Shown here: one piece after another, positions 1 through 64,000 of the stretch
How positions within the stretch are numbered: position 1 is the stretch's first letter
Layout of the letters: every line of letters starts with the position of its first letter
From: Acholeplasmataceae bacterium
GTDB taxonomy: Bacteria > Bacillota_I > Bacilli_A > Acholeplasmatales > Acholeplasmataceae
Direction of reading: 5' to 3'
Length of the DNA stretch: 64,000 bases
Assembly: GCA_050953825.1 (NCBI GenBank)
Contig: JBMNNF010000003.1
Span: forward strand, 70,767-134,766
Notes under the pieces: generated by a model
Told to the model about the DNA's origin: nothing
What the model saw: only the letters and a program-made list of their open reading frames with translations
Databases searched by the model: none
Program-made: the position numbers and the translations under genes

Positions 1-217
1 TGAAAACCATGGTTCGGAAAGATTATATTTTATTAAAACTAAAAATGGGCAAATTTATATTAAAGATGCTCATCGCCAAATTTTAAAAATTAATGATCCA
101 GTTAAATTTGTTGTCAAATTTAGAAATTCATATGGTTTTTGTGAAAATGGTGACCGAATTTATGATGAAAAAGAGGTGAGAGATGTTTATGAACAATATC
201 GATCAGATTCAAAGTAG
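1..217 (+). CDS. ABC transporter ATP-binding protein, C-terminal fragment cut by the window edge (duplicate of 12573..12789)
   Basis: Sequence matches the 3' end of the 11704..12789 CDS at offset 12572. Same frame, stop TAG at 215-217. Confidence 0.8.
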   Translation, partial: ENHGSERLYFIKTKNGQIYIKDAHRQILKINDPVKFVVKFRNSYGFCENGDRIYDEKEVRDVYEQYRSDSK

Positions 218-2468
218 TTATAATTTAAGGATTCAAAATCAAATATTTTCAGAAGAGGATAAGATTACTGAAGCTAGAGAAGCTTATTTTGTGCGTCGTA
301 ATGGTGTTAGGCTCGAATATAATGAAAAGATTAAAGCGGAACAATTAAAAATTACTGAACTTAAGGTTAATAAAAAATATTTAAAAGAAGAGACTCAACG
401 CGAATATAAATTATTAAAAGAAAAACTACAAAATGAAGTTAGACGGATTAATCAAGAATATAAATTTAGTTGTTTAGAAATTAAGGATAATGCTAAATTA
501 CATTTACAAAAAATTGAATCTATTTTCCGTCAAAATATTAATCAATTAATCGCAAAAATTGATGTTAAATCAGTTGATTTGAATGTTAGTGAAGAGTTGG
601 TAATTGCTGATAGCCAATACCAATTAGACTTAAATAAACTAAATCGTAAATATGAAAAAAATATTTATCAAGTAACAAAACGTTACTATTATGAGGAAAA
701 GAAGAAAAACTATCGTTTCCGAATTTTAAACACTAAAAATAATAGCGAGTTAAAAGAAGAATACTCTAAATTCAAACGAAACTTTAAGTTAAAAGAAAAA
801 TCTGGTGAATTATTTGATCTTAAAGAACTACAAAAAGAGTTAATTTTATCAAACAATTATAAATATCACTTAACTAGTTTATTACATGAATTAGATAGAA
901 AAAAACAAGAACTAATTAACCAATCGTATGCACGAATCGTTAAATTAGACGCTTCCATTGAAAACGTAATTACTCAAAGATTACATGAACATGAAATTGG
1001 CGCCAACATTAATCGACTGCAATTGGAAAAGATGATGACTAACTACAAACAATTTTATGAAGAAGAAAAGTTAGTAACTAATCAAGCTCGCAATGAAGAA
1101 TTAGCAGTAGCCTTAAATCAAAAAAACGCCAATATTTCTCGAGTTAAAAAAGCTTATGAAACTAGAATTAGTGAATTGAATGAAAAATATTATCAAACGA
1201 CTAAAGTTAATAAGTTAAAAGTTGAACTTAAGAAAGAGCGTGATTCAACTCAAATCCAACAACTTAAAGAAGAAATCAAAAACGCTAATTTTATTTATCG
1301 TGAAAAGAAATTGATCAATGCTAAAATTAGTGAAATCAAAAAAGTTGTACAAGCGATTAAATTAGAAAAGAAAGAAAAAGTAAGGTTAAATCAAGAAAAT
1401 TTATTAGAAGCGAAACTTCATAAAAATCAAGTTATCAGTGAATGTAAAAATAATATTAAAACCTTAAAACTTGAAAGAAAAGAACACTACAATTCATTAA
1501 CAAAAGAAGAAAAAGAAGAATATAGAGTATATGAGAAATATGCTAAAGAAGAAAGAATTGAACGTGTTAAAATGCGTTTTGATAATGTTGAAAAGAAAGT
1601 TTTCAAACATATCAATACTGCCTATATTTATGCAGTTCCCGCTATTTTTTCGGCAATCATCTTTACTGTATTTCCATTCTTTTTCATGATTATTGGGTCA
1701 CTCTTTAAATTAGATTTAGCTAATCCAAAAAACACTCAATTTTTAGGATTTACCAATTATTACAATAACTTTGTCGTTGACAGTGAATTTCAAATGTCTT
1801 TATATAACACCATTTTGTATTCAATCTTTACAGTAATTTTATTATCAATTGTCACCATTGGTATGGCAGCTTGGTTAGCTAAGGACACTAAAATTCATAA
1901 TGCCGCGCAAACGATGATTTTTACTCCGCATATTGCCTCATTTGTAGCAATTTCCATCTTGTGGATGGCAATGTTAAAGCCAGAAGGGATTATTAATCAA
2001 ATCTTAGCGATATTTGGCATTAAAGGACCGGGTTGGTTAGTTCAACCTAATACCGCTCTACTCTCAGTGAGTTTTGTGACGGTATGGAAAGATGTTGGGT
2101 ATTATATATTAATTATTATTTCGGGGTTGCAATCAATTCCACGATATGTTTATGAAGCGGCTAAGCTTGATAAATCAACTAAAGCCAATACCTTTTTCCA
2201 TTTAACATTACCGTTATTAACCCCAACTTTATCATTTGTCTTTATGACTAAATTTATTAACTCCTTTAAGATCTTCGCTCCAATTGAAATTATGACTGGA
2301 GGCGGGCCAATGGGTAGTTCAATGGTATTAAGTTACTGGGTTTATAAAGTAGGTCGAATTGGATTTAATTACGGAAAAGCGATGGCTGGTGCTGTCATTC
2401 TAACTCTCTTTATTGCGACATTTACCTTTTTAAATAATCGTTTCTTTAGAAGAACGATTAAGTATTAA
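183..2468 (+). CDS. ABC sugar permease (MalF/UgpA type) with an N-terminal K/E/N-rich coiled-coil extension of about 470 aa
   Basis: The C-terminal ~290 aa has 6 hydrophobic segments and an EAA loop (EAAKLDKSTKANTFFHLTLPLL). The N-terminus is heptad-like and charged. Strong SD aagaggtgag lies upstream of ATG 183. Confidence 0.85.
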   Translation: MFMNNIDQIQSSYNLRIQNQIFSEEDKITEAREAYFVRRNGVRLEYNEKIKAEQLKITELKVNKKYLKEETQREYKLLKEKLQNEVRRINQEYKFSCLEIKDNAKLHLQKIESIFRQNINQLIAKIDVKSVDLNVSEELVIADSQYQLDLNKLNRKYEKNIYQVTKRYYYEEKKKNYRFRILNTKNNSELKEEYSKFKRNFKLKEKSGELFDLKELQKELILSNNYKYHLTSLLHELDRKKQELINQSYARIVKLDASIENVITQRLHEHEIGANINRLQLEKMMTNYKQFYEEEKLVTNQARNEELAVALNQKNANISRVKKAYETRISELNEKYYQTTKVNKLKVELKKERDSTQIQQLKEEIKNANFIYREKKLINAKISEIKKVVQAIKLEKKEKVRLNQENLLEAKLHKNQVISECKNNIKTLKLERKEHYNSLTKEEKEEYRVYEKYAKEERIERVKMRFDNVEKKVFKHINTAYIYAVPAIFSAIIFTVFPFFFMIIGSLFKLDLANPKNTQFLGFTNYYNNFVVDSEFQMSLYNTILYSIFTVILLSIVTIGMAAWLAKDTKIHNAAQTMIFTPHIASFVAISILWMAMLKPEGIINQILAIFGIKGPGWLVQPNTALLSVSFVTVWKDVGYYILIIISGLQSIPRYVYEAAKLDKSTKANTFFHLTLPLLTPTLSFVFMTKFINSFKIFAPIEIMTGGGPMGSSMVLSYWVYKVGRIGFNYGKAMAGAVILTLFIATFTFLNNRFFRRTIKY

Positions 2469-2485
2469 CAAAGGAGGAGTATTTA

Positions 2486-3523
2486 ATGGACCGAGAAGAA
2501 ATTTTACAAAAAGCTAATCTTCCTGAAGAAGGAGCTTATTATACTCCAATTATTAAAGAGTTAACCCATCAAGAGATTAAACGAGCTCGAATTAAACATC
2601 GCGTTAAATATGTGTTAAAGATTTTAAACTATTTATTACTATTAGTAGTCGGAGCTTCATTTGTCTATCCATTTATTTGGATGTTTTCGATGTCATTAAG
2701 AACGATTGCGGAAGCTAACCTATTCTCTCCCAATTTGATTGTGACCAATCCGCAATGGGGTAACTATTTAGAAGCTTGGAAACGAGCTAAGTTTAGTAAG
2801 TATTTAGGCAATTCCATTATGTATGCAGTATTAGTTTTAGGATTGCAATATTTCTTTATTATTCCGATTGCTTATGCGTTAGCTAGAATGGAATTTAAAG
2901 GTCGTAAGACATTATTTATTATTAAACAAATCGGTATGATGTTACCAATGGAGGCAACCTTAATCCCAGTTTATTTTCTATATGCGAGAATCGGTCTAGT
3001 TGATACTTGGACGGGATTAATTTTACCAAGTTTATTTTCAATGTTTGGTATTTACATGTTTATGAATCACTTTAAGACAGTACCAAATGAGATTGTCGAA
3101 TCAGCTAAATTGGATAAAGCTAAAAATAGAACCATCATGATTCGAATTATGGTTCCATACATTTTACCAACTTTTATTACCCACTTTATTTTAACGTTTA
3201 TTTCTAATTGGAACAGTTATTATTGGGTCTTAGTTATGACTTCAAGCGAAAGATTAAAAACCCTTCCAGTAGCCATTACCGGACTTTTAAGAGCGGAAGG
3301 AATTACCCAACCATGGCATTTAGCGATGGCTGGTAACATTTTACAACTAGCACCAATTCTATTAATGTATATTTTTGGTAACCAACAAGTTAAGCGAGCG
3401 ATGATTGGTGGTAGAAAAATTAAATTTGCTGGATCAAGAAATAAAAAATCATTATTCAAACGAATTAAAGAAAAAATTGCTAAATCCAAAACTCAAATTA
3501 CTTATGTTGAAAGGAAGGAATAA
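2486..3523 (+). CDS. ABC sugar permease (MalG/UgpE type)
   Basis: EAA loop ESAKLDKAKNRTIMIRIMVPYILP, multiple TM segments, SD aaaggagg upstream. Confidence 0.9.
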   Translation: MDREEILQKANLPEEGAYYTPIIKELTHQEIKRARIKHRVKYVLKILNYLLLLVVGASFVYPFIWMFSMSLRTIAEANLFSPNLIVTNPQWGNYLEAWKRAKFSKYLGNSIMYAVLVLGLQYFFIIPIAYALARMEFKGRKTLFIIKQIGMMLPMEATLIPVYFLYARIGLVDTWTGLILPSLFSMFGIYMFMNHFKTVPNEIVESAKLDKAKNRTIMIRIMVPYILPTFITHFILTFISNWNSYYWVLVMTSSERLKTLPVAITGLLRAEGITQPWHLAMAGNILQLAPILLMYIFGNQQVKRAMIGGRKIKFAGSRNKKSLFKRIKEKIAKSKTQITYVERKE

Positions 3524-3526
3524 CAT

Positions 3527-4960
3527 ATGAAAAAAATATTTTCTAGTTTTATAGCATTATTATTACTAATAGTTTTAGTTGGGTGTATTCAACCAACATC
3601 TGATGATATTCCCAATGGAGAAATCTTTGATGAAACTAAAACCTGGGAAATGTATGGCGATGGACATTTAGTTAATCGTGATATTGAAATTGAATATTGG
3701 CACGCTAATTCAGCACTAGATATTCAAGGTAAAACGATGGCGCGAATGGTTGAAGAATTTAATACTTACCAACAAGAAACATATCCAGGAAGTGCCATTA
3801 CGGTCAAATTAACTTTTACCAATGGTTATATTCCGATGAATCAAAAATTGCAAGCCGGTTTATTGGGTAATACCAACCCAGAAATTGCAATGGTTGGAGT
3901 TTCATCAATGGCTCTTTATCACAGTAGTGCCATTGATATGAGAGAAATTTTCACATACGATGAAATTAGAGATATTTTTCCTGGCTTTTTACAATTTGCG
4001 ATGTATCGTGATAAATTTGTCGCCTATCCATATTTTGCCGCTTCCAATGTCATGGTATTAAACCGAACATTATTAAAGAGAACAGGTATGCATATTCCAA
4101 CAGTTGATGAAATTGTTGCGGATCCAGAAAATTCAATTTGGACTTGGGATTATTTACGCGAAGTCTTAGAAGCGGTTCGCGCTTTACCGGATGCGAAAGA
4201 GAAAAATTTATATGGATTAGCGACTAATGGAATTCCATTATATGAGTCATTTTTCTCACACGGAGAAGCGCCTTATACTCAAGGGGCAACCCAAGTCGCC
4301 TTTACTAAAAAAACTGCGACTAAAATCTTTAAATATTGGCAAGACATGGCTAAAGATGATTTATTTGAAAATCCAGTGATTGACCCACAACACCATAACC
4401 AAATTAAAGGTAAATATATCAACGGTCAATATGGAATTATGATTGCCTCATCATCAATGGTGTTAGATATGCATAATTCATTAAGAGATCCAGAAACTGG
4501 TGAATTATCGTTTGAAGCTGATGTATTACCACATCCAAAAGAAAAATACTTTTATTCTAACCACAGCGGTGGTGGGTTAATTTTATTTAATAATAAAAAT
4601 CAAACTAAAAGAAGTGCCGCTGTTGAATTTTTAAGATGGCTTCAAGCTCCTGAACAACAAGTTGAGTTTTCAACTAATGCCGGATATTTAATTACTACTT
4701 ATTCTGCCCAAAATACTCAAAAGTGGAAAGATTTTACTAGAGATGTTAACCCAACGATGGATGAAGTTTTAAAGATGATGGAATTTACTCCACAAGGCGG
4801 TTTAAAATTACCAATTGGTCGAGCTAAAGGTTTAGCTGATGATGACTTTGGTAAATACTCTAAAGGTATTTTCTATGAAAACTTTAAACGTTCACCAGCT
4901 GAAGTCGTTGATGAGTGTATCCGTCGGGTTAATCAAATTTTAGATGAGAATAAGGAATAA
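3527..4960 (+). CDS. Extracellular solute-binding lipoprotein of the sugar ABC transporter
   Basis: Signal peptide with lipobox LVGC. Size and position are typical of a family-1 sugar-binding protein. Confidence 0.85.
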   Translation: MKKIFSSFIALLLLIVLVGCIQPTSDDIPNGEIFDETKTWEMYGDGHLVNRDIEIEYWHANSALDIQGKTMARMVEEFNTYQQETYPGSAITVKLTFTNGYIPMNQKLQAGLLGNTNPEIAMVGVSSMALYHSSAIDMREIFTYDEIRDIFPGFLQFAMYRDKFVAYPYFAASNVMVLNRTLLKRTGMHIPTVDEIVADPENSIWTWDYLREVLEAVRALPDAKEKNLYGLATNGIPLYESFFSHGEAPYTQGATQVAFTKKTATKIFKYWQDMAKDDLFENPVIDPQHHNQIKGKYINGQYGIMIASSSMVLDMHNSLRDPETGELSFEADVLPHPKEKYFYSNHSGGGLILFNNKNQTKRSAAVEFLRWLQAPEQQVEFSTNAGYLITTYSAQNTQKWKDFTRDVNPTMDEVLKMMEFTPQGGLKLPIGRAKGLADDDFGKYSKGIFYENFKRSPAEVVDECIRRVNQILDENKE

Positions 4961-4962
4961 TT

Positions 4963-6225
4963 ATGAGACTTACAGCTACCAATGAAAAAATAACCATTTC
5001 CATTGTTGGAGCTGGTAACCGCGCTAAGGCGTATGTTGACGCCTTAGATCAGCTGTATCCTCATCAATTTGAAATTACAGCGTTATTTGAACCAGATCCC
5101 AAACGACAAAAATATTTTCAAGATAAATATCATATCAAAAAAGAAAATATTTTTCGTGGTTATGAAGATTTTATTAAATTAAAAAGAATTTCTGATATCG
5201 TTATTATTGCCACATTAGACAATCAACACTATATTCCAACTATGCACGCGATTAAAGCGGGTTACGATATTATTTTAGAAAAACCGATCTCAATGTCATT
5301 AAAGGAAACCATTGAAATTGGTGAACTAGGCAAAAAACATCCAAATCAAATTATCGCAGTTTGCCACGTGTTAAGACATTCACCATTCTTTAGAAAAATT
5401 AAAGAATTACTTGATCAAAAAGTAATTGGTGATATCGTTAATTTTCAACATAATGAAAATGTCGGCTATTATCATTTCGCTCATTCATATGTTCGTGGCA
5501 ATTGGCGTAATTTAAAAGTAGCGGCTCCATTTATTGTCGCTAAGAGTTGTCATGACTTAGATATCTTATTATATCTAATCAATAAAAAATCAGTTAGATT
5601 TTCATCAATGGGGACATTATCATTTTTCACCCATGAAAATTATAATGACGAATTGATGGCACCAAGATGTCAAGATTGTAAGATTGAAGGTGATTGCCCA
5701 TATAGTGCTTTAAAGATTTACAGCGGTAAATTAATTAGAAGTGTACTATTTGATAATTCATCAGTTGAAAGATTAAAAGAAGAGTTATCAAATAGCCCTT
5801 ATGGCCGATGTGTTTTCCAATCAGATAACGATGTCGCTGATCACCAAGTTACGATTATTGAATTTGAAGATGGAGTTACCGCAACATTTAATTTATCCGC
5901 ATTTACTAATAAAATTCACCGCTCATTAAAAATAATGGGAACTTATGGTGAAATTAGAGCGACTGAAGTTGGAAAAATTATTGAAGTGTGGCCATTTGGC
6001 AAAGATCCATATTATGTTGAAGTTGATGAAATTGTCGGGGGACATGGCGGTTCAGATACCGTATTTATGGATAACTTTATGAAATCATATCTTTACGGAG
6101 AAAAATTTGATTCCACTTTAGCGATGTCCATTGAGTCACATGTTATTGCGTATGGTGCTGAGGCATCACGATTAGAAAACGGTAAAATGATTGAAACTCA
6201 AAAGTTTTACTTAGAGAATAAATAG
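4963..6225 (+). CDS. Gfo/Idh/MocA family oxidoreductase (intact copy)
   Basis: N-terminal Rossmann motif [13 protein letters not shown] and the EKP motif (ILEKPISMS). Confidence 0.85.
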   Translation: MRLTATNEKITISIVGAGNRAKAYVDALDQLYPHQFEITALFEPDPKRQKYFQDKYHIKKENIFRGYEDFIKLKRISDIVIIATLDNQHYIPTMHAIKAGYDIILEKPISMSLKETIEIGELGKKHPNQIIAVCHVLRHSPFFRKIKELLDQKVIGDIVNFQHNENVGYYHFAHSYVRGNWRNLKVAAPFIVAKSCHDLDILLYLINKKSVRFSSMGTLSFFTHENYNDELMAPRCQDCKIEGDCPYSALKIYSGKLIRSVLFDNSSVERLKEELSNSPYGRCVFQSDNDVADHQVTIIEFEDGVTATFNLSAFTNKIHRSLKIMGTYGEIRATEVGKIIEVWPFGKDPYYVEVDEIVGGHGGSDTVFMDNFMKSYLYGEKFDSTLAMSIESHVIAYGAEASRLENGKMIETQKFYLENK

Positions 6226-6237
6226 GAGGGAAGAAAA

Positions 6238-7869
6238 ATGAAACGAATTATCCTAGGAATATTATTGTTAATGATGTCATTATCGTTAGTGGCTTGTAAT
6301 GGTGGTGATAAACCACCAAAACCAGATCCAAACGGTAATGGTGGTGATACTGAAACTTATTACAAATTAACCTTACCAGATTCGATTGTTTCCGATCAAG
6401 CGGATAATACTAAGATTTTAAAAGATACTCAAGTTAAAATTACAATTACAGTTCCAGAAAATCATTCAATTGAAACATTAATGATTTATAACATTGATTA
6501 TTCAGATGACGTCACTGATAACGAACTGACTTTTAAGATGACGGCCGATTTAGAAATTACAGTATCATTTAAAGAAATCATTCTTGAACCAGTTTATTAT
6601 GAATATAAAATTCAACTACCATCAACTCATTTACTAGCTGATGCGACTGAAGAAGAATTAAAAGTAGTTGAGGGAGCACCAGAGTTAATGATTATCGGAG
6701 TTTTATTAGATTCATATTACTACTATAATTATGAAACATTAAGTGGTTATGAATATATTAAAGTATTCAATAACACAGATCAGCCATACAATATGATAAA
6801 TCATAGAATTACTTTATCGAATCCAACTCAAGGTCGTAACTACGAAGACGAAGAATGTCGAAATGGTAATATCGCTTTCGTGACCGGAACATTATATAGT
6901 TCATTTATTGACGATGATTTCATTATTGAGCCATTATCAATTGGATTGATTTGGTTAAAACCATATTATTGGGTAGCGGGATCGGGTGCCCAAGGATTTG
7001 CCAAACCATATACAGCTGATATCTTACATGGTATGGCGGATAAACCAGGTGCGATGCAACAAACTATTGAAGATTTTAGAGCCTTCTGGCATCTAGATGA
7101 GACAATCCCAGTTTATGAATCGTGTAACCAACCATTCGTGGGAATACACCCAGATTTTAAAGCGAATGGATTATTCCCAATTTTTACACCGGCTGCAGGA
7201 ACACCATATTCACACTTAAATACAGGATTATTGAGATCGATTGAAATTACTAAATTTGATGATCAAGGTGGTACGGCAACGGCTGAACTATTAAATAAAT
7301 ATAGTGAACTTTCAGAAGATAAAAAAACTAATCCAGATTTAATTTATGGGAAAACAGCTTTCAATACTTTAATAGTTCGCGATGGCGGTGTCGATATTGA
7401 TTTATATATGGATTATCCTAACATCCGTAAATATTTTAAATCAATTGTTAGAGCTACTTTTACCGGACTAATTAATCCGGCGACTTTGTCTCAAGGTCAA
7501 ATTGATTTATTAGATAAAGTTGATTTCTTGAATGCATCAGGGCCTGGTGTCGGACATTGGCCTAATACGGTAGAACTGCAATTTAGACCACCAAAAGAAG
7601 GTGAAAGAATTATGCAAATGCAACTGCCATTACGCCAATACGCCAATTTAGAAAAATATATGGTACCAAAACAATTTGAAATTATGCGATATGTTAAGAA
7701 AAATGAAGTAACATATCGATTTGTAGAACAAACTATTTTATTTACTCACGATCCAGAATCAGTTCCAGTAGAAGAAATTAAATGGCGTGAGTGGGAAGTC
7801 GAAAGCGAAGGTCGCTTATCGGCAGCTTGTCCAGGAAAAATTAAAGCGATTAACTTAACTAGACCATAA
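6238..7869 (+). CDS. Lipoprotein of unknown function
   Basis: Lipobox LVAC followed by a G/P/N/D-rich linker. No family recognised with confidence. Confidence 0.7.
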   Translation: MKRIILGILLLMMSLSLVACNGGDKPPKPDPNGNGGDTETYYKLTLPDSIVSDQADNTKILKDTQVKITITVPENHSIETLMIYNIDYSDDVTDNELTFKMTADLEITVSFKEIILEPVYYEYKIQLPSTHLLADATEEELKVVEGAPELMIIGVLLDSYYYYNYETLSGYEYIKVFNNTDQPYNMINHRITLSNPTQGRNYEDEECRNGNIAFVTGTLYSSFIDDDFIIEPLSIGLIWLKPYYWVAGSGAQGFAKPYTADILHGMADKPGAMQQTIEDFRAFWHLDETIPVYESCNQPFVGIHPDFKANGLFPIFTPAAGTPYSHLNTGLLRSIEITKFDDQGGTATAELLNKYSELSEDKKTNPDLIYGKTAFNTLIVRDGGVDIDLYMDYPNIRKYFKSIVRATFTGLINPATLSQGQIDLLDKVDFLNASGPGVGHWPNTVELQFRPPKEGERIMQMQLPLRQYANLEKYMVPKQFEIMRYVKKNEVTYRFVEQTILFTHDPESVPVEEIKWREWEVESEGRLSAACPGKIKAINLTRP

Positions 7870-7877
7870 CCAAAAAC

Positions 7878-10800
7878 ATGAAAAATAAACAAGTGTTAAA
7901 AAAACTTATCTTAATTTTAGTTATATCAGTTTCGATAGTTTTTATTGCTGCCTGCAATCGGAAGGCAACATTAGCCATTACTTATGAAAATGGAGTTTAC
8001 GGAGTTATTACTAATAAAGAAGTTGAAAGTATTACCGCTAACGAAACTGAATATCAATTAGAAAGAGTGACTGATAAGAAAATCCACTTTAATTATGAAA
8101 GCCATAATTTAGATAATGAATATAGTAATTCAGTCAAAATAAATGACTACATCTATCCTTTAACAGCTACTAAAGATGATCAAAATGTCTTTGTTAAAAA
8201 TGTGATTGTTTTGAGTGGGATTATCATTAAAGATGAAAAAATTGTGGTGGTAATTCAGGCAGGAACTAATAATTTTAACACTTATGATAACTTTTGGTTA
8301 AGAAATATCAAACTGTCAATTGATGGAACTGATATTTGGTCAGAAGAATATACCAAAGACGAATATGAAGGAGAATCATTTAAATTTGGTTCTAATGAGT
8401 TAACTTCACCATATCGCACTGGATATAGTGATGAAATGAGTTTAACCTTTCAGATTCCTGATGAATTTTTAACTCATTGGGGAATAGATTTAAACTTAAA
8501 AGATCAAAAAATAGAGACAGTAACCAATGGCTTTGCACAATCATTTGATAATCCTTCATATCTTGAAATCGAGTCAAATCTCAAATCAGGCTTAATTAGT
8601 GAATCATTTCATCTTAATATAAAGGCTAGTAAAGATATTGATTTTTATGTGACTATGGATCAAGTGGTAATTCCTAGTGATTTATACTTTGACCAAAACT
8701 CGTGGTCACCAGGAACTCATAAGATTTTAATCTTTGCGACTAATGAATATGGTTTTTCTAGACAAATAGTTGAAGAAGTAGAGTTTAAAAATTATGAGCG
8801 GGTTATTGTTGATCAAATCTTTGATTTTTATGAAACAGGACATAATTTAATTGCGCCAAAAGGGCTGCAAAATATAGGTGTCAAAAAAACTTTTAGTAAT
8901 AATATGACTTCACCGTTTTCTAAAGTTGCTATTCAAAACTTTATTGTTAAAGTAAATGAATCAAATGATTTCGTTTGGGAAGGAACGGCACCAATCAACA
9001 GAACTTTAAAATTAGAAGTGTATAATCATAAAAAAGAAACATTTGAAACAGTTTCAACTAATAAGGTTACTGAGAGTGCAGAAGTTATTAGATTAGGTTT
9101 TAATTATCAAAACCAATCAGACTGGCAAAAGAATTCAGAACTTACTATAAGAGTAGTATCTGAAAATCTAAACGTTAATGTTATACCTGATAAATACATC
9201 TATCATATTACTGATACCCAATATATTGTACAAAAAGGCAATACTGGTCCTGGAATTATTAGAGATCGTGCCGTTAAAGCGTTAAATGAGATGCGTGATG
9301 AAGTTTTAAGAGGTTATCAAAACAATTTAATTTATACCATGATTACTGGTGATATGATTCAATCAATTCACGAAAGTCATGAAGGTGAATGGAATGTATT
9401 TATGGATGAATTTTTAAGCCCAATTTTAAGTCCTAATCACCCATTAGGGGTGTTAACTGGAAATCATGATGTTGGTGGTACTAGCGATTGGTATAAAGAT
9501 GGGGCGAATAATTTTGATGAACATTTATCATATGAGTCTTACGGAACTCATTTAGGCGAATCGAAATTTAATGAGTATTCATGGTATCAAGAATCCTTTG
9601 AAGATAACCGTAGTCACTATGACTTAATTAACATTAATGGTGAAGATTATATATTCCTTTATTTGGGTTGGGGAAGCGATCGTTTTGGAGTTCATGTTTC
9701 ATCAAAAGATATCGCTTTTGGTAAAAGGGTGTTAGATGAAAACCCAAATACTAAAGCCATTTTATTAGTCCACGAATATTTAAATAATCGTGGTGGTCGA
9801 ACCGCAACTGGCAATTATCTATTCGAAAATTTAGTATTAAAATGTCCAAATATATTATTAGTTTTTTGTGGTCATATTAATGGATCAACTTATAGAATTG
9901 ATTTTATCGATGATGATGAAGATGGCATTACTGATCGTCAAGTCTTACAAAGTTTAACTGATTTTCAAGAAGAAGAAAATACTAATGGCGCTTCGTTTAT
10001 TAGAAGATTAGCTCTAGACTTTACAAATAATCAAATTGGTTTTGATTTATATTCACCTTACTATAAAGATAGTGACATCATCGTTAATACTCATCCTGAT
10101 ATTGTCAAAAAAATCTTAAATATTTGTGATCAACCAATTAGTTTATTGATGGCTTATGCAAGATTATTAGGCAACATCAACTATAAAGATATGAAACCTT
10201 ATTATTTCGGATTAAATCATTTTGGTTGGTTTACCAAAATCATTGATCGCCGAAATAATGAAGATATTACGCAAAAAATTAAGGATAAAATCCAAAAAGA
10301 AGGATTTTATCCAGCAGATATGGAAAAAAGAGATCCGTCGTGGTTGCCAACATATAGCGCAGTGAAAAATATGCTAGATTTAGATGACACGTATCTTCCT
10401 AATACATATCTACAATATTATTTATTAAGAGATCGTAGTTTTTCACATTTAAATCCTAATTATACAAGAGCGAATGAAGTCATGGATGGTCGTGAAAAAA
10501 GAGTGTATGAAGAATGTCAACGTGTGATATCTAATAATAGCGCTCATGATACACCAGCTTTAAACGATTTAGATAAACAAGATGCTCATGGTGATATGAT
10601 CTTAGAAATTGCTGAGGCAATTTATCAAAATAATAATCGTTTTTATGTAGTTATCGTTTCTAATCAAAATAAAATAATTGAAAATTTAGATGAAGATGTC
10701 ATGGTCGAAGTTCTTTGTGAATTAGGTAGTGATGGTCCCAAACCATGTCATGTTGGGAAAATCGGCACCTATCATAAAGGGTTAATTGAACAACAAGCAG

Positions 10801-10964
10801 CTTATGAAAAATTAACTGTTGATGCATATTTTGAAAAATCATATAAAAAAGCACTTCAAGCTTTAACTCTAAATCGCACAATAACTGATATGGAATTGGC
10901 CCAAAAAATATTAGATGAATTAATTATCCATAATAAGGGTTATTGGCCTAATTTAAGGAGGTAG
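7878..10964 (+). CDS. Chimeric ORF: lipoprotein with a calcineurin-like metallophosphoesterase domain, fused in frame to the C-terminal ~290 aa of a GH4 6-phospho-glucosidase
   Basis: Lipobox IAAC. Phosphoesterase motifs GDMIQS, GNHD, HEYL, GHINGS. From KILNICDQP onward the GH4 blocks appear (GLNHFGW, PNTYLQYYL, TRANEVMDGREK, GPKP). The GH4 NAD-binding N-terminus is absent. Confidence 0.75.
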   Translation: MKNKQVLKKLILILVISVSIVFIAACNRKATLAITYENGVYGVITNKEVESITANETEYQLERVTDKKIHFNYESHNLDNEYSNSVKINDYIYPLTATKDDQNVFVKNVIVLSGIIIKDEKIVVVIQAGTNNFNTYDNFWLRNIKLSIDGTDIWSEEYTKDEYEGESFKFGSNELTSPYRTGYSDEMSLTFQIPDEFLTHWGIDLNLKDQKIETVTNGFAQSFDNPSYLEIESNLKSGLISESFHLNIKASKDIDFYVTMDQVVIPSDLYFDQNSWSPGTHKILIFATNEYGFSRQIVEEVEFKNYERVIVDQIFDFYETGHNLIAPKGLQNIGVKKTFSNNMTSPFSKVAIQNFIVKVNESNDFVWEGTAPINRTLKLEVYNHKKETFETVSTNKVTESAEVIRLGFNYQNQSDWQKNSELTIRVVSENLNVNVIPDKYIYHITDTQYIVQKGNTGPGIIRDRAVKALNEMRDEVLRGYQNNLIYTMITGDMIQSIHESHEGEWNVFMDEFLSPILSPNHPLGVLTGNHDVGGTSDWYKDGANNFDEHLSYESYGTHLGESKFNEYSWYQESFEDNRSHYDLININGEDYIFLYLGWGSDRFGVHVSSKDIAFGKRVLDENPNTKAILLVHEYLNNRGGRTATGNYLFENLVLKCPNILLVFCGHINGSTYRIDFIDDDEDGITDRQVLQSLTDFQEEENTNGASFIRRLALDFTNNQIGFDLYSPYYKDSDIIVNTHPDIVKKILNICDQPISLLMAYARLLGNINYKDMKPYYFGLNHFGWFTKIIDRRNNEDITQKIKDKIQKEGFYPADMEKRDPSWLPTYSAVKNMLDLDDTYLPNTYLQYYLLRDRSFSHLNPNYTRANEVMDGREKRVYEECQRVISNNSAHDTPALNDLDKQDAHGDMILEIAEAIYQNNNRFYVVIVSNQNKIIENLDEDVMVEVLCELGSDGPKPCHVGKIGTYHKGLIEQQAAYEKLTVDAYFEKSYKKALQALTLNRTITDMELAQKILDELIIHNKGYWPNLRR

Positions 10965-10966
10965 TT

Positions 10967-11716
10967 ATGTTTTTAATTGTTAATGCCGATGATTTCGGAA
11001 TGTCCAAAGGTGTCAATTACGGAATCATTGAAGCCCACAAAAATGGAATTGTAACCTCAACCACTATGATGATTACAATGCCAGAAGTAAATCATGCGAT
11101 TGAACTTGCTAGAAAAACTCCAACTTTAAAAATGGGATTACATTTGAATATGACTTTGGGGCAATCACTAACTAATTGTCAAACATTAGTAAATAATCAC
11201 AATATGTTTTTTAAACCAATTGAAAATCCTGATTATAAAAAGTTTTCTGAAGAAGAAATCTATCTAGAGTTCAAAGCCCAATATAATATGTTTTTGGAAA
11301 AAGTAGGGATGAAACCAACCCACTTTGATTCACATCTTTATGCGCATCATATTTATCCGCAAGCTAAAAGAGCCATTATGAGATTAGCTTTAGAAACTAA
11401 TTTGCCGGTACGAGATATGACAGTTAACGGATTTAAAGATGTTAAATTCTTCGACTTTTTCAAAGGAAATAATGGTGTTGATTTATCAACAATATTATTT
11501 GAAAATATTGATTTGTTTAAACAACAAAAATATTCCGAGTTAATGGTTCATCCGGCCTATGTTGATGAATTTTTACGGTTAAAATCAACATATAGTTATC
11601 CACGAGCGCAAGAGTTAGAAATATTAACTAGTGATGAAATTAAACAAGCTTTAAAAGAAAATAATATTGAATTAATCGGATACGATGATGAGAGGATAAG
11701 AATATGGCAAAAATAG
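10967..11716 (+). CDS. YdjC/ChbG-family carbohydrate deacetylase
   Basis: N-terminus MFLIVNADDFGMSKGVNYGI is typical of the YdjC family. It is adjacent to a GH4 remnant, as in chb-type operons. Confidence 0.85.
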   Translation: MFLIVNADDFGMSKGVNYGIIEAHKNGIVTSTTMMITMPEVNHAIELARKTPTLKMGLHLNMTLGQSLTNCQTLVNNHNMFFKPIENPDYKKFSEEEIYLEFKAQYNMFLEKVGMKPTHFDSHLYAHHIYPQAKRAIMRLALETNLPVRDMTVNGFKDVKFFDFFKGNNGVDLSTILFENIDLFKQQKYSELMVHPAYVDEFLRLKSTYSYPRAQELEILTSDEIKQALKENNIELIGYDDERIRIWQK

Positions 11717-12789
11717 AACTAAAAAATTTAACTAAAATTTATGGAGAACCAAGAAAGAAAGGATTGTTACCTGAAGGAGTTAAAGCGGTTAATAATGTTT
11801 CACAAGTCATTCCTGAACGCAGTTTTACAGTTTTAGTGGGGCCTTCAGGTTGCGGTAAAACTACACTTTTAAGAATGATTGCTGGACTTGAAACGATTAC
11901 TGAAGGAACGATTACAATTGGTGATGTTGATGTTACTCATTTAGAACCTGGTGATCGTGGAATTGCCATGGTTTTTCAAGCGTACGCCTTATATCCACAT
12001 ATGACCGTTTGGAAAAACATTGAATTCGGATTAAAAAACGCCAGAATGCCACAATATGAAATTAACCGCCGAGTTAAAGAAGTTTTAAAGTTAGTTAACT
12101 TAGAAGAATATGCCAATCGTCGTCCCGCTAACTTATCTGGTGGGCAACGCCAAAGGGTTGCACTCGCTAGAGCCATCTCCAAACAGCCATTAGTCTTTTT
12201 GATGGACGAACCTTTATCAAATCTTGATGCTAAATTAAGAAGTGCGATGAGAACCGAATTGATTCAAATGCATGAGCAATTTGAATCAACTTTCGTATAC
12301 GTTACTCATGACCAAATTGAGGCGATGACGATGGGCGATAATATTATCGTAATGGACGAAGGTGTCATTAAACAATCAGGATCACCAACCGAGATTCATG
12401 ATGAGCCTAATTGTATTTTCGTAGCTCAATTTATTGGTGACCCCGGAATGAATATATTAAAAGTGTCTAACGGAAAACATATCGGATATCGTCCGCGTAA
12501 TGTTCATCTTTTATATGATGATATTGTCGTTAATCCTGACGATATCGTCGTGGATGGAACAGTTTTAGCAATTGAAAACCATGGTTCGGAAAGATTATAT
12601 TTTATTAAAACTAAAAATGGGCAAATTTATATTAAAGATGCTCATCGCCAAATTTTAAAAATTAATGATCCAGTTAAATTTGTTGTCAAATTTAGAAATT
12701 CATATGGTTTTTGTGAAAATGGTGACCGAATTTATGATGAAAAAGAGGTGAGAGATGTTTATGAACAATATCGATCAGATTCAAAGTAG
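11704..12789 (+). CDS. ABC transporter ATP-binding protein (MsmX/MalK/UgpC type)
   Basis: Walker A GPSGCGKTT, signature LSGGQRQRVALARA, Walker B FLMDEPLSNLD, and a C-terminal TOBE-like region. Confidence 0.95.
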   Translation: MAKIELKNLTKIYGEPRKKGLLPEGVKAVNNVSQVIPERSFTVLVGPSGCGKTTLLRMIAGLETITEGTITIGDVDVTHLEPGDRGIAMVFQAYALYPHMTVWKNIEFGLKNARMPQYEINRRVKEVLKLVNLEEYANRRPANLSGGQRQRVALARAISKQPLVFLMDEPLSNLDAKLRSAMRTELIQMHEQFESTFVYVTHDQIEAMTMGDNIIVMDEGVIKQSGSPTEIHDEPNCIFVAQFIGDPGMNILKVSNGKHIGYRPRNVHLLYDDIVVNPDDIVVDGTVLAIENHGSERLYFIKTKNGQIYIKDAHRQILKINDPVKFVVKFRNSYGFCENGDRIYDEKEVRDVYEQYRSDSK

Positions 12790-15040
12790 TTATAATTTAA
12801 GGATTCAAAATCAAATATTTTCAGAAGAGGATAAGATTACTGAAGCTAGAGAAGCTTATTTTGTGCGTCGTAATGGTGTTAGGCTCGAATATAATGAAAA
12901 GATTAAAGCGGAACAATTAAAAATTACTGAACTTAAGGTTAATAAAAAATATTTAAAAGAAGAGACTCAACGCGAATATAAATTATTAAAAGAAAAACTA
13001 CAAAATGAAGTTAGACGGATTAATCAAGAATATAAATTTAGTTGTTTAGAAATTAAGGATAATGCTAAATTACATTTACAAAAAATTGAATCTATTTTCC
13101 GTCAAAATATTAATCAATTAATCGCAAAAATTGATGTTAAATCAGTTGATTTGAATGTTAGTGAAGAGTTGGTAATTGCTGATAGCCAATACCAATTAGA
13201 CTTAAATAAACTAAATCGTAAATATGAAAAAAATATTTATCAAGTAACAAAACGTTACTATTATGAGGAAAAGAAGAAAAACTATCGTTTCCGAATTTTA
13301 AACACTAAAAATAATAGCGAGTTAAAAGAAGAATACTCTAAATTCAAACGAAACTTTAAGTTAAAAGAAAAATCTGGTGAATTATTTGATCTTAAAGAAC
13401 TACAAAAAGAGTTAATTTTATCAAACAATTATAAATATCACTTAACTAGTTTATTACATGAATTAGATAGAAAAAAACAAGAACTAATTAACCAATCGTA
13501 TGCACGAATCGTTAAATTAGACGCTTCCATTGAAAACGTAATTACTCAAAGATTACATGAACATGAAATTGGCGCCAACATTAATCGACTGCAATTGGAA
13601 AAGATGATGACTAACTACAAACAATTTTATGAAGAAGAAAAGTTAGTAACTAATCAAGCTCGCAATGAAGAATTAGCAGTAGCCTTAAATCAAAAAAACG
13701 CCAATATTTCTCGAGTTAAAAAAGCTTATGAAACTAGAATTAGTGAATTGAATGAAAAATATTATCAAACGACTAAAGTTAATAAGTTAAAAGTTGAACT
13801 TAAGAAAGAGCGTGATTCAACTCAAATCCAACAACTTAAAGAAGAAATCAAAAACGCTAATTTTATTTATCGTGAAAAGAAATTGATCAATGCTAAAATT
13901 AGTGAAATCAAAAAAGTTGTACAAGCGATTAAATTAGAAAAGAAAGAAAAAGTAAGGTTAAATCAAGAAAATTTATTAGAAGCGAAACTTCATAAAAATC
14001 AAGTTATCAGTGAATGTAAAAATAATATTAAAACCTTAAAACTTGAAAGAAAAGAACACTACAATTCATTAACAAAAGAAGAAAAAGAAGAATATAGAGT
14101 ATATGAGAAATATGCTAAAGAAGAAAGAATTGAACGTGTTAAAATGCGTTTTGATAATGTTGAAAAGAAAGTTTTCAAACATATCAATACTGCCTATATT
14201 TATGCAGTTCCCGCTATTTTTTCGGCAATCATCTTTACTGTATTTCCATTCTTTTTCATGATTATTGGGTCACTCTTTAAATTAGATTTAGCTAATCCAA
14301 AAAACACTCAATTTTTAGGATTTACCAATTATTACAATAACTTTGTCGTTGACAGTGAATTTCAAATGTCTTTATATAACACCATTTTGTATTCAATCTT
14401 TACAGTAATTTTATTATCAATTGTCACCATTGGTATGGCAGCTTGGTTAGCTAAGGACACTAAAATTCATAATGCCGCGCAAACGATGATTTTTACTCCG
14501 CATATTGCCTCATTTGTAGCAATTTCCATCTTGTGGATGGCAATGTTAAAGCCAGAAGGGATTATTAATCAAATCTTAGCGATATTTGGCATTAAAGGAC
14601 CGGGTTGGTTAGTTCAACCTAATACCGCTCTACTCTCAGTGAGTTTTGTGACGGTATGGAAAGATGTTGGGTATTATATATTAATTATTATTTCGGGGTT
14701 GCAATCAATTCCACGATATGTTTATGAAGCGGCTAAGCTTGATAAATCAACTAAAGCCAATACCTTTTTCCATTTAACATTACCGTTATTAACCCCAACT
14801 TTATCATTTGTCTTTATGACTAAATTTATTAACTCCTTTAAGATCTTCGCTCCAATTGAAATTATGACTGGAGGCGGGCCAATGGGTAGTTCAATGGTAT
14901 TAAGTTACTGGGTTTATAAAGTAGGTCGAATTGGATTTAATTACGGAAAAGCGATGGCTGGTGCTGTCATTCTAACTCTCTTTATTGCGACATTTACCTT
15001 TTTAAATAATCGTTTCTTTAGAAGAACGATTAAGTATTAA
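12755..15040 (+). CDS. Coiled-coil-extended ABC sugar permease, duplicate copy
   Basis: Translation identical to 183..2468. Confidence 0.85.
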   Translation: MFMNNIDQIQSSYNLRIQNQIFSEEDKITEAREAYFVRRNGVRLEYNEKIKAEQLKITELKVNKKYLKEETQREYKLLKEKLQNEVRRINQEYKFSCLEIKDNAKLHLQKIESIFRQNINQLIAKIDVKSVDLNVSEELVIADSQYQLDLNKLNRKYEKNIYQVTKRYYYEEKKKNYRFRILNTKNNSELKEEYSKFKRNFKLKEKSGELFDLKELQKELILSNNYKYHLTSLLHELDRKKQELINQSYARIVKLDASIENVITQRLHEHEIGANINRLQLEKMMTNYKQFYEEEKLVTNQARNEELAVALNQKNANISRVKKAYETRISELNEKYYQTTKVNKLKVELKKERDSTQIQQLKEEIKNANFIYREKKLINAKISEIKKVVQAIKLEKKEKVRLNQENLLEAKLHKNQVISECKNNIKTLKLERKEHYNSLTKEEKEEYRVYEKYAKEERIERVKMRFDNVEKKVFKHINTAYIYAVPAIFSAIIFTVFPFFFMIIGSLFKLDLANPKNTQFLGFTNYYNNFVVDSEFQMSLYNTILYSIFTVILLSIVTIGMAAWLAKDTKIHNAAQTMIFTPHIASFVAISILWMAMLKPEGIINQILAIFGIKGPGWLVQPNTALLSVSFVTVWKDVGYYILIIISGLQSIPRYVYEAAKLDKSTKANTFFHLTLPLLTPTLSFVFMTKFINSFKIFAPIEIMTGGGPMGSSMVLSYWVYKVGRIGFNYGKAMAGAVILTLFIATFTFLNNRFFRRTIKY

Positions 15041-15057
15041 CAAAGGAGGAGTATTTA

Positions 15058-16095
15058 ATGGACCGAGAAGAAATTTTACAAAAAGCTAATCTTCCTGAAG
15101 AAGGAGCTTATTATACTCCAATTATTAAAGAGTTAACCCATCAAGAGATTAAACGAGCTCGAATTAAACATCGCGTTAAATATGTGTTAAAGATTTTAAA
15201 CTATTTATTACTATTAGTAGTCGGAGCTTCATTTGTCTATCCATTTATTTGGATGTTTTCGATGTCATTAAGAACGATTGCGGAAGCTAACCTATTCTCT
15301 CCCAATTTGATTGTGACCAATCCGCAATGGGGTAACTATTTAGAAGCTTGGAAACGAGCTAAGTTTAGTAAGTATTTAGGCAATTCCATTATGTATGCAG
15401 TATTAGTTTTAGGATTGCAATATTTCTTTATTATTCCGATTGCTTATGCGTTAGCTAGAATGGAATTTAAAGGTCGTAAGACATTATTTATTATTAAACA
15501 AATCGGTATGATGTTACCAATGGAGGCAACCTTAATCCCAGTTTATTTTCTATATGCGAGAATCGGTCTAGTTGATACTTGGACGGGATTAATTTTACCA
15601 AGTTTATTTTCAATGTTTGGTATTTACATGTTTATGAATCACTTTAAGACAGTACCAAATGAGATTGTCGAATCAGCTAAATTGGATAAAGCTAAAAATA
15701 GAACCATCATGATTCGAATTATGGTTCCATACATTTTACCAACTTTTATTACCCACTTTATTTTAACGTTTATTTCTAATTGGAACAGTTATTATTGGGT
15801 CTTAGTTATGACTTCAAGCGAAAGATTAAAAACCCTTCCAGTAGCCATTACCGGACTTTTAAGAGCGGAAGGAATTACCCAACCATGGCATTTAGCGATG
15901 GCTGGTAACATTTTACAACTAGCACCAATTCTATTAATGTATATTTTTGGTAACCAACAAGTTAAGCGAGCGATGATTGGTGGTAGAAAAATTAAATTTG
16001 CTGGATCAAGAAATAAAAAATCATTATTCAAACGAATTAAAGAAAAAATTGCTAAATCCAAAACTCAAATTACTTATGTTGAAAGGAAGGAATAA
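15058..16095 (+). CDS. ABC sugar permease (MalG type), duplicate copy
   Basis: Translation identical to 2486..3523. Confidence 0.9.
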   Translation: MDREEILQKANLPEEGAYYTPIIKELTHQEIKRARIKHRVKYVLKILNYLLLLVVGASFVYPFIWMFSMSLRTIAEANLFSPNLIVTNPQWGNYLEAWKRAKFSKYLGNSIMYAVLVLGLQYFFIIPIAYALARMEFKGRKTLFIIKQIGMMLPMEATLIPVYFLYARIGLVDTWTGLILPSLFSMFGIYMFMNHFKTVPNEIVESAKLDKAKNRTIMIRIMVPYILPTFITHFILTFISNWNSYYWVLVMTSSERLKTLPVAITGLLRAEGITQPWHLAMAGNILQLAPILLMYIFGNQQVKRAMIGGRKIKFAGSRNKKSLFKRIKEKIAKSKTQITYVERKE

Positions 16096-16098
16096 CAT

Positions 16099-17532
16099 AT
16101 GAAAAAAATATTTTCTAGTTTTATAGCATTATTATTACTAATAGTTTTAGTTGGGTGTATTCAACCAACATCTGATGATATTCCCAATGGAGAAATCTTT
16201 GATGAAACTAAAACCTGGGAAATGTATGGCGATGGACATTTAGTTAATCGTGATATTGAAATTGAATATTGGCACGCTAATTCAGCACTAGATATTCAAG
16301 GTAAAACGATGGCGCGAATGGTTGAAGAATTTAATACTTACCAACAAGAAACATATCCAGGAAGTGCCATTACGGTCAAATTAACTTTTACCAATGGTTA
16401 TATTCCGATGAATCAAAAATTGCAAGCCGGTTTATTGGGTAATACCAACCCAGAAATTGCAATGGTTGGAGTTTCATCAATGGCTCTTTATCACAGTAGT
16501 GCCATTGATATGAGAGAAATTTTCACATACGATGAAATTAGAGATATTTTTCCTGGCTTTTTACAATTTGCGATGTATCGTGATAAATTTGTCGCCTATC
16601 CATATTTTGCCGCTTCCAATGTCATGGTATTAAACCGAACATTATTAAAGAGAACAGGTATGCATATTCCAACAGTTGATGAAATTGTTGCGGATCCAGA
16701 AAATTCAATTTGGACTTGGGATTATTTACGCGAAGTCTTAGAAGCGGTTCGCGCTTTACCGGATGCGAAAGAGAAAAATTTATATGGATTAGCGACTAAT
16801 GGAATTCCATTATATGAGTCATTTTTCTCACACGGAGAAGCGCCTTATACTCAAGGGGCAACCCAAGTCGCCTTTACTAAAAAAACTGCGACTAAAATCT
16901 TTAAATATTGGCAAGACATGGCTAAAGATGATTTATTTGAAAATCCAGTGATTGACCCACAACACCATAACCAAATTAAAGGTAAATATATCAACGGTCA
17001 ATATGGAATTATGATTGCCTCATCATCAATGGTGTTAGATATGCATAATTCATTAAGAGATCCAGAAACTGGTGAATTATCGTTTGAAGCTGATGTATTA
17101 CCACATCCAAAAGAAAAATACTTTTATTCTAACCACAGCGGTGGTGGGTTAATTTTATTTAATAATAAAAATCAAACTAAAAGAAGTGCCGCTGTTGAAT
17201 TTTTAAGATGGCTTCAAGCTCCTGAACAACAAGTTGAGTTTTCAACTAATGCCGGATATTTAATTACTACTTATTCTGCCCAAAATACTCAAAAGTGGAA
17301 AGATTTTACTAGAGATGTTAACCCAACGATGGATGAAGTTTTAAAGATGATGGAATTTACTCCACAAGGCGGTTTAAAATTACCAATTGGTCGAGCTAAA
17401 GGTTTAGCTGATGATGACTTTGGTAAATACTCTAAAGGTATTTTCTATGAAAACTTTAAACGTTCACCAGCTGAAGTCGTTGATGAGTGTATCCGTCGGG
17501 TTAATCAAATTTTAGATGAGAATAAGGAATAA
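16099..17532 (+). CDS. Solute-binding lipoprotein, duplicate copy
   Basis: Translation identical to 3527..4960. Confidence 0.85.
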   Translation: MKKIFSSFIALLLLIVLVGCIQPTSDDIPNGEIFDETKTWEMYGDGHLVNRDIEIEYWHANSALDIQGKTMARMVEEFNTYQQETYPGSAITVKLTFTNGYIPMNQKLQAGLLGNTNPEIAMVGVSSMALYHSSAIDMREIFTYDEIRDIFPGFLQFAMYRDKFVAYPYFAASNVMVLNRTLLKRTGMHIPTVDEIVADPENSIWTWDYLREVLEAVRALPDAKEKNLYGLATNGIPLYESFFSHGEAPYTQGATQVAFTKKTATKIFKYWQDMAKDDLFENPVIDPQHHNQIKGKYINGQYGIMIASSSMVLDMHNSLRDPETGELSFEADVLPHPKEKYFYSNHSGGGLILFNNKNQTKRSAAVEFLRWLQAPEQQVEFSTNAGYLITTYSAQNTQKWKDFTRDVNPTMDEVLKMMEFTPQGGLKLPIGRAKGLADDDFGKYSKGIFYENFKRSPAEVVDECIRRVNQILDENKE

Positions 17533-17534
17533 TT

Positions 17535-19268
17535 ATGAGACTTACAGCTACCAATGAAAAAATAACCATTTCCATTGTTGGAGCTGGTAACCGCGCTAAG
17601 GCGTATGTTGACGCCTTAGATCAGCTGTATCCTCATCAATTTGAAATTACAGCGTTATTTGAACCAGATCCCAAACGACAAAAATATTTTCAAGATAAAT
17701 ATCATATCAAAAAAGAAAATATTTTTCGTGGTTATGAAGATTTTATTAAATTAAAAAGAATTTCTGATATCGTTATTATTGCCACATTAGACAATCAACA
17801 CTATATTCCAACTATGCACGCGATTAAAGCGGGTTACGATATTATTTTAGAAAAACCGATCTCAATGTCATTAAAGGAAACCATTGAAATTGGTGAACTA
17901 GGCAAAAAACATCCAAATCAAATTATCGCAGTTTGCCACGTGTTAAGACATTCACCATTCTTTAGAAAAATTAAAGAATTACTTGATCAAAAAGTAATTG
18001 GTGATATCGTTAATTTTCAACATAATGAAAATGTCGGCTATTATCATTTCGCTCATTCATATGTTCGTGGCAATTGGCGTAATTTAAAAGTAGCGGCTCC
18101 ATTTATTGTCGCTAAGAGTTGTCATGACTTAGATATCTTATTATATCTAATCAATAAAAAATCAGTTAGATTTTCATCAATGGGGACATTATCATTTTTC
18201 ACCCATGAAAATTATAATGACGAATTGATGGCACCAAGATGTCAAGATTGTAAGATTGAAGGTGATTGCCCATATAGTGCTTTAAAGATTTACAGCGGTA
18301 AATTAATTAGAAGTGTACTATTTGATAATTCATCAGTTGAAAGATTAAAAGAAGAGTTATCAAATAGCCCTTATGGCCGATGTGTTTTCCAATCAGATAA
18401 CGATGTCGCTGATCACCAAGTTACGATTATTGAATTTGAAGATGGAGTTACCGCAACATTTAATTTATCCGCATTTACTAATAAAATTCACCGCTCATTA
18501 AAAATAATGGGAACTTATGGTGAAATTAGAGCGACTGAAGTTGGAAAAATTATTGAAGTGTGGCCATTTGGCAAAGATCCATATTATGTTGAAGTTGATG
18601 AAATTGTCGGCACTTCAAAAATATATCCAACGCCAATTTATTTGGCAGTCTTTGATCATAATAAGGATTTAGAAGTTGGCGTAAATGATATGAAAGCTTT
18701 AGTGGAATTAAACGGAGAATTTATTAGAAAGAATGTAGATTTTAAGGCTTATGATTTAGTGTTACTCGATTCTAATTTATCTCATGAAACTTTAGAATAT
18801 ATCTTTTATAATTGTGATAAACCAATTTTTGCTGAAGCGATCTCAGTTAACAAAGTGAAAAAATTGGTCCCATTTTTATCAAGAATGCATGCGATTAAAT
18901 GTAATATGTTAGAGGCACTAGCGATTACTGATAAAACCGAAAAAGATGGAGTGAGTGAAGTGATCCAAGCGATTGCCGACAAAGGAGTCAAAGAAGTATA
19001 TGTGACTGATGGGGGCCGAGGTAGTTACTTATTAAAAGATGGTAAACTTAACCATCTTCATTCAACAAAAGCGAATATCGTCAATACAACCGGTGCTGGA
19101 GATGCCTTTTTCTCTGGAGTAATTTATGCCAAAGCGTTAGGTAAAGATGAGTTAAAGTATGGTAACGCTTTAGCGAAAATTACATTAGAAAGTAATAGAT
19201 CCAATAATCCAAATTTAAATAGAAAATTATTAGAAAGTGTGGTATTAGAAAATGAAATTAGACATTAA
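17535..19268 (+). CDS. Chimeric ORF: oxidoreductase residues 1-359 fused in frame to the C-terminal ~218 aa of a PfkB-family (pseudouridine-type) kinase
   Basis: Identical to 4963..6225 up to EVDEIVG, then unrelated sequence carrying the PfkB signature [12 protein letters not shown]. It lies directly upstream of psuG. Confidence 0.75.
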
Positions 19269-20166
19269 CAAAGAAGTATTAGAAGCTTTAGAGAGTGATA
19301 AAGGAGTTGTAGCGCTAGAATCAACCATTATTTCTCATGGGATGCCATATCCACAAAATTTTGAGATGGCCCAAAAAGTTGAACAAATTATTCGAGACAA
19401 TGGTGCCGTTCCCGCAACAATTGCCATCATTGATGGAGTAATTAAGGTCGGACTAACAAAAGATGAATTATTATATCTATCACAAGCGAAAGATGTGTTA
19501 AAAGTTAGTAAACGAGATTTTGGCTATTGTGTATCTAAAAAACTAACAGGGGCAACAACCGTTTCGGGAACAATGATTGTCGCTAATTTAGTAGGTATTG
19601 AAGTCTTTGCCACTGGTGGTATTGGTGGGGTTCACCGTGAAGGTGAAGTCACCTTTGATATTTCTCGAGATTTAGAAGAGTTATCAGAATTAAATGTGGC
19701 GGTGGTTTGTGCTGGAGCTAAATCAATTTTAGATTTAGGTTTAACATTAGAATATCTAGAAACCAAAGGGGTTGAAGTTATTGGTTATCAAACTGATAGA
19801 CTGCCAGCATTCTTTACTAGATCAAGTGAGTTTAATGTGACTCATAGATTAGATACACCACGCGAAATTGCCGAACTATTAGATGCTAAATGGCGGATAA
19901 TTGATGGTGGAGTGGTTGTAGCTAATCCAATTCCAGAAAAAGATAGTTTAGACGAAAAACTAATTAACAAAATCATTGAAGATGCCTTAGTTGAGGCAAA
20001 AAGAAACGGTATTAGTGGGAAAGAAACAACTCCGTTTTTACTAGCTAAAGTAAAAGATTTAACTGAAGGTAGAAGTTTAGAAGCTAACCTAGCATTGGTC
20101 TATAATAACGCCAAATTAGCAGCCAAAATCGCTAAGGAACTGGAAAGCGTTAATTTAGATGACTAA
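19252..20166 (+). CDS. psuG: Pseudouridine-5'-phosphate glycosidase
   Basis: Blocks [17 protein letters not shown] and [20 protein letters not shown] are typical of PsuG/IndA. Confidence 0.9.
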
Positions 20167-21640
20167 AGATGAACGACAACAAAAAACACCGTATTTTACT
20201 AAATTAAAAGCATATACCGAATCTAAACCAATATCATTAGATGTCCCTGGTCATAAATTAGGAAAAATTAATAATGAGTTATTAGAGTACACTGGACCTA
20301 ATATTTTTAAGCTTGATGCGAATGCTCCAAAAGGATTAGATAATCTATCAAAACCTAAAGGAGTTATTAAAGAAGCTCAAGAGTTAATGGCCGAAGCTTT
20401 TGGTGCTGATTGTGCATATTTTTTAACTAATGGAACGACTCAAGGAATTCTTGCGGTAATGATGTCAGTATGCCGGGCTAATCAAAAGATATTACTCCCA
20501 AGAAATGTCCATAAATCAGTCATTAACGGACTGATTTTAAGTGGAGCCATTCCAGTTTTCATGAAACCAAATATCGACAATAATTTAGGAATCGCTAATG
20601 GTGTTTCATTAGAGACAGCTAAAAATGCAATTTTAGAAAATCCAGAAGCGAAAGCCATCTTTTTAATTAATCCAACATATTTTGGAGTGGTCAGTGATTT
20701 AACTGAAATTGTTAAATTAGCTCATAAACATGACATGAAAGTCATCGTTGATGAGGCACATGGGGGACACTTTTATTTTTCTAATAAATTGCCGTTAGGT
20801 GCAATTGAAGCGGAAGCCGATTTATCAATTGTCTCAATTCATAAAACGGTAGGATCGATGACTCAAAGTTCAGTTATTTTAACTAAGGGCAAGCGAGTTG
20901 ACCATAACCGGTTAGAAGCGACGTTAAATATTTTAAACTCGACATCACCAAGTGGGCTTTTAATGGCTAGTTTAGATGTGGCTAGAAAAACGATGTATTT
21001 TGAAGGAACTAAAAAACTTGATAAATTAGTAAAAATGACGAAAGATGCGAGAAATAAAATTAATCAAATTCCAGGAATTGAGGCGATTACGAAAGATTAC
21101 TTTATTAAAAAGGGTGAATATGATAGTGATGAGTCAAGAATTATTGTCAAAGTTTCAGATTTAGGAATTACCGGTTTTGATGCTTATAATGAATTAAGAG
21201 ACATTTATAATGTTCAACTAGAACTAGCTGAAACTCATCTAATTTTAGCGGTATTAACGATTGGTACGACCGAAGAGGATTTAGATAAATTTGTTGATGC
21301 ATTATCAAAAATATCGGAAAAACATTTAAAAGAAAATCGTGAGCCAATTCATCAAAAACTAACATATAATGAACCAATTTATTATATGAGACCAAGAGAA
21401 GCGTATCATAGTTATAAAAAGTATGTCAGATTAAAAGACGCAACTAATGAAGTGGCCGCCGAATCAATCATGGTCTACCCTCCAGGAATACCAATCGTTA
21501 TTCCGGGTGAAGTTATTAGTGAAGAAATTATTAATGATTTATTAATGTATAAAAAATTAGGATCAACCATTTTAAGTGATTCTGATGGAGAGTTGATTAA
21601 AGTAGTTGATTTAGAAAAATCTGGTCAGGAGGAAGACTAG
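20159..21640 (+). CDS. speA: PLP-dependent Orn/Lys/Arg decarboxylase (Bacillus SpeA-type arginine decarboxylase)
   Basis: Collinear with SpeA as I remember it: [43 protein letters not shown]. Confidence 0.85.
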
Positions 21641-21641
21641 T

Positions 21642-22520
21642 ATGAAACAGGTTGATTTATCATTTCAAAGTTGTCATTGTGAATATGATGAAAGTGATGT
21701 GGTTATTTTTAGTGTGCCCCTAGATACCACTACTTCATATCGTCCAGGAACGAGATTTGCTGGTAATGCGATCAGAGTTGAATCAATTGGAATTGAGTGG
21801 TACAGTCCATATCAAGACTCAAACTTAAAAGATTTTAAGACGTGTGATATTGGCGATTTAGAATTACCAATGGGAAATGTTGACCAATCACTAAATATTA
21901 TTTATCAGACGACTCAACAACTATTAAAAGATAATAAAATACCAATGATGGTTGGTGGTGAACACCTAGCATCATATTCGGTGATTAAAGCTTTATATGA
22001 AAAATATCCCAATCTACACGTCATTCATTTAGATGCTCATACTGATTTAAGAGAAGAATTTTTAGGAATGACATTTTCTCATGCAACTTTTATGAGACAT
22101 GTTTATCAATTTTTAGGTGATGAAAGAATTTATCAATTTGGCATTCGTAGTGGCGATGAGGATGAATTTAAATGGGTTCAAGAAGGACATATTTTTCAAC
22201 AAAAATATAATTTAGCGGGACTAGATAACATAGTTACCAAATTAATGGATGTTCCAGTTTATATTACTATTGATTTAGATGTTTTAGACCCAAGTGTCTT
22301 TCCTGGAACTGGGACTCCAGAACCAGGCGGGATTACTTATCAAGAATTATTGTGGGCCTTTAAACAATTCACTAAATTAAACTATATCGTTGGTGCTGAT
22401 TTAGTTGAATTAGCCCCTAATTTAGATCATAGTGGAGTTTCCACGATAGTTGCCGCTAAAAGTTTAAGAGAAATGGTATTAATTCTACATAACAATAAAA
22501 AAAGAAGGAGTGTTAAATAA
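21642..22520 (+). CDS. speB: Agmatinase (arginase/ureohydrolase family)
   Basis: Mn-binding blocks GGEH, HLDAHTDL and DLDVLDPSVFPGTGTPEPGG. Adjacent to speA. Confidence 0.9.
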   Translation: MKQVDLSFQSCHCEYDESDVVIFSVPLDTTTSYRPGTRFAGNAIRVESIGIEWYSPYQDSNLKDFKTCDIGDLELPMGNVDQSLNIIYQTTQQLLKDNKIPMMVGGEHLASYSVIKALYEKYPNLHVIHLDAHTDLREEFLGMTFSHATFMRHVYQFLGDERIYQFGIRSGDEDEFKWVQEGHIFQQKYNLAGLDNIVTKLMDVPVYITIDLDVLDPSVFPGTGTPEPGGITYQELLWAFKQFTKLNYIVGADLVELAPNLDHSGVSTIVAAKSLREMVLILHNNKKRRSVK

Positions 22521-23047
22521 TGTATAATGAAACAATCAAGTCAATTTTAGAAAGACGTAGTGTGAGAAAATTTGAACCACGTCAAGTTAAAGATGAAGAT
22601 TTAGATTTAATCTTAAAAGCGGGAACATATGCAGCTAGTGGCAGAGGGGCTCAAGCTCCGCTAATTGTCGCAATTCAAGATCAAGAAGTAATTAAAGAAT
22701 TATCTAAAATTAATGCGAGCGTTATGGGAAGAGATACCGATCCTTTCTTTGGAGCGCCAACAGTGATAATGGTCTTAACTGATAAAGAAAGAAATACCGG
22801 GGTTGAAGATGCTAGTTTAGTTATTGGCAATATGATGTTAGCGGCTCATTCTTTAGGTTTAGGTTCTTGTTGGATTCATCGTGCGAAAGAAGCGATGGCC
22901 TATCCATATGTTCAAGAAATGTTAACTAAGTTGGGAATTGATTATACTAAATACCGTGGTGTTGGTAATATGATTTTAGGATATTCTGCTCAAGGTGAAT
23001 TAAAAGCTGCCAAGAGAAAGGATAATTATATTTATAAAATTAAATAA
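22520..23047 (+). CDS. Nitroreductase-family protein
   Basis: N-terminal ILERRSVRKF motif. Size is about 175 aa. Confidence 0.8.
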   Translation: MYNETIKSILERRSVRKFEPRQVKDEDLDLILKAGTYAASGRGAQAPLIVAIQDQEVIKELSKINASVMGRDTDPFFGAPTVIMVLTDKERNTGVEDASLVIGNMMLAAHSLGLGSCWIHRAKEAMAYPYVQEMLTKLGIDYTKYRGVGNMILGYSAQGELKAAKRKDNYIYKIK

Positions 23048-23049
23048 TT

Positions 23050-24060
23050 ATGAGAAAATACCTACTGCCTAAAGCAGGTAAATTTTATAAAGCTAATTTA
23101 CATATGCATACCACAATTAGCGACGGTAATATTGAACCAGATGAAGTTAAAAGATTATATCTGGAACAAGGTTATTCAATCGTCGCTTTTTCTGATCACG
23201 AAGTGATGGTTTCTCATCACGATTTAACTGATGATAACTTTTTAGCCATCACTTCAACTGAAATTAGTATTAATAAAAACTGGGATATTGATTTTGAATT
23301 TCAAAAAACGTTTCATTTTAATTTGTTATCAGAAGATCCATTAAAAGATTATTATCAAACATTTAGTAAAGAGGCGATGTGGCTTCCGCATTCTTTTGAC
23401 TTTATTAGTAAAAATCAACAAAAAATTGAATACGAGCGTGAATATTCAATTGATAAGATTAATGAAATGATTCGAATTTCTAACGAAGAAAATTGTTTGG
23501 TCTTATATTGCCATCCGGTTTGGTCACTTCAAGATTATTCGGACTACATTAATTTAGAAGGGTTATGGGGCATTGAATGGTTTAATACCGGCGCTAGCAG
23601 TTCGGGCTATTATGATTCAATGAAACCGATTGATGATCTATTAAGAATTGGAAAAAATGTTTATCCAGTAGCGACCGATGACGCGCACTATTTATCGGTT
23701 TGTTTTGGCGGATTTGTCATGGTAAAGGCGGAAAATTTAAAATACAATACCATTTTTAAAGCGCTAAAATCTGGTGATTTTTATTCATCAAAGAAACCCT
23801 TAATTCATGAACTTTATATTGAAGATGGTATCATCAATCTTAAATGTAGTCCAGTTAGTCAAATTGTTTTATATACTGAAAGACGTTATACTAAAAATTT
23901 AACTGGTTATCAAATGGAAGAAGCGCAAATTAATATTAATGATTATCTCAAAAAGTCATTTGAAAAAGGATGTCAACATCCATATATACGACTTACATTA
24001 ATTGATCAAGCGGGAAATAAGGCCCAAACTCGGGCTTATTACCTTGATGAATTAAGATAA
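23050..24060 (+). CDS. PHP-domain (polymerase/histidinol-phosphatase-like) protein
   Basis: NLHMHTTISDG motif near the N-terminus, with later DH and DDAH metal-ligand blocks. Confidence 0.7.
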   Translation: MRKYLLPKAGKFYKANLHMHTTISDGNIEPDEVKRLYLEQGYSIVAFSDHEVMVSHHDLTDDNFLAITSTEISINKNWDIDFEFQKTFHFNLLSEDPLKDYYQTFSKEAMWLPHSFDFISKNQQKIEYEREYSIDKINEMIRISNEENCLVLYCHPVWSLQDYSDYINLEGLWGIEWFNTGASSSGYYDSMKPIDDLLRIGKNVYPVATDDAHYLSVCFGGFVMVKAENLKYNTIFKALKSGDFYSSKKPLIHELYIEDGIINLKCSPVSQIVLYTERRYTKNLTGYQMEEAQININDYLKKSFEKGCQHPYIRLTLIDQAGNKAQTRAYYLDELR

Positions 24061-24106
24061 AAAAAGGTAAATAGGATAAAACTCCAAAGCGCATGATTGA
24101 TATGAT

Positions 24107-24206
24107 ACCTCCAAAGTAGACACATGAGATAAACAAAAAAAGTTTAGATTCATGTAGAACCTATGGTTATCCAACCGTAGGCACACACTTTGGAGGTGTC
24201 TTTTTT
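24107..24206 (+). terminator. Branched intrinsic-terminator-like structure downstream of the PHP gene
   Basis: An 11-bp closing helix (acctccaaagt 24107-24117 with actttggaggt 24187-24197) encloses two hairpins and is followed by a T-run at 24201-24206. Confidence 0.5.
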
Positions 24207-24331
24207 ATGAGTAGAAAACATAAATATAGTTAGTATTTAATAATTCTTTTATTTTCTACAATGTTCGTCATTTTCACATTATTAATATTATTGATAGATT
24301 AAATGGCATTTAAATTATATAATTGAAAAAA

Positions 24332-24424
24332 ATGAAAAAATTAAGGAAAGATATTATGATTATTGTTTACATTATAGATTCATACGGCGAGTTTTCTAAC
24401 GGAACCACAATACAGCTCACGTAG
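24332..24424 (+). pseudogene. Orphaned 5' end of the glycosyltransferase gene (first 26-27 codons), running into a stop after the junction with tuf sequence
   Basis: 24331-24411 matches 27577-27657. The reading frame then reads ...aca ata cag ctc acg TAG. Confidence 0.8.
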
Positions 24425-25404
24425 AATACGAAACTGAAAATCGTCACTACGCACACGTTGACTGCCCAGGACACGCTGACTATGTTAAAAACATGATTAC
24501 TGGTGCGGCCCAAATGGACGGCGGAATTTTAGTTGTTTCAGCAGCAGATGGTATGATGCCTCAAACTAGAGAACACGTATTATTAGCTCGTCAAGTTGGA
24601 GTACCTAAGTTAGTTGTTTTCTTAAACAAATCTGACTTAGTTGATGACGATGAATTATTAGAACTTGTTGAAATGGAAATTAGAGAATTATTATCTGATT
24701 ACGATTTCCCAGGTGATGATATTCCATTCGTAGCTGGTTCAGCACTAAAAGCTTTAGAAGGCGACCCTGTTCATGAACAAAAAATCATTGAATTAATGGC
24801 TAATGTTGACGCTTATGTTGATGAACCAATTAGAGAAACTGATAAACCTTTCTTAATGCCAGTTGAAGACGTATTTACCATTACTGGTCGTGGAACTGTG
24901 GCAACCGGCCGTGTTGAACGTGGAACTTTAAAGGTTGGAGACGAAGTTGAAATCGTTGGAATTAGACCAACTAGAAAAACAGTTGTTACTGGAGTTGAAA
25001 TGTTTAGAAAATTATTAGACTACGCTGAAGCTGGAGACAACATCGGTGCTTTATTACGTGGTGTTCCACGTGATGAAATTGAACGTGGTCAAGTATTAGC
25101 TAAACCAGGATCAGTTAAACCACATACTAAGTTCGAAGCGCAAGTTTACGTTCTTTCTAAAGAAGAAGGTGGACGTCATACTCCATTCTTCTCAAATTAT
25201 CGCCCACAATTCTATTTCAGAACTACTGACGTTACAGGTGTTATTCACTTAAAACCAGGAACTGAAATGGTTATGCCTGGAGATAATACTGAAATGATCG
25301 TTGAATTAATTCACCCAATCGCTGTTGAACAAGGTACTAAGTTCTCAATTCGTGAAGGCGGTAGAACAGTTGGTGCTGGTTCAGTAACTAAGATTATTGA
25401 ATAA
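24412..25404 (+). pseudogene. tuf: tuf fragment (3' ~83% of EF-Tu) lacking the start codon and the G1 P-loop
   Basis: Matches 34506..35498 at offset 10094, and the ORF translation is identical to the EF-Tu C-terminus. The match continues through the downstream terminator and promoter to 25550. Confidence 0.85.
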
Positions 25405-25422
25405 TTAAACTAAATCAAAAAT

Positions 25423-25449
25423 AAAAGATGCGGCGACGCATCTTTTTTT
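25423..25449 (+). terminator. Duplicate of the tuf terminator
   Basis: aaagatgcg-gcga-cgcatcttttttt, the same as 35517..35543. Confidence 0.8.
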
Positions 25450-25550
25450 GTCATATAAAGAAAAACAAATAAATTTTTTCTATTATAAGATAGAGATATG
25501 AGACGAAAACTTGACAATGTTATAACAAATGTATATACTTTTATTGAGGT

Positions 25551-27443
25551 ATTACAATTACCTCAGCCGCAACTACAGCATTTTGGAAAGGCTATAAAAT
25601 TAATGTGATTGATACTCCAGGACACGTAGATTTCACAGTTGAAGTATCTCGTTCACTAAGAGTATTAGATGGTGCAGTTACGGTTTTGGATGCTCAAGCT
25701 GGTGTTGAGCCACAAACCGAAACTGTGTGGCGTCAAGCCACAGATTATAAAGTGCCAAGAATTGTCTTTGTTAATAAGATGGATAAAATTGGCGCTGACT
25801 TCGAAAATGCAATTCAAACGATGCATAATCGTTTAGGGGTGAAAGCCTATGCGGTTCAATGGCCAATTGGCGCAGAAAACGACTTCAGTGGAATTATTGA
25901 CTTAATTACGATGAAAGCTTATCATTATGATGGCGGAATTGATGAGGAGACTACAGAAATTCCTATTCCTGCTAATTTAATTAATAAGGTTAAGGAAAAA
26001 AGAATTGAATTAATTGAGGCCATCTGTGATTTTAACGAAGAATTAATGATTATGTATCTAGAGGGGGAAGAAATCCCAGTAGAAATAATCAAAGAAACGA
26101 TTAGACAAGCAACTCTAGATGTTAAATTCTTCCCAGTATTTTGTGGGACCGCCTTTAAGAATAAAGGAGTTAAAAAAATTCTTGATGGAATTATTGACTA
26201 TTTACCAGCACCAACTGATGTTGATGGGATAGTCGGACATAAAGAAGATGGTACTCAAGTAGTGAGACTACCAAGTGATTCGGAACCATTTACTGCCCTA
26301 GCTTTTAAAGTAATGACTGACCCATACGTTGGTAAGTTAACTTTCTTCAGAGTTTATTCTGGATCAGTTAAATCAGGAAGCTATGTAAGAAATGCTTCTA
26401 AAGATACGCGCGAGCGTTTTGGTAGAATCTTACTCATGCATGCTAACCACCGTGAGGAAGTTAGCGAAGTATATGCAGGAGATATTGCCGCAGTTGTTGG
26501 TTTAAAAGATACAACCACTGGAAATACACTATGTGGGGAACGAGATGATATTATTTTAGAATCAATGATTTTCCCAGAACCAGTAATTGATATTGCGATT
26601 GAACCAAAAACTAAACAAGACCAAGATAGAATGTCAATTGCATTAGGTAAATTAGCTGAAGAAGACCCGACATTCCGCACTTATATTGACCGTGAAACCG
26701 GACAAACGATTATTGCTGGTATGGGTGAATTACACTTAGATATTATTGTTGATCGTTTACGTCGAGAATTTAGAGTTGACGCCAATGTTGCCGAACCTCA
26801 AGTATCATATCGTGAAACAATTACAACACCTGCTACTATTGAAGGAAAATTCGTTCGTCAATCGGGTGGACGCGGACAATATGGACACGTTGTTTTAGAA
26901 TTTGAACCAAATCCAGGTAAAGGTTTCCAATTCGTTGATAAAATTGTTGGAGGAGTGGTTCCAAAAGAATATATTCCAGCAGTTCAAAAAGGATTAGAAG
27001 AAGCGATGCCAAACGGAATTATTGCTGGTTATCCAGTCTTAGATATTAAAGCGACTTTAATTGACGGGTCATATCATGATGTTGACTCATCAGAAATGGC
27101 ATTTAAGATTGCGGCTTCAATGGCATTAAAAGAATTAGCTCAAAAAGGTAATCCAACCATTTTAGAGCCAATTATGAACGTTGAAGTGGTAACACCAAAT
27201 GAATATGTTGGAAACGTTATTGGTGATTTAACTAGCCGTCGTGGTCGTCTTGATAATCAAGAAGGAAGAGGCAATGCAGTGGCGATTAAAGCTTTCGTTC
27301 CACTTTCTGAAATGTTTGGTTATGCAACGGCATTAAGATCTAATACTCAAGGAAGAGCAAACTTCGTTATGCAATTTGCTCACTATGAACCAACACCGCG
27401 ACAAATTACTGATAATATCATTAAAAAACGCGGTTCTAATTAA
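25551..27443 (+). pseudogene. fusA: fusA fragment starting at codon 61, lacking the G1 P-loop. The 5' ~830 nt match fusA and the 3' ~1.1 kb is diverged.
   Basis: Offset 6740 to 32291 onward. Lines I compared are identical up to 26380, then there are many mostly synonymous differences. The longest ORF starts at GTG 25605. Confidence 0.8.
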
Positions 27444-27480
27444 TAATTAATGGTTTTTAACCATATTAATAACTAATAAC

Positions 27481-27571
27481 TTGCAAAATTAAGTAGTTTA
27501 AGATAAAATATTAAGAGTAAATGTATTAAACAAAACAAATAAAAAAGAATCTTATTTAGGAGGAAAAAATA
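27481..27571 (+). promoter_or_regulatory. Duplicated tuf promoter, 5' UTR and RBS, now upstream of the glycosyltransferase gene
   Basis: TTGCAA-17-TAAAAT and ggaggaaaaaataATG match 34223..34316, with 2 mismatches in the spacer. Confidence 0.75.
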
Positions 27572-29419
27572 ATGGCAATGAAAAAATTAAGGAAAGATAT
27601 TATGATTATTGTTTACATTATAGATTCATACGGCGAGTTTTCTAACGGAACCACAATGACAGCGGTACGCTCTAAACAAAAATTAGAAGAAATGGGCCAT
27701 GAAGTTAGAGTTGTCTCAATTAGCAATATTGAGGGAAAGGAATACTTCCAATTAGAAAAGAGAAATATCCCAATCGTCTCTTATTTTTCGGCAAAACAAA
27801 ATACATATTATGCAAAACCGGATGAAGCGGTATTTCGTAGGGCGTTTGAAGGAGCGGATGTCGTTCACTTCTTTTTTCCTTGGAAATCAGCTTTAGTTGC
27901 CATTAAAGTTGCTAGAGAAATGGGAATTGCGGTTACCGGATCGTATCACATGTGTCCTGAACACGTTGGTTATGGTGCTGGTTTTGGCAAATGGTTTGCC
28001 CCAGTAACATGGTTTTTGTATAAATTCTACAAACATAAAATTTATAAAAAAATCGATCGAATTCATTGCCCAAGTCCAGTGATGGCTAATCGGTTAAAGG
28101 AACACCGATATAAAAATATTCTACACCCAATTACTAATGGTGTTGGTCAACAATTTTTTGTTGAAGTTGAAAGACCTTATGATCCAAAAGAATTTCAAAT
28201 TTTAACGGTTGGGCGACTATCATTAGAGAAACGTCAAGAAATTTTATTAAAAGCGATAAGATACTCTAAATATAAAAATAGAATCAAACTAGTTGTTGCT
28301 GGTCAAGGACCAAAAGGTGATAAATTAAAGAAATTAGCTAAAAAATACCAACTTAATGTTGAATTTGGGTTTTATTCTCAAGATGTACTGGTTAATAAGA
28401 TTAAAGAAAGTGATTTATATGTTCATACAGCTGAAGTTGAAACCGAAGGCATTTCAGTATTAGAAGCACTTTCTGGAGGATTGGTTCCAGTATTATCTAA
28501 TACTCCGTTTAGTGCTCCTGGACAGATTTTTGCCTTAGATGAAAGAAGCTTATTTAAATTAAATGATCCAAAAGATTTAGCTAGTAAAATTGATTATTGG
28601 ATTGAACATCCAGATGAAAGACAAAAAATGAGTCGAGAATATCAAAGTTATATGGAAAACTATGATATTGATACGGCAGTTAAAAGACTTGTGGAAATGT
28701 TTAAAGCGGCAATTAATGATGAAAAATTAAAACAATTAGAAAAAACGAAAAAGAATCAAAAGTATCTAAAGAAATTAAAACCAAATAAATTAGGCCATTT
28801 AATGGTCAGAATGTCGTTTATTTTATTTTATCCATTTGTAAAATTATATTCATATTTATTTGCCGGTTTAAGGATTAATGGTAAGAAAAATTTAAGATCA
28901 GTTAAGGGTGGAGCGATCATCATTAGTAATCACGTTCATAATCTGGATGCACCAATCAATGCATGTGCAACGTATCCGAAACTTTCGGTTTATACTTCAC
29001 AACCACAAAACTTTGAACACCGAGTTTACCGACCACTAATTAGTTTCTTCGGAACAATACCAACACCAAAAACGATTGAAGAAACTAAAGTGTTTATTAA
29101 TGAAGTTTCAAGAAAAATGAAAAATGGGCGATTGGTTTTAGTTTATCCGGAAGGGAATTTAATCTATAAAAATTCTAATTTACAACCATTTAAAAAAGGA
29201 GCATTCCATGCAGCCCAAAATGCTATGGCTCCAATCATTCCCATTAGAATTAATTTTGTTAAGAGAAAAAAGAAAAACGGGAAATATAAAAAGAGAATTA
29301 TTTTAAATATTGGAAAACCAATTCAACCGAGTTACCATATGTTAAGAAGAGATAGTATTGATGATTTCATGCAAGTTTCAATTAATGCGATGGAAAGCTT
29401 AAAAGAAGTTGATGGTTAA
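27572..29419 (+). CDS. Fusion protein: GT4-family (GT-B) glycolipid-synthase-like glycosyltransferase plus a C-terminal PlsC/LPLAT-type acyltransferase domain
   Basis: GT4 E-x7-E region ETEGISVLEALSGGLVP. The acyltransferase has H-x4-D (NHVHNLD) and a VYPEGN block, with a hydrophobic segment between the domains. The first two codons (ATG GCA) derive from tuf. Confidence 0.8.
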   Translation: MAMKKLRKDIMIIVYIIDSYGEFSNGTTMTAVRSKQKLEEMGHEVRVVSISNIEGKEYFQLEKRNIPIVSYFSAKQNTYYAKPDEAVFRRAFEGADVVHFFFPWKSALVAIKVAREMGIAVTGSYHMCPEHVGYGAGFGKWFAPVTWFLYKFYKHKIYKKIDRIHCPSPVMANRLKEHRYKNILHPITNGVGQQFFVEVERPYDPKEFQILTVGRLSLEKRQEILLKAIRYSKYKNRIKLVVAGQGPKGDKLKKLAKKYQLNVEFGFYSQDVLVNKIKESDLYVHTAEVETEGISVLEALSGGLVPVLSNTPFSAPGQIFALDERSLFKLNDPKDLASKIDYWIEHPDERQKMSREYQSYMENYDIDTAVKRLVEMFKAAINDEKLKQLEKTKKNQKYLKKLKPNKLGHLMVRMSFILFYPFVKLYSYLFAGLRINGKKNLRSVKGGAIIISNHVHNLDAPINACATYPKLSVYTSQPQNFEHRVYRPLISFFGTIPTPKTIEETKVFINEVSRKMKNGRLVLVYPEGNLIYKNSNLQPFKKGAFHAAQNAMAPIIPIRINFVKRKKKNGKYKKRIILNIGKPIQPSYHMLRRDSIDDFMQVSINAMESLKEVDG

Positions 29420-29444
29420 AACTAGAAAAGTATAAAAATTACCA

Positions 29445-29477
29445 AAACCTCAATTAAAGAAAATGTTGAGGTTTTTT
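29445..29477 (+). terminator. Intrinsic terminator after the glycosyltransferase gene
   Basis: 9-bp stem aaacctcaa/ttgaggttt followed by a T-run. Confidence 0.8.
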
Positions 29478-29488
29478 ATATAAAAAAA

Positions 29489-29566
29489 TTACCAGTTAGG
29501 TAATTATATTCTTGACAAGGGTAATGGGTTATTATATAATAGGTGTATAAATTACCACTTAGGTAA
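29489..29566 (+). promoter_or_regulatory. Toxin-antitoxin promoter bracketed by two TTACC-N5-GGTAA operators
   Basis: TTGACA 29512-29517, 17-nt spacer, TATAAT 29535-29540. Inverted repeats at 29489-29503 and 29552-29566. Confidence 0.7.
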
Positions 29567-29580
29567 GAAAAGAGAGTTTA

Positions 29581-29928
29581 ATGAAAATTGAATATGACAA
29601 CAAGAAAGTAAAAACTCTCTTTGAAAATTTTGATTTAATGGGAAAAGAGGTTGGCTACGAACTTGCTAGAAGAATCAAATTAAGATTCGAACAATTGAGG
29701 GCTGCTGAAACTTTCTATGATTACTTGCAAACGCGTTTGGGGGGACCCCATCGACTTAGTGGAGATAAAAATGATTTATATGCTATCAATGTTACTAGAA
29801 ATGTAAGATTGATTGTCAAACCTAATTCAGAAGATTTGAGTCATGAAGGATTAATGAAGTGTAAGATTGTAATAATTAAAGGAGTAGAGGATTATCATGG
29901 TAGCAAAACAACAACATACATCCCCTGA
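29581..29928 (+). CDS. higB: HigB-like (RelE/ParE superfamily, plasmid-killer type) toxin
   Basis: Collinear with the HigB family as I remember it: K.L...F, L..L..A, H.L.GD, a Y-I-V block, R-I-F/V, and C-terminal EDYH. Confidence 0.7.
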   Translation: MKIEYDNKKVKTLFENFDLMGKEVGYELARRIKLRFEQLRAAETFYDYLQTRLGGPHRLSGDKNDLYAINVTRNVRLIVKPNSEDLSHEGLMKCKIVIIKGVEDYHGSKTTTYIP

Positions 29929-30970
29929 TGTTTTTTTAATTCATCCGGGTGAAACTATTTATGAGGTAATACAAGATAGGAATATTTCGCAAAAAGAACT
30001 AGCGATAAGGACAGGATACACGGAAAAACACATATCAACTATTATAAATGGACAAAAAAATATATCGGCGGAATTTGCTAAAAAATTAGAATATGCTCTA
30101 AATATACCGGCATCTTTTTGGCGTAATCTCCAAACGAATTATGATTTGGAAGTTGTTGAGTTTAATGAAAAACATAGTATTACCGAAAAAGAAAGTCAAA
30201 TAGCAAAAGAGATCAAACAAACGGTTGAACTTATAACGGGAAAATCTTTCAAATCGAATCAAGGAATAGGACCTGTATATGAAATGAGAAAATTTTTAGG
30301 AGTTAGTAATTTATGCTCGATATTAACTTTAAACCCACCTAGATTTAGAGCTAAGTTTCAAAAGAATACAAGCGAACATATAATGTCGACTTGGCAATAT
30401 TTATGTGGAAAAAAAGTAGAAAATCAAACAGATGCTCCCTTAAATATTGGAAAACTTATCCAAAGTATTGACGAGATTAAACAAATAATGCATGAACCAG
30501 ACTCAACAAAACATAAAAAAATGATTCAAGAAGTTTTAAATAGGAGCGGTGTGTTATTTACAGTTGAAAAACACGGAAAAAATACGCCAATTAATGGCCT
30601 AACGGCTAAAACTAAAAATAATCAGGTGATGATTGCACTTACACTTAGATTAAAATATGTAGATGTATTTTGGTTTACTCTATTTCACGAAATTGGTCAT
30701 GTGATTGCTAAAGACTATTTAAGAGATCAATCTATTTGGGATGAGATTGATAAAATTGAAGAACGAGCTAATAAATTTGCTGCTGATGTACTGATCGATT
30801 CCCAAAAATACAAAATTTTTATTGCCAGAAAGGATTTTAGTAATTCCGCGATAGAAAACTTTGCAAAAGAGAATAATGTATTACCGACCATCGTCTACGG
30901 CAGATTAATGCATGACGGAATAAAACCTTGGTATTCTTTTAATAGAGATACTTATGAATGGATAAGGTAA
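29897..30970 (+). CDS. HigA-type XRE HTH antitoxin fused to an ImmA/IrrE (M78, COG2856) zinc-metallopeptidase domain
   Basis: N-terminus IHPGETIYEVIQDRNISQKELA...NGQKNIS...FWRNLQ matches HigA. The C-terminal domain has HEIGH. It overlaps the toxin gene by 32 nt. Confidence 0.75.
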   Translation: MVAKQQHTSPDVFLIHPGETIYEVIQDRNISQKELAIRTGYTEKHISTIINGQKNISAEFAKKLEYALNIPASFWRNLQTNYDLEVVEFNEKHSITEKESQIAKEIKQTVELITGKSFKSNQGIGPVYEMRKFLGVSNLCSILTLNPPRFRAKFQKNTSEHIMSTWQYLCGKKVENQTDAPLNIGKLIQSIDEIKQIMHEPDSTKHKKMIQEVLNRSGVLFTVEKHGKNTPINGLTAKTKNNQVMIALTLRLKYVDVFWFTLFHEIGHVIAKDYLRDQSIWDEIDKIEERANKFAADVLIDSQKYKIFIARKDFSNSAIENFAKENNVLPTIVYGRLMHDGIKPWYSFNRDTYEWIR

Positions 30971-30993
30971 TAATTTAAGATAAATTAAACATT

Positions 30994-31031
30994 AAACCTC
31001 AACTAAGAAAAATGTTGAGGTTTTATTTTTT
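30994..31031 (+). terminator. Intrinsic terminator after the TA cassette (near-copy of 29445..29477)
   Basis: Same aaacctcaa/ttgaggttt stem. 28 of 31 nt are identical to the upstream terminator. Confidence 0.8.
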
Positions 31032-31050
31032 CAAATTAAAAGTGAAAAAA

Positions 31051-31079
31051 TTGACAATAAAACTAAGTTATTATATAAT
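31051..31079 (+). promoter_or_regulatory. str operon promoter
   Basis: TTGACA 31051-31056, 17-nt spacer, TATAAT 31074-31079. Confidence 0.7.
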
Positions 31080-31081
31080 AT

Positions 31082-31161
31082 ACGTGTTGCGCGAATTGCG
31101 CAATAAAATCAATATTGAATTAACGGCTTTAATAAGCCAATAGAAGCATAATAAAACACGT
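31082..31161 (+). promoter_or_regulatory. Structured 5' leader of rpsL
   Basis: Closing helix acgtgtt (31082-31088) with aacacgt (31155-31161) encloses the hairpins ttgcgc-gaatt-gcgcaa and ggctt-taata-agcc. Confidence 0.45.
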
Positions 31162-31194
31162 GGATGCGTGAATATAAGAAAAGGAGACTGAAAT

Positions 31195-31608
31195 ATGCCA
31201 ACAATTCAACAATTAGTTACTAAAGGTCGTCAATCAAAAACGACAAAATCTAAATCTCCGGCATTAGGATATGGTTATAATAGTATTCAAAAGAAAACTA
31301 GTTATTATGACTCGCCACAAAAAAGAGGAGTTTGTACTAGAGTTACGACAATGACACCTAAAAAACCGAACTCAGCTTTAAGAAAATATGCGAGAGTTAG
31401 ATTATCAAACGGTACCGAAGTTACCGCATATATTCCTGGAATCGGACACACATTACAAGAACACAGTGTCGTTTTAATTCGTGGTGGTAGAGTTAAAGAC
31501 TTACCAGGGGTACGTTACCACATCGTAAGAGGAACTCTAGATACAGCTGGAGTTCAAAATAGGAAACAAGCCCGTTCTAAATACGGTGCTAAAAGACCTA
31601 AAAAATAG
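31195..31608 (+). CDS. rpsL: 30S ribosomal protein S12
   Basis: MPTIQQL..., [10 protein letters not shown], and conserved gene order. Confidence 0.98.
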
Positions 31609-31627
31609 GAAGGAAAGGTGAAGATAC

Positions 31628-32098
31628 ATGCCAAGAAAAGGACACGTAGTTAAAAGAGATGTATTACCTGACCCGATTTACAACTCTAAATTAGTGACAA
31701 AAGCTATCAATGCAATTATGCTAGATGGTAAAAAAGGTACAGCTCAAAGTATTTTATACGGAGCATTAAGAAAAGTTGAAAATGAAACTGGTCGTGATGG
31801 TTTAGAAGTTTTCGAACAAGCCCTAAACAATATTATGCCAGTTATTGAAACAAGATCTAGAAGAATTGGTGGGCAAAACTATCAAGTACCAACGGAAGTT
31901 AGACCAGCGAGAAAACAAGCTCTTGGTTTAAGATGGTTAATACAATACGCTAGACTAAGACACGAAAAAACAATGGTAGATCGATTAGCCAGAGAAATTT
32001 TAGACGCTTCAAACGGCACGGGTGCGGCAGTTAAGAAGCGTGATGACGTTCATAGAATGGCTGAAGCTAACAAAGCGTTTGCTCACTACCGTTGGTAA
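31628..32098 (+). CDS. rpsG: 30S ribosomal protein S7
   Basis: MPRKG..., LPDP.Y, ending HYRW. Confidence 0.98.
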
Positions 32099-32110
32099 GG
32101 AGCTAAAATT

Positions 32111-34186
32111 ATGCCAAGAGAAACGAGCTTAGAAAAAACTAGAAATATTGGCATCATGGCGCATATTGACGCTGGTAAAACGACAACTAGCGAAAGAATT
32201 TTATATCATACTGGTAAAATTCATAAAATGGGCGAAACCCATGATGGAGCCGCTCAAATGGACTGGATGGAGCAAGAACAAGAACGAGGTATTACAATTA
32301 CCTCAGCCGCAACTACAGCATTTTGGAAAGGCTATAAAATTAATGTGATTGATACTCCAGGACACGTAGATTTCACAGTTGAAGTATCTCGTTCACTAAG
32401 AGTATTAGATGGTGCAGTTACGGTTTTGGATGCTCAAGCTGGTGTTGAGCCACAAACCGAAACTGTGTGGCGTCAAGCCACAGATTATAAAGTGCCAAGA
32501 ATTGTCTTTGTTAATAAGATGGATAAAATTGGCGCTGACTTCGAAAATGCAATTCAAACGATGCATAATCGTTTAGGGGTGAAAGCCTATGCGGTTCAAT
32601 GGCCAATTGGCGCAGAAAACGACTTCAGTGGAATTATTGACTTAATTACGATGAAAGCTTATCATTATGATGGCGGAATTGATGAGGAGACTACAGAAAT
32701 TCCTATTCCTGCTAATTTAATTAATAAGGTTAAGGAAAAAAGAATTGAATTAATTGAGGCCATCTGTGATTTTAACGAAGAATTAATGATTATGTATCTA
32801 GAGGGGGAAGAAATCCCAGTAGAAATAATCAAAGAAACGATTAGACAAGCAACTCTAGATGTTAAATTCTTCCCAGTATTTTGTGGGACCGCCTTTAAGA
32901 ATAAAGGAGTTAAAAAAATTCTTGATGGAATTATTGACTATTTACCAGCACCAACTGATGTTGATGGGATAGTCGGACATAAAGAAGATGGTACTCAAGT
33001 AGTGAGACTACCAAGTGATTCGGAACCATTTACTGCCCTAGCTTTTAAAGTAATGACTGACCCATACGTTGGTAAGTTAACTTTCTTCAGAGTTTATTCT
33101 GGATCAGTTAAATCAGGAAGTTATGTGAGAAACGCATCAAAAGATACAAGAGAACGCTTTGGTAGAATCTTATTAATGCACGCTAATCACCGTGAGGAAG
33201 TTAGCGAAGTCTACGCTGGTGATATTGCGGCAGTTGTTGGACTGAAAGAAACCACAACGGGGAATACTTTATGTGGTGAAAGAGATGATATCATTTTAGA
33301 ATCAATGATCTTCCCAGAACCAGTAATTGATATTGCAATTGAACCAAAAACCAAGCAAGACCAAGACCGGATGTCAACCGCTTTAACTAAACTAGCTGAA
33401 GAAGACCCAACATTTAGAACTTATATTGACAAGGAAACTGGACAAACGATTATTGCTGGTATGGGTGAATTACACTTAGACATTATTGTTGACCGTTTGA
33501 AAAGAGAATTTAAGGTTGAAGCTAATGTCGCTGAACCTCAAGTCTCTTATCGTGAAACAATTACTGTTCCAGCGACGATTGAAGGCAAGTTTGTCCGTCA
33601 ATCAGGTGGACGTGGTCAATATGGGCACGTTATTATCGAATTTGAGCCAAACCCAGGTAAAGGATTTGAATTCGTTGATAAAATTGTTGGTGGCGTTGTT
33701 CCAAAAGAATATATTCCAGCAGTTCAAAAAGGTTTAGAAGAAGCCATGCCTAATGGAATTGTCGCTGGTTATCCAGTATTAGACATTAAAGCTACTTTAA
33801 TTGATGGATCATATCATGATGTTGACTCATCAGAAATGGCCTTTAAAATTGCTGCATCAATGGCGTTAAAGGAATTATCTGAAAAAGGTAAACCAACTAT
33901 TTTAGAGCCAATTATGACAGTTGAAGTTGTTACACCGAATGATTATGTCGGTAACGTGATTGGCGATTTAACTAGTCGCCGTGGCCGATTAGAACACCAA
34001 GAGGGACGAGGTAATGCCGTCGCAATTAAAGCGTTCGTTCCACTTTCTGAAATGTTTGGCTATGCGACAGCCTTACGTTCTAACACTCAAGGAAGAGCTA
34101 ACTTCGTTATGCAATTCGCTCACTATGAGCCAACACCACGCTCAATTACTGATGATATTGTTAAAAAGCGCGGAGCAAAAGTATAA
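32111..34186 (+). CDS. fusA: Elongation factor G
   Basis: [21 protein letters not shown], full length 691 aa. Confidence 0.98.
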
Positions 34187-34222
34187 AATAGTAGCGTAAT
34201 TGGGACTTATATAACTAATAAC

Positions 34223-34251
34223 TTGCAAAAGTTAGTAGTTTAAGATAAAAT
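34223..34251 (+). promoter_or_regulatory. Internal promoter for tuf
   Basis: TTGCAA 34223-34228, 17-nt spacer, TAAAAT 34246-34251. Confidence 0.55.
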
Positions 34252-34313
34252 ATTAAGAGTAAATGTATTAAACAAAACAAATAAAAAAGAATCTTATTTA
34301 GGAGGAAAAAATA

Positions 34314-35498
34314 ATGGCAAAGAAAAAATTTGAAAGAACCAAACCACACGTAAATATTGGTACAATTGGTCACGTTGACCATGGTAAAACTACATTAACT
34401 GCAGCTATTACTTCGGTATTAGCTAAAAAAGGATTATCTGAAAAGAAAGACTATTCACAAATTGACGGTGCTCCAGAAGAAAAAGAAAGAGGAATCACTA
34501 TCAATACAGCTCACGTAGAATACGAAACTGAAAATCGTCACTACGCACACGTTGACTGCCCAGGACACGCTGACTATGTTAAAAACATGATTACTGGTGC
34601 GGCCCAAATGGACGGCGGAATTTTAGTTGTTTCAGCAGCAGATGGTATGATGCCTCAAACTAGAGAACACGTATTATTAGCTCGTCAAGTTGGAGTACCT
34701 AAGTTAGTTGTTTTCTTAAACAAATCTGACTTAGTTGATGACGATGAATTATTAGAACTTGTTGAAATGGAAATTAGAGAATTATTATCTGATTACGATT
34801 TCCCAGGTGATGATATTCCATTCGTAGCTGGTTCAGCACTAAAAGCTTTAGAAGGCGACCCTGTTCATGAACAAAAAATCATTGAATTAATGGCTAATGT
34901 TGACGCTTATGTTGATGAACCAATTAGAGAAACTGATAAACCTTTCTTAATGCCAGTTGAAGACGTATTTACCATTACTGGTCGTGGAACTGTGGCAACC
35001 GGCCGTGTTGAACGTGGAACTTTAAAGGTTGGAGACGAAGTTGAAATCGTTGGAATTAGACCAACTAGAAAAACAGTTGTTACTGGAGTTGAAATGTTTA
35101 GAAAATTATTAGACTACGCTGAAGCTGGAGACAACATCGGTGCTTTATTACGTGGTGTTCCACGTGATGAAATTGAACGTGGTCAAGTATTAGCTAAACC
35201 AGGATCAGTTAAACCACATACTAAGTTCGAAGCGCAAGTTTACGTTCTTTCTAAAGAAGAAGGTGGACGTCATACTCCATTCTTCTCAAATTATCGCCCA
35301 CAATTCTATTTCAGAACTACTGACGTTACAGGTGTTATTCACTTAAAACCAGGAACTGAAATGGTTATGCCTGGAGATAATACTGAAATGATCGTTGAAT
35401 TAATTCACCCAATCGCTGTTGAACAAGGTACTAAGTTCTCAATTCGTGAAGGCGGTAGAACAGTTGGTGCTGGTTCAGTAACTAAGATTATTGAATAA
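34314..35498 (+). CDS. tuf: Elongation factor Tu
   Basis: [18 protein letters not shown], 394 aa. Confidence 0.98.
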
Positions 35499-35516
35499 TT
35501 AAACTAAATCAAAAAT

Positions 35517-35543
35517 AAAAGATGCGGCGACGCATCTTTTTTT
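35517..35543 (+). terminator. tuf intrinsic terminator
   Basis: aaagatgcg-gcga-cgcatcttt stem followed by a T-run. Confidence 0.85.
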
Positions 35544-35604
35544 GTCATATAAAGAAAAACAAATAAATTTTTTCTATTATAAGATAGAGATATGAGACGA
35601 AAAC

Positions 35605-35633
35605 TTGACAATGTTATAACAAATGTATATACT
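35605..35633 (+). promoter_or_regulatory. mazEF promoter with a palindromic operator candidate
   Basis: TTGACA 35605-35610, 17-nt spacer, TATACT 35628-35633. The perfect palindrome TGTTATAACA (35612-35621) lies in the spacer. Confidence 0.6.
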
Positions 35634-35650
35634 TTTATTGAGGTGTTAAT

Positions 35651-35890
35651 ATGAAAACTCAAATTAAAAAAATAGGAAACAGCAAAGGAATTATTATTCC
35701 TGCAGCAATTATAAAAACATTAGGATTAGAAGAACAAGATAGTTTATTGTTAGAGGTTCAAGGAGATTCGATAATTATTAAAAAAGAGAAGAAAACACCA
35801 ATGACACTAATGCAACTATTTGAGGAATACGATGGTAATTATGACTATGATATCGTTTTTGATGATGCAGTAGGAGATGAAGTATGGTAA
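35651..35890 (+). CDS. mazE: MazE/AbrB-fold (SpoVT-AbrB) antitoxin
   Basis: KIGNSKGIIIPAAI swapped-hairpin motif, acidic C-terminus, overlaps the toxin gene by 7 nt. Confidence 0.8.
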   Translation: MKTQIKKIGNSKGIIIPAAIIKTLGLEEQDSLLLEVQGDSIIIKKEKKTPMTLMQLFEEYDGNYDYDIVFDDAVGDEVW

Positions 35891-36210
35891 AACAAGGAGA
35901 TATTATTTTAGTTGATTTCAGTCCAACTATTGGTTCCGAACAAAGAGGTAGAAGACCTGCGGTTGTAGTAAGCAATAATGATTTTCAAAGGGTAACGAAG
36001 AAGTTTGCTATTGTGGTGCCAATTACTTCAACGCGAAGAAATAAATTTCCTCTTCATGTTGGGCTTGATAATAGAACAAATACCCAAGGCGATATAATGT
36101 GTGAACAAATTAAAATGATTGATACCGAAGCTAGAAATGTCCAAGTAATCGAATCTATTCCCAACGATATATTGGAAAAGATTTTAAATTTAGTAACTTT
36201 ATTTTTTTAA
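35884..36210 (+). CDS. mazF: MazF/PemK-family endoribonuclease toxin
   Basis: GDIILVDFSPTIGSEQRGRRPAVVVS and the VVPITS block. Confidence 0.9.
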   Translation: MVKQGDIILVDFSPTIGSEQRGRRPAVVVSNNDFQRVTKKFAIVVPITSTRRNKFPLHVGLDNRTNTQGDIMCEQIKMIDTEARNVQVIESIPNDILEKILNLVTLFF

Positions 36211-36334
36211 TCTATTTGCATAGAAATTCTATAATCAGATATTATCTATTCAAATAATAAGTTATGATAAAATATTAATTGAAAAAGATGTTTATTACTT
36301 GTCATCTACAAGTAACGTAAAGAAAGGTAAAGTT

Positions 36335-37237
36335 ATGGATATAAAATATGATGAAAATATTATTCCACATCTTTTCGAAGGTGTATATGTAGTAGATCAA
36401 AATAGAAAAATCATTTTTTGGAATGACGGAAGCGAACGCATTACTGGTTATTCTAAAGAAGAAGTAACCAATAGTTATTGTTACCAGAATTTTTTACAAC
36501 ACGTAGACGAAAATGGGAACCAGTTATGTCTTTCTGAATGTCCACTTCATAAAACCTTGCAAGATGGTATTATTAGACAGGCTCATGTGTTTTTAAAACA
36601 TAAAGATGGGTATCGGATACCAGTTATGGTTAAAACCTTACCAATTTATGATCAAGATCACAATATCGTCGCGGCTATTGAAGTATTTACCGATGAGAGA
36701 TTCCAAAAACAAATTTATCACGAAAATATTGAATTAAAAGATAAACTTCGAATTGATCCATTAACCCAAGTAGCTAATCGGAATTACTTTGATTTTGAAA
36801 TGACTAAAAGGTTAGAAGCGGCTAAATTATTTTCTAATACCTTTGGCATTTTAATGATGGATATTGATCATTTTAAAAATGTAAACGACACTTACGGTCA
36901 CTTAGTTGGCGATGAAATTTTAAAAATTGTCGCCCACACATTAACATCTAATGTTAAGAAAACGGATTTAGTAAGTCGTTGGGGTGGCGAAGAGTTTATT
37001 GCGATTATCGATGTTTTAAATAAAGAGGATTTAGAAATAATAGCGGAACGATTAAGACTATTAGTTCAAGCCTCTAGTTATCAATTAGATGATGACAAAA
37101 TGGTTCATGTGACAATTTCTATTGGTGGAACATTAGTGACAAAAACTGATACGATTATGACGGCCATTAAAAGGGCAGATGACAATATGTATTATGCAAA
37201 ACAAAATGGTAGAAATCAATCAAAGATTTCTACTTAA
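36335..37237 (+). CDS. PAS-GGDEF diguanylate cyclase
   Basis: PAS-like N-terminus, then DIDHFKNVNDTYGH and the active site RWGGEEF. ATG 36335 is preferred over the TTG at 36299. Confidence 0.85.
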   Translation: MDIKYDENIIPHLFEGVYVVDQNRKIIFWNDGSERITGYSKEEVTNSYCYQNFLQHVDENGNQLCLSECPLHKTLQDGIIRQAHVFLKHKDGYRIPVMVKTLPIYDQDHNIVAAIEVFTDERFQKQIYHENIELKDKLRIDPLTQVANRNYFDFEMTKRLEAAKLFSNTFGILMMDIDHFKNVNDTYGHLVGDEILKIVAHTLTSNVKKTDLVSRWGGEEFIAIIDVLNKEDLEIIAERLRLLVQASSYQLDDDKMVHVTISIGGTLVTKTDTIMTAIKRADDNMYYAKQNGRNQSKIST

Positions 37238-37290
37238 AAAATGAATGTTTTAATCAAATTAAACTTGTAGTTTAAAATGATGATAAAGCC

Positions 37291-37319
37291 TTGCAAATGA
37301 TATTTTTGTCTGATATATT
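37291..37319 (+). promoter_or_regulatory. Promoter of the orphan RNA candidate
   Basis: TTGCAA 37291-37296, 17-nt spacer, TATATT 37314-37319. Confidence 0.55.
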
Positions 37320-37325
37320 ACTTAT

Positions 37326-37798
37326 GCAAGTTAAATATTGTTTGTGGCTGAATAAACCTTTGTCGAGGTTAAGGCACGCTGGTGGGAGAGCTCTTGAGGT
37401 TGGAACACCTTCATACTGGAATGTATCCGGGAAAAGACGGCGGTGAAAACAATTAACTATGGCTTATCGCAATCTCGAAACTGGCTTCTGGGCTTGCCGA
37501 GTAGTGACGCACCGGTTAAGCGATGTCAACCAGAAGTGGTCGTTGACGTATAGTGATATACTATAACAGTTCTGTCGAGAGGTCTGTTGCTGAAATCGAC
37601 CAGGGATAGCTCTTATGTGCTCAAAACCGGTCAGACACAGTGACGGTCCCGAGAGGGTAGCAATAGTACCTAAATGATCAATAGGTATGCTATGGCAGAA
37701 GAAAGGTGTAGTTAGTTAGAGTTGGAGAGGATGACACGCCCTCTTCCAAACACTATTTATATTTGCTCACAAAAGAAAGAGTTTCATACTCTTTTTTT
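37326..37798 (+). ncRNA. Unclassified large structured RNA candidate (about 470 nt)
   Basis: No ORF in the supplied track on either strand across 37238..37914. Markedly more G+C-rich than the flanks. Many nested and pseudoknot-type complementary segments. Own terminator aaagagt-ttcat-actcttttttt at 37776-37798. Confidence 0.6.
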
Positions 37799-37866
37799 AA
37801 AAAAAATACCAAAATATCCCACTTTTTCATGATTAATAATTACTTGTTTGATAATTATCTAAATCG

Positions 37867-37895
37867 TTGACTTTCGAGATTAAATTTGATAACAT
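37867..37895 (+). promoter_or_regulatory. Promoter of the riboswitch-antiporter operon
   Basis: TTGACT 37867-37872, 17-nt spacer, extended -10 TGaTAACAT 37887-37895. Confidence 0.55.
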
Positions 37896-38013
37896 ACTCG
37901 CGTAGATCTCCGAATCATTTCGAGTGGGGGACCCAGTTATTTGGGGTGAATCTCATTAGAGTAAGGCAACTTAATTGTCTGAACCCGTCAGCTAACCTCA
38001 TAGGAGTGATTAA
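37896..38013 (+). promoter_or_regulatory. c-di-AMP riboswitch (ydaO/yuaA motif)
   Basis: Contains the conserved blocks GGGGGACCCA, GGGGUGAAUC and GAACCCGUCAGCUAACCUC, in the order and spacing I recall for B. subtilis ydaO. Confidence 0.85.
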
Positions 38014-38014
38014 G

Positions 38015-38040
38015 CGTATAACATTGTTATGCGTTTTTTT
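38015..38040 (+). terminator. Riboswitch expression-platform terminator
   Basis: 8-bp stem cgtataac/gttatgcg, 3-nt loop, T7 run, located 25 nt before the start codon. Confidence 0.75.
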
Positions 38041-38065
38041 ATTATAAAAAAGAGGAGAGATGTAG

Positions 38066-39448
38066 ATGGAGTTAAATTTATTGTTTAAAGTTGCGATAGT
38101 TTTAATTGTTGGCTTTATCGGAGGGCAAGTTGCTAGAAGATTAAAATTACCAAATGTTTCGGGGTATTTACTATTTGGATTATTATTGGGACCATCTTTA
38201 GGCTTAATTATTCCGGGATTTAGGGGATTAATCACGGCTGAAGATCAAAACACGTTACAATTCATTAGTGAAATTGCCCTAGCTTTTATCGCCTTTAGTA
38301 TTGGTAGTGAGTTTAATATTAAAAGCGTTAAAAAAATGGGGAAAGAAGTTAACGTTATCACATTAATGGAAGTAACTGGAGCAGTCATGTTAGTCTTCTT
38401 ATTTATGTTGGTGGTACCAAAGCCACAAACATTTAACAATACATACAATGTTATAGGGTATAATCCCTTTGCTAGGCCAAATGTTGCTTTCTCCATGATT
38501 CTTGCGAGTATGTCAGCTGCAACGGCACCAGCCGCAACATTAATGGTTGTTAGACAATATCGTGCATACGGACCGGTTACTAAGAAGATTTTACCAATTA
38601 CTGCAATGGATGATATCTACGGAATTGTTGTTTTTGGATTCTTTATTTCATTTGCTCAACTGTTAGTACCAGCAGGCGAACAATTACCATTATGGTTAAT
38701 GATTGCCAAACCATTTATTGAGGTATTCGGATCATTATTAATTGGAGCCATAATTGGATATCCATTATCAATTTTAGCTAGAAAGTTTGATCGAGAACGG
38801 GATGATATTCAAGTCTTGGCGATATCAGCGGTAGTACTATCACTTGGTTTTATTAGTGTTTTAAACCATGAAAAAGTATTAGGTCAATTTGGTATTAGTT
38901 TTTCAGCTCTATTATCTAATATTATTACTGGAGCGATGATTGCTAATCTAACTAGAAGACCAACTAGAACCTTTAATGCGGTTAATGATTTTACCGCTCC
39001 ATTCTTTGTTATGTTCTTTACTTTAGCAGGAGCCGGATTAGACTTGGCTATCATCAAGCAAGAATGGTTAATTGCAGTAATTAGTGTTGTCTATATTTTA
39101 GGTAGAGGTTTTGGTAAATATATTGGTACTTATTTAGGTGCGACAATGATGAAGAGCGAAGATAGTGTTAGAAAATATCTTGGTCTTGGACTCTTGCCAC
39201 AAGGTGGAGTCTCAATTGGACTTTTAGTTCTTGTTAAAAGAGCGTTCCCTGAAAATGATTTAGGAGAATTAAGTCCAATGTATAGTCTAATTTATACTAT
39301 AATTATGTTAAGTATTTTAGTTTATGAAACATCAGGCCCAATCTTTGCTAAGATTGCAATTTCTAAAGCCGGAGAAATTGGTGGTCTTGACAAACTTGAT
39401 CAGCTATCAAGTGTTGATGATTTAGTTTTAGAAGAAGAAGGAGTGTAA
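38066..39448 (+). CDS. Cation:proton antiporter (CPA2/Kef-type Na+/H+-exchanger family)
   Basis: About 12 TM segments. The N-terminal block GQVARRLKLPNVSGYLLFGLLLGPS is typical of the family. Lies downstream of the c-di-AMP riboswitch. Confidence 0.8.
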   Translation: MELNLLFKVAIVLIVGFIGGQVARRLKLPNVSGYLLFGLLLGPSLGLIIPGFRGLITAEDQNTLQFISEIALAFIAFSIGSEFNIKSVKKMGKEVNVITLMEVTGAVMLVFLFMLVVPKPQTFNNTYNVIGYNPFARPNVAFSMILASMSAATAPAATLMVVRQYRAYGPVTKKILPITAMDDIYGIVVFGFFISFAQLLVPAGEQLPLWLMIAKPFIEVFGSLLIGAIIGYPLSILARKFDRERDDIQVLAISAVVLSLGFISVLNHEKVLGQFGISFSALLSNIITGAMIANLTRRPTRTFNAVNDFTAPFFVMFFTLAGAGLDLAIIKQEWLIAVISVVYILGRGFGKYIGTYLGATMMKSEDSVRKYLGLGLLPQGGVSIGLLVLVKRAFPENDLGELSPMYSLIYTIIMLSILVYETSGPIFAKIAISKAGEIGGLDKLDQLSSVDDLVLEEEGV

Positions 39449-39450
39449 AA

Positions 39451-39807
39451 ATGAACGTATTATTTATTGTATTAAACGATTTAGCTTATTTAGATGAAAT
39501 TTTAGAAAAATTTGTGGATCTTAAAGTAAGAGGGGCTACTATTATTGAATCTCAAGGAATGGCATCAGCCATTCTCAATAGCGAAGGATTAAACTTCTTG
39601 ATGCAAGGATTATTTAAAGGTAGAACTGATGAAGAACAAAAATATTCAAAAACTATTTTTACAGTAATTCCTGATGAAGAAACTTTAAATAAAACAGTAG
39701 AAGCTGTTAGAAAGATTGTTGAAAGATCAAGAAAGAGGACAGTAGGATTTATGTTTACTGTTCCTGTTTCAGGAATCTATCCACTATCACCTAAAAGAAA
39801 AGACTAA
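39451..39807 (+). CDS. Small PII-like (beta-alpha-beta x2) protein, function unknown
   Basis: Alternating pattern VLFIVLN / LDEILEKFVDL / GATIIESQG / long loop / TIFTVIP / LNKTVEAVRKIV / GFMFTVPV. Start codon lies 2 nt after the antiporter stop codon (no overlap). Confidence 0.5.
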   Translation: MNVLFIVLNDLAYLDEILEKFVDLKVRGATIIESQGMASAILNSEGLNFLMQGLFKGRTDEEQKYSKTIFTVIPDEETLNKTVEAVRKIVERSRKRTVGFMFTVPVSGIYPLSPKRKD

Positions 39808-39816
39808 TTAAAGAAT

Positions 39817-39866
39817 AAAAGCTATCACCCATTTTTTGATTATATGGCTGATAGCTTTTTTCTTTT
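39817..39866. terminator. Bidirectional terminator between convergent genes
   Basis: aaaagctatca ... tgatagctttt stem with T-runs. Confidence 0.7.
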
Positions 39867-39882
39867 TTAAAGATAATTTATA

Positions 39883-40443
39883 TTATGTTTTTTCATTGAT
39901 TACTCCACAAAAGATTATTGATGACATGAGTTTTAAGAGTTTTTCTCCAGTGAACTTTTCTTTTCCTTCATCATACCAATATCTTATAGTTTCATAAAAA
40001 ATACTACAAACAATATTAGCTTTATAATTGATAACGTTTTTGGAATCTTCCAATTTCAAAGGGGCATATTTTAATATTAGTTCTTTAAGTTTATTTTTTA
40101 GTTTAGTTTGAAAATTTAAACTTCCTTGAGAACCTAATAACAAATTAAGTTTATCACCAGAAGCTTTTTCTTCCTGCATAAAGATTTCTAAAATTTTTTG
40201 CCCATTTTTTTCAAATGTCGCATCTCTTATTTTTTCAAAGATTTTATCAGAAGGAAGTAGATTTTCTTCAATTTGATTATGTAAATCTTGAATATCTAAA
40301 AAATACGCATAAAAAGTTCCACGATTATAACCCGCTTTATCGGTTATCATTTTCACAGTAATTTTTGATTGATTAGGTGATGAATATAATAGCCAATAAG
40401 CATCCATTAAATTTTGTTTGGTTTCAGAAATATTTTTTGTCAT
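39883..40443 (-). CDS. TetR/AcrR-family transcriptional regulator
   Basis: HTH block ITVKMITDKAGYNRGTFYAYF. ATG 40443 is preferred to the upstream TTG at 40524, but the start is uncertain. Confidence 0.8.
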   Translation of the reverse strand: MTKNISETKQNLMDAYWLLYSSPNQSKITVKMITDKAGYNRGTFYAYFLDIQDLHNQIEENLLPSDKIFEKIRDATFEKNGQKILEIFMQEEKASGDKLNLLLGSQGSLNFQTKLKNKLKELILKYAPLKLEDSKNVINYKANIVCSIFYETIRYWYDEGKEKFTGEKLLKLMSSIIFCGVINEKT

Positions 40444-40457
40444 TTTGATAGTGTTTA

Positions 40458-40481
40458 CTCTAATTTTTGAATAAATTAGAG
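40458..40481. promoter_or_regulatory. Inverted repeat, candidate TetR operator
   Basis: ctctaattt-ttgaat-aaattagag, perfect 9-bp arms, just upstream of the preferred TetR start. Confidence 0.5.
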
Positions 40482-40583
40482 TATTCCTCCTTTCTTTTTT
40501 TCTTTTTTCACTGGAATCCAACAAAACGAACCGTTTTGTTTATTGATACAAAGGGCACTTACATTGTATAATATAATTATAAC

Positions 40584-40595
40584 ACAACATGTTGT
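40584..40595. promoter_or_regulatory. Perfect 12-nt palindrome in the ftsH-like 5' region
   Basis: ACAACATGTTGT lies between the TTGATA/TATAAT promoter-like hexamers and the RBS of 40631. Confidence 0.4.
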
Positions 40596-40630
40596 TGGGT
40601 GCAAATTGTTGATAACTAGGAGGGATATAA

Positions 40631-42457
40631 ATGAAAGGTGACAATTCGACCAAACATAATAAAACAACGCGTCCATTAATCTATTATTGGGGGATTGCGT
40701 TGATAGTATTATTAATTTTTAATTTAATATTGAGACCGTTAATTTTTACAAAAAGAGTTCAAACAACGACGTATTCAGCTTTTATTAATGCGGTAGAGGC
40801 TGGGGAAGTATCAGAAGTATATTTTACCGATAGTGAAATAAATTATACGAAAAAAATAGACGATCGCGTTTATTTTTTTAAGACTGGTATCGTGGATAAT
40901 CCAGATTTACCACAACTCTTACAAGAAAAAGGTGTTGAATATGCAGCTGAGATTCCGCAAAAACCGAATTTATTTCTATCTATATTATTAAATTATGGGC
41001 TTCCAATTTTGATATTCTTTGTAATAGGTAGAATTATTAATAAAAATTTGAAAAATAGAATTGGTGCAGCGGGACTTAATATTAGAGGACAAGATGTTGG
41101 AAAAGTCTATATTGCTGATAAAGAGAAGAAAACATTTGATGATGTTGCGGGACAAGAAGAAGCTAAAGAATCGTTAAAAGAAATTATTGATTATTTAGAT
41201 AATCCAAAAAAATATGAAGCTATGGGAGCTAGTTGTCCAAAAGGAGTATTATTAGTTGGTCCTCCAGGAACGGGTAAAACACTAATAGCTAAAGCTGTTG
41301 CTGGAGAGGCAGGTGTTCCGTTTTTTGCCATTTCAGGTTCGGAATTTGTTGAGATGTTTGTTGGTAGAGGTGCTGCGAAAGTAAGAGAATTATTTGAACA
41401 AGCTAATAAGAAAGCCCCTTGTATTGTATTTATTGATGAGATTGATACCATTGGAAAGAAAAGAGATTCAGGGTTTTCGTCTAATGATGAACGTGAACAA
41501 ACTCTAAACCAATTATTAACAGAAATGGACGGATTTGAAGGAAATAAAGGGGTTGTGATTTTAGCAGCAACTAATCGACCAGAAATCCTTGATCCTGCAT
41601 TGTTAAGACCAGGAAGATTTGATCGTCAAGTAAGAGTTGAATTACCAGATTTAATTGGCAGAGAAGCTATCTTAAATGTTCATTTAAGAAAAGTAAAAAG
41701 AGAAGAAAATATTGATGTTAATTTAATTGCAAGAATGACTGCTGGAGCATCAGGAGCTCAATTAGCTAATATTGTAAATGAGGCAGCTTTACGAGCAGTA
41801 CGCTTAGGAAACAGCCATATAACAACAGAAGATTTGGTTGAATCAGTAGAAGTAATAATTGCTGGTGCTGTTAGAAAGAACGCAATTTTATCTGAAGAGG
41901 AAAAGAAAATTGTTGCATATCATGAAATTGGTCACGCATTGGTGGCCGCTAAGCAAACTGGCACTGCACCAGTTCAAAAGATTACTATAGTTCCAAGAAC
42001 ATCGGGGGCATTAGGTTATGTTATGCAAGTTGATGATGATGAAAAGAATTTAATTAGTAAAGAAGATGCTAACCAAAAAATAGCAATATTATGTGGCGGA
42101 CGAGCAGCTGAAGAAATCGTCTTTAATAGTGTTACTACAGGAGCATCTAATGATATAGAAAAAGCGACTCAAATTGCAAGAGGTATGGTAACTAAATATG
42201 GAATGTCTGATAAGTTTGGAATGATGGCCCTTGAAACCGGCGGTAATACCTATCTAGGCCATTCTGGGCAATCAACGGTTGCTCCCGAAACAGCTAGATT
42301 AGTTGATATTGAAGTTAAAAATATCATTGCGACAAATTATGAAAAAGCGAAAGAAATATTAAATGCTAACCGCAAGAAACTTGATAAATTAGCGATTTTC
42401 TTATTAGAAAAGGAAACAATTTCTGGCCAAGAATTTATGACTATATTAAACGAATAA
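40631..42457 (+). CDS. ftsH: FtsH-type ATP-dependent zinc metalloprotease
   Basis: Two N-terminal TM segments, Walker A GPPGTGKT, Walker [12 protein letters not shown] region, zinc site HEIGHAL. Confidence 0.9.
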
Positions 42458-42488
42458 TATAATAGGTAGTATTATATTGTCACTTGAT

Positions 42489-42517
42489 TTGACAATTAAG
42501 AAGCAATGTTATAAAAT
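42489..42517 (+). promoter_or_regulatory. rpsD promoter
   Basis: TTGACA 42489-42494, 17-nt spacer, TAAAAT 42512-42517. Confidence 0.55.
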
Positions 42518-42523
42518 AGTGTC

Positions 42524-42685
42524 GTTGGTAAAAAAGCAGGCAATGCCAATTAATAAAATTAATCCCTACTCTATAGGAGCTCGTAGTAACTTATTAACTG
42601 CTTGTAAGTGAGGCGGACATCGGGATTACTTATTAGAAGTCATCGCAATTTTTACCACTAAAAAATAAAAAAGGAGGTAAAAATT
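42524..42685 (+). promoter_or_regulatory. Long structured rpsD leader (candidate S4 autoregulatory element)
   Basis: Long-range pairing ttggtaaaaa ... tttttacca and aatccc ... gggatt encloses about 120 nt immediately before the RBS. Confidence 0.4.
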
Positions 42686-43285
42686 ATGTCACGTTATACT
42701 GGACCAACATGGAAAGTTTCACGCCGTTTAGGATATTCGATATCTGAAACAGGTAGAGAACTTCAAAGACGAAACTATCCACCAGGACAACACGGTCAAA
42801 GACGCGCTAAATTAAGTGATTACGGTCAACAGTTAGCTGAAAAACAAAAAGTAAGATATACCTATGGCGTTTCAGAAAAACAATTCCGTAAAACCTTTAA
42901 TGAAGCGAGAAATATGGCTGGTGTTCATGGTGAAAACTTTTTAAAGTTATTAGAATCTCGTCTTGATAACGTTGTATATCGCCTAGGTTTAGCTAAAACA
43001 CGCGCTCAAGCGAGACAATTAGTTAATCATGGTCACGTTCTAGTTGATGGTAATAAAGTTGATATTCCATCATTTAGACTTCAACCAGGACAACAAGTTT
43101 CTTTAAGAGAAAGATCAAGAGACTTAAAAATTGTAACTGAAGCTAGAGAAGGTCAATATGTAACGTTAGATTTTGTTTCATGGAATCCTGAAACTCAAGT
43201 TGGAGTTTTCTCAAGATATCCTGAAAGAAATGAAATCTTACCAGAAATCAATGAACAATTAATTGTTGAATTCTACAACCGTTAA
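42686..43285 (+). CDS. rpsD: 30S ribosomal protein S4
   Basis: MSRYTGP.WK.SRR, and S4 domain [22 protein letters not shown]. Confidence 0.97.
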
Positions 43286-43320
43286 TTTAAACAAAGTAGA
43301 TTAAACTACATTATTAAAAG

Positions 43321-43347
43321 TGGAATCTTGCAAAGATTCCATTTTTT
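43321..43347 (+). terminator. rpsD terminator
   Basis: ggaatctt-gca-aagattcc followed by a T-run. Confidence 0.8.
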
Positions 43348-43433
43348 AATTTCTTAATAACTAAAAAATATCCAATATTTACCCATAATTAAATATTTTT
43401 TAAAAATAAAGTGGGCTAAATGTTTACTCAATA

Positions 43434-43462
43434 TTGACAAAAATTATAGTTATAACTATAAT
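43434..43462 (+). promoter_or_regulatory. Promoter of the giant lipoprotein gene
   Basis: TTGACA 43434-43439, 17-nt spacer, TATAAT 43457-43462. Confidence 0.6.
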
Positions 43463-43529
43463 ATAGTAGTAGTTTACACATTTAAATTACGTGTTTTAAA
43501 CTTAAATTTATCGAAAGGGTGAGTATTGG

Positions 43530-46500
43530 ATGATGGAAAAAAGTAAGTCGTTCCTTATCGGCAAATTGAGTAAAATATTCAGCATTGCTGTTCTTTTTTT
43601 TAGCGTTTTTTTACTCAATGGATGCGAAAATTTTAATGAAGAAGATCCCAAAAATCACGATGTTGTGATTAAGTATTTAGGCGAGGATCTAAATGGTAAC
43701 TATAGTGTTAATCTTGAAGAAGTAATAGTTAATAACAGGGAAGGTTATGAGATTTCGATTGAAGAAAAGACCTTCCCTAATTTTATTTTTAGAGAAGATA
43801 ACCCTAGAACATACATTATAACTGGTGAAGACAACCAAGAAGTAATCATTAAATATGACAAAGATGTGGGGTATACGATTAATTTTGATGGTAATGGTCA
43901 TACGAGTGGTGATACTGAAAGTCAAAGTGTGGAATACAATCAAGAGATAGCTTTGACCCCAAATGGGTTCAGTCGAACTGGTTACAGATTTATTGGCTGG
44001 AGTACCACCAGTGACGGAGTCGTTGAATATGCTGACCAAGTTAATGTTTTAAATTTGGCAACAGGTTCTATTACTTTATATGCGGTCTGGGAAGCGAACA
44101 CCTATACCATCATTTTTGATGGAAATGGAGCCACTAGTGGAATTACTGATAGTCAAACTGTAATTTATGACCAAACAGTAGCATTAAATGCTAATGGCTT
44201 TAATAAAACTGGTTATATGTTTATGGGGTGGGGTCTTTCTAGTGATGGAACAGTTCAATATAATGACGAAGCTACTGTTAATAATATCGTATCATCAGAA
44301 TCGATTACCTTGTATGCAATTTGGCAAGCGGCAACATGTATGATACAATTTGATGGAAATGGTCATACAGATGGTAATACCGAAAGTCAGATTTCAAATT
44401 ATAACGAAGAAACAAGACTAAATGCCAACGGATTTAGTAGAACTGGATATAAATTTATTGGTTGGAGTACAACAAGTACCGGAAGTGTTGAATATAACGA
44501 TCAAGAAGATGTTTTTGATTTAACAAAATCAAATTTGGTAACTCTGTATGCAGTGTGGGAAGCCAAAGCATACTCCATATTTTTTAGCGGAAATGGTCAT
44601 GACACTGGCATGATGGAACATCAAAATGTCTCATATGATCAAGAAGTTCCTCTTTCCGCCAACAAATTTGGTAAGATCGGCCATACATTTCAAGGGTGGA
44701 GCACTACCACTGATGGAATTGTTGAATATAATGATAAAGCTAATATTAAGAATCTAACAATATCACAATCTATAACCCTTTATGCAGTATGGAAAGCTAA
44801 TATTTATACAATTATCTTTGATGGAAACGGACATGATGGTGGAGATACTGGAAACCAAACAGTCCATTATAACCAAGTTGTAACATTAAATACCAATAGA
44901 TATACTAAGACTGGCTATACATTTATGGGATGGAGTCGTTCTAGTGATGGATATATTCAATATAATGATGAAGCTACTGTTAGTAATGTAACAGAATCGG
45001 ATTCAATCACTTTATATGCTAAATGGGTTGTAAATTCATATATAATTATTTTTGACGGAAATGGAGCTAATAGTGGTTATACAGAAAGTCAAGAAATAGA
45101 TTACAATGAACAAGCCAGATTAAATGAAAATGGATACGGTAGGACTGGTCATACATTTAAGGGATGGAGCACAACCAGTTCCGGAAGTGTTCAGTATACT
45201 GACAAAATAAGTGTTAAAAATTTAGTACCATCAGGAACAATTACTTTATATGCAATTTGGGAAGCTAAAACTTATACAATTATCTTTAACGGAAACGGAT
45301 GTGATGGTGGTTATACTGAAAATCAAACAATTAATTATGGCAAACAAGTAACACTAATTCCAAATGGATATACTAAGACTGGTTATACATTTGCAGGATG
45401 GAGTCGCTCTAGTGATGGAAATATTCAATATAATAACGAAGCTAGTGTTAAAAATGTTACAGAATCGGATTCAGTTACTTTATATGCTAAATGGGTTGCA
45501 AATTCATATGCGATTTTCTTTGATGGTAATGGAGCTAGTGTCGGCCATACAAAATATCAGATGATAAGATATGATGAACAAGTCGAATTAAACAAAAATG
45601 AATACGATAGGACCGGTTATACATTTAAGGGTTGGAGTACAACTATTAATGGAAACGTTGAATATAATGATAAAGCTAATATTAAGAATCTAGCACCATC
45701 AGGAACCATTACTTTATATGCAGTTTGGGAAGTTAACAGTTATACTATTAATTTCGATGGAAATGGTAGTACAAGTGGTAGTACTGCTAGTCAAACGATA
45801 AATTATGATAAGCAAGTGGCATTAAATGCCAATGAATTTATTAAAAATGGCTATACCTTTATTGGTTGGAGTACATTAAGTGATGGAGCAGTTCATTATA
45901 ATGACAAAGCTAGTGTTAAGAATCTAACAACTGAAGCTTCGATCACTTTATATGCGGTTTGGAAAGTTAACAATTACACCATTAATTTTGATGGAAATGG
46001 CAACGATGGTGGAATTACGCCAAGTCAAATTTTAGAATATGAACAAGAATTGCCGTTGAACGCTAATGAATTTATTAAAATTGGTTATACTTTTAAAGGT
46101 TGGAGTACAACCAGCACTGGAAATGTTGAATATGTTGATAAAGCGAATGTTAAGAAGTTAACTGTATCAACAATTACACTATATGCAATATGGCAAGTTA
46201 ATACATATACCATCACCTTTGATGGAAATGGCAATGATGATGGAACTACCGCAAGCCAAACTATCAATTACGATGAAATTGCAACCCTTAATGAAAATGG
46301 ATTTAGTAAGACTGGATATACCTTTAAAGGTTGGAGTAAAACTGAAATAGGTAATGTTGAATATGATGATAAATCCAGTGTTTTAAAACTATCAACTGGA
46401 AATCCAATTACTTTATATGCAATTTGGGAAGAAAATACTTACACCATCCACTTTGATGGGAATGGACATACTAGCGGCAATACCGAAAATCAAGTAATAT

Positions 46501-49500
46501 ATTATGAAGATTCCGTATTACTTAATCTAAATCAATATACTAAAATTGGATATACCTTTAAAGGTTGGAGCGAAACTGAGACTGGAAATGTTAAATATAA
46601 CGATTTAGCCAATGTTAACAAGTTAATTCCTTCAGGAACCATGACCTTGTTTGCAGTTTGGGAAGCCAACAAATATACGATTGACTTTAATGGTAATGGA
46701 TTCACAGGTGGAAGTACTCAAAGTCAAACCGTAAATTATGATGAAGAAGTAGCTTTGACTGCTAACGGTTATAATCGTGATAATCACAAATTTATTGGTT
46801 GGAGTAAAACCGAGACTGGAGATGTCCTTTATAATGACAAAGCCAGCATTAAAAATCTAGTAACATCAGGTTCAATTACTTTATATGCAGTTTGGGCCGT
46901 TGGGACTCATACTATTAATTTTAATGGAAACGGATATACAAGCGGAAGTACCGCTAGTCAAGTTGTGGAATACGGACAAATAGTAACACTTAATGAAAAC
47001 GGATTTAGTCGCGATAATCATGTATTTTTAGGTTGGAGCAAAACCGAAACTGGAGACGTCGAATATATTGATCAAGCGGAAGTTCAAAACTTAACAACCG
47101 GAAATTCAGTCACACTATATGCGGTGTGGGCAGTAAGCATTTATACAATTACCTTTAATGGAAACGGTCATGAGAGTGGTAGTACCATAAATCAAACCGT
47201 AAATTATAACGAAGAAGTATCACTCAATGCTAATGGTTATAGCAAGGATGGGTATCTATTTATTGGTTGGAGTACTACAAGTGATGGAAGCGTTCAATAT
47301 AGTGATCAAGCAAGTGTTAAGAATTTAACAACTATTGGCTCAATTACCTTATATGCAGTTTGGGCCGCTAACTCTTATGAAGTTAATTTTAATGGTAATG
47401 GTCATACTAGTGGCAGTATTGCTAATCAAACTGTAGATTATGACGAACAAGTAGCACTAAATGCCAACGGCTTTAGTAGAACTGGTTACACATTTGCTGG
47501 CTGGAGTACCATAAGTGATGGAAGCGTTCAATATAGTGATCAAGCAATTATTAAGAACTTAACAACCAAAGTTTCAATTACCTTATATGCAGTTTGGGAA
47601 GTTAATACTTATACCATTATTTTTGATGGTAATGAACATGATGGTGGAAATACTGAAAATCAAATAATAAATTACGATGAACAAGTAACATTGATACCAA
47701 ATGGATATACTAAGACCGGCTATACTTTTATGGGTTGGAGTCGCTCTAGTGATGGATATATTCAGTATAATGATGAAGCTATTGTTAAAAATGTAGCAGA
47801 ATCAGGATCAGTTACTTTATATGCAAAATGGGGGGTTAATATTTATACCATCATCTTTGATGGTAATGGCCATACTAGTGGTAGTACCGCTAGTCAGACC
47901 ACTAATTATGATGAAGGAACAACTTTAAATATTAACGGTTTTATTAGAACTGGTTATAGATTTATTGGTTGGAGTACAACAAGCACTGGAAATGCTGAAT
48001 ATAATGATCAAGAAACTGTTCTCCGTTTGACCACATCAAATGCTATTACTTTATATGCAGTCTGGGAAGCCCAAGGTTACACAATATATTTTAATGGAAA
48101 TGGTTCAGATGCTGGAAATATGCAGTATCAAAATGTTATATATGATCAAGAAGTTGCACTTAAGCCAAATGAATTTGGTAGAACCGGCTACAATTTTAAA
48201 GGCTGGAGTACCACAAGTAATGGAAGTGTTGAATACACTGATCAAAAGAAGATTAAAAACTTAACAACATTACAATCCATAACCCTTTATGCAGTTTGGG
48301 AAGCAAACACCTACACAGTAAACTTTGATGGTAATGGTCATACTAGTGGCAGTACCGCAAGTCAAACAATCAACTATGATGAACAGGTCGCACTAAATGC
48401 CAACGGCTATAGTAAGACTGGCTATACTTTCATTGGTTGGAGCACAACGATTTATGGAAACGTTGAATACATTGACAAAGCAAGTATTAAGAACTTAACA
48501 ACCAGTGGATCAATTACTTTATATGCGATATGGACAACTAAATCTTATACAGTAAACTTTAATGGTAATGGTTATACTAGTGGCAGTACTGCAAGTCAAA
48601 CAATCAACTATGACGAACAAGTCGCACTAAATGCCAACGGCTTTAGTAAAACTGGATACACATTTATCGGTTGGAGCATTACAAGTGATGGAAGTGTTCA
48701 ATATAATGACCAAGCGAGTGTTAAAAATCTAACAACCGAAACCTCAATTACTTTATATGCGGTATGGACAACTAAATCTTATACAGTAAACTTTGATGGT
48801 AATGGTCATACTGATGGAAGTACCGCTAGTCAAACAATTAACTATGATGAACAAGTAGCATTAAATGCCAACGGCTTTAATAAAACTGGATACACATTTA
48901 TCGGTTGGAGCATTACGAGTGATGGAAGTGTTCAATATAGTGATCAAGCTAGTGTTAAAAATCTAACAACCCAAACTTCAATTACTTTATATGCAGTTTG
49001 GGAAGCTAATACTTATACCATCATCTTTGATGGTAATGGTCATACTAGTGGCAGTACCGCTAGTCAAACAATTAACTATGACGAACAAGTAGCATTAAAT
49101 ACCAATGGCTTTATCAGAACTGGTTACACATTTGTTGGTTGGAATACAGCTAGCACTGGAACCGCTGAATATACTGATGGAGCTAGTGTTAAGAATTTAA
49201 CAACCGAAACCTCAATTACTTTATATGCGGTATGGACAACTAAATCTTATACAGTAAACTTTGATGGTAATGGTCATACTAGTGGCAGTACCGCAAGTCA
49301 AACAATCAACTACGATGAACTAGTATCATTAATTCCAAATGGATATACTAAGACTGGCTATACTTTTATGGGATGGAGTCGCTCTAGTGATGGAAGTGTT
49401 CAATATAGTGATCAAGCTAGTGTTAAAAATCTAACGACCGAAACCTCAATTACTTTATATGCAGTTTGGGAAGCTAACTCTTATACAGTAAACTTTGATG

Positions 49501-52500
49501 GTAATGGTCATACTAGCGGCAATACCGTAAGTCAAACAATTAACTATGATGAACAAGTCGCACTAAATGCCAACGGCTTTAATAAAACTGGATACACATT
49601 TATCGGTTGGAGCATTACAAGTGATGGAAGTGTTCAATATAGTGATCAAGCTAGTGTCAAGAACTTAACAACCCAAACTTCAATTACTTTATATGCAGTC
49701 TGGGAAGCTAACTCTTATACAGTAAACTTTGATGGTAATGGTCATACTAGTGGTAATACTTTAAGTCAAACGATAGATTATGACGAACAAGTCGCATTAA
49801 ATACTAACGGCTTTATCAGAACTGGTTACACATTTGTTGGTTGGAATACAGCTAGTACTGGAACCGCTGAATATACTGATGGAGCTAGTGTTAAGAATTT
49901 AACAACCGAAACCTCGATTACTTTATACGCAATCTGGGAAGGAAATACTTATACTATTAACTTTAATAGAAATGGAAGTGACGCTGGAAGTATGGCCAGT
50001 CAAACTGCTAAGTATGGTCAACAAGTATCACTTAATCCAAACGGATTTTCAAAGACTGGTTATACATTCATTGGCTGGAGTACAACAAGTACGGGAAATG
50101 TTAAATATACCGACAAGGCAAATACTAATAACTTAACTACTGAAAGTTCAATCACTTTATATGCTATCTGGAAAGCTAACACTTATATCATTACCTTTGA
50201 TGGTAATGGTCACACCGGTGGAAATACTACCAGTCAAACTGTAACTTATGATGAAGAAATAACCTTAACTGCTAACGGATTTTCAAAGACTGGTTATAAA
50301 TTCGTTGGTTGGAGTACAACAAGTACGGGAAATGTTAAATATGTCGATCAGGCAAGTGTTAGTAATATAACTATTGAAAGTTCAATTACCTTGTATGCAG
50401 TCTGGGAAAAAACTCATCAAAAAATTACATTCAATTTAAACGAAGGGACATTACCAAGTGGTTATAGTACAATAATTTATGTTTCAAATCAACTTTTCCC
50501 ATATGTGTTACCAACACCAACAAAAATTCAAAGTGGTGAAGCCTCATATGAATTTTTAGGTTGGTATGAAACTAACTCAACTGAAGGAACGAAAGTAGAT
50601 GTTTTATCAGAGCTTAAAGATTATACTTTATATGCACAGTGGAATACTGATGTGGTCTACTATAAAGGTGAATATCCGCAATCAAGGGTCACTAACTCAT
50701 CATTACTAACTGAATTAAATAAATTAACACCTCAAACTTCAAGTAAAATATTAACTACATCACAAGGTACAGCACATACAGAAGTATGGTATACCATTAA
50801 TTATGGTGGCTATAAGTTTGAAAAAGTTGGCGACAAATATTATAAATATGAACCAATCGCCTTTTATAAATTAGCCGATGGTACATATTATTCAAAACAT
50901 GTAATCGATTATTCGCCATTTGATGAAAAGGTTGATAACGAGACTGTAACTAATAATTATCATAATAGTTACGTGAGAAAGTATTTAAATGAAGTAATTA
51001 AAACTAAGGCAGGAATTAACTCAACATTAGGCTTATTGTCAAAAGCCCAATTATCTAATACCACTAATTTTGCTGATGATAATGCAAGAGCTGCTCAGAC
51101 TACAAGTTACGGTTTCGGAGTAGTAGAAGGTGGTAGAGGAAAAATAACATCATTTTCTGTCAACTATTTCTATTTTTATAATAAACACTATTGGACTAAT
51201 ACTCCTAGTACATATTCTAAATATGTCGTCAATCGTGTTAATGGAGATGGTATTTTCTTAGATGCCGATTGTAACCACGCTTTCGGTTTGCGCATCACCA
51301 TTCCAAAAACCTATACTATTGAATTTAGAGGAAATGGTAGCGATAGCGGTAGTACTGAAACCCAAATAGTCGAATATGGAATGCCAACACCACTGAATAT
51401 GAATGGATTTGCAAGAGAATGTTACGCATTTGTTGGTTGGAGTACTACTTATAACGGGGATGTTGAATATGAAGATGGAGCCATAATTACCGATCTAACA
51501 ACCGAAAATATTACTTACTTATATGCGAAATGGGAAAGAATCGCCGTTAAGATTACCTTTAATTTAAATGGCGGTACTTTACCTGAAGGCTATGATACCG
51601 TAATGATGATTTATAATACTGAATTTCCATATACCTTACCAATTCCTGAAAAAGCTCAAAATGGCGAAGAATCATATGAGTTTTTAGGTTGGTCATACTC
51701 TAGTAGTCCAACGGGCAATAAAATTTATGTCTTAGAAACTCCTTCAACCTCTACCTTATACGCACATTGGGGTAGTGTTTACTATAAAGGTGAGTATCCA
51801 CAAACTAAAGTTATGGATGAAACATTAATCATTGAATTAAATAAATTAACACCTCAAACATCAAGTAAAACATTAACGACATCACAAGGCAAGTCACATA
51901 CAGAAACTTGGTACACAGTTACATATAATGGTATTAAATATGAAAAAGTCGGTACCGATTATTATAAATATGAACCAATTAAGTTTTATAGGTTATCAGA
52001 TGGAACTTATTATTCTGGCTTCATAATTGATTACTCTCCATTTGATGAATATACAACTAGTGTTGTAACTAATATTTACAACAATAGTTATATTAAAAAA
52101 TATTTAAACGAAGTAATCAAAGCTAAAACAGGATTTACCTCATTAATCGGAATCTTATCAAATGAAGAGTTATCCAATACCACCAATTTCGCCAATGGTG
52201 CCGCAAGAAGAACTACAAGTACTGAATACGCAACGGCAATTTATCAAGGTGCTAGAGGCAAAATTACATTTGGTTCTTATTCTTCTAGTTATTTAGATAA
52301 TTATTGGACAAGTACTCCAAGTGCAGACAATGGCAATCTTGCGTATGTGGTTAATAAATACGGAACTCAATCCGCTTCTAATAATAGAACTAGTCGTGTT
52401 CTCGGCTTACGGATGACAATACCAGGAACTTACACCATCAATTTTGATGGAAATGGAAGTGATGGTGGTAATACCGCCAGTCAAATTGCACCATATGATC

Positions 52501-55500
52501 AAGAGGTACAATTAAATGCCAACGGCTTTACAAGAACTGACTATACATTTATTGGTTGGAGTACTACTAGCACTGGAGATTGTATCTATGATGATCAAGC
52601 ACTAGTTACCAATTTAACAACCCTTGAGACAGTAACTTTATATGCAAAATGGATTAGAAATCCAAAAACCATTACTTTCCATTTAAATGATGGTAGTTTA
52701 CCTGAAGGTTATGAGACAACAATGTTACTTTATGAAGCTAATCTTCCATATACTTTACCAATACCAACTAAAGCTCCAAATGGCGAAGCCCACTATGAAT
52801 TTATTGGTTGGTATCCATCAAATACAATTATATTTGACAATAAAATTGAGGTCTTAAATGAGTTTGAAGACTATACATTATACGCTAAATGGGATGAAGT
52901 CTACTATATTGGCGAATATCCACAAACTAAAGTAATTGATTCAGCCTTAATTATTGAATTAGATAAACTAACACCTCAAACATCAAGTAAAACATTAACG
53001 ACATCGCGAGGTAAGTCACATACAGAAACTTGGTACACAGTTACATACAGTGGTATTAAATATGAAAAAGTCGATACTGATTATTATAAATATGAACCAA
53101 TTGCATTTTGTAAAACAGCAGATGGAACTTATTATTCTAGACACATATTAGACTATTCACCATTTGATGAACTAGGTAATGATAGTACTATAACCAATAT
53201 CTACAACAATAGTTATGTTAGAAAGTACATAACAGAAGTTGTTAAACCTAAAACAGGTCTTGATTTTCTATTAGGTTTATTTTCAAAAGAACAGCTAAAT
53301 AATAGCGATGATTTCCCTTGGAATGCTCATCGAAAAGCTGTTAATACAGATTACTCAAATATGGCATGTCAAGGTGGAAGAGGAAAGATTCCGTCATCAT
53401 CATTTTTGGTCTCTTACAACATAAATTATCTAAATACATATTGGACAAACAGCCCTTCAACAGCTTTATACCGAACACTCAATGTTAAAGATAATGGTTC
53501 TGTAGTTCCAAATTCTCAAGGTGCTTCTACACATGAAGTGTTAGGGCTTCGCATAACAATTCCAACCGGTTATACTATAACTTTTAATGGTAACGGTTAT
53601 ACAAGTGGTAGTACGCCAAAACAGATCGTAAAATATAATGAATCAGAACAAGTTCAATTAAATGCTAATGGATTTTTAAAGACAGGCTATACTTTTAAAG
53701 GTTGGAGTACAACCGCTACTGGAGAAGTTGAATATAATGACGAAATGGTTATTGAAAGTCCTCTAGCAGATGAATTAATCACTTTATATGCCGTTTGGGA
53801 GGCAAACACTTATACCATTATCTTCAACGGTAATGGACATGACGGTGGTATCACACCAAATCAAAATATGACATACGACCAGGCATTGGCGTTACATCAA
53901 AGTAATTTTTATAAAGAAAATTACAAGTTTATTGGTTGGAGTACAACCGCCACTGGCAATGTTATTTATGAAAATAAGGAAATAGTTATTAATTTAACCA
54001 CTTCCGGTTCAATTACTTTATATGCGGTTTGGTTATTAGGTAAGCAAATCACTCTTAACTTAAACGGTGGCACCCTACCTAGTGGTTATAAGAGTGTGAT
54101 GTTTATAGCTAACTCAGACTTCCCATATACCCTACCAATTCCGACGAAAACTGATGGGGAGGGCGGAGTATATGAATTTTTCGGTTGGTATGATAACCAC
54201 TATATGCATTATGGAAATAAATTAGATGAGTTAACTGAAATTAAAGATTATACTTTATATGCCCATTGGACTGAGTATCCTGTTTATTACCAAAATGAAT
54301 ATCCTCAAACTAAAGTCACTGATCAAGCATTAATCACCGAATTAAATAAACTCACACCTGAAACATCAAGTAAGACGTTAACTACTTCACAAAATACATC
54401 TAACGTTGAAACTTGGAATACAGTTACATATAGCGGTAATAAATATGAAAAATTGGGTAGCGATTATTATAAATATGAACCAATTGCCTTCTATAAATTA
54501 CCAGATGGAACTTATTATTCAAGATATATCATCGATTATTCACCATTTGATGAATACGGAAGTCCAACTATCCAAACTAACAAATACGACGATAGTTATG
54601 TTAGAAAATATTTAAAAGAAGTCATGAGGACTAAATCGGGAATTGATCAAACATTAGGCTTATTGTCAACTGATGAATTATCAACTTATAATAAAATTAA
54701 CAAAGCCACTAGTACTGATTATGCAAGTGCAGTCTTATTAGGTGGTAGAGGTGAAATAACATCATTTGAAGTTTCTTACGATGATTCTTATTTAAATTAT
54801 TACTATACAAATACTTCGTATACATATGGCACTCAAAGTGCATATTGTATCAATGCTGATGGTAATAAAACTAACTATATTTGTTATCGAGTACTAGGTC
54901 TTCGCGTGTCGATTCCAAGAACCTATATCATAACCTTTGAGGGAAACGGTCATGATAGTGGAAGTACTCAAAGTCAAACAGTCTATTACCATGAACGAGT
55001 ACCACTAAATGCTAATGGATTTAGTAAATCTGGTCACACCTTTATGGGATGGAGTACAACTAGTACAGGAGATGTTGAATATATTGATGAAGAAAATATT
55101 AAAAACTTAACCAATGAGGTTGGTGGCGAAGTAACCTTATATGCCGTTTGGGAAGAACATCATACCGTTAACGTTATTTTAAATGGTGGAGCTTTACCTG
55201 GTGGCGGTAATGTTATCAACGTTCCAATTTCAGAGTTTCCATTTATTATGCCAAGACCAACTAAGACTACTGGAAGTTATCATCGAGAATTTTTAGGTTG
55301 GTATACTGAAAACTCTACTGAAGGGACAAGATTAGACGTATTAAGTACACTTCAAACCTATACTTTATACGCTTTATGGGGTGATGAACCACTTTATTAT
55401 ATCGGCGAGTATCCACAAACTAAAATTACTGATGCAGCGTTAATTGCTATACTTGATGAATTGACACCACAAACATCAACTAAGACTTTACCAACATCAC

Positions 55501-56096
55501 AACCTGATCTATCTAACACAGAAACTTGGTATACGGTTAGTTATAAAGGTTATAAGTTTGAAAAACTTGGATCTAATTATTTTAAATATGAACCAATCGC
55601 TTTCTACTATCGAATCGATACCGGTCTTCATTACACTAAGTACATAATCGACTATTCACCATTTGATGTCTATGTATTTCCTGCAAGTGGGTATATCCCA
55701 TCTAATAATTATAATACTAGCTATGTTAAAGGTTATCTAAACCAAGTCCTTAAAATCAAAGCCGGTGTTACTTCAACTGTAAGGTTGTTATTAGAAACAG
55801 ATTTAAATAACACTGCTAATTTTGCTGATGTTGAAGCGAAAAAAGCGACATCTACCGAATATGCGGAAGAAGTATTTTTAACACATATCCGACACGAAAA
55901 TTCAACGCTAGGCGTCAGTTATAAAACTTCTTCATATTTGAATACTTATTGGACGGGTACTCCTAGTAAGAAAACAGATCAATCCCATATTAATCGAGTG
56001 GTTTATGTTTTATATAATGGTAATTATGGCGAACACTACTACTTAATAGAACACGCTAACTATTTATTTGGATTGCGTTGTGTGTTTGAAGATTAA
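43530..56096 (+). CDS. Giant (4188 aa) surface lipoprotein made of Listeria-Bacteroides-type (Flg_new-like) repeats plus five larger C-terminal modules
   Basis: Uninterrupted 12.5-kb ORF. Signal peptide with lipobox LLNGC. The repeat signature F(D/N)GNG...GY.F.GW...TLYA.W recurs throughout. Confidence 0.9.
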   Translation: MMEKSKSFLIGKLSKIFSIAVLFFSVFLLNGCENFNEEDPKNHDVVIKYLGEDLNGNYSVNLEEVIVNNREGYEISIEEKTFPNFIFREDNPRTYIITGEDNQEVIIKYDKDVGYTINFDGNGHTSGDTESQSVEYNQEIALTPNGFSRTGYRFIGWSTTSDGVVEYADQVNVLNLATGSITLYAVWEANTYTIIFDGNGATSGITDSQTVIYDQTVALNANGFNKTGYMFMGWGLSSDGTVQYNDEATVNNIVSSESITLYAIWQAATCMIQFDGNGHTDGNTESQISNYNEETRLNANGFSRTGYKFIGWSTTSTGSVEYNDQEDVFDLTKSNLVTLYAVWEAKAYSIFFSGNGHDTGMMEHQNVSYDQEVPLSANKFGKIGHTFQGWSTTTDGIVEYNDKANIKNLTISQSITLYAVWKANIYTIIFDGNGHDGGDTGNQTVHYNQVVTLNTNRYTKTGYTFMGWSRSSDGYIQYNDEATVSNVTESDSITLYAKWVVNSYIIIFDGNGANSGYTESQEIDYNEQARLNENGYGRTGHTFKGWSTTSSGSVQYTDKISVKNLVPSGTITLYAIWEAKTYTIIFNGNGCDGGYTENQTINYGKQVTLIPNGYTKTGYTFAGWSRSSDGNIQYNNEASVKNVTESDSVTLYAKWVANSYAIFFDGNGASVGHTKYQMIRYDEQVELNKNEYDRTGYTFKGWSTTINGNVEYNDKANIKNLAPSGTITLYAVWEVNSYTINFDGNGSTSGSTASQTINYDKQVALNANEFIKNGYTFIGWSTLSDGAVHYNDKASVKNLTTEASITLYAVWKVNNYTINFDGNGNDGGITPSQILEYEQELPLNANEFIKIGYTFKGWSTTSTGNVEYVDKANVKKLTVSTITLYAIWQVNTYTITFDGNGNDDGTTASQTINYDEIATLNENGFSKTGYTFKGWSKTEIGNVEYDDKSSVLKLSTGNPITLYAIWEENTYTIHFDGNGHTSGNTENQVIYYEDSVLLNLNQYTKIGYTFKGWSETETGNVKYNDLANVNKLIPSGTMTLFAVWEANKYTIDFNGNGFTGGSTQSQTVNYDEEVALTANGYNRDNHKFIGWSKTETGDVLYNDKASIKNLVTSGSITLYAVWAVGTHTINFNGNGYTSGSTASQVVEYGQIVTLNENGFSRDNHVFLGWSKTETGDVEYIDQAEVQNLTTGNSVTLYAVWAVSIYTITFNGNGHESGSTINQTVNYNEEVSLNANGYSKDGYLFIGWSTTSDGSVQYSDQASVKNLTTIGSITLYAVWAANSYEVNFNGNGHTSGSIANQTVDYDEQVALNANGFSRTGYTFAGWSTISDGSVQYSDQAIIKNLTTKVSITLYAVWEVNTYTIIFDGNEHDGGNTENQIINYDEQVTLIPNGYTKTGYTFMGWSRSSDGYIQYNDEAIVKNVAESGSVTLYAKWGVNIYTIIFDGNGHTSGSTASQTTNYDEGTTLNINGFIRTGYRFIGWSTTSTGNAEYNDQETVLRLTTSNAITLYAVWEAQGYTIYFNGNGSDAGNMQYQNVIYDQEVALKPNEFGRTGYNFKGWSTTSNGSVEYTDQKKIKNLTTLQSITLYAVWEANTYTVNFDGNGHTSGSTASQTINYDEQVALNANGYSKTGYTFIGWSTTIYGNVEYIDKASIKNLTTSGSITLYAIWTTKSYTVNFNGNGYTSGSTASQTINYDEQVALNANGFSKTGYTFIGWSITSDGSVQYNDQASVKNLTTETSITLYAVWTTKSYTVNFDGNGHTDGSTASQTINYDEQVALNANGFNKTGYTFIGWSITSDGSVQYSDQASVKNLTTQTSITLYAVWEANTYTIIFDGNGHTSGSTASQTINYDEQVALNTNGFIRTGYTFVGWNTASTGTAEYTDGASVKNLTTETSITLYAVWTTKSYTVNFDGNGHTSGSTASQTINYDELVSLIPNGYTKTGYTFMGWSRSSDGSVQYSDQASVKNLTTETSITLYAVWEANSYTVNFDGNGHTSGNTVSQTINYDEQVALNANGFNKTGYTFIGWSITSDGSVQYSDQASVKNLTTQTSITLYAVWEANSYTVNFDGNGHTSGNTLSQTIDYDEQVALNTNGFIRTGYTFVGWNTASTGTAEYTDGASVKNLTTETSITLYAIWEGNTYTINFNRNGSDAGSMASQTAKYGQQVSLNPNGFSKTGYTFIGWSTTSTGNVKYTDKANTNNLTTESSITLYAIWKANTYIITFDGNGHTGGNTTSQTVTYDEEITLTANGFSKTGYKFVGWSTTSTGNVKYVDQASVSNITIESSITLYAVWEKTHQKITFNLNEGTLPSGYSTIIYVSNQLFPYVLPTPTKIQSGEASYEFLGWYETNSTEGTKVDVLSELKDYTLYAQWNTDVVYYKGEYPQSRVTNSSLLTELNKLTPQTSSKILTTSQGTAHTEVWYTINYGGYKFEKVGDKYYKYEPIAFYKLADGTYYSKHVIDYSPFDEKVDNETVTNNYHNSYVRKYLNEVIKTKAGINSTLGLLSKAQLSNTTNFADDNARAAQTTSYGFGVVEGGRGKITSFSVNYFYFYNKHYWTNTPSTYSKYVVNRVNGDGIFLDADCNHAFGLRITIPKTYTIEFRGNGSDSGSTETQIVEYGMPTPLNMNGFARECYAFVGWSTTYNGDVEYEDGAIITDLTTENITYLYAKWERIAVKITFNLNGGTLPEGYDTVMMIYNTEFPYTLPIPEKAQNGEESYEFLGWSYSSSPTGNKIYVLETPSTSTLYAHWGSVYYKGEYPQTKVMDETLIIELNKLTPQTSSKTLTTSQGKSHTETWYTVTYNGIKYEKVGTDYYKYEPIKFYRLSDGTYYSGFIIDYSPFDEYTTSVVTNIYNNSYIKKYLNEVIKAKTGFTSLIGILSNEELSNTTNFANGAARRTTSTEYATAIYQGARGKITFGSYSSSYLDNYWTSTPSADNGNLAYVVNKYGTQSASNNRTSRVLGLRMTIPGTYTINFDGNGSDGGNTASQIAPYDQEVQLNANGFTRTDYTFIGWSTTSTGDCIYDDQALVTNLTTLETVTLYAKWIRNPKTITFHLNDGSLPEGYETTMLLYEANLPYTLPIPTKAPNGEAHYEFIGWYPSNTIIFDNKIEVLNEFEDYTLYAKWDEVYYIGEYPQTKVIDSALIIELDKLTPQTSSKTLTTSRGKSHTETWYTVTYSGIKYEKVDTDYYKYEPIAFCKTADGTYYSRHILDYSPFDELGNDSTITNIYNNSYVRKYITEVVKPKTGLDFLLGLFSKEQLNNSDDFPWNAHRKAVNTDYSNMACQGGRGKIPSSSFLVSYNINYLNTYWTNSPSTALYRTLNVKDNGSVVPNSQGASTHEVLGLRITIPTGYTITFNGNGYTSGSTPKQIVKYNESEQVQLNANGFLKTGYTFKGWSTTATGEVEYNDEMVIESPLADELITLYAVWEANTYTIIFNGNGHDGGITPNQNMTYDQALALHQSNFYKENYKFIGWSTTATGNVIYENKEIVINLTTSGSITLYAVWLLGKQITLNLNGGTLPSGYKSVMFIANSDFPYTLPIPTKTDGEGGVYEFFGWYDNHYMHYGNKLDELTEIKDYTLYAHWTEYPVYYQNEYPQTKVTDQALITELNKLTPETSSKTLTTSQNTSNVETWNTVTYSGNKYEKLGSDYYKYEPIAFYKLPDGTYYSRYIIDYSPFDEYGSPTIQTNKYDDSYVRKYLKEVMRTKSGIDQTLGLLSTDELSTYNKINKATSTDYASAVLLGGRGEITSFEVSYDDSYLNYYYTNTSYTYGTQSAYCINADGNKTNYICYRVLGLRVSIPRTYIITFEGNGHDSGSTQSQTVYYHERVPLNANGFSKSGHTFMGWSTTSTGDVEYIDEENIKNLTNEVGGEVTLYAVWEEHHTVNVILNGGALPGGGNVINVPISEFPFIMPRPTKTTGSYHREFLGWYTENSTEGTRLDVLSTLQTYTLYALWGDEPLYYIGEYPQTKITDAALIAILDELTPQTSTKTLPTSQPDLSNTETWYTVSYKGYKFEKLGSNYFKYEPIAFYYRIDTGLHYTKYIIDYSPFDVYVFPASGYIPSNNYNTSYVKGYLNQVLKIKAGVTSTVRLLLETDLNNTANFADVEAKKATSTEYAEEVFLTHIRHENSTLGVSYKTSSYLNTYWTGTPSKKTDQSHINRVVYVLYNGNYGEHYYLIEHANYLFGLRCVFED
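43866..50410 (+). repeat. 28 consecutive in-frame coding repeats of about 75-78 aa (about 234 nt)
   Basis: I counted 28 units ending in (I/V/M)TL(Y/F)A.W before the first large module. Confidence 0.85.
50410..56093 (+). repeat. Five copies of a composite unit: degenerate repeat, ~270-aa module, then 1-2 canonical repeats (none after the final module)
   Basis: Recurring blocks: ITFNLNGGTLPEGY, YEF(L/I)GWY, (E/N)YPQ(T/S)(K/R)(V/I), LNKLTPQTSSKTLTTSQG, YKYEPI, IDYSPFDE, YWT(N/S/G)(T/S)PS, GLR. Confidence 0.8.
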
Positions 56097-56170
56097 TCTT
56101 TTATTGTTTCCAAAAAATAATGCAGCACTAATTAGATTGAACATAAAATTAAAAGATTAATTGTATGTAA

Positions 56171-56207
56171 AACCAAATAAGGAGCGCACAACGCTCCTTT
56201 TTTGGTT
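56171..56207. terminator. Strong bidirectional terminator after the giant gene
   Basis: aaccaaa-t-aaggagcg cacaa cgctcctt-t-tttggtt, about 15 bp. Confidence 0.85.
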
Positions 56208-56260
56208 AATATGAGTTAATTATCGCCTCATAAATATGATAAAATAATAGTGGTGGTTAT

Positions 56261-57520
56261 ATGTACAAGAAAATGATATTAATCCGTTTTGGGGATTTAA
56301 TGTTAAAAGGAAAAAATCAAAGAACATTTACTAACGCCATTAAACGATTAATCAAAGATAAACTAAGTGATTTAAATGTGACAATTATTAATACTTATAA
56401 CCGAGTTTATTTAGAATTAAATGAGGTTAATCCTGATTTGGTAGTATCAAGACTAATGTTAGTCTCAGGCTTACATTCTTTTAGTTTTGTTTATAAAACA
56501 TCACTTGAACTAGAAAATATTAAAAATACTGCAATTCAATTAATAGAAGATGAATTAACTGACTATAATCACTTCAAAATCGAAACGAAACGAGCTTATA
56601 AACAAATTCCATATACAAGTTTAGAATTTTCAAAACTAATGGCTCCGGCCATTTTAAAGCACTTTGGCGGTAAAATTACTGTTGATGTGAAAAACCCAAC
56701 AGAGATCTTAACTATTGAAATTCGAGAAGATGGAACATATTTGTTTTTAAAAACAATTAAAGGTTTAGGTGGCTATCCAGTCGGAACTGGCGGTAAAGGA
56801 TTAGTAATGTTAAGTGGTGGAATTGATTCACCGGTAGCTGGATTTCTCGCCTTGAAACAAGGCGTAGAAATTGAATTAATTCACTTTGAGTCTTGTCCAA
56901 TGACACCACTAGAATCAGTTGATAAAGTTTTAAAAATTAGTCAAAAACTAGCAAGATACATGCCAAAAGGGCAAATTAAAATCCATTTAGTTCATTTTGC
57001 GGAAATTCATCATGAACTATTAACTCACATTCCAGATCCATATTTGATTACGATTATGAGGAGAATGATGTACCGGATTGCCGAAAGGTTTGCCCAACGC
57101 CAACATATATTAGTCTTAATTAATGGTGAGTCAATTGGTCAAGTTGCCAGCCAAACTTTAGAGAGTTTAAGTGTGGTTGAAGAAGTGACAAGAATGCCAA
57201 TTATTAGACCACTAGCGACTTATGATAAAAATGATATTATTAAAATTTCCAAACAAATTGATACTTATGAAACATCAATTATTCCATTTGAAGATTGTTG
57301 TACTGTCTATGTACCAAAGAAACCAGTAACTAAACCCAAGAGTGTGGAATGTGAAAGGGTTGAAGCAAAATTCGATTACGAACCACTAATTGAAACAGCA
57401 ATCAACAGTATAACAACCATCAAAGTTTATCATAATCAAGAAATTAGATTAGCTAATTACGGGTTTGAATTCAAAGATGCCTATGAGGGGTGGAAACATG
57501 ATAACCAGTCGTCAAAATGA
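56261..57520 (+). CDS. thiI: tRNA 4-thiouridine synthase ThiI
   Basis: THUMP-like N-terminus and PP-loop LSGGIDSPVA. Confidence 0.9.
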   Translation: MYKKMILIRFGDLMLKGKNQRTFTNAIKRLIKDKLSDLNVTIINTYNRVYLELNEVNPDLVVSRLMLVSGLHSFSFVYKTSLELENIKNTAIQLIEDELTDYNHFKIETKRAYKQIPYTSLEFSKLMAPAILKHFGGKITVDVKNPTEILTIEIREDGTYLFLKTIKGLGGYPVGTGGKGLVMLSGGIDSPVAGFLALKQGVEIELIHFESCPMTPLESVDKVLKISQKLARYMPKGQIKIHLVHFAEIHHELLTHIPDPYLITIMRRMMYRIAERFAQRQHILVLINGESIGQVASQTLESLSVVEEVTRMPIIRPLATYDKNDIIKISKQIDTYETSIIPFEDCCTVYVPKKPVTKPKSVECERVEAKFDYEPLIETAINSITTIKVYHNQEIRLANYGFEFKDAYEGWKHDNQSSK

Positions 57521-58196
57521 AACCATAAAAAAATATTTGAAACTAAAACGAAAAAAATATCGTGATCAAGAATCGCAATTTTTAATATACGGTGATCATT
57601 TAATTGAGATGGCGAAACGCCATGGTAATATTGAATTAATTATTACTTCAAATGAATCAAAAGAAGGGTTATTAGTTTCTAAAGAAATTATGGATGAATT
57701 TAGTCAAACTGAAACTACCTTTGATACTTTAGCGGTTTGTAATAAAACGAATCACCCAATAGTTTCAAACCGGATATTAATTTTAGATGATATTCAAAAT
57801 CCTGATAACGCTGGCGCCTTAATTCGGAGTGCAGCAGCTTTTGGATTTAATCATCTCATTTTTAGTTTAAAAAGTGCTGATTTTTATAACGAGAAGACGA
57901 TAAGGGCTTCGCAAGGCGCTATTTTTGATGTATATCACGAAAGAGTTGATTTAGTAGAAACGATTAAAAAACTAAAAAAAGAGGGATATTTCATCGTTGG
58001 GGCGACCGCTCACGGTCAATCGTTTGTCACTAATCACCGTGAAAAAGTGGCATTAGTTTTAGGGAACGAAGGTGCGGGAATTTCTTTAGAAGTTGAAGCG
58101 TTATTAGATGCCCAAACTACAATTAAAACTCAACATGTTGAAAGTTTAAATGTCAGTATTGCCGGTAGTATTTTAATGTATGAATGGAGTAAATAA
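57498..58196 (+). CDS. TrmH/SpoU-family RNA 2'-O-methyltransferase
   Basis: SpoU blocks NPDNAGALIRSAAAFG, LVLGNEGAGIS, ESLNVSIAGSILMYE. ATG 57498 follows SD gagggg. Confidence 0.85.
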   Translation: MITSRQNETIKKYLKLKRKKYRDQESQFLIYGDHLIEMAKRHGNIELIITSNESKEGLLVSKEIMDEFSQTETTFDTLAVCNKTNHPIVSNRILILDDIQNPDNAGALIRSAAAFGFNHLIFSLKSADFYNEKTIRASQGAIFDVYHERVDLVETIKKLKKEGYFIVGATAHGQSFVTNHREKVALVLGNEGAGISLEVEALLDAQTTIKTQHVESLNVSIAGSILMYEWSK

Positions 58197-59057
58197 ATGA
58201 GAATTGCCAGTTATTTTGATTATTACGATTGGACCATAGACAAACAAATAAAACTTTATGAAACGAACCAACTTGACTACTTTATTTTAAGAAGAGTTGA
58301 TGGGTTTGGTTTTTTAAATTATCAAGATCGCTTAACCGAAATTTCGTTTAAATTAAGAAAAGTTAAAATTGGCTTTTTTGATCCACTATTAGCACCAATC
58401 AATTTAGATGATGAAAATCATATCAATCAATTAATGGCTGCCGCCAAGTTTGCTAAAAAAGTTAAGACAAAAAATCTGGTCATTCAAATCAAACCATTTA
58501 CTAATGAATCAACTAAAAAAGAAATTAAAACCTATTTAAAGAAAATAAAAAAACATACTAAAAGGTTAAATATTTTAATTAAGATTGATAATCAAAACGA
58601 CATGTTTGTTTTTCATAAAATAGCTAATGAAATTAAGTTAAGAAAGATTCAACTAATTTTTAATCCAGCCGTCATTTATCGTAAAAATACTTCACCCTTA
58701 AGTTCATATTCTTTAATGAGAAAGAAAATTGGATTATTTGAAGTTGCCGATACTGCTGAAGATGGTGAAGATATTTTAGTTGGCTATGGTGCCATTAAAA
58801 TGAAAGAGTTATTTAAAAATTTATTTATTGATCGTTACCAACATTTAATTACTCTTAATTCTAACTTGGATGACGTCTTTGAAAATTTTGGAGTTAATCC
58901 GTTAGATGTTGAACGCAAAAATAAAAGACAAAATTTAGACAAATATTTAGAAACCATTCAAAAAATGGGCTATGTGATTTATGATAAAGAAAATGAAGTA
59001 TCATTTGAAGATATTATTGCCCATCAAATTAAATTGTTAAAAATTGTCTTTAAATAA
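58197..59057 (+). CDS. Hypothetical protein
   Basis: Intact 286-aa ORF with codon usage like its neighbours. No family recognised. Confidence 0.6.
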   Translation: MRIASYFDYYDWTIDKQIKLYETNQLDYFILRRVDGFGFLNYQDRLTEISFKLRKVKIGFFDPLLAPINLDDENHINQLMAAAKFAKKVKTKNLVIQIKPFTNESTKKEIKTYLKKIKKHTKRLNILIKIDNQNDMFVFHKIANEIKLRKIQLIFNPAVIYRKNTSPLSSYSLMRKKIGLFEVADTAEDGEDILVGYGAIKMKELFKNLFIDRYQHLITLNSNLDDVFENFGVNPLDVERKNKRQNLDKYLETIQKMGYVIYDKENEVSFEDIIAHQIKLLKIVFK

Positions 59058-59068
59058 AAAAAAGACCA

Positions 59069-59641
59069 TTACAGGTCTTCATCATGATTGATTTCAAATG
59101 CTGGTTCAGCATCGTCTAATTTATCATACAGTTTAGAAACAAATAAAATTCCTTCTAAATGGTCAAACTCATGTTGGAAAACAATAGCGGGATAACCACT
59201 TAATTTTAATTTATTAGGAGTTACTTTATTCGTTTTTGGATCAAATTCGGAAAACTCAATTTCAATTTCTCTATGTCTTGGAGTTAGTCCTTCGGTTTCA
59301 TAATCAACACTTAAGCACCCTTCACCACCTGGTAAATAAATCATTTCTTCACTTTTATAAGTAATTTCAGGATTAATTACGACAAATGAATATAGTTCGT
59401 CTAGAAAATCAAAATGAACCGCAAACATCCGCTTTAAAATATTTACTTGAGGGGCAGCGATACCAACTGCCGCTCTTAATCCGTATTTTTCAGCGATAGT
59501 TTCATCTTGTGAGTTCACGACAAATTCGTGTAAGTCACGAGCTAATCTTTTATCAGCAAAAGAAAGTGGCATTTTCACTGGTTTTGACACTTTCAATAAA
59601 TTAGGATGTCCATCTACGATAATGTTACGCATTGTAATCAT
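59069..59641 (-). CDS. def: Peptide deformylase
   Basis: Motifs GIAAPQV, EGCLS, QHEFDHLEG. Confidence 0.95.
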   Translation of the reverse strand: MITMRNIIVDGHPNLLKVSKPVKMPLSFADKRLARDLHEFVVNSQDETIAEKYGLRAAVGIAAPQVNILKRMFAVHFDFLDELYSFVVINPEITYKSEEMIYLPGGEGCLSVDYETEGLTPRHREIEIEFSEFDPKTNKVTPNKLKLSGYPAIVFQHEFDHLEGILFVSKLYDKLDDAEPAFEINHDEDL

Positions 59642-59680
59642 GTTATCACCAAAAATATTATACCATAAGGAGACAAAAGT

Positions 59681-60139
59681 ATGAATAAGAAGGCTATTAT
59701 CTATACATCATATCACCATAATAACACTGTTAACTTAATTAAAGATGCAGTTAATGAATTAGAATATGATTGGTATAACTTATTAAGAGATAAAGATGTA
59801 TCGATCAATTTTGATCAATACGATACAATTATTTTTGGATCGGGGATTTATTACTCAAGAGTTCACAAGGTAATGGTTAATTTTTTATTAAATAATAAAG
59901 AAAAGCTAGAAGGCAAAAACATAGCGGCAGTTATTACTGCTGGGAAAACTCCAAGTGGATATGCTAAAAGAGTGAAAAATCATTTTAAGAATTTAAAACT
60001 AGATAATGTTTTAGTTTTTTCTTGCCTTGGTTTTGATACTTATGGACCGCTTAAGTTAATTGGTGGCGTGAATAAAGATCGACCAAATAGTGAAGATGTT
60101 ATAAAATTAAAGAAGTTTATATTGGATAATAATCTATGA
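59681..60139 (+). CDS. Flavodoxin-like fold protein
   Basis: KKAIIYTSYHHNNT ... IIFGSGIYY pattern. Weak assignment. Confidence 0.5.
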   Translation: MNKKAIIYTSYHHNNTVNLIKDAVNELEYDWYNLLRDKDVSINFDQYDTIIFGSGIYYSRVHKVMVNFLLNNKEKLEGKNIAAVITAGKTPSGYAKRVKNHFKNLKLDNVLVFSCLGFDTYGPLKLIGGVNKDRPNSEDVIKLKKFILDNNL

Positions 60140-60834
60140 TGCGACTAGATAGGTTACTTGCCAATATGAAATTTGGCACTAGAAAAGAAGTTAGACAAAT
60201 GATCCAAGATGGAGTGGTTACTGTCAACAATAAAATACCACTTAAAACTGATATTAAAGTTAATCCAAGTCATGACCGCGTAGTTGTTGATGGTGAGGAA
60301 ATCTATTACAAGGATGAAATTATCTTAGCGATGTATAAACCAATAGGTTATTTATCGGCTAATATTGATAATTTACATCCAGTAGTAATGGAATTATTAA
60401 AACCACCATATCATCGTCATGATTTTAAAATTGCTGGAAGATTAGATTTAGATGCTGAAGGCTTATTAATCTTAACTACTAGTGGTAATACCGTTCATTT
60501 AATTAGTAATCCCCATCAAAATGTAATTAAAAAATATGAAGTGACGACAGATTTTGCAATTGATGATAAAATGTTATTAAGATTATTAGAACCAATTAAA
60601 ATTTTAGATGGCAATAGTAATCCTTATCTAGCCCAAGCTTTAGAAGTAAATAAAATTGATGAAAAGATGGCAATTATCGCTATTGATCAAGGGAAATATC
60701 ATCAAGTGAAACGAATGTTTAAGGCCATTGGGTATGAAGTAACTAATTTAAAAAGAATTAAAATTGGGAAATATACTCTTCCAAATATCAAACCTGGGGA
60801 GTATATTGAAATTACTAAAGAAGATATCTTATAA
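60136..60834 (+). CDS. RsuA/RluB-family rRNA pseudouridine synthase
   Basis: N-terminal S4 domain (RLDRLLA...V.VNN) and catalytic block GRLDLDAEGLLILT. Confidence 0.9.
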   Translation: MMRLDRLLANMKFGTRKEVRQMIQDGVVTVNNKIPLKTDIKVNPSHDRVVVDGEEIYYKDEIILAMYKPIGYLSANIDNLHPVVMELLKPPYHRHDFKIAGRLDLDAEGLLILTTSGNTVHLISNPHQNVIKKYEVTTDFAIDDKMLLRLLEPIKILDGNSNPYLAQALEVNKIDEKMAIIAIDQGKYHQVKRMFKAIGYEVTNLKRIKIGKYTLPNIKPGEYIEITKEDIL

Positions 60835-60849
60835 AGGAGGGAATAATAC

Positions 60850-61092
60850 ATGGTAAAAGAAAATATTACTAATCGTGTGGCATATATTATTTCATATTCT
60901 AATAAAGCGGTTTTAAAAAGATTAGAGAAATTACCAGTTAGAATTTCTTATATTTCTGAAGCTAATAAACAAGTTTTAGTTTATTTTGATCGCAAGCAAA
61001 AAAAAGATGTGGAAAATCAATTAAAGCGAGTTAAGGGATTTATTGGTATGGAAGAATCAGCTTTATTTCAAGAAGATGTCTTAAACTTTTAA
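60850..61092 (+). CDS. Small UPF0298/DUF2129 (YlbG-like) protein
   Basis: 80 aa, resembling B. subtilis YlbG as I remember it. Weak assignment. Confidence 0.5.
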   Translation: MVKENITNRVAYIISYSNKAVLKRLEKLPVRISYISEANKQVLVYFDRKQKKDVENQLKRVKGFIGMEESALFQEDVLNF

Positions 61093-61140
61093 TGAAAATA
61101 ATATCAATTATAATATTTAACGGGTGTTAAGTGTTTTTAC

Positions 61141-61169
61141 TTGACACCCCTTATTTATTATTGTATTAT
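61141..61169 (+). promoter_or_regulatory. rpsP operon promoter
   Basis: TTGACA 61141-61146, 17-nt spacer, TATTAT 61164-61169. Confidence 0.55.
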
Positions 61170-61205
61170 ATACAAGTAAAAATTATTTAAAGGAGTGAAA
61201 TAAAG

Positions 61206-61448
61206 ATGGCTGTAAAAATTAGATTACAAAGATTTGGCGCTAAAAAAAGACCATTTTATCGTGTTGTGGCAAGTGAATCAACTAGAGCGAGAGACGGCAA
61301 GTTCTTAGAAATTTTAGGAACATATAATCCACTTGATGGAGAAGTGAAAGTTGATGCTGAAAAAGTACAAAAGTGGTTAGATAATGGAGCTCAACCAACT
61401 GACACAGTTAGAAGCTTACTTAAAAAGCATAAAGTACTAGAAAAATAA
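61206..61448 (+). CDS. rpsP: 30S ribosomal protein S16
   Basis: [21 protein letters not shown]. Confidence 0.97.
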
Positions 61449-61464
61449 GAAAAGGGTGATTATA

Positions 61465-61713
61465 ATGGCAATAGATTTTGAAAAACTAGTTGTTGATATA
61501 GTTAAGCCATTGGTTGTTTACCCTGATGATGTTGTAGTTAAAGTTTTATCAGAAGATGATGACTCTGTAGTCGTTCAATTATTAGTTAATCCCGAAGACT
61601 TAGGAAGAGTAATTGGACGTGGTGGTCGCACAGCTAGTGCGATTCGAACCATTTTATATGCTGGGGCGACTTTAGCCAATGTTAGAGTCAAACTAGACAT
61701 TGATTCGTATTAA
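61465..61713 (+). CDS. KH-domain RNA-binding protein (YlqC family)
   Basis: GRVIGRGGRTASAIRT, positioned between rpsP and rimM. Confidence 0.9.
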   Translation: MAIDFEKLVVDIVKPLVVYPDDVVVKVLSEDDDSVVVQLLVNPEDLGRVIGRGGRTASAIRTILYAGATLANVRVKLDIDSY

Positions 61714-61715
61714 TA

Positions 61716-62195
61716 ATGTATCGAATTGGTAAGATTGTTAATACTCATGGTATTAAAGGCGAAGTAAAAGTTTTATCGACGAGTGATTTTGACCGATTTA
61801 AAAAAGGAAATACTATTTATTATTATGAAAAGAAAAATAAAGTGTATTTACAAATTAAATCAGTAAGAAGGCAACATGAGCTATATTTAATTAAATTTGA
61901 AGGTTATAATTCATTAACTGAAGTGGAATCTTTAACGGGATTAAATTTATTTACTAGTGAAAGACCAACGCTTGAGGAAGATGAATATATTAAAGAAGAT
62001 TTAATTAATTTATTAGTTTATTCAACGAAAAATGAATTAATTGGTAAAGTCGTTGATTTAAGATTTTTACCTTCTCAAGAATTACTAGTTGTTGAAAGTG
62101 AAGACCAAAAACAAATTTTAATACCATTTATCAAAGAGTTTGTCGTAAGTATTACTGATAAAATTGTTATCAAGGTAATTGAGGGATTAATATGA
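61716..62195 (+). CDS. rimM: 16S rRNA processing protein RimM
   Basis: GKIVNTHGIKGEVKV and conserved gene order. Confidence 0.9.
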   Translation: MYRIGKIVNTHGIKGEVKVLSTSDFDRFKKGNTIYYYEKKNKVYLQIKSVRRQHELYLIKFEGYNSLTEVESLTGLNLFTSERPTLEEDEYIKEDLINLLVYSTKNELIGKVVDLRFLPSQELLVVESEDQKQILIPFIKEFVVSITDKIVIKVIEGLI

Positions 62196-62908
62196 TTATA
62201 GATATTATTACCATTTTTCCTGAAATGTTCAATGACTTTTTATCGACATCAATTGTAAAAAGAGCACAAGAAGATGGAAAAGTAGTGATTAACTTACATC
62301 AGTTAAGAGACTACTCGCATAATAAACACCGTAACATTGATGATACGCCTTACGGCGGTGGAACGGGAATGTTAATGACGTTTCCACCTTTTTATGATGT
62401 CATAACTAAGTTAAGAAAAGATCATTCAAAGGTTATCTATTTATCACCTCAAGGGAAGATCTTAGATCAACAAATAGCTTTTAATTTAGCTGAATGTGAA
62501 CACTTAATTTTATTATGTGGTCACTATGAGGGAATTGATGAAAGAGTGTTAAATTTAGTTGATTATGAGATTTCAATTGGGGACTATATCCTAACCGGTG
62601 GTGAGTTAGCAGTAATGGTATTAGTTGATGTCATTACTAGGTTAATTCCTGGGGTGATTACTGAAGAATCAGTCACGGAAGACTCATTAACTGATGGGTT
62701 ATTAAAATACCCACAATACACAAAACCGAGGACTTATAAAGGTTTTGGAGTTCCTGATATTTTATTATCAGGACATCATGAAGAAATTGAAAAGTGGCGC
62801 AAACGTGAAAGTTTAAAACAAACATTACTCAAAAGACCAGATTTATTAGAAAAGAAAACTTTAACGGATGCGGAACTTGAAATTATTAAATCTATCAAAG
62901 ATAGATAG
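62192..62908 (+). CDS. trmD: tRNA (guanine37-N1)-methyltransferase
   Basis: IITIFPEMF, DDTPYGGG.GM, GHYEGIDERV, SIGDYILTGGE. Confidence 0.95.
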   Translation: MIIDIITIFPEMFNDFLSTSIVKRAQEDGKVVINLHQLRDYSHNKHRNIDDTPYGGGTGMLMTFPPFYDVITKLRKDHSKVIYLSPQGKILDQQIAFNLAECEHLILLCGHYEGIDERVLNLVDYEISIGDYILTGGELAVMVLVDVITRLIPGVITEESVTEDSLTDGLLKYPQYTKPRTYKGFGVPDILLSGHHEEIEKWRKRESLKQTLLKRPDLLEKKTLTDAELEIIKSIKDR

Positions 62909-63000
62909 TTATATGTTATAATAATTATTGAATGTAAAAGCACGGTAGTCCGCTGTTAAATATGTAATAAGAATACCGGAAGTATAGGAGTGTGAAATTT

Positions 63001-63360
63001 ATGTCAAGACCAAAAGGACAAGCATTAATGGATGCTGTAACTAAAGATCAATTAAGAACAGATGTTCCTGAGTTTAATGCTGGTGATACGGTTAAAGTGA
63101 ATGTTATCATTCGTGAAGGTAACCGTGAAAGAATCCAAGTATTCGAAGGTCTGGTGATCAAAAGACAAGGTGGAGGAATCGAAGAATCTTTCACCGTACG
63201 TAAGGTTTCTTACGGAATTGGAGTTGAAAGAACGTTTCCAGTTCATTCACCAACAATTGCGTCAATTGAAGTCGTACGCCGCGGTAAAGTGAGAAGAGCT
63301 AAACTTCACTACATTCGTAAGTTGTCTGCGAAAGCCGCTAGAATTAAGGAAAAAAGATAA
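63001..63360 (+). CDS. rplS: 50S ribosomal protein L19
   Basis: F.AGDTVKV...EG.RERIQ.FEG, following trmD. ATG 63001 follows SD ataggagtg. Confidence 0.95.
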
Positions 63361-63395
63361 TAAACAAAGAAGAATAAAAATCAATTTTAAAGTTC

Positions 63396-63430
63396 AACAC
63401 GAAATAAACCACTTCCGTTTATTTCGTGTT
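63396..63430 (+). terminator. Hairpin after rplS
   Basis: 14-bp stem aacacgaaataaac/gtttatttcgtgtt. The T-run is weak. Confidence 0.55.
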
Positions 63431-63562
63431 CTACTTATATTGGCACCATTTTATATCTAAACTATGGTTTATTATGTTAATTGTAAATAATATTTTACAA
63501 TTTAAAAAACCACCTTAAATTATCTTCATTATTAGTTAATTTTGGAAAGGTATTTTAATTTA

Positions 63563-64000
63563 ATGAGAAAGTTAAAAAAGATTCTTAACGAAAGAATAGA
63601 TTTACTAAAACAGTCAAATCAAACATTTGAAGATATCTTTAAATGTATTAACCATCAAGAAGAAAACACGTTTTCTGAAGAATTAGTTGGTTATAAAATT
63701 AATAAGACAACCTATAAAGAAGCTAAAGAAGCCTCCATTTTAATGGCGCATTATTTTCACGACCAGATTACTTTAGATAAAGGTAGTTATGTCGGATTAA
63801 TGATGGAAAACCGAAAAGAATGGGTTTTTTCATTTTGGGGACTGTTAATGGCGGGCTATAAACCAGTTTTATTTAATACTAGATTAGGTGTCGTTTTAAA
63901 CACAGAAGTAGTTAATTTATTAGAAGTTAAGACTATTGTCACTGATACTAATGTTGGCATTAGTTCTCATGAGTTAAATATTGAAGGGGTTAATTTAGAA
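63563..64000 (+). CDS. Partial CDS (5' end, continues past the window), possibly an AMP-dependent synthetase/ligase
   Basis: My own translation from ATG 63563 is open to the window end. The block GSYVGLMMENRKEWVFSFWGLLMAGYKPVLFN resembles the N-terminal region of acyl-CoA ligases. Confidence 0.5.
   Translation, partial: MRKLKKILNERIDLLKQSNQTFEDIFKCINHQEENTFSEELVGYKINKTTYKEAKEASILMAHYFHDQITLDKGSYVGLMMENRKEWVFSFWGLLMAGYKPVLFNTRLGVVLNTEVVNLLEVKTIVTDTNVGISSHELNIEGVNLE

Follow-up and report, generated by a model that had tools for sequence, protein, structure and literature searches.

Complex rearrangements of the FoSTeS/MMBIR type were reportedly described by Lee, Carvalho and Lupski in 2007, and rnk-citT in the E. 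coli long-term experiment is said to be a case of promoter capture by duplication. The precedents for MMBIR/FoSTeS include the complex lac amplicons of E. coli (Hastings et al., 2009; PMC2621351). Promoter capture by microhomology-mediated deletion or duplication has been described in bacteria (PMC6614815, for E. coli; PMC11111574). Mosaic alleles that arise between species by homologous recombination have been described for Neisseria rpoB (PMC6321871), and mosaic outcomes of transformation for B. subtilis (PMC13344027).

Here, we describe a block of tuf and fusA pieces that lies upstream of a predicted lipid glycosyltransferase gene (GT) in an Acholeplasmataceae bacterium. The window analysed is a stretch of 64,000 nucleotides (GCA_050953825.1 JBMNNF010000003.1:70767-134766), and positions are counted from its first letter. 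The block represents a known kind of event and is probably a genuine, very recent structural variant, formed by a microhomology-mediated duplication-insertion of the template-switch type together with one patch of interspecies homologous recombination. Part of a near-clonal population carries it, in an uncultured Acholeplasma-like species referred to below as species A.

Organization of the block

The block occupies the region 24331-27657, with all of its features on the plus strand, and is bounded by an 81-nt direct repeat whose left (24331-24411) and right (27577-27657) copies are 100% identical in self-BLAST and exact string tests. Between the repeats lie a copy of tuf and then a piece of fusA, giving an inserted length of 3246 nt (24412-27657). 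The tuf copy (24408-25550) is identical to native 34502-35644 over 1143 nt (100%, by the same two tests). It starts in phase 0 of codon 65 and consists of the tuf' fragment, codons 65-394 plus stop (24412-25404; identified by identity to the native gene and by Pfam GTP_EFTU), and a 3' flank (25405-25550, identical to native 35499-35644) that extends past the stop codon and terminator into the mazE promoter. The fusA piece (25546-27588) aligns to 32286-34330, from fusA codon 61 to the tuf ATG-GCA, with an overall identity to the native gene of only 91%, and falls into three parts. The first 835 nt (25546-26380, 100% identical to 32286-33120) are fusA of the organism's own type and include codons 61-336 of the fusA' fragment (25551-26380); the middle (26381-27491) is ~15% divergent; and the last part (27492-27578) is again 100% identical to the native sequence (34234-34320), ending in own-type spacer with the tuf ribosome-binding site and ATG GCA (27520-27578). 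The native donor region (32111-35650), delimited by its ORFs, comprises fusA (32111-34186), the spacer, tuf (34314-35498), the terminator and the mazE promoter, and is carried by the JGI contigs L004 and L063. The sources lie ~3-10 kb from the block on the same strand.

Three novel cis junctions, templated from these nearby loci, cluster within 3.2 kb. At junction 1 (24408-24411), a three-line alignment shows CAAT to be common to GT and tuf codon 64/65. At junction 2 (25546-25550), GAGGT is common to the region of the mazE ribosome-binding site and fusA codon 59/60, and is followed by one mismatch and then TTA. At junction 3 (27577-27578), the junction alignment shows AA, then one mismatch and then GAAAAAATT, with 9 of the next 10 positions shared. 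The joins carry 2-5 nt of microhomology without long homology; at a random join in the region, the chance of at least 4 nt is 0.024-0.026 and of at least 5 nt 0.008-0.009 per junction.

The original prediction, made from the sequence alone, had described a mosaic of tuf and fusA joined at microhomologies, with all pieces in direct orientation and no mobile-element genes, and self-BLAST, exact string tests and junction alignment bear this out. Every piece is in direct orientation, the only ORFs in the block are the tuf and fusA fragments, with no transposase or integrase ORF among them, and self-BLAST found no terminal inverted repeats bounding it. Insertion of a transposon, an IS element or an integron cassette was rejected on these grounds, and because the duplication measures 81 nt rather than a short fixed length. 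The block had also been placed inside the 5' end of GT, with nucleotides 1-80 of that gene as the repeat, and here the prediction needs correcting: the repeat consists of 25 nt of 5' UTR, including the ribosome-binding site, and the first 56 nt of the true coding sequence, and this 81-nt duplication leaves the block upstream of an intact, uninterrupted GT gene. The predicted absence of the P-loop from both GTPase fragments agrees with the domain matches. Fragment tuf' lacks G1-G3, P-loop included, its Pfam GTP_EFTU match beginning at profile position 86/188, and fusA' lacks G1/G2, P-loop included, with a match from position 73/188. No Shine-Dalgarno sequence precedes their candidate starts, ATG 24493 and GTG 25605. 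A functional EF-Tu or EF-G paralogue was therefore rejected, the GTPase domains being incomplete without the G1 P-loop and no translation start being usable, and both fragments are taken to be non-functional by-products.

Regulatory context of the glycosyltransferase gene

The intact GT gene (27602-29419) encodes 605 aa, and its matches to Pfam Glyco_transf_4, Glycos_transf_1 and Acyltransferase indicate a fusion of a GT4 glycosyltransferase with a PlsC-type acyltransferase; the product stays below the cut-off of every NCBIfam equivalog. Alignment with homologues, which are ~605 aa long and begin with MIIVY, places the true start at ATG 27602, and an in-frame upstream ATG GCA ATG would permit a 615-aa form with a 10-aa extension.

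The intergenic region between the PHP gene and GT (24061-24330) is identical in the contigs L002 and L003, which lack the block, and holds candidates for the original GT promoter (promoter-like sites at 24273-24300 and 24291-24318 in a consensus scan) as well as an element with strong predicted structure and a U-run after it (folding of 24075-24215: -45.4 kcal/mol, z = -6.66). The left repeat copy carries the GT ribosome-binding site, AAGGAAAG, and its GT stub is joined out of frame to tuf, with a stop 4 codons later. Downstream, the terminator scan finds the intrinsic terminator of the tuf copy (25423-25446), and a copy of the mazE promoter (TTGACA-17-TATACT, 25511-25539; consensus score 11/12) lies ~2 kb upstream of GT. 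A candidate tuf promoter (TTGCAA-17-TAAAAT, 27481-27509; 9/12 in the consensus scan) is located in the fusA-tuf spacer, 63 nt 5' of the new GT start codon, in a stretch that is kept between species A and the second species introduced below (species B) while the rest of the spacer is divergent. It is followed by the tuf ribosome-binding site (AGGAGG, 27558-27563) and by the tuf ATG GCA (27572-27577), which is in frame with GT, so that an intact coding sequence stands right behind a candidate foreign promoter and a foreign translation start.

In this arrangement, GT is separated from its own promoter and is preceded instead by copied mazE and tuf promoter sequences and a copied tuf ribosome-binding site, while its own promoter would now read a 22-30-codon stub and the P-loop-less tuf' before meeting the copied terminator. 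The swap of promoter and ribosome-binding site probably changes GT expression, likely raising it, and this promoter swap is likely to be the main effect of the block. Such a regulatory consequence for GT did not figure in the original prediction.

A tract of another species in the fusA piece

The fusA piece is chimeric, with own-type ends flanking a stretch from species B, another Acholeplasmataceae species. Over ~1.1 kb, it is 99-100% identical to species B fusA and ~85% identical to the organism's own fusA. Positions 26361-27519 form a 1159-nt exact substring of the contigs L058 and L059, matching species B fusA from codon ~330 to the stop plus 76 nt of spacer; identity of this tract to a third contig, L043, is 97-99%, and to the organism's own native fusA 82-91%. 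Exact runs between species A and B elsewhere do not exceed 74 nt. The part specific to species B is 26381-27491, and a three-way alignment delimits the crossovers to two intervals in which both species are identical, 26361-26380 (20 nt) and 27492-27519 (28 nt). The tract is in register throughout, including an indel-rich 45 nt after the stop codon, and in L058, L059 and L043, which come from three samples, it lies inside species B's own fusA-tuf. The locus thus combines near-identity to another species on a divergent background with a donor in its native context. Compared with the native gene, the tract has 117 synonymous and 24 non-synonymous codon differences, which argues that it derives from a functional orthologue.

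The proposal that the block was copied from the nearby str operon holds for tuf and for the ends of fusA, which are exact, but not for the 1.1-kb stretch from species B; likewise, the microhomology joins fit the template-switch or microhomology-mediated rearrangement that had been proposed, but the recombination patch had been missed. The tract requires at least one further recombination event, or a source other than the nearby str operon. A species-B-type fusA copy outside the window is conceivable as donor. We know of no DNA-uptake route, by competence or otherwise, in this organism or its lineage.

Independent assemblies and empty sites

Besides the window, junctions 1 and 2 are present in JGI short-read contigs of two metagenome assemblies from two samples (L001/L061 in 3300060804 and L062 in 3300060680), and they are identical across the three assemblies. 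Four contig ends lie exactly 127 nt inside predicted repeats (L001 and L062 at 25672, L063 at 32412, L004 at 34628), as a k=127 de Bruijn graph would produce if the repeats are real. The empty site, with the PHP gene followed by GT as had been expected of relatives, is found in two Logan contigs from other samples, L002 and L003, which match the window minus 24412-27657 at 2371/2371 and 5077/5078 bases, respectively. Together, the JGI contigs, the contig ends and the empty sites show that junctions 1 and 2 do not stem from chimeric assembly. This main alternative is thereby largely excluded for the pair, while for junction 3 and the foreign tract the window's contig is the only source. The JGI samples may share a project with the NCBI contig, in which case the assemblies are independent but the biology perhaps is not.

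The species-A contigs come from at least 8 sequencing runs, and all of them agree with the window at ~100% identity. When the GT forms of 615, 613 and 605 aa, the FusA' forms of 612 and 395 aa and the 394-aa EF-Tu were looked up exactly, no JGI contig was returned, the only match being that of the 613-aa GT to the empty-site contig L003; protein searches gave singleton clusters only. Every copied part matches its source at 100%, in the case of the foreign tract species B, which indicates that the event is recent.

Origin of the block

We infer that a microhomology-mediated illegitimate event placed the 3246-nt block upstream of GT. The simplest route would be a single episode of replication in which the template is switched three times, as in FoSTeS/MMBIR. 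The nascent strand would leave GT at nt 56 of the coding sequence via CAAT, copy tuf from codon 65 onwards together with the terminator and the mazE promoter, return via GAGGT to fusA codon 61, copy through the spacer to the tuf ATG-GCA, and finally switch via AA to a point 25 nt upstream of the GT start, so that 81 nt are duplicated and GT remains intact. The foreign tract would then reflect one homeologous recombination with imported species-B DNA, anchored on the 20- and 28-nt identities, that hit the dispensable fusA copy and spared the essential native gene.

The same end product could have been built stepwise rather than in one episode, which we consider unlikely. A tandem duplication from fusA codon 61 to the tuf flank would create junction 2, a larger one, reaching from GT as far as the second copy's tuf ATG, would create junction 3, loss of the sequence between GT nt 56 and tuf codon 65 would create junction 1, and homologous collapse would remove the leftover junction 2 duplication; in a variant, a circularised 3.35-kb fusA-tuf segment integrates. 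The block is indeed native 32291-35644 in circularly permuted order, less 186 nt, and so would lie unbroken within a tandem duplication of that segment, and another perfect tandem duplication, with a period of 12,572 nt, indicates that duplications do arise in this genome. However, four events would all have to be fixed without one point mutation in 3.2 kb, and the intermediates are seen in no contig, the native locus in L004 having no junction 2 and a full-length first copy being absent.

It is rather unlikely that junctions 1 and 2 are real while the species-B tract, junction 3 or both stem from mis-assembly, polishing with reads of a relative or chimeric molecules. Outside the window's 187-kb NCBI contig, none of the contigs searched confirmed junction 3 or the tract, the JGI assemblies are broken up between 25672 and ~29400, and the species that the tract matches at 100% comes from similar habitats and was possibly in the same sample. 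The identities at the switch points are nevertheless too short for graph or overlap chimeras, since no de Bruijn graph with k >= 21 can join two paths over 20 shared nt, and polishing would not yield a clean, in-register 1.1-kb tract in one copy, indel-rich 45 nt included. In addition, L004 crosses native 34233-34320 unbroken, with fusA leading straight into tuf, as would be expected if the two copies share only 87 nt there, fewer than k=127, and hence if the tract is present. The block must also rejoin GT somewhere, and junction 3 does so in the same microhomology style as junctions 1 and 2.

Quite doubtful is a copy made in one step from a sister strain, in whose str operon the native fusA would already have contained the species-B tract, with later homologous recombination within the species exchanging either the block or the native fusA. 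This would explain the tract without recombination into a pseudogene, and either allele of an A/G SNP at 23275 occurs both with and without the block, a hint of recombination or repeated loss within the population. Against it, no contig has the tract in native fusA (L004), two recombination events are needed as opposed to one in the template-switch explanation, and the population is otherwise ~100% clonal. That the block as a whole is a chimera of assembly or library preparation, present in no cell, is very improbable, for although the setting is metagenomic, tuf and fusA are conserved and some contigs have an empty site, junctions 1 and 2 recur identically in three assemblies, overlaps of 4-5 nt cannot join graph paths, contigs end exactly 127 nt into each predicted repeat, and the window contains zero Ns.

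Comparison with known systems

The favoured origin, template switching followed by a recombination patch, resembles FoSTeS/MMBIR events in its clustered breakpoints, 2-5 nt microhomologies, templates within ~8 kb and gain in copy number, with neither long homology nor mobile-element machinery. It differs in that the host is a wild, uncultured, Mollicutes-related bacterium, as opposed to human disease loci or laboratory E. coli, in that all segments are direct and one contains an interspecies tract, and in that a single-event origin is only inferred. As in promoter capture, where microhomologies of 3-12 bp are reported, a duplication junction brings a foreign promoter in front of a coding sequence that stays intact; here, however, a ribosome-binding site and a start codon have also been taken (the in-frame ATG-GCA), the signals are those of tuf and mazE, and altered expression is a prediction from the sequence. 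The two tuf/fusA fragments recall tufA/tufB-type duplicates and EF-G paralogues, in which a second tuf or fusA sequence is present in the same genome, but both copies here are 5'-truncated, have neither a G1 P-loop nor a convincing start of translation, and match their sources exactly; they are not paralogous genes. Finally, the foreign tract is like interspecies mosaic alleles in being a kilobase-scale, in-register segment ~100% identical to another species, on a background of ~15% divergence and with short identical bounds; the recipient in this case is a truncated, non-functional duplicate rather than the working gene, so that no selection on the allele is implied.

Structure of the tuf-fusA block

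In front of the glycosyltransferase (GT) gene of the window, a 3246-nt insert (24412-27657) forms a patchwork of tuf and fusA copies, the layout of which was originally predicted from the sequence and is borne out by comparison of the window with itself and by exact string tests. An 81-nt direct repeat is found at 24331-24411 and 27577-27657 (100% identity), the tuf copy at 24408-25550 is identical over all 1143 nt to 34502-35644, and the fusA piece at 25546-27588 aligns to 32286-34330, the last two matches falling in the native str operon. String tests place tuf codon 65 and fusA codon 61 in phase 0 at the first base past each microhomology, and find no Ns in the sequence. No inverted repeats flanking the block appear in the self-comparison, and the block holds no ORFs besides the elongation factor fragments.

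Three-line alignments against both parents show that the junction between the GT 5' end and tuf (J1, 24408-24411) shares CAAT, that the junction between the tuf flank and fusA (J2, 25546-25550) shares GAGGT followed by one mismatch and then TTA, and that the junction between the tuf ATG-GCA and the GT gene (J3, 27577-27578) shares AA followed by one mismatch and then GAAAAAATT. For a random join in this AT-rich region, the probability of a microhomology of at least 4 nt is 0.024-0.026 and that of at least 5 nt is 0.008-0.009, so that J1 and J2 are jointly well beyond chance.

Recovery of the block in independent assemblies

The original prediction named assembly chimerism as its main alternative, an explanation that is now largely excluded for J1 and J2. 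Both junctions, which lie here on an NCBI contig of 187,403 nt, recur in identical sequence on contigs of two separate JGI metagenome assemblies (L001/L061 from 3300060804 and L062 from 3300060680). In those assemblies, four contig ends fall exactly 127 nt inside the predicted repeats: L001 and L062 both stop at 25672, having run 127 nt into the fusA repeat; L063 stops at the equivalent point on the native fusA copy (32412); and L004 stops at 34628, which is 127 nt into the tuf repeat. This pattern is what k=127 de Bruijn graphs would produce at true repeats. L062 also starts 127 nt ahead of 18611, where a separate tandem duplication of 12.5 kb ends, and this repeat end is thus also a graph branch in its sample. 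L002 (SRR31061296) and L003 (ERR14232076), Logan contigs of other runs, carry the empty site, and the window minus 24412-27657 matches them at 2371 of 2371 and 5077 of 5078 bases, respectively. That the whole block is an artefact is therefore extremely improbable.

J3 and the foreign tract described below are seen in the window's contig only. Exact look-ups of the 615-, 613- and 605-aa forms of the GT found only the 613-aa form, on the empty-site contig L003, while the 612-aa product of the fusA fragment and its predicted 395-aa contig-edge form were not found beyond the window, and protein searches with the GT, at full length or with its first 150 aa, brought up nothing but the singleton of the window itself. 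That these two features are artefacts is nevertheless unlikely. The 20- and 28-nt stretches shared at the ends of the tract are too short for a graph or overlap chimera, and the replacement is clean and in register, including an indel-rich 45 nt past the stop codon, both of which favour J3 and the tract being real. The unbroken passage of L004 through native 34233-34320 points the same way, as it would follow from the fragment and the native copy having just 87 nt (fewer than 127) in common there.

A tract from another species in the fusA copy

The observation itself thus stands, and its interpretation, supported in part, gains an important addition, as the fusA piece has proved to be an interspecies chimera. 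Its first 835 nt (25546-26380) are 100% identical to this genome's fusA, whereas 26381-27491 matches the native gene at no more than 82-91%, and from 27492 to J3 the sequence is again 100% native. The 141 codon differences in the divergent stretch comprise 117 synonymous and 24 conservative changes, a pattern which, judged from the sequence, is the signature of a functional orthologue, not of decay. The divergent sequence is contained in an exact match of 1159 nt (26361-27519) to L058 (JGI Ga0209510_1000407) and L059 (Logan ERR4811461), and is 97-99% identical to L043 (Ga0208195_1000659). These contigs belong to another Acholeplasmataceae species (species B), identified as the donor through scans with the PHP protein encoded upstream of the GT, which holds the tract within its native fusA-tuf context; it comes from anaerobic-digester-type metagenomes and has as its GTDB representative the MAG 'Acholeplasmataceae bacterium AS06rmzACSIP_177'.

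Identity between species B and the window is 66-67% in the PHP protein, 75-87% in the 5' half of fusA and about 92% in tuf. Elsewhere, in about 10 kb of comparable sequence, exact runs between species B and the population of the window (species A) reach at most 74 nt, and at the switch points the sequence common to both is only 20 nt (26361-26380) and 28 nt (27492-27519). Genome and metagenome scans with the PHP protein returned no conspecific contigs, the nearest relatives having 66-67% amino-acid identity.

Population context and neighbouring sequence

All contigs of species A that were recovered, from at least eight runs, match the window at about 100%, and as filled and empty sites both occur among them, the block is a presence/absence polymorphism in a near-clonal population. 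The copied parts all match their sources at 100%, which makes the event very recent. At the sole flanking SNP, 23275 A/G in the PHP gene, all four combinations with presence and absence of the block are found (A in the window, L001 and L002; G in L062, filled, and in L003, empty), which, for a single site on consensus contigs, hints at recombination or at recurrent precise loss through the 81-nt repeats. Four Logan contigs of species A assembled at k=31 (L003, L064, L065 and L066) end in the rpsL leader (31145-31173), coinciding with a 46-nt exact run common to species A and the L043-type relative; this is a weak indication that a close relative may co-occur in those samples.

Several other features of the region were noted. 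A perfect 6038-nt repeat (1-6038 and 12573-18610, 100% identity, spacing 12,572 nt), which looks like a tandem duplication with its first copy starting before the window, adds another very recent duplication to this genome; its 6038/6039 junction truncates a GFO_IDH_MocA-PfkB fusion gene to 420 aa (4963-6225), compared with 577 aa at 17535-19268. A 4188-aa ORF (43530-56096) consists of many internal repeats that are 70-80% mutually identical and span 43872-55668 by self-BLAST, and probably encodes a giant repetitive surface protein. In the spacer between the GT gene and a toxin-antitoxin-like pair, 29445-29541 is a diverged copy (about 80%) of the terminator hairpin and TTGACA-N17-TATAAT promoter upstream of rpsL (30994-31080), and would mean that signals of the str operon had been duplicated at this locus on an earlier occasion. 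Where the window (24061-30992) has the GT gene and a pair formed by a 115-aa protein and a HigA-like HTH-peptidase_M78 protein (29581-30970), species B (L058 10994-11430; L043) has PHP, a small ORF and then directly rpsL-rpsG-fusA-tuf, with neither the GT gene nor the pair between PHP and rpsL on L058 and L043; this would reflect either insertion between PHP and the str operon in this lineage or deletion in species B.

Consequences for the glycosyltransferase gene

Profile searches (Pfam/NCBIfam) identify the GT product as a GT4 glycosyltransferase fused to a PlsC-type acyltransferase. Its homologues are about 605 aa long and start with MIIVY, which places the true start at ATG 27602, and the 81-nt repeat accordingly comprises 25 nt of 5' UTR with the ribosome-binding site AAGGAAAG and 56 nt of coding sequence. 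As these 81 nt were duplicated and the block sits upstream, the GT gene is intact. The old promoter region (candidates 24273-24318) now leads into a short stub that is not in frame with tuf, and downstream of this stub lie a tuf fragment without G1-G3 and a copied candidate intrinsic terminator (25423-25446). A complete copy of the candidate mazE promoter (TTGACA-17-TATACT, 25511-25539, 11/12 consensus) ends 7 nt before J2 and is directed into the fusA fragment, the spacer and the GT. The spacer also holds a promoter-like TTGCAA-17-TAAAAT (27481-27509), conserved between species A and B although the spacer is otherwise divergent, and the tuf AGGAGG (27558-27563) and ATG GCA (27572-27577) are joined in frame to the GT gene, 24 nt before its start.

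The GT thus appears to have lost the connection to its own promoter. Transcription signals of the mazE and tuf types, together with the tuf ribosome-binding site, would now drive it, and its product may carry 10 additional residues at the N-terminus. This swap of expression signals, which matches promoter capture by microhomology-mediated duplication/deletion as seen experimentally (PMC6614815), probably raises GT expression, and a regulatory effect on a membrane-lipid glycosyltransferase is plausible. In the PHP-GT spacer, 24104-24206 is a strongly structured RNA-like element with a long outer stem around two hairpins followed by a U-run (MFE -45.4 kcal/mol, z = -6.66; 0 of 200 shuffles fold as well), which could be an elaborate PHP terminator or an unrecognised GT leader; Rfam searches of 22000-37000 gave no family at the gathering threshold and nothing credible in this spacer.

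Neither the ORF of the fusA fragment (612 aa from GTG 25605) nor that of the tuf fragment (303 aa from ATG 24493) has a P-loop or a convincing ribosome-binding site; both are still open only because they are new, and are regarded as by-products. A reading of them as functional elongation factor paralogues is rejected, as the G domains are truncated and the copies identical to their sources.

Origin of the block

With 186 nt left out, native 32291-35644 yields the block by circular permutation. It would have arisen most simply in a single episode of replication in which the template was switched three times within 8 kb, each switch being primed by microhomology: first from GT coding nt 56 to tuf codon 65, then in a return from the tuf flank to fusA codon 61, and finally in a return from the tuf ATG-GCA to position -25 of the GT. 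Such a path most likely corresponds to the FoSTeS/MMBIR pattern, which first found support in complex E. coli amplicons (PMC2621351). A stepwise origin is possible, in which a tandem duplication (J2), a larger duplication (J3), a deletion (J1) and collapse of the leftover duplication followed one another, but it needs four events and no intermediates have been observed. A mobile-element origin is rejected, there being no transposase, integrase or inverted repeats.

Alongside the three-switch path, the foreign tract would most economically be explained by one further event, in which imported species-B DNA recombined homeologously with the dispensable copy of fusA, the 20- and 28-nt identities serving as anchors. 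Other possible sources are a sister strain in which the native fusA already had the tract; a second, species-B-type fusA elsewhere in the genome; or a template switch onto foreign DNA within the same episode. An exact look-up of the native 394-aa EF-Tu, with such a sister strain in view, found it in no contig. A more far-reaching reading is a long shot: a single break-induced or template-switching episode with imported other-species DNA among its templates and five switches (three at microhomology, two at 20-28 nt of homeology), followed by persistence because a membrane glycolipid glycosyltransferase-acyltransferase was rewired to tuf expression signals. If true, it would represent natural adaptive promoter and ribosome-binding-site capture, and incorporation of foreign DNA by replicative template switching, in an uncultured relative of Mollicutes.

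Significance and relation to known systems

Microhomology rearrangements of this complex, multi-junction kind have been well described for human disease loci and laboratory E. coli; to our knowledge, fresh cases from wild bacterial populations for which filled site, empty site and all donors are at hand at 100% identity are rare. The block illustrates how a few kilobases of housekeeping-gene debris could appear in one step, how a neighbouring gene can come under new expression signals, and how a dispensable gene fragment can preserve the trace of an interspecies DNA import that the essential native copy lacks. Such fragments of the marker genes tuf and fusA can mislead MAG quality checks, marker phylogenies and strain typing.

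As for the kind of system, the block is nothing new; a known mutational process is seen here in a recent, natural case. It shows the testable defining features of microhomology-mediated complex duplication and does not fit a transposon, insertion sequence or cassette. The foreign tract fits the interspecies mosaic recombination of transformable bacteria (PMC6321871, PMC13344027), from which it differs in that the recipient here is a pseudogene copy, which is unusual.

Follow-up and report, generated by a model that had tools for sequence, protein, structure and literature searches.

Few bacterial noncoding RNAs exceed about 400 nt and have elaborate conserved folds, and nearly every class of this kind that has been studied is, as far as we know, either a ribozyme (RNase P, the group I and group II introns) or something unexpected (the OLE dimer, the RNA-only cages of ROOL and GOLLD). 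OLE monomers join through a symmetric kissing loop, the palindrome of which can be GGCC, GAUC or AGCU, and in ROOL and GOLLD, which have multi-stem junctions and GNRA loops, the conserved loops are the intermolecular contacts of homo-oligomeric cages (PMC12286853). The raiA motif is an abundant structured ncRNA of Bacillota that has its own transcription unit beside a conserved gene and is present in over 2700 species (PMC12968392).

The element considered here lies in a 64-kb stretch of Acholeplasmataceae DNA that was analysed as a whole (the window; coordinates refer to its + strand). We think it probable that 37291–37798 is an independent gene for a structured ncRNA of about 470 nt, belonging to a new family so far seen only within one small group of uncultured Acholeplasmataceae. 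It resembles OLE in being longer than 400 nt, intergenic and highly structured, with many conserved helices and with hosts that are anaerobic and Bacillota-related. However, it measures about 440–470 nt against the 610 nt or so of OLE, has no match to an Rfam OLE model and no oapA-type partner gene nearby, and is found in one small clade. With ROOL and GOLLD it shares the character of a large ornate ncRNA in which stems meet in multi-stem junctions and some loops are conserved or of GNRA type, but it is smaller, matches neither in Rfam, has no adjoining tRNAs or prophage genes, and did not turn up in searches of phage, plasmid and viral-contig collections. Like the raiA motif, it is a structured RNA in its own (here predicted) unit with a constant neighbour; it differs from that motif, which is about 200 nt long, in matching no model of it, in having a different neighbour and in its narrow distribution.

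The locus and its predicted boundaries

The first-pass annotation had placed an orphan structured RNA here, with a c-di-GMP cyclase gene on one side and a c-di-AMP riboswitch on the other, and there is indeed a GGDEF gene upstream and the riboswitch (37898–38021) downstream. The element itself (37325–37798) is ORF-poor and is framed by a predicted promoter and terminator. The promoter, read earlier as TTGCAA-17-TATATT at 37291–37319, was also returned by a promoter scan as a sigma-70-type promoter with a −35 TTGCAA, a 17-nt spacer and a −10 TATATT that carries in addition a TG extension, the predicted start being near 37325–37326. Two related species, designated species 2 and species 3, have a −10 of the form TAnnnT in their promoters and retain both the TG extension and the TTG of the −35 (TGATAAGAT). 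About 18 nt 5' of the −35 hexamer is a 13-bp palindrome, AAACTTGTAGTTT (37261–37273), which is identical in all three species whereas the promoter spacer has diverged in the alignment. A regulon search of the 64-kb window found no enrichment of this palindrome over chance. Judged by its sequence and position, it is a candidate operator that could serve as the binding site for a regulator of the RNA gene.

At the other end, the predicted 3' end of the RNA is marked by a hairpin that resembles an intrinsic terminator, AAAGAGUU/(A)ACUCUUU, and the U run behind it (37776–37798). This terminator, also proposed earlier, can be read directly from the sequence and lies within the MFE fold, and although it has just 50% identity to species 2, the hairpin and U-tract are retained in all variants. 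The automated terminator scan missed it for the sole reason that its stem has fewer than three G-C pairs; with two such pairs the terminator is weak, and read-through into the riboswitch operon is therefore possible. Transcription would start near 37325 from the TG-extended sigma-70 promoter and stop at 37776–37798.

The G+C content had been put at about 50%. The enrichment is real but the figure was too high: it is 45.6% over 37326–37766, the highest of all 441-nt segments in the 64-kb window (mean 32.8%, sd 3.6). The stretch is free of ORFs of 60 aa or more and holds only chance-sized ones of 30–51 aa. With a length above 300–400 nt and a predicted promoter and terminator, it thus has the features of a large ncRNA gene. 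No repeats of the element were found elsewhere in the 64-kb window.

Conservation and distribution

Homologues were found in three to four closely related uncultured Acholeplasmataceae, giving five distinct sequences with 87–90% identity. Divergence of the RNA from species 2 rises along its length, from 3.8% (37326–37484) through 10% (37485–37620) to 14% (37621–37766), against 28% at fourfold codon sites of the adjacent GGDEF gene, and alignability is lost immediately past the terminator. Because of this slower divergence, together with the end of the alignment after the terminator, we conclude that the element is under purifying selection at the nucleotide level. The edges of the conserved block coincide with the promoter-proximal palindrome and the terminator. 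Conservation in relatives, which the first-pass annotation expected of an RNA gene, is therefore present, with homologues evolving 2–7 times more slowly than neutral sites within one small clade.

The distribution found so far is narrow and shallow, and the search tools may account for part of this. Using nhmmer, blastn and a covariance model, we did not find the RNA at the loci of antiporter homologues (71–75% identity; L003–L012) or of GGDEF homologues (73–84%; L013–L020 and L060–L062), and its absence from relatives is a result for such syntenic loci only. The nearest GGDEF cluster (P0121, 93%) was the only route by synteny to a homologue. A covariance model built from 37345–37450 (R1) recovered just the known copies from 471 kb of related DNA, and blastn in distant mode gave no match to the element in phage and plasmid collections. 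Scanning a genome collection with the pattern GGGAGAGCTC..GGGAAAAGAC gave 26 matches, of which one is real (L059) and 25 are due to chance; this pattern is too strict, as species 3 differs in its first block. A metagenome scan with GGGAAAAGA..GTGAAAACAAT gave 21 matches, three of them real, and species 3 was recovered from metagenomes through the junction-strand pattern GGGAAAAGA/GUGAAAAC. One seeming partial match in the metagenome scan (L067) looks like coding DNA and was set aside, as were three pattern-scan matches in viral contigs, all due to chance and lying inside coding DNA where inspected (L033).

Consensus secondary structure

RNAalifold, applied to the five distinct aligned sequences, gives a consensus fold of 152 pairs in 22 helices. 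The folded body of about 443 nt (37325–37767) is closed by P1 (37325–37344 with 37747–37767), where each strand of species 3 lacks 2 nt in matched deletions (alignment columns 12–13 and 434–435). An outer five-way junction would connect P1, P2, the P3 domain, P4 and P13, and an inner junction, enclosed by P4/P5, would connect P6–P8, P9–P10, P11 and P12. Two loops of the fold are of GNRA type, and several of its single-stranded, purine-rich strands are invariant.

The P2 hairpin (37347–37375) has one wobble-compatible change (37366 A/G). It is followed by P3, a three-way-junction domain (37377–37442; closing helix 37377–81/37438–42) that is the slowest-evolving portion of the RNA and comprises a junction strand with the palindrome AGAGCUCU (37387–37394) and hairpins at 37396–37411 (loop UGGAAC) and 37416–37430. 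Flanking its 3' strand are the purine-rich junction strands GGGAAAAGA and GUGAAAAC (37429–37450), which are unchanged in all five variants. The 5' strands of two long-range helices come next (37451–37470): P4 (37451–65/37703–17) and P5 (37467–70/37695–99), of 15 and 4 pairs, enclose the central and 3' domains and show five one-sided changes, all with pairing retained, and one non-canonical cell.

The central domain (37472–37581) consists of P6 (37472–83/37567–81), P7 (37484–91/37530–37) and P8 (37492–99/37513–21), with an invariant 13-nt P8 loop, AGUAGUGACGCAC (37500–12), an internal loop, GAUGUCAA (37522–29), and a hairpin at 37549–54/37560–65. Compensatory changes occur at 37486/37535 (U-A to C-G) and 37493/37520 (C-G to U-A), besides wobble changes. 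A GUCAA/UUGAC pseudoknot (37525–29/37543–47), the bases of which never vary among the variants, may form. In the 3' part, P9 (37584–92/37638–46) and P10 (37598–603/37627–32) span 37584–37646, with seven one-sided changes that retain pairing; the 23-nt loop of P10 has a conserved 5' half, AUAGCUCUUA, and a hypervariable 3' half. The P11 hairpin (37648–37657) is CCC-GAGA-GGG, with a GNRA tetraloop, and becomes UCC-GAAA-GGA in species 3, a covariation of the closing pair from C-G to U-A that leaves a GNRA loop. P12 (37658–37692) carries a 9-nt loop, AAUGAUCAA (37673–81), that contains the palindrome UGAUCA (37675–80). P13, GGAGAGG-AUGACACGC-CCUCUUC (37724–37746), has two compensatory pairs, 37726/37744 (A-U to G-C) and 37729/37741 (G-C to A-U).

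Four helices that had been proposed from the window sequence (37485–91/37530–36, 37492–99/37513–21, 37549–54/37560–65 and 37724–30/37740–46) are all part of this fold, most of them with compensatory or wobble changes. By contrast, a proposed pseudoknot-like arrangement of 37565–69/37584–88 and 37574–78/37596–600 is unsupported, its bases being occupied by P6 and P9; an apparent switch from C-G to A-U at 37572/37581, considered with these pairings, is C.U in two other variants. The two 12-mers noted earlier, GGGAGAGCTCTT at 37384 and GGGATAGCTCTT at 37603, are both present in the sequence, although species 3 retains just the (A/U)AGCUCUU part. AGCUCU (37608–13) is complementary to AGAGCU (37387–92), and on this basis a long-range contact between them might form. 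No further conserved covarying long-range pairings were found outside the consensus fold in the five-sequence alignment, and inspection by eye revealed no convincing 11-nt GNRA receptor or k-turn.

Across the five sequences 98.8% of the cells of the fold are paired, against 39–46% with slid partners. Pairing is retained in 20 of the 25 one-sided changes, where 1000 trials under the null give 15.5 ± 1.5 and never more than 20. The covariation score is 0.111, compared with 0.095 ± 0.005 for shuffled alignments, and none of 500 shuffles reaches it, although the count of pairs changed on both sides (five, all compensatory) was also reached in 37 of the 500. MFE z-scores for the + strand of three species are −2.6, −2.9 and −3.9, and that for the − strand is −1.65; there are 19 G-U pairs in the fold, and 17 pairs are therefore lost when it is imposed on the − strand. 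As many helices never vary, the fold is partly derived from the data that test it. The covariation is genuine though thin, coming from five distinct sequences of 3–4 close species at 87–90% identity. Missing covariation in relatives had been named as an argument against an RNA gene; instead, helices are retained among these five sequences through compensatory and wobble changes.

Neighbouring genes and the possibility of a leader

Downstream of the RNA, and in the same orientation, is the c-di-AMP (ydaO) riboswitch (89 bits against an Rfam gathering score of 38), with its own promoter, TTGACT-17-TAACAT (37867–95, from the promoter scan), which is separate from that of the RNA, and its own terminator (38012–38036, from the terminator scan). 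It leads a CPA2 cation:proton antiporter gene (38066–39448), which is followed by a P-II-like gene (39451–39807), both identified by Pfam/NCBIfam and all on the + strand. This operon lies 3' of the RNA in every RNA-bearing species and is its sole constant neighbour. The riboswitch, although it always adjoins the RNA, is a separate unit with no similarity to it. The upstream neighbour varies, being GGDEF in two species and MazF in one, and a link to MazEF or GGDEF was rejected, each adjoining the RNA in only two of the three species.

Such an arrangement raises the question of whether the element works in cis on the antiporter operon, as a very large leader or sensor with its weak terminator gating read-through into the riboswitch–antiporter transcript in tandem with the riboswitch. 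The position of the RNA, 60–100 nt 5' of the riboswitch and in the same orientation in every RNA-bearing species, would suit this, as would a terminator with just two G-C pairs that the terminator scan misses and a P1 3' strand that ends 9 nt short of the terminator stem. However, a conserved TTGACT-17-TG-extended promoter separates the terminator of the RNA from the riboswitch. An RNA-less relative (L003) also has this riboswitch, again with a TTGACT promoter, and because this promoter drives the riboswitch in RNA-less relatives the antiporter operon needs no upstream RNA unit. We could find neither an alternative pairing across the terminator nor a competing terminator or antiterminator pairing, and we know of no leader aptamer that approaches 440 nt. 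Duplex energies between the RNA and the riboswitch leader (duplexfold) were no better than shuffled, with a method that is uninformative at this length. Thus we regard a leader as unlikely, though it is the alternative to a free-standing RNA gene that we take most seriously.

Coding potential

Within the element is a 36-codon ORF on the + strand, from GTG 37443 to TAG 37553, and a small-protein gene or dual-function RNA, in which this or another short ORF is translated, could explain part of the conservation. The ORF is open and of equal length in all five variants, and by hand count six to seven of the roughly nine changes between the window and species 2 are synonymous. Against species 3, however, the changes are mostly non-synonymous, with three replaced codons to one silent, and the substitutions in the ORF coincide with compensatory partners in P7/P8. 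There is no Shine-Dalgarno-like sequence ahead of the GTG. The 36-aa product has no Pfam match and no homologue among 1.84e9 protein representatives (two weak matches are to long repeat-like proteins), and no gene has ever been called there in public contigs. By our own estimate chance would be enough to produce ORFs this long at 46% G+C, and the most conserved part is covered by a 40-aa ORF that carries a frameshift in species 3 (L079). The conserved span, at 440 nt, extends far beyond any ORF, and no coding remnants were found in any frame of the element. The pattern of substitutions in the 36-codon ORF is ambiguous. The short ORFs are probably not coding, and translation is a very unlikely source of the conservation.

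Comparison with known RNA families

The RNA class had not been recognised in the first-pass annotation, and the cmscan search that was called for leaves it so. With all 4227 models of Rfam 15 (among them RNase P, tmRNA, 6S, SRP, OLE, ROOL, GOLLD, raiA, HEARO, the group I and II introns and riboswitches), the sole match in the 64-kb window is the c-di-AMP riboswitch; no family reaches its gathering score in the element, nor is any credible at E≤10. At that threshold with permissive filters, the scan of 37150–37950 gave only chance-level matches in the element (manA scored highest, with 18 bits where its gathering score is 55), and cmscan of three homologous loci (L021, L075 and L079) gave nothing for it.

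A divergent member of a known family (e.g. RNase P, 6S, OLE, ROOL, GOLLD, raiA or an intron remnant), beyond the reach of current models, would share the size, the P1-closed multi-domain layout and the GNRA loops, but these are generic to such RNAs. Type B RNase P RNA is the obvious comparison: it is of similar size, its two ends pair in a closing P1, and it too has GNRA loops and long-range helices nested in one another, and the strings UAUGGCUUAUCG and ACAGUGACGG in the element are reminiscent of RNase P conserved regions. Relative to the RNase P consensus, though, these strings are in the wrong order and at the wrong positions. The P4/conserved-region signature, already reported missing, is not found in the element, and no RNase P model matches at E≤10. 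Indeed, none of the 4227 models does so with permissive filters when four versions of the sequence are scanned. One would not expect a housekeeping RNA to be limited to one clade or absent from the syntenic loci of relatives; the narrow distribution found so far cannot be reconciled with an essential RNA of that kind, and the element is very unlikely to be RNase P. Membership of a known family is hence slightly less likely still than translation of the short ORFs.

Equally improbable is non-functional DNA (a decaying gene, mobile element or acquired fragment that looks structured from its G+C alone), for although the distribution is narrow and the slot between tuf and the antiporter operon is variable, relatives holding other genes, nothing or a tRNA there, the element evolves 2–7 times more slowly than fourfold sites within a sharply bounded block, its substitutions favour retained base pairs, and it has no phage or plasmid similarity, no repeats in the window and no coding remnants.

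Possible role of the RNA

An orphan structured RNA with its own predicted promoter and terminator, as first suggested, is thus supported by its homologues, by the retention of its helices and by the lack of an Rfam match. If it is an RNA gene, we lean towards a folded scaffold that works in trans, in preference to a leader.

The P12 loop offers a tentative suggestion as to how. Among species, 37673, 37674 and 37681, which lie outside the palindrome, vary, and the six UGAUCA bases never do; post hoc, the chance of all three changes falling outside is 1/84, and six-base palindromes are expected by chance about seven times per 440 nt. By analogy with the kissing-loop palindrome of OLE, the invariant UGAUCA hairpin loop, and possibly the AGAGCUCU strand, might mediate symmetric self-pairing into a dimer or a higher assembly, as in OLE, ROOL and GOLLD, although the odds of this are in our view no better than poor. 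Since the riboswitch/CPA2/P-II-like operon is the sole constant neighbour, our best guess at a physiological role is cation or osmotic homeostasis, and this is more doubtful again. The same degree of doubt attaches to the full proposal, which is a new class of large ornate RNA of 440–470 nt, specific to a clade of wall-less Acholeplasmataceae and either self-assembling through a symmetric palindromic kissing loop or catalytic or ligand-binding, that takes part in ion homeostasis with the c-di-AMP-controlled antiporter and P-II-like proteins.

The importance of the finding is limited chiefly by the narrow and shallow distribution found so far. The length of the RNA is well suited to in-vitro transcription, chemical probing and cryo-EM, and a single loop mutation with its compensatory partner would test self-pairing. 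The host is a small-genome relative of the Mollicutes in which the RNA adjoins genes for ion transport under second-messenger control, and a class unrelated to OLE, ROOL, GOLLD or the ribozymes, if that is what this is, would be a new test case for the roles of large RNAs.

A structured RNA outside the families of Rfam 15

Between a PAS-GGDEF diguanylate cyclase gene (36299/36335–37237) and a c-di-AMP riboswitch (37898–38021; Rfam score 89 bits, gathering threshold 38), the flanks that the first-pass annotation had assigned it, lies the stretch 37238–37914, which, as had been described, is poor in ORFs, those present being chance-sized (30–51 aa). The element within it, at 37325–37798 on the plus strand, is a real feature and represents a family that Rfam 15 does not describe; it falls within the loose group of large structured bacterial ncRNAs to which no function has been assigned. 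The promoter scan recovers the proposed TTGCAA-17-TATATT promoter at 37291–37319, with a TG extension, and the expected terminator-like hairpin and U run, AAAGAGUUUCAUACUCUUUUUUU (37776–37798), is part of the MFE fold, but its G-C pairs number fewer than three, so the terminator scan does not list it. At 45.6%, the G+C content of 37326–37766 is above that of every other 441-nt segment of the 64 kb (mean 32.8%, sd 3.6), so that the G+C richness holds at about 46% and not at the 50% claimed; this figure and one proposed pseudoknot, which is unsupported, are the details in which an otherwise correct observation erred. Folding of the plus strand exceeds that of shuffles (MFE z = -2.6) and is less clear for the minus strand (z = -1.65).

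The class had not been recognised, and none of the 4227 families of Rfam 15 includes the element. With gathering scores as the cut-off, cmscan matches the riboswitch alone across the whole window; within the element, the hits of a permissive scan of 37150–37950 (E ≤ 10) are all noise (best manA, 18 bits, gathering threshold 55); three homologous loci are likewise unmatched there, and an ARAGORN search for tRNA and tmRNA found none.

Homologues and conservation

The window DNA is also present in the metagenome assembly GCA_046128195.1, and the sources of its protein neighbours label them Acholeplasmataceae. An RNA homologue at 89% identity was reached through the closest GGDEF cluster (93%), and pattern matching across GTDB species genomes turned up the same type in the MAG 'Acholeplasmataceae bacterium AS06rmzACSIP_177' (L059). 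Scanning JGI metagenomes added L064 and L075, two further contigs of this type, as well as a third species-level variant at 87% (L079, species 3), making five distinct RNA sequences. The element is absent from loci around antiporter homologues (71–75% identity) and GGDEF homologues (73–84%), where the riboswitch that leads the orthologous antiporter operon is preceded by a short slot or, in L003, directly by a tRNA gene (L003:9699–9771; also in L004). No copy came from phage or plasmid collections or from viral contigs. The collection scans respond to exact matches of about 20 bases, and a sub-domain covariance model found no further copies in 471 kb of fetched loci; over this range the distribution looks narrow.

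Between the window and species 2, a close relative, 28% of 4-fold sites differ in the GGDEF gene, compared with 3.8% of positions in 37326–37484, 10% in 37485–37620 and 14% in 37621–37766; the terminator is 50% identical and the DNA downstream is not alignable. Upstream of the promoter, the palindrome AAACTTGTAGTTT (37261–37273) is invariant in three species although the adjacent promoter spacer has diverged. Conservation thus coincides with the predicted transcription unit. The palindrome, not enriched elsewhere in the window, is a candidate operator.

Other features were encountered in passing. An exact (100%) 6,038-bp direct duplication (1–6038 and 12573–18610, 12.5 kb apart), which takes in three entire ORFs (761, 345 and 477 aa) and the beginning of another, is either very recent or an assembly artefact. 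A giant 4188-aa ORF (43530–56096) has internal repeats of about 234 nt, one 15-mer recurring at 48364, 48598, 48832, 49066 and 49534. A related Acholeplasmataceae contig carries an ordinary FMN riboswitch (L006:15340–15463, 103 bits) upstream of an ECF-transporter gene.

The consensus fold

RNAalifold arranges the five sequences into a fold of 22 helices with 152 pairs. P1 (37325–44/37747–67) closes a junction bearing P2, the P3 three-way domain, P4 and P13, and P4/P5 (37451–70/37695–717) enclose P6–P8, P9–P10, P11 and P12. Standard pairs fill 98.8% of alignment cells, against 39–46% with partners slid, and the covariation score lies above 500 of 500 shuffles, for a fold predicted from the same few sequences that test it and with many helices invariant. 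Both sides change in five pairs (37486/37535, 37493/37520, 37648/37657, 37726/37744 and 37729/37741), and pairing is kept in 20 of 25 one-sided changes (null 15.5 ± 1.5). In species 3 the 2-nt deletions in P1 are matched on both strands, and P11 reads UCC-GAAA-GGA for the CCC-GAGA-GGG of the window, retaining the GNRA loop while the closing pair covaries. The strand of the fold is fixed by 19 G-U pairs, and MFE z-scores are -2.9 in species 2 and -3.9 in species 3.

An independent gene, a leader or a coding sequence

The riboswitch is separated from the RNA terminator by a conserved TTGACT-17-TG-extended promoter, and in L003, which lacks the RNA, a promoter of the same TTGACT type serves the riboswitch. 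We found no terminator/antiterminator competition and no pairing of the RNA with the riboswitch leader beyond shuffled controls. Because of this separate promoter and the lack of competing or leader pairing we favour, from sequence, an independent gene, with read-through at the weak RNA terminator possible.

None of the five variants interrupts a 36-codon ORF in the central domain (37443–37553, GTG to TAG); many of the changes within it are synonymous, and these same changes are compensatory partners in P7/P8. As third codon positions of the ORF pair with each other in P8, compensatory changes are silent on both strands, and this register is probably a coincidence, an RNA of dual function being the less probable explanation. 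This ORF has no ribosome-binding site, Pfam match or homologue among 1.84 billion representatives, and a 40-aa ORF (ATG 37324) spanning the most conserved part is frameshifted in species 3, so that a coding reading of the element is unlikely; with 2 of 40 third positions of the latter ORF differing from species 2, against 21% in GGDEF, the constraint is on the nucleotide sequence itself.

Neighbourhood and possible role

The gene order is tuf, MazEF, GGDEF, RNA and riboswitch-antiporter-P-II-like in the window; L064 has the same order but no MazEF, and L079 has MazEF, RNA and riboswitch-antiporter-P-II-like. The sole constant neighbour of the RNA is therefore the downstream operon. The MazE/MazF-type toxin-antitoxin pair, between tuf and GGDEF in the window (35651–36210), adjoins the upstream side of the RNA in L079, and its absence from L064 indicates ongoing rearrangement of this inter-operon stretch among close species. 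The 118-aa P-II-like protein (39451–39807; Pfam P-II 26 bits, cut-off 25; no NCBIfam match) is always encoded 3' of the CPA2 antiporter under the c-di-AMP riboswitch, and could be a PstA/DarA-type c-di-AMP receptor.

Within the 9-nt loop of P12, the six bases of UGAUCA are invariant while all three remaining bases vary, and a junction strand of P3 contains AGAGCUCU, which is self-complementary and also complementary to AGCUCU, a stretch of the P10 loop's conserved half. In OLE RNA two monomers are joined by a symmetric kissing loop with GGCC/GAUC/AGCU palindromes, and ROOL and GOLLD assemblies are held together by A-minor contacts and kissing loops (PMC12286853). From these complementarities and precedents we propose that the RNA would act in trans as a folded scaffold and, much more tentatively, that it may pair with itself. 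More doubtful still, its role may be tied to the cation:proton antiporter and P-II-like protein encoded next to it under c-di-AMP control.

Follow-up and report, generated by a model that had tools for sequence, protein, structure and literature searches.

A giant Flg_new/DUF6273-like putative lipoprotein of an Acholeplasmataceae bacterium as a probable multivalent fibrillar adhesin

Introduction

A 64-kb stretch of DNA from an Acholeplasmataceae bacterium, hereafter the window, carries a single open reading frame for a protein of 4188 residues, most of it repeats and the rest five large modules. What is such a protein built from, are its gene and repeat number genuine, and what might the five modules do? 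An earlier note, made from the DNA letters, had proposed a lipoprotein with Listeria-Bacteroides-type repeats and modules of unclear function. Here we show that the modules are relatives of DUF6273, a widespread lectin-like domain that forms the N-terminal domain (NTD) of a gut IgA protease and is a favourite target of diversity-generating retroelements (DGRs), and that the locus offers a clean natural example of the use of this domain outside phages.

Gene and transcription unit

The ORF (43530..56096, stop codon included; this and all features below lie on the + strand) starts with ATG and is the sole long ORF in that interval. It is a real, intact gene for a giant Flg_new/DUF6273-like putative lipoprotein of 4188 aa. 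A promoter-like TTGACA-17 nt-TATAAT at 43434..43462 agrees with the consensus at 12 of 12 positions, a consensus match only, and lies downstream of a terminator-like hairpin (43316-43346) that follows rpsD. The Shine-Dalgarno-like stretch GAAAGGGTGAG was read from the sequence at 43514..43524, with the ATG 5 nt further on. A GC-rich terminator-like hairpin followed by a T-run occupies 56179..56199, 83 nt past the stop codon, where shuffled sequences gave an expectation of 0.0. The gene would thus be monocistronic and is probably highly expressed, its product presumably residing on the cell surface. Gene order is not shared with the Acholeplasmatales relatives: none of FtsH, rpsD and ThiI stands beside the homologues in L005-L008.

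N-terminus and proposed repeat stalk

The protein begins with a predicted signal peptide (aa 1-32, 43530..43625) comprising a K-rich n-region, the hydrophobic core FSIAVLFFSVFLL and a lipobox-like LLNG-C32. The n-region, core and cysteine of the signal peptide and lipobox in the earlier note are present; the box itself is atypical, reading L-N-G-C, with G-C32 in place and Asn at position -2. Asparagine at this position falls outside the usual lipobox consensus (PROSITE/G+LPP patterns, [LVI][ASTVI][GAS]C). Canonical boxes (LVGC, LVAC and IAAC) occur in three further predicted lipoproteins of the window, and relatives L005/L006 carry LVGC at the lipobox. Lipid modification of Cys32 would anchor the N-terminus in the membrane. 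The following pre-repeat domain (aa 33-109, 43626..43856) is weakly MucBP-like (Pfam MucBP E=0.002, 19.1 bits, cut-off 23) and is 38-44% identical to the segment of L005-L007 upstream of their first recognisable Flg_new-type repeat.

A regular-expression search found 38 repeat ends of the form L[YF]AxW, of which 33 are preceded by an F[DNSRE][GR]N[GE] start motif and were called canonical; the remaining five, which are without the start motif, were called variant. The first 28 canonical repeats run uninterrupted over aa 110-2292 (43857..50405), each of 78 aa except one of 77. These counts agree with the earlier note (33 canonical and five degenerate repeats, the first 28 uninterrupted at ~78 aa), and its assignment to the Flg_new/List_Bact_rpt family was borne out by Pfam Flg_new (PF09479), which scored 1164.1 bits against a 27-bit cut-off (E=0) in 36 stretches, the best spanning profile positions 1-65 of 65. 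The canonical repeats make up a tight subtype of 78 aa, its signature being FDGNG..SG.T.SQ. At the DNA level, Tandem Repeats Finder reported a period of 234 nt over 44066-50408, with 27.1 copies, 70% matches and a score of 2920; individual repeat pairs share 55-91% nucleotide identity. One further candidate, DUF5999 (29.7 bits for the whole protein), had zero qualifying stretches and was rejected as an artefact of repeat summing.

Flg_new has been proposed to be a stalk domain of fibrillar adhesins, and in some proteins Flg_new stalks bear catalytic domains (10.1101/2021.12.07.471604). In the genomes of relatives, Flg_new is found joined to Peptidase_S41 and to SBP_bac_5, as would suit a general surface-display spacer. 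The MucBP-like domain and the 28 tandem Flg_new domains, which are of the InlB B-repeat type, would together form a long stalk, presumably in an extended form.

Five-unit C-terminal array

The C-terminal 1,900 aa form the five-unit higher-order array described in the earlier note, and we verified the order of its parts: each unit consists of a variant repeat and a module, followed by 1, 1, 2, 1 and 0 canonical repeats in units 1 to 5. Unit 1 comprises a variant repeat (aa 2293-2371, 50406..50642; assigned by hhalign, TIGR02543 E=6e-4), module 1 (aa 2372-2592, 50643..51305; alignment, sub-threshold Pfam and hhalign) and canonical repeat 29 (aa 2593-2668, 51306..51533). In unit 2, the variant repeat (aa 2669-2747, 51534..51770; hhalign) was modelled jointly with module 2 (aa 2748-2965, 51771..52424; the copy modelled with AlphaFold2 and compared with BFVD by Foldseek), after which comes canonical repeat 30 (aa 2966-3041, 52425..52652). 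The variant repeats of the remaining units were assigned by hhalign and their modules by alignment and hhalign. Unit 3 has its variant repeat at aa 3042-3121 (52653..52892), module 3 at aa 3122-3345 (52893..53564) and canonical repeats 31-32 at aa 3346-3501 (53565..54032). Unit 4 is made up of its variant repeat (aa 3502-3580, 54033..54269), module 4 (aa 3581-3796, 54270..54917) and canonical repeat 33 (aa 3797-3874, 54918..55151). Lastly, unit 5 joins a variant repeat (aa 3875-3950, 55152..55379) to module 5 (aa 3951-4188, 55380..56093), which forms the C-terminus of the protein.

The variant repeats are related to the canonical ones (hhalign, 92.9%). In a model of one unit, variant repeat plus module 2, the repeat part had pLDDT values of 55-87, and Foldseek against the PDB placed 2y5p_D seventh (prob 0.77, target TM 0.55, E 0.44), a weak and non-significant match; 9QA6 was also among the weak, non-significant matches.

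Homology and fold of the modules

The modules measure 216-238 aa, shorter than the ~270 aa given in the earlier note, whose own example, 50640-51310, amounts to 223 aa. All the conserved blocks that it listed (YPQTKV, LNKLTPQTSSKTLTTSQG, YKYEPIAF, IDYSPFDE, NSYVRKYLNEV, YWTNTPS and GLR) appear in the five-module alignment. The resemblance to DUF6273 that it suggested proved to be true homology: hhalign aligned the five modules with 12 Pfam-verified DUF6273 regions over 185 columns at 99.8% probability (E 4.3e-29), and an HMMER profile search retrieved Pfam-positive DUF6273 proteins at E 1e-7 to 1e-14. Judged by these profile comparisons, the modules share ancestry with Pfam DUF6273 but have diverged from it. 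The Pfam model itself (PF19789) gave module 1 only 16 bits (E 0.011) against a 23.5-bit threshold, found no match in modules 2-5 and was not listed for the whole protein; it overlooks a divergent subfamily in Acholeplasmatales, and its first position falls ~60-75 residues within the actual structural domain. NCBIfam returned nothing for the modules, a tblastn search of 50,697 phage records with the single sequence of module 2 returned no match, and a word-index protein search recovered two fragments only, the family becoming visible by exhaustive HMMER search. Weak Pfam matches to Endopep_inhib, TRIC and GBP were set aside as noise, far below their cut-offs and inconsistent between modules.

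An AlphaFold2 model of module 2 was confident (pLDDT 96.2, pTM 0.92). Its top Foldseek matches in BFVD, which holds predicted structures, were DUF6273 phage proteins (prob 1.00, E 1e-4 to 2e-3), with a query TM of 0.37-0.48 and a target TM of up to 0.60; these modest TM-scores indicate a fold related to that of DUF6273 but decorated. Foldseek of the module model against the PDB gave nothing significant (best E 0.37), and sequence searches of the PDB with a 5-module and a 29-sequence profile gave no match even at E≤10, leaving 9QA6 undetected. The assignment of a lectin-like fold to the modules therefore rests on published analyses of other DUF6273 members, which have a C-type-lectin-like core (PMC12415215, PMC12237041). 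Across the wider family only Y-P-Q is invariant, with S, W and R nearly so, and the wider-family alignment has no conserved Cys, His or acidic constellation; each module contains 0-2 cysteines, which are not conserved.

Variation among the modules

The five modules are 47-59% identical in amino acid sequence, a level at which synonymous sites are saturated. Divergence is unevenly placed: pairwise identity is 59% in alignment columns 1-140, 39% in columns 141-196 and 18% from YWTNTPS to GLR. DGR variable regions likewise map to the C-terminus of DUF6273 (PMC11792537; 10.1101/2024.10.15.618418). The variable segment of the modules thus corresponds to the one hypermutated by DGRs in phage and bacterial DUF6273 receptor-binding proteins, which makes it a likely ligand-contact surface; it may also vary simply as it is made of loops. 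Five paralogous copies on one stalk that differ mainly at the DGR-varied site point to the same likely ligand-binding surface.

Proposed function of the giant putative lipoprotein

We consider the protein most likely to be a lipid-anchored, fibrillar and multivalent adhesin with five putative binding heads, a reading that we favour without regarding it as secure. The distal 1,900 residues would bear the heads, each a diverged DUF6273 domain of ~220 aa built around a C-type-lectin-like core; a variant Flg_new domain comes before every head, and one or two canonical repeats lie between successive heads. Built on a conserved scaffold, the heads diverge markedly in the loops near their C-terminus, from YWTNTPS to GLR, and probably bind ligands that differ in kind or in presentation, which could be glycans or surface proteins of particles, cells or a host. 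The major adhesin of the earlier note fits this domain composition, from which we infer it. Several observations speak against this reading: repeat number is equal in two alleles, whereas 'periscope' stalk proteins typically vary in length; the lipobox has its atypical Asn; the modules score below the Pfam threshold; and the module model has no significant match among solved structures. The protein would be a prime candidate for attachment in uncultured Acholeplasmataceae.

A more far-reaching version, which we put forward tentatively, is that the five heads are a hard-wired germline repertoire of lectin-like receptors on one stalk and that the Acholeplasmatales-specific hairpin insertion (TPQTSSKTLTTSQG) sets apart a new subfamily of DUF6273 that has a ligand class of its own. 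If so, a small-genome, wall-less bacterium would gain multi-specific adhesion, to more than one glycan or partner simultaneously, without a retroelement, and the paralogous heads would have diverged in those same C-terminal loops that are hypermutated by DGRs in related proteins. The protein is most likely a large but fairly ordinary repeat adhesin of a known class, with similar alternating architectures in other Bacillota. The novelty implied by the earlier note was overstated, since alternating Flg_new/DUF6273 proteins are already public and this very protein is deposited as MGI6781448.1, an 'InlB B-repeat-containing protein' identical to the product of the window.

The nearest rival to an adhesin is a passive coat or spacer, an abundant layer shielding a wall-less cell, in which the modules would be structural or self-association nodes. 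The host is a wall-less member of the Acholeplasmataceae (Mollicutes). Very large size together with a perfect promoter consensus suggests high expression, the host has no cell wall and Flg_new serves as a generic spacer on other surface proteins of relatives, all of which would suit a coat. We nevertheless judge it unlikely, as Pfam and NCBIfam revealed no known self-assembly or S-layer domain, and five diverged lectin-like copies, most variable where DGRs diversify receptor-binding relatives, fit recognition better. A ligand is known for no DUF6273 domain (PMC12415215; PMC12237041), a further point for a coat. The earlier note had left the modules' function unknown, and their match to a characterised domain goes halfway: the fold class is published, while published work still describes the function of DUF6273 as unknown and shows that IgAse can cleave IgA without its NTD (PMC12415215; PMC12237041).

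A 'fibrillar enzyme', with stalk-displayed modules of, for example, FGE-sulfatase-like or glycan-modifying activity, is improbable. Flg_new stalks do bear catalytic domains elsewhere, as in the Peptidase_S41 fusions of relatives, and some C-type-lectin-fold families are catalytic, FGE-sulfatase among them; the modules, however, matched no enzyme family in Pfam, NCBIfam or the PDB sequence search and are without the conserved Cys, His or acidic constellation noted above. Moreover, the related IgAse NTD adds nothing to catalysis (PMC12237041).

Hypermutation of one or more modules at the C-terminal segment by a retroelement elsewhere in the genome is slightly less probable still, even though DUF6273 is a recurrent DGR target with a C-terminal variable region and the most variable module segment lies in the matching place. 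The 64-kb window contains neither an ORF >250 aa with a Y[AVIMLC]DD reverse-transcriptase motif nor, outside the modules themselves, a template-like copy of the 180 nt at the 3' end of any module. The 18 amino acid differences between alleles are scattered, with four in modules and one in the C-terminal segment, and identical sequence was recovered from several samples.

Alleles and gene integrity

An identical 4188-aa protein is found in NCBI (MGI6781448.1) and on two JGI metagenome contigs, where the neighbouring genes are also the same. NCBI members P0003 and P0152 are also 4188 aa long and differ from the window protein at 18 and 17 residues, respectively. The allele of P0003, in GCA_046128275.1 (L032), shows 58 nucleotide differences and no indels over 12,564 nt, with a pN/pS of 0.13. 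The same length in independent assemblies, together with this indel-free allele and its low pN/pS, shows that the gene is no assembly artefact and is under purifying selection, and the collapse of repeats that the earlier note had raised as a hazard is unlikely given that the closest pair is only 91% identical. Although mis-assembly is common for highly repetitive genes in metagenome-assembled genomes (MAGs), and the window itself shows further suspicious duplications, namely a perfect 6,038-bp repeat and second copies of EF-Tu and EF-G that are truncated, these data leave almost no room for a repeat number or frame produced by mis-assembly, or for a decaying pseudogene.

Comparison with known systems

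The proposed stalk belongs to the Flg_new/List_Bact_rpt class (PF09479, TIGR02543), whose prototype is the InlB B-repeat (PDB 2Y5P), and its 33 canonical repeats align with the Pfam model over the model's full length. The copy number of 38 is unusually high, and the N-terminal anchor would be of the lipoprotein type, in place of an LPXTG, GW or dockerin anchor.

The modules are homologous over the whole domain to DUF6273, as represented by the T. ramosa IgA protease N-terminal domain (cryo-EM 9QA6) and by phage receptor-binding proteins that DGRs target ('tentaclins', Mtd-like targets). Common blocks are GEYPQ.KV, Y.KVEPI, S.(I/V)R.(Y/W)LN, TDYA, YWT..P and G.R. The DUF6273 signatures W-[LT]-R-[ST]-P and G-[IV]-R-P are replaced by YW-T-[NSG]-[TS]-P/S and G-L-R-[ITMVC], so that W-x-R-S-P typically becomes W-T-N-T-P and G-[IV]-R-P becomes G-L-R-[IMV]; W and the final R persist, but the Arg of the motif and the last Pro do not. 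Relative to typical members, the modules have a ~13-residue insertion (within TPQTSSKTLTTSQG.SHTE) predicted to form an extra hairpin and are missing a ~28-residue 'VDNS...NP..C..T.D..FLLS' segment. DUF6273 is a recurrent DGR target; no DGR was found in the window here.

The closest solved structure to the IgAse DUF6273 domain is reported to be the C-terminal domain of Lcl (PMC12237041). This domain (PF07603, formerly DUF1566; PDB 8Q4E) is the glycosaminoglycan-binding, lectin-like head of the Legionella collagen-like adhesin, which has the same layout of such a head on a repetitive stalk. The domain shows no significant sequence or Foldseek match to the modules, PF07603 giving sub-threshold Pfam matches to module 2 (E 0.34) and to relative P0011 (E 0.008). 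Lcl heads form trimers on their collagen stalk, whereas the heads here would be monomeric beads in one chain.

With fibrillar adhesins and 'periscope' proteins (SasG, Rib, SraP) the protein shares the layout of anchor, repetitive stalk and adhesive domain. Periscope proteins vary in repeat number via near-identical DNA repeats, and no such variation was seen between the two allele groups here. Fibrillar adhesins have one terminal head, whereas the heads here are internal and fivefold. Close relatives in Acholeplasmatales MAGs carry one C-terminal module (L005-L007) or two (P0004). At least two DUF6273-type domains occur in 50 of the best 150 matches, one of which has six, and P0007 alternates six DUF6273 domains with eight Flg_new domains and adds a dockerin.

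Domain architecture of the 4188-residue protein

ORF 43530-56096 on the + strand encodes 4188 residues. The product begins with MMEKSKSFLIGKLSKIFSIAVLFFSVFLLNGC, comprising a lysine-rich n-region, a hydrophobic core and Cys32 in the lipobox position. By motif count, the protein contains 38 repeat ends of the form L[YF]AxW, 33 of which have a canonical FDGNG-type start. Canonical Flg_new repeats 1-28 are uninterrupted with a period of 78 residues (77 in one case); Tandem Repeats Finder assigned the DNA of the array a period of 234 nt, 27.1 copies and a score of 2920, and the Pfam Flg_new model (PF09479) matched the protein with 1164 bits over 36 stretches. The C-terminal 1,900 residues form five units, each a variant repeat and a module (residues 2372-2592, 2748-2965, 3122-3345, 3581-3796 and 3951-4188) followed by 1, 1, 2, 1 and 0 canonical repeats, respectively. 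The ORF, repeat counts and five-unit layout described in an earlier note are thereby confirmed, and every sequence block quoted there for the modules was found in the five-module alignment; the module length of ~270 residues is corrected to 216-238.

Pairwise nucleotide identity between repeats is 55-91%, the closest being repeats 21-23 and 24-26, a duplicated three-repeat block (85-91%), and the repeats are old. A Pfam match to DUF5999 at residues 779-794 (29.7 bits against a whole-protein cut-off of 27.5, with zero qualifying stretches) was rejected as a false positive, arising from weak matches summed across many repeats.

The modules as diverged DUF6273 domains

Direct NCBIfam and Pfam scans of the five modules returned almost no matches: module 1 alone matched DUF6273, with 16 bits against a cut-off of 23.5, and module 2 matched Lcl_C at E 0.34. 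Of 1.84 billion representative proteins searched with an HMMER profile, only 207 reached E≤1e-3 and just 6 reached E≤1e-30, the 4188-residue protein itself among these six. When 20 more distant matches were scanned, 12 passed the Pfam DUF6273 threshold (P0013 and P0020 from the first ten, and all ten of a second batch). Profile-profile comparison of the modules with these 12 verified regions gave 99.8% probability and E 4.3e-29 over the whole domain, and a multiple alignment revealed the common blocks GEYPQ.KV, Y.K(V/Y)EPI, S.(I/V)R.(Y/W)LN, TDYA, YWT..P and G.R. Relative to typical DUF6273 domains, the modules have an insertion of ~13 residues within TPQTSSKTLTTSQG.SHTE and are missing a segment of ~28 residues, 'VDNS...FLLS'; in W-x-R-S-P the Arg is lost, and in G-x-R-P the Pro. 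Together, these features argue that the modules are a diverged, homologous subfamily of DUF6273 lying beyond the current Pfam model. The Flg_new/List_Bact_rpt and DUF6273 families named in the earlier note are therefore correct, and we place high confidence in both domain assignments.

In alignment A3, an alignment of the modules with relatives (P0048, P0109, P0073 and others), conservation of the structural domain begins ~60-75 residues ahead of the first of the 172 positions in the Pfam DUF6273 model. Every relative has the N-terminal hairpins 'GEYPQ.KV ... Y.KVEPI.W', in which Y-P-Q is invariant, and the model does not cover them.

An AlphaFold2 model of module 2, built with a 29-sequence alignment, is a single compact α/β domain (mean pLDDT 96.2, pTM 0.92). 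Foldseek found nothing significant for it among solved structures (best E 0.37); in BFVD, a database of predicted viral protein structures, its top matches were 'DUF6273 domain-containing' phage proteins (prob 1.00, E 1e-4 to 2e-3, TM 0.37-0.60). A model of the variant repeat with its module (pLDDT 86.5, pTM 0.77) places one unbroken strand from the repeat end into the module; the relative orientation of the two is not robust, since the remaining four models score lower. Its weak, non-significant matches in the PDB include the InlB B-repeat 2Y5P and 9QA6, the T. ramosa IgA peptidase (IgAse), whose N-terminal domain is a DUF6273 domain.

Putative expression signals and lipid anchor

The gene lies among housekeeping genes encoding FtsH, ribosomal protein S4, ThiI, a SpoU methylase and a deformylase, with no mobile-element or retroelement genes among the scanned neighbours. 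A terminator-like hairpin (43316-43346) follows rpsD, a promoter-like TTGACA-17-TATAAT with perfect consensus (43434-43462) lies upstream of the ORF, an SD-like GAAAGGGTGAG just 5' of its ATG, and a GC-rich hairpin with a T-run at 56179-56199. Together, these consensus matches suggest a monocistronic, strongly expressed unit.

Acholeplasmataceae belong to the Mollicutes and have no cell wall, so a surface protein is expected to be retained by a lipid anchor at its N-terminus. The residue at lipobox position -2 is Asn, which is atypical of the PROSITE and G+LPP patterns. Canonical lipoboxes are present in the window's other lipoproteins and in the homologues from L005 and L006. Lipidation of Cys32 is likely.

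A putative fibrillar adhesin

We favour, with moderate confidence, a lipid-anchored fibrillar adhesin. Anchored through Cys32, the protein would continue into a small MucBP-like domain, a weak Pfam match (E 0.002, below threshold) that is conserved upstream of Flg_new-type repeats in relatives. The 28 Flg_new domains would form a stalk, by rough estimate of the order of 100 nm if extended; Flg_new is listed as a stalk domain in a survey of fibrillar adhesins (10.1101/2021.12.07.471604). The distal part would bear five lectin-like heads, with one to three Flg_new domains between neighbouring heads. By cryo-EM, the IgAse N-terminal domain has a C-type-lectin-like core with decorating extra segments, and among solved structures it most closely resembles the glycosaminoglycan-binding C-terminal domain of Legionella Lcl (PMC12237041); another group terms DUF6273 function unknown (PMC12415215). 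As the heads have a scaffold in common and vary in their C-terminal loops, the probable contact surface, binding would be multivalent and perhaps directed at several ligands. As to the ligand, a relative described below (P0007) has a dockerin, and the window contains sugar-uptake genes; both are hints, still speculative, of glycans or polysaccharide particles.

That the protein is instead a passive coat or spacer we judge unlikely. That the modules are enzymes displayed on the stalk is considerably less probable; in IgAse, the DUF6273 domain is not required for IgA cleavage (PMC12237041).

Divergence among the modules

The modules are 47-59% identical to each other (identity to the first sequence, module alignments A1 and A3). 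Mean pairwise identity falls from 59% over alignment columns 1-140 to 39% over columns 141-196, and to 18% in the stretch that separates YWTNTPS from the terminal GLR, which also contains indels. This last segment is equivalent to the variable region of DUF6273 proteins targeted by diversity-generating retroelements (DGRs), but the 64-kb window contains neither an ORF of >250 residues with the reverse-transcriptase motif Y[AVIMLC]DD nor a template-like copy of the 3' end of any module, and allelic substitutions are spread along the protein, with just one in the C-terminal segment of a module. We therefore consider a DGR target among the modules highly improbable, and the pattern points to divergence between old paralogous copies rather than ongoing hypermutation. 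Tentatively, and with more doubt than confidence, we speculate that the five heads are a hard-wired five-receptor repertoire, mirroring what DGRs reach by mutation.

Integrity of the gene and other features of the window

The protein is already in the public record under a generic annotation: it is identical to MGI6781448.1 ('MAG: InlB B-repeat-containing protein [Acholeplasmataceae bacterium]', on a 187-kb contig), and identical genes occur on two JGI metagenome contigs that share the FtsH, rpsD and ThiI neighbours. Two more assemblies contain an allele of exactly equal length with 17-18 substitutions; in GCA_046128275.1, 58 of 12,564 nucleotide positions differ, with zero indels and a Nei-Gojobori pN/pS of 0.13. 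Given these records and the diverged repeats, we reject assembly collapse and pseudogenisation, and the chance that the gene is an assembly artefact is almost negligible.

Elsewhere in the window, a stretch of 6,038 bp is directly repeated with 100% identity (1-6038 and 12573-18610, spacing 12,572 bp). It carries two ABC permeases, a solute-binding lipoprotein and the N-terminal portion of a GFO/IDH/MocA oxidoreductase, and it ends within ORFs 4963-6225 and 17535-19268, of which the second is a fusion with a PfkB kinase domain. Either the segment was duplicated very recently or the repeat is an artefact of assembly. EF-Tu and EF-G each recur as a second copy truncated at the N-terminus (EF-Tu at 24409-25401, 100% amino acid identity to residues 64-394; EF-G at 25548-27440, 96% to residues 60-690). 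These copies lie in reversed order relative to the full fusA-tuf pair (32111-34183 and 34314-35495) and are either a rearrangement relic or a mis-assembly. A c-di-AMP riboswitch (RF00379, 37898-38021, + strand, 89 bits, E 2e-19) lies directly 5' of a Na+/H+ exchanger-family ORF (38066-39448). ORF 7878-10964 (+, 1028 residues) joins a lipoprotein-type N-terminus (...VFIAAC) to a family 4 glycosyl hydrolase C-terminal domain (residues 776-1001), an unusual combination, as such enzymes are normally cytoplasmic.

Comparison with related proteins

Among genomic relatives, the closest (46-49% identity) are lipoproteins 1461, 1480 and 2923 residues long from Acholeplasmatales and Bacilli MAGs. Each has one module, located at the C-terminus behind the same type of variant repeat, whereas the window protein has five modules. 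A 660-residue fragment contains two adjacent modules, and two library relatives, P0001 and P0002, are fragments ending at contig ends. On the metagenome contigs of P0002 (L001-L003, about 5.8-11.3 kb), Flg_new repeats also occur in fusions with Peptidase_S41 (924 residues) and with a solute-binding protein of the SBP_bac_5 family (940 residues), which suggests that Flg_new serves these organisms as a spacer for surface display in general.

In the wider family, 50 of the best 150 matches have at least two domains, and one has six. P0007, a 2293-residue library protein, combines six DUF6273 and eight Flg_new domains with a C-terminal type I dockerin, so the alternating layout is not unique to the window protein. 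The 4188-residue protein is thus a new, very large Flg_new stalk protein of an already known class, its DUF6273-type heads belonging to a diverged subfamily missed by Pfam, and P0007 is a cellulosome-linked counterpart of its alternating architecture.
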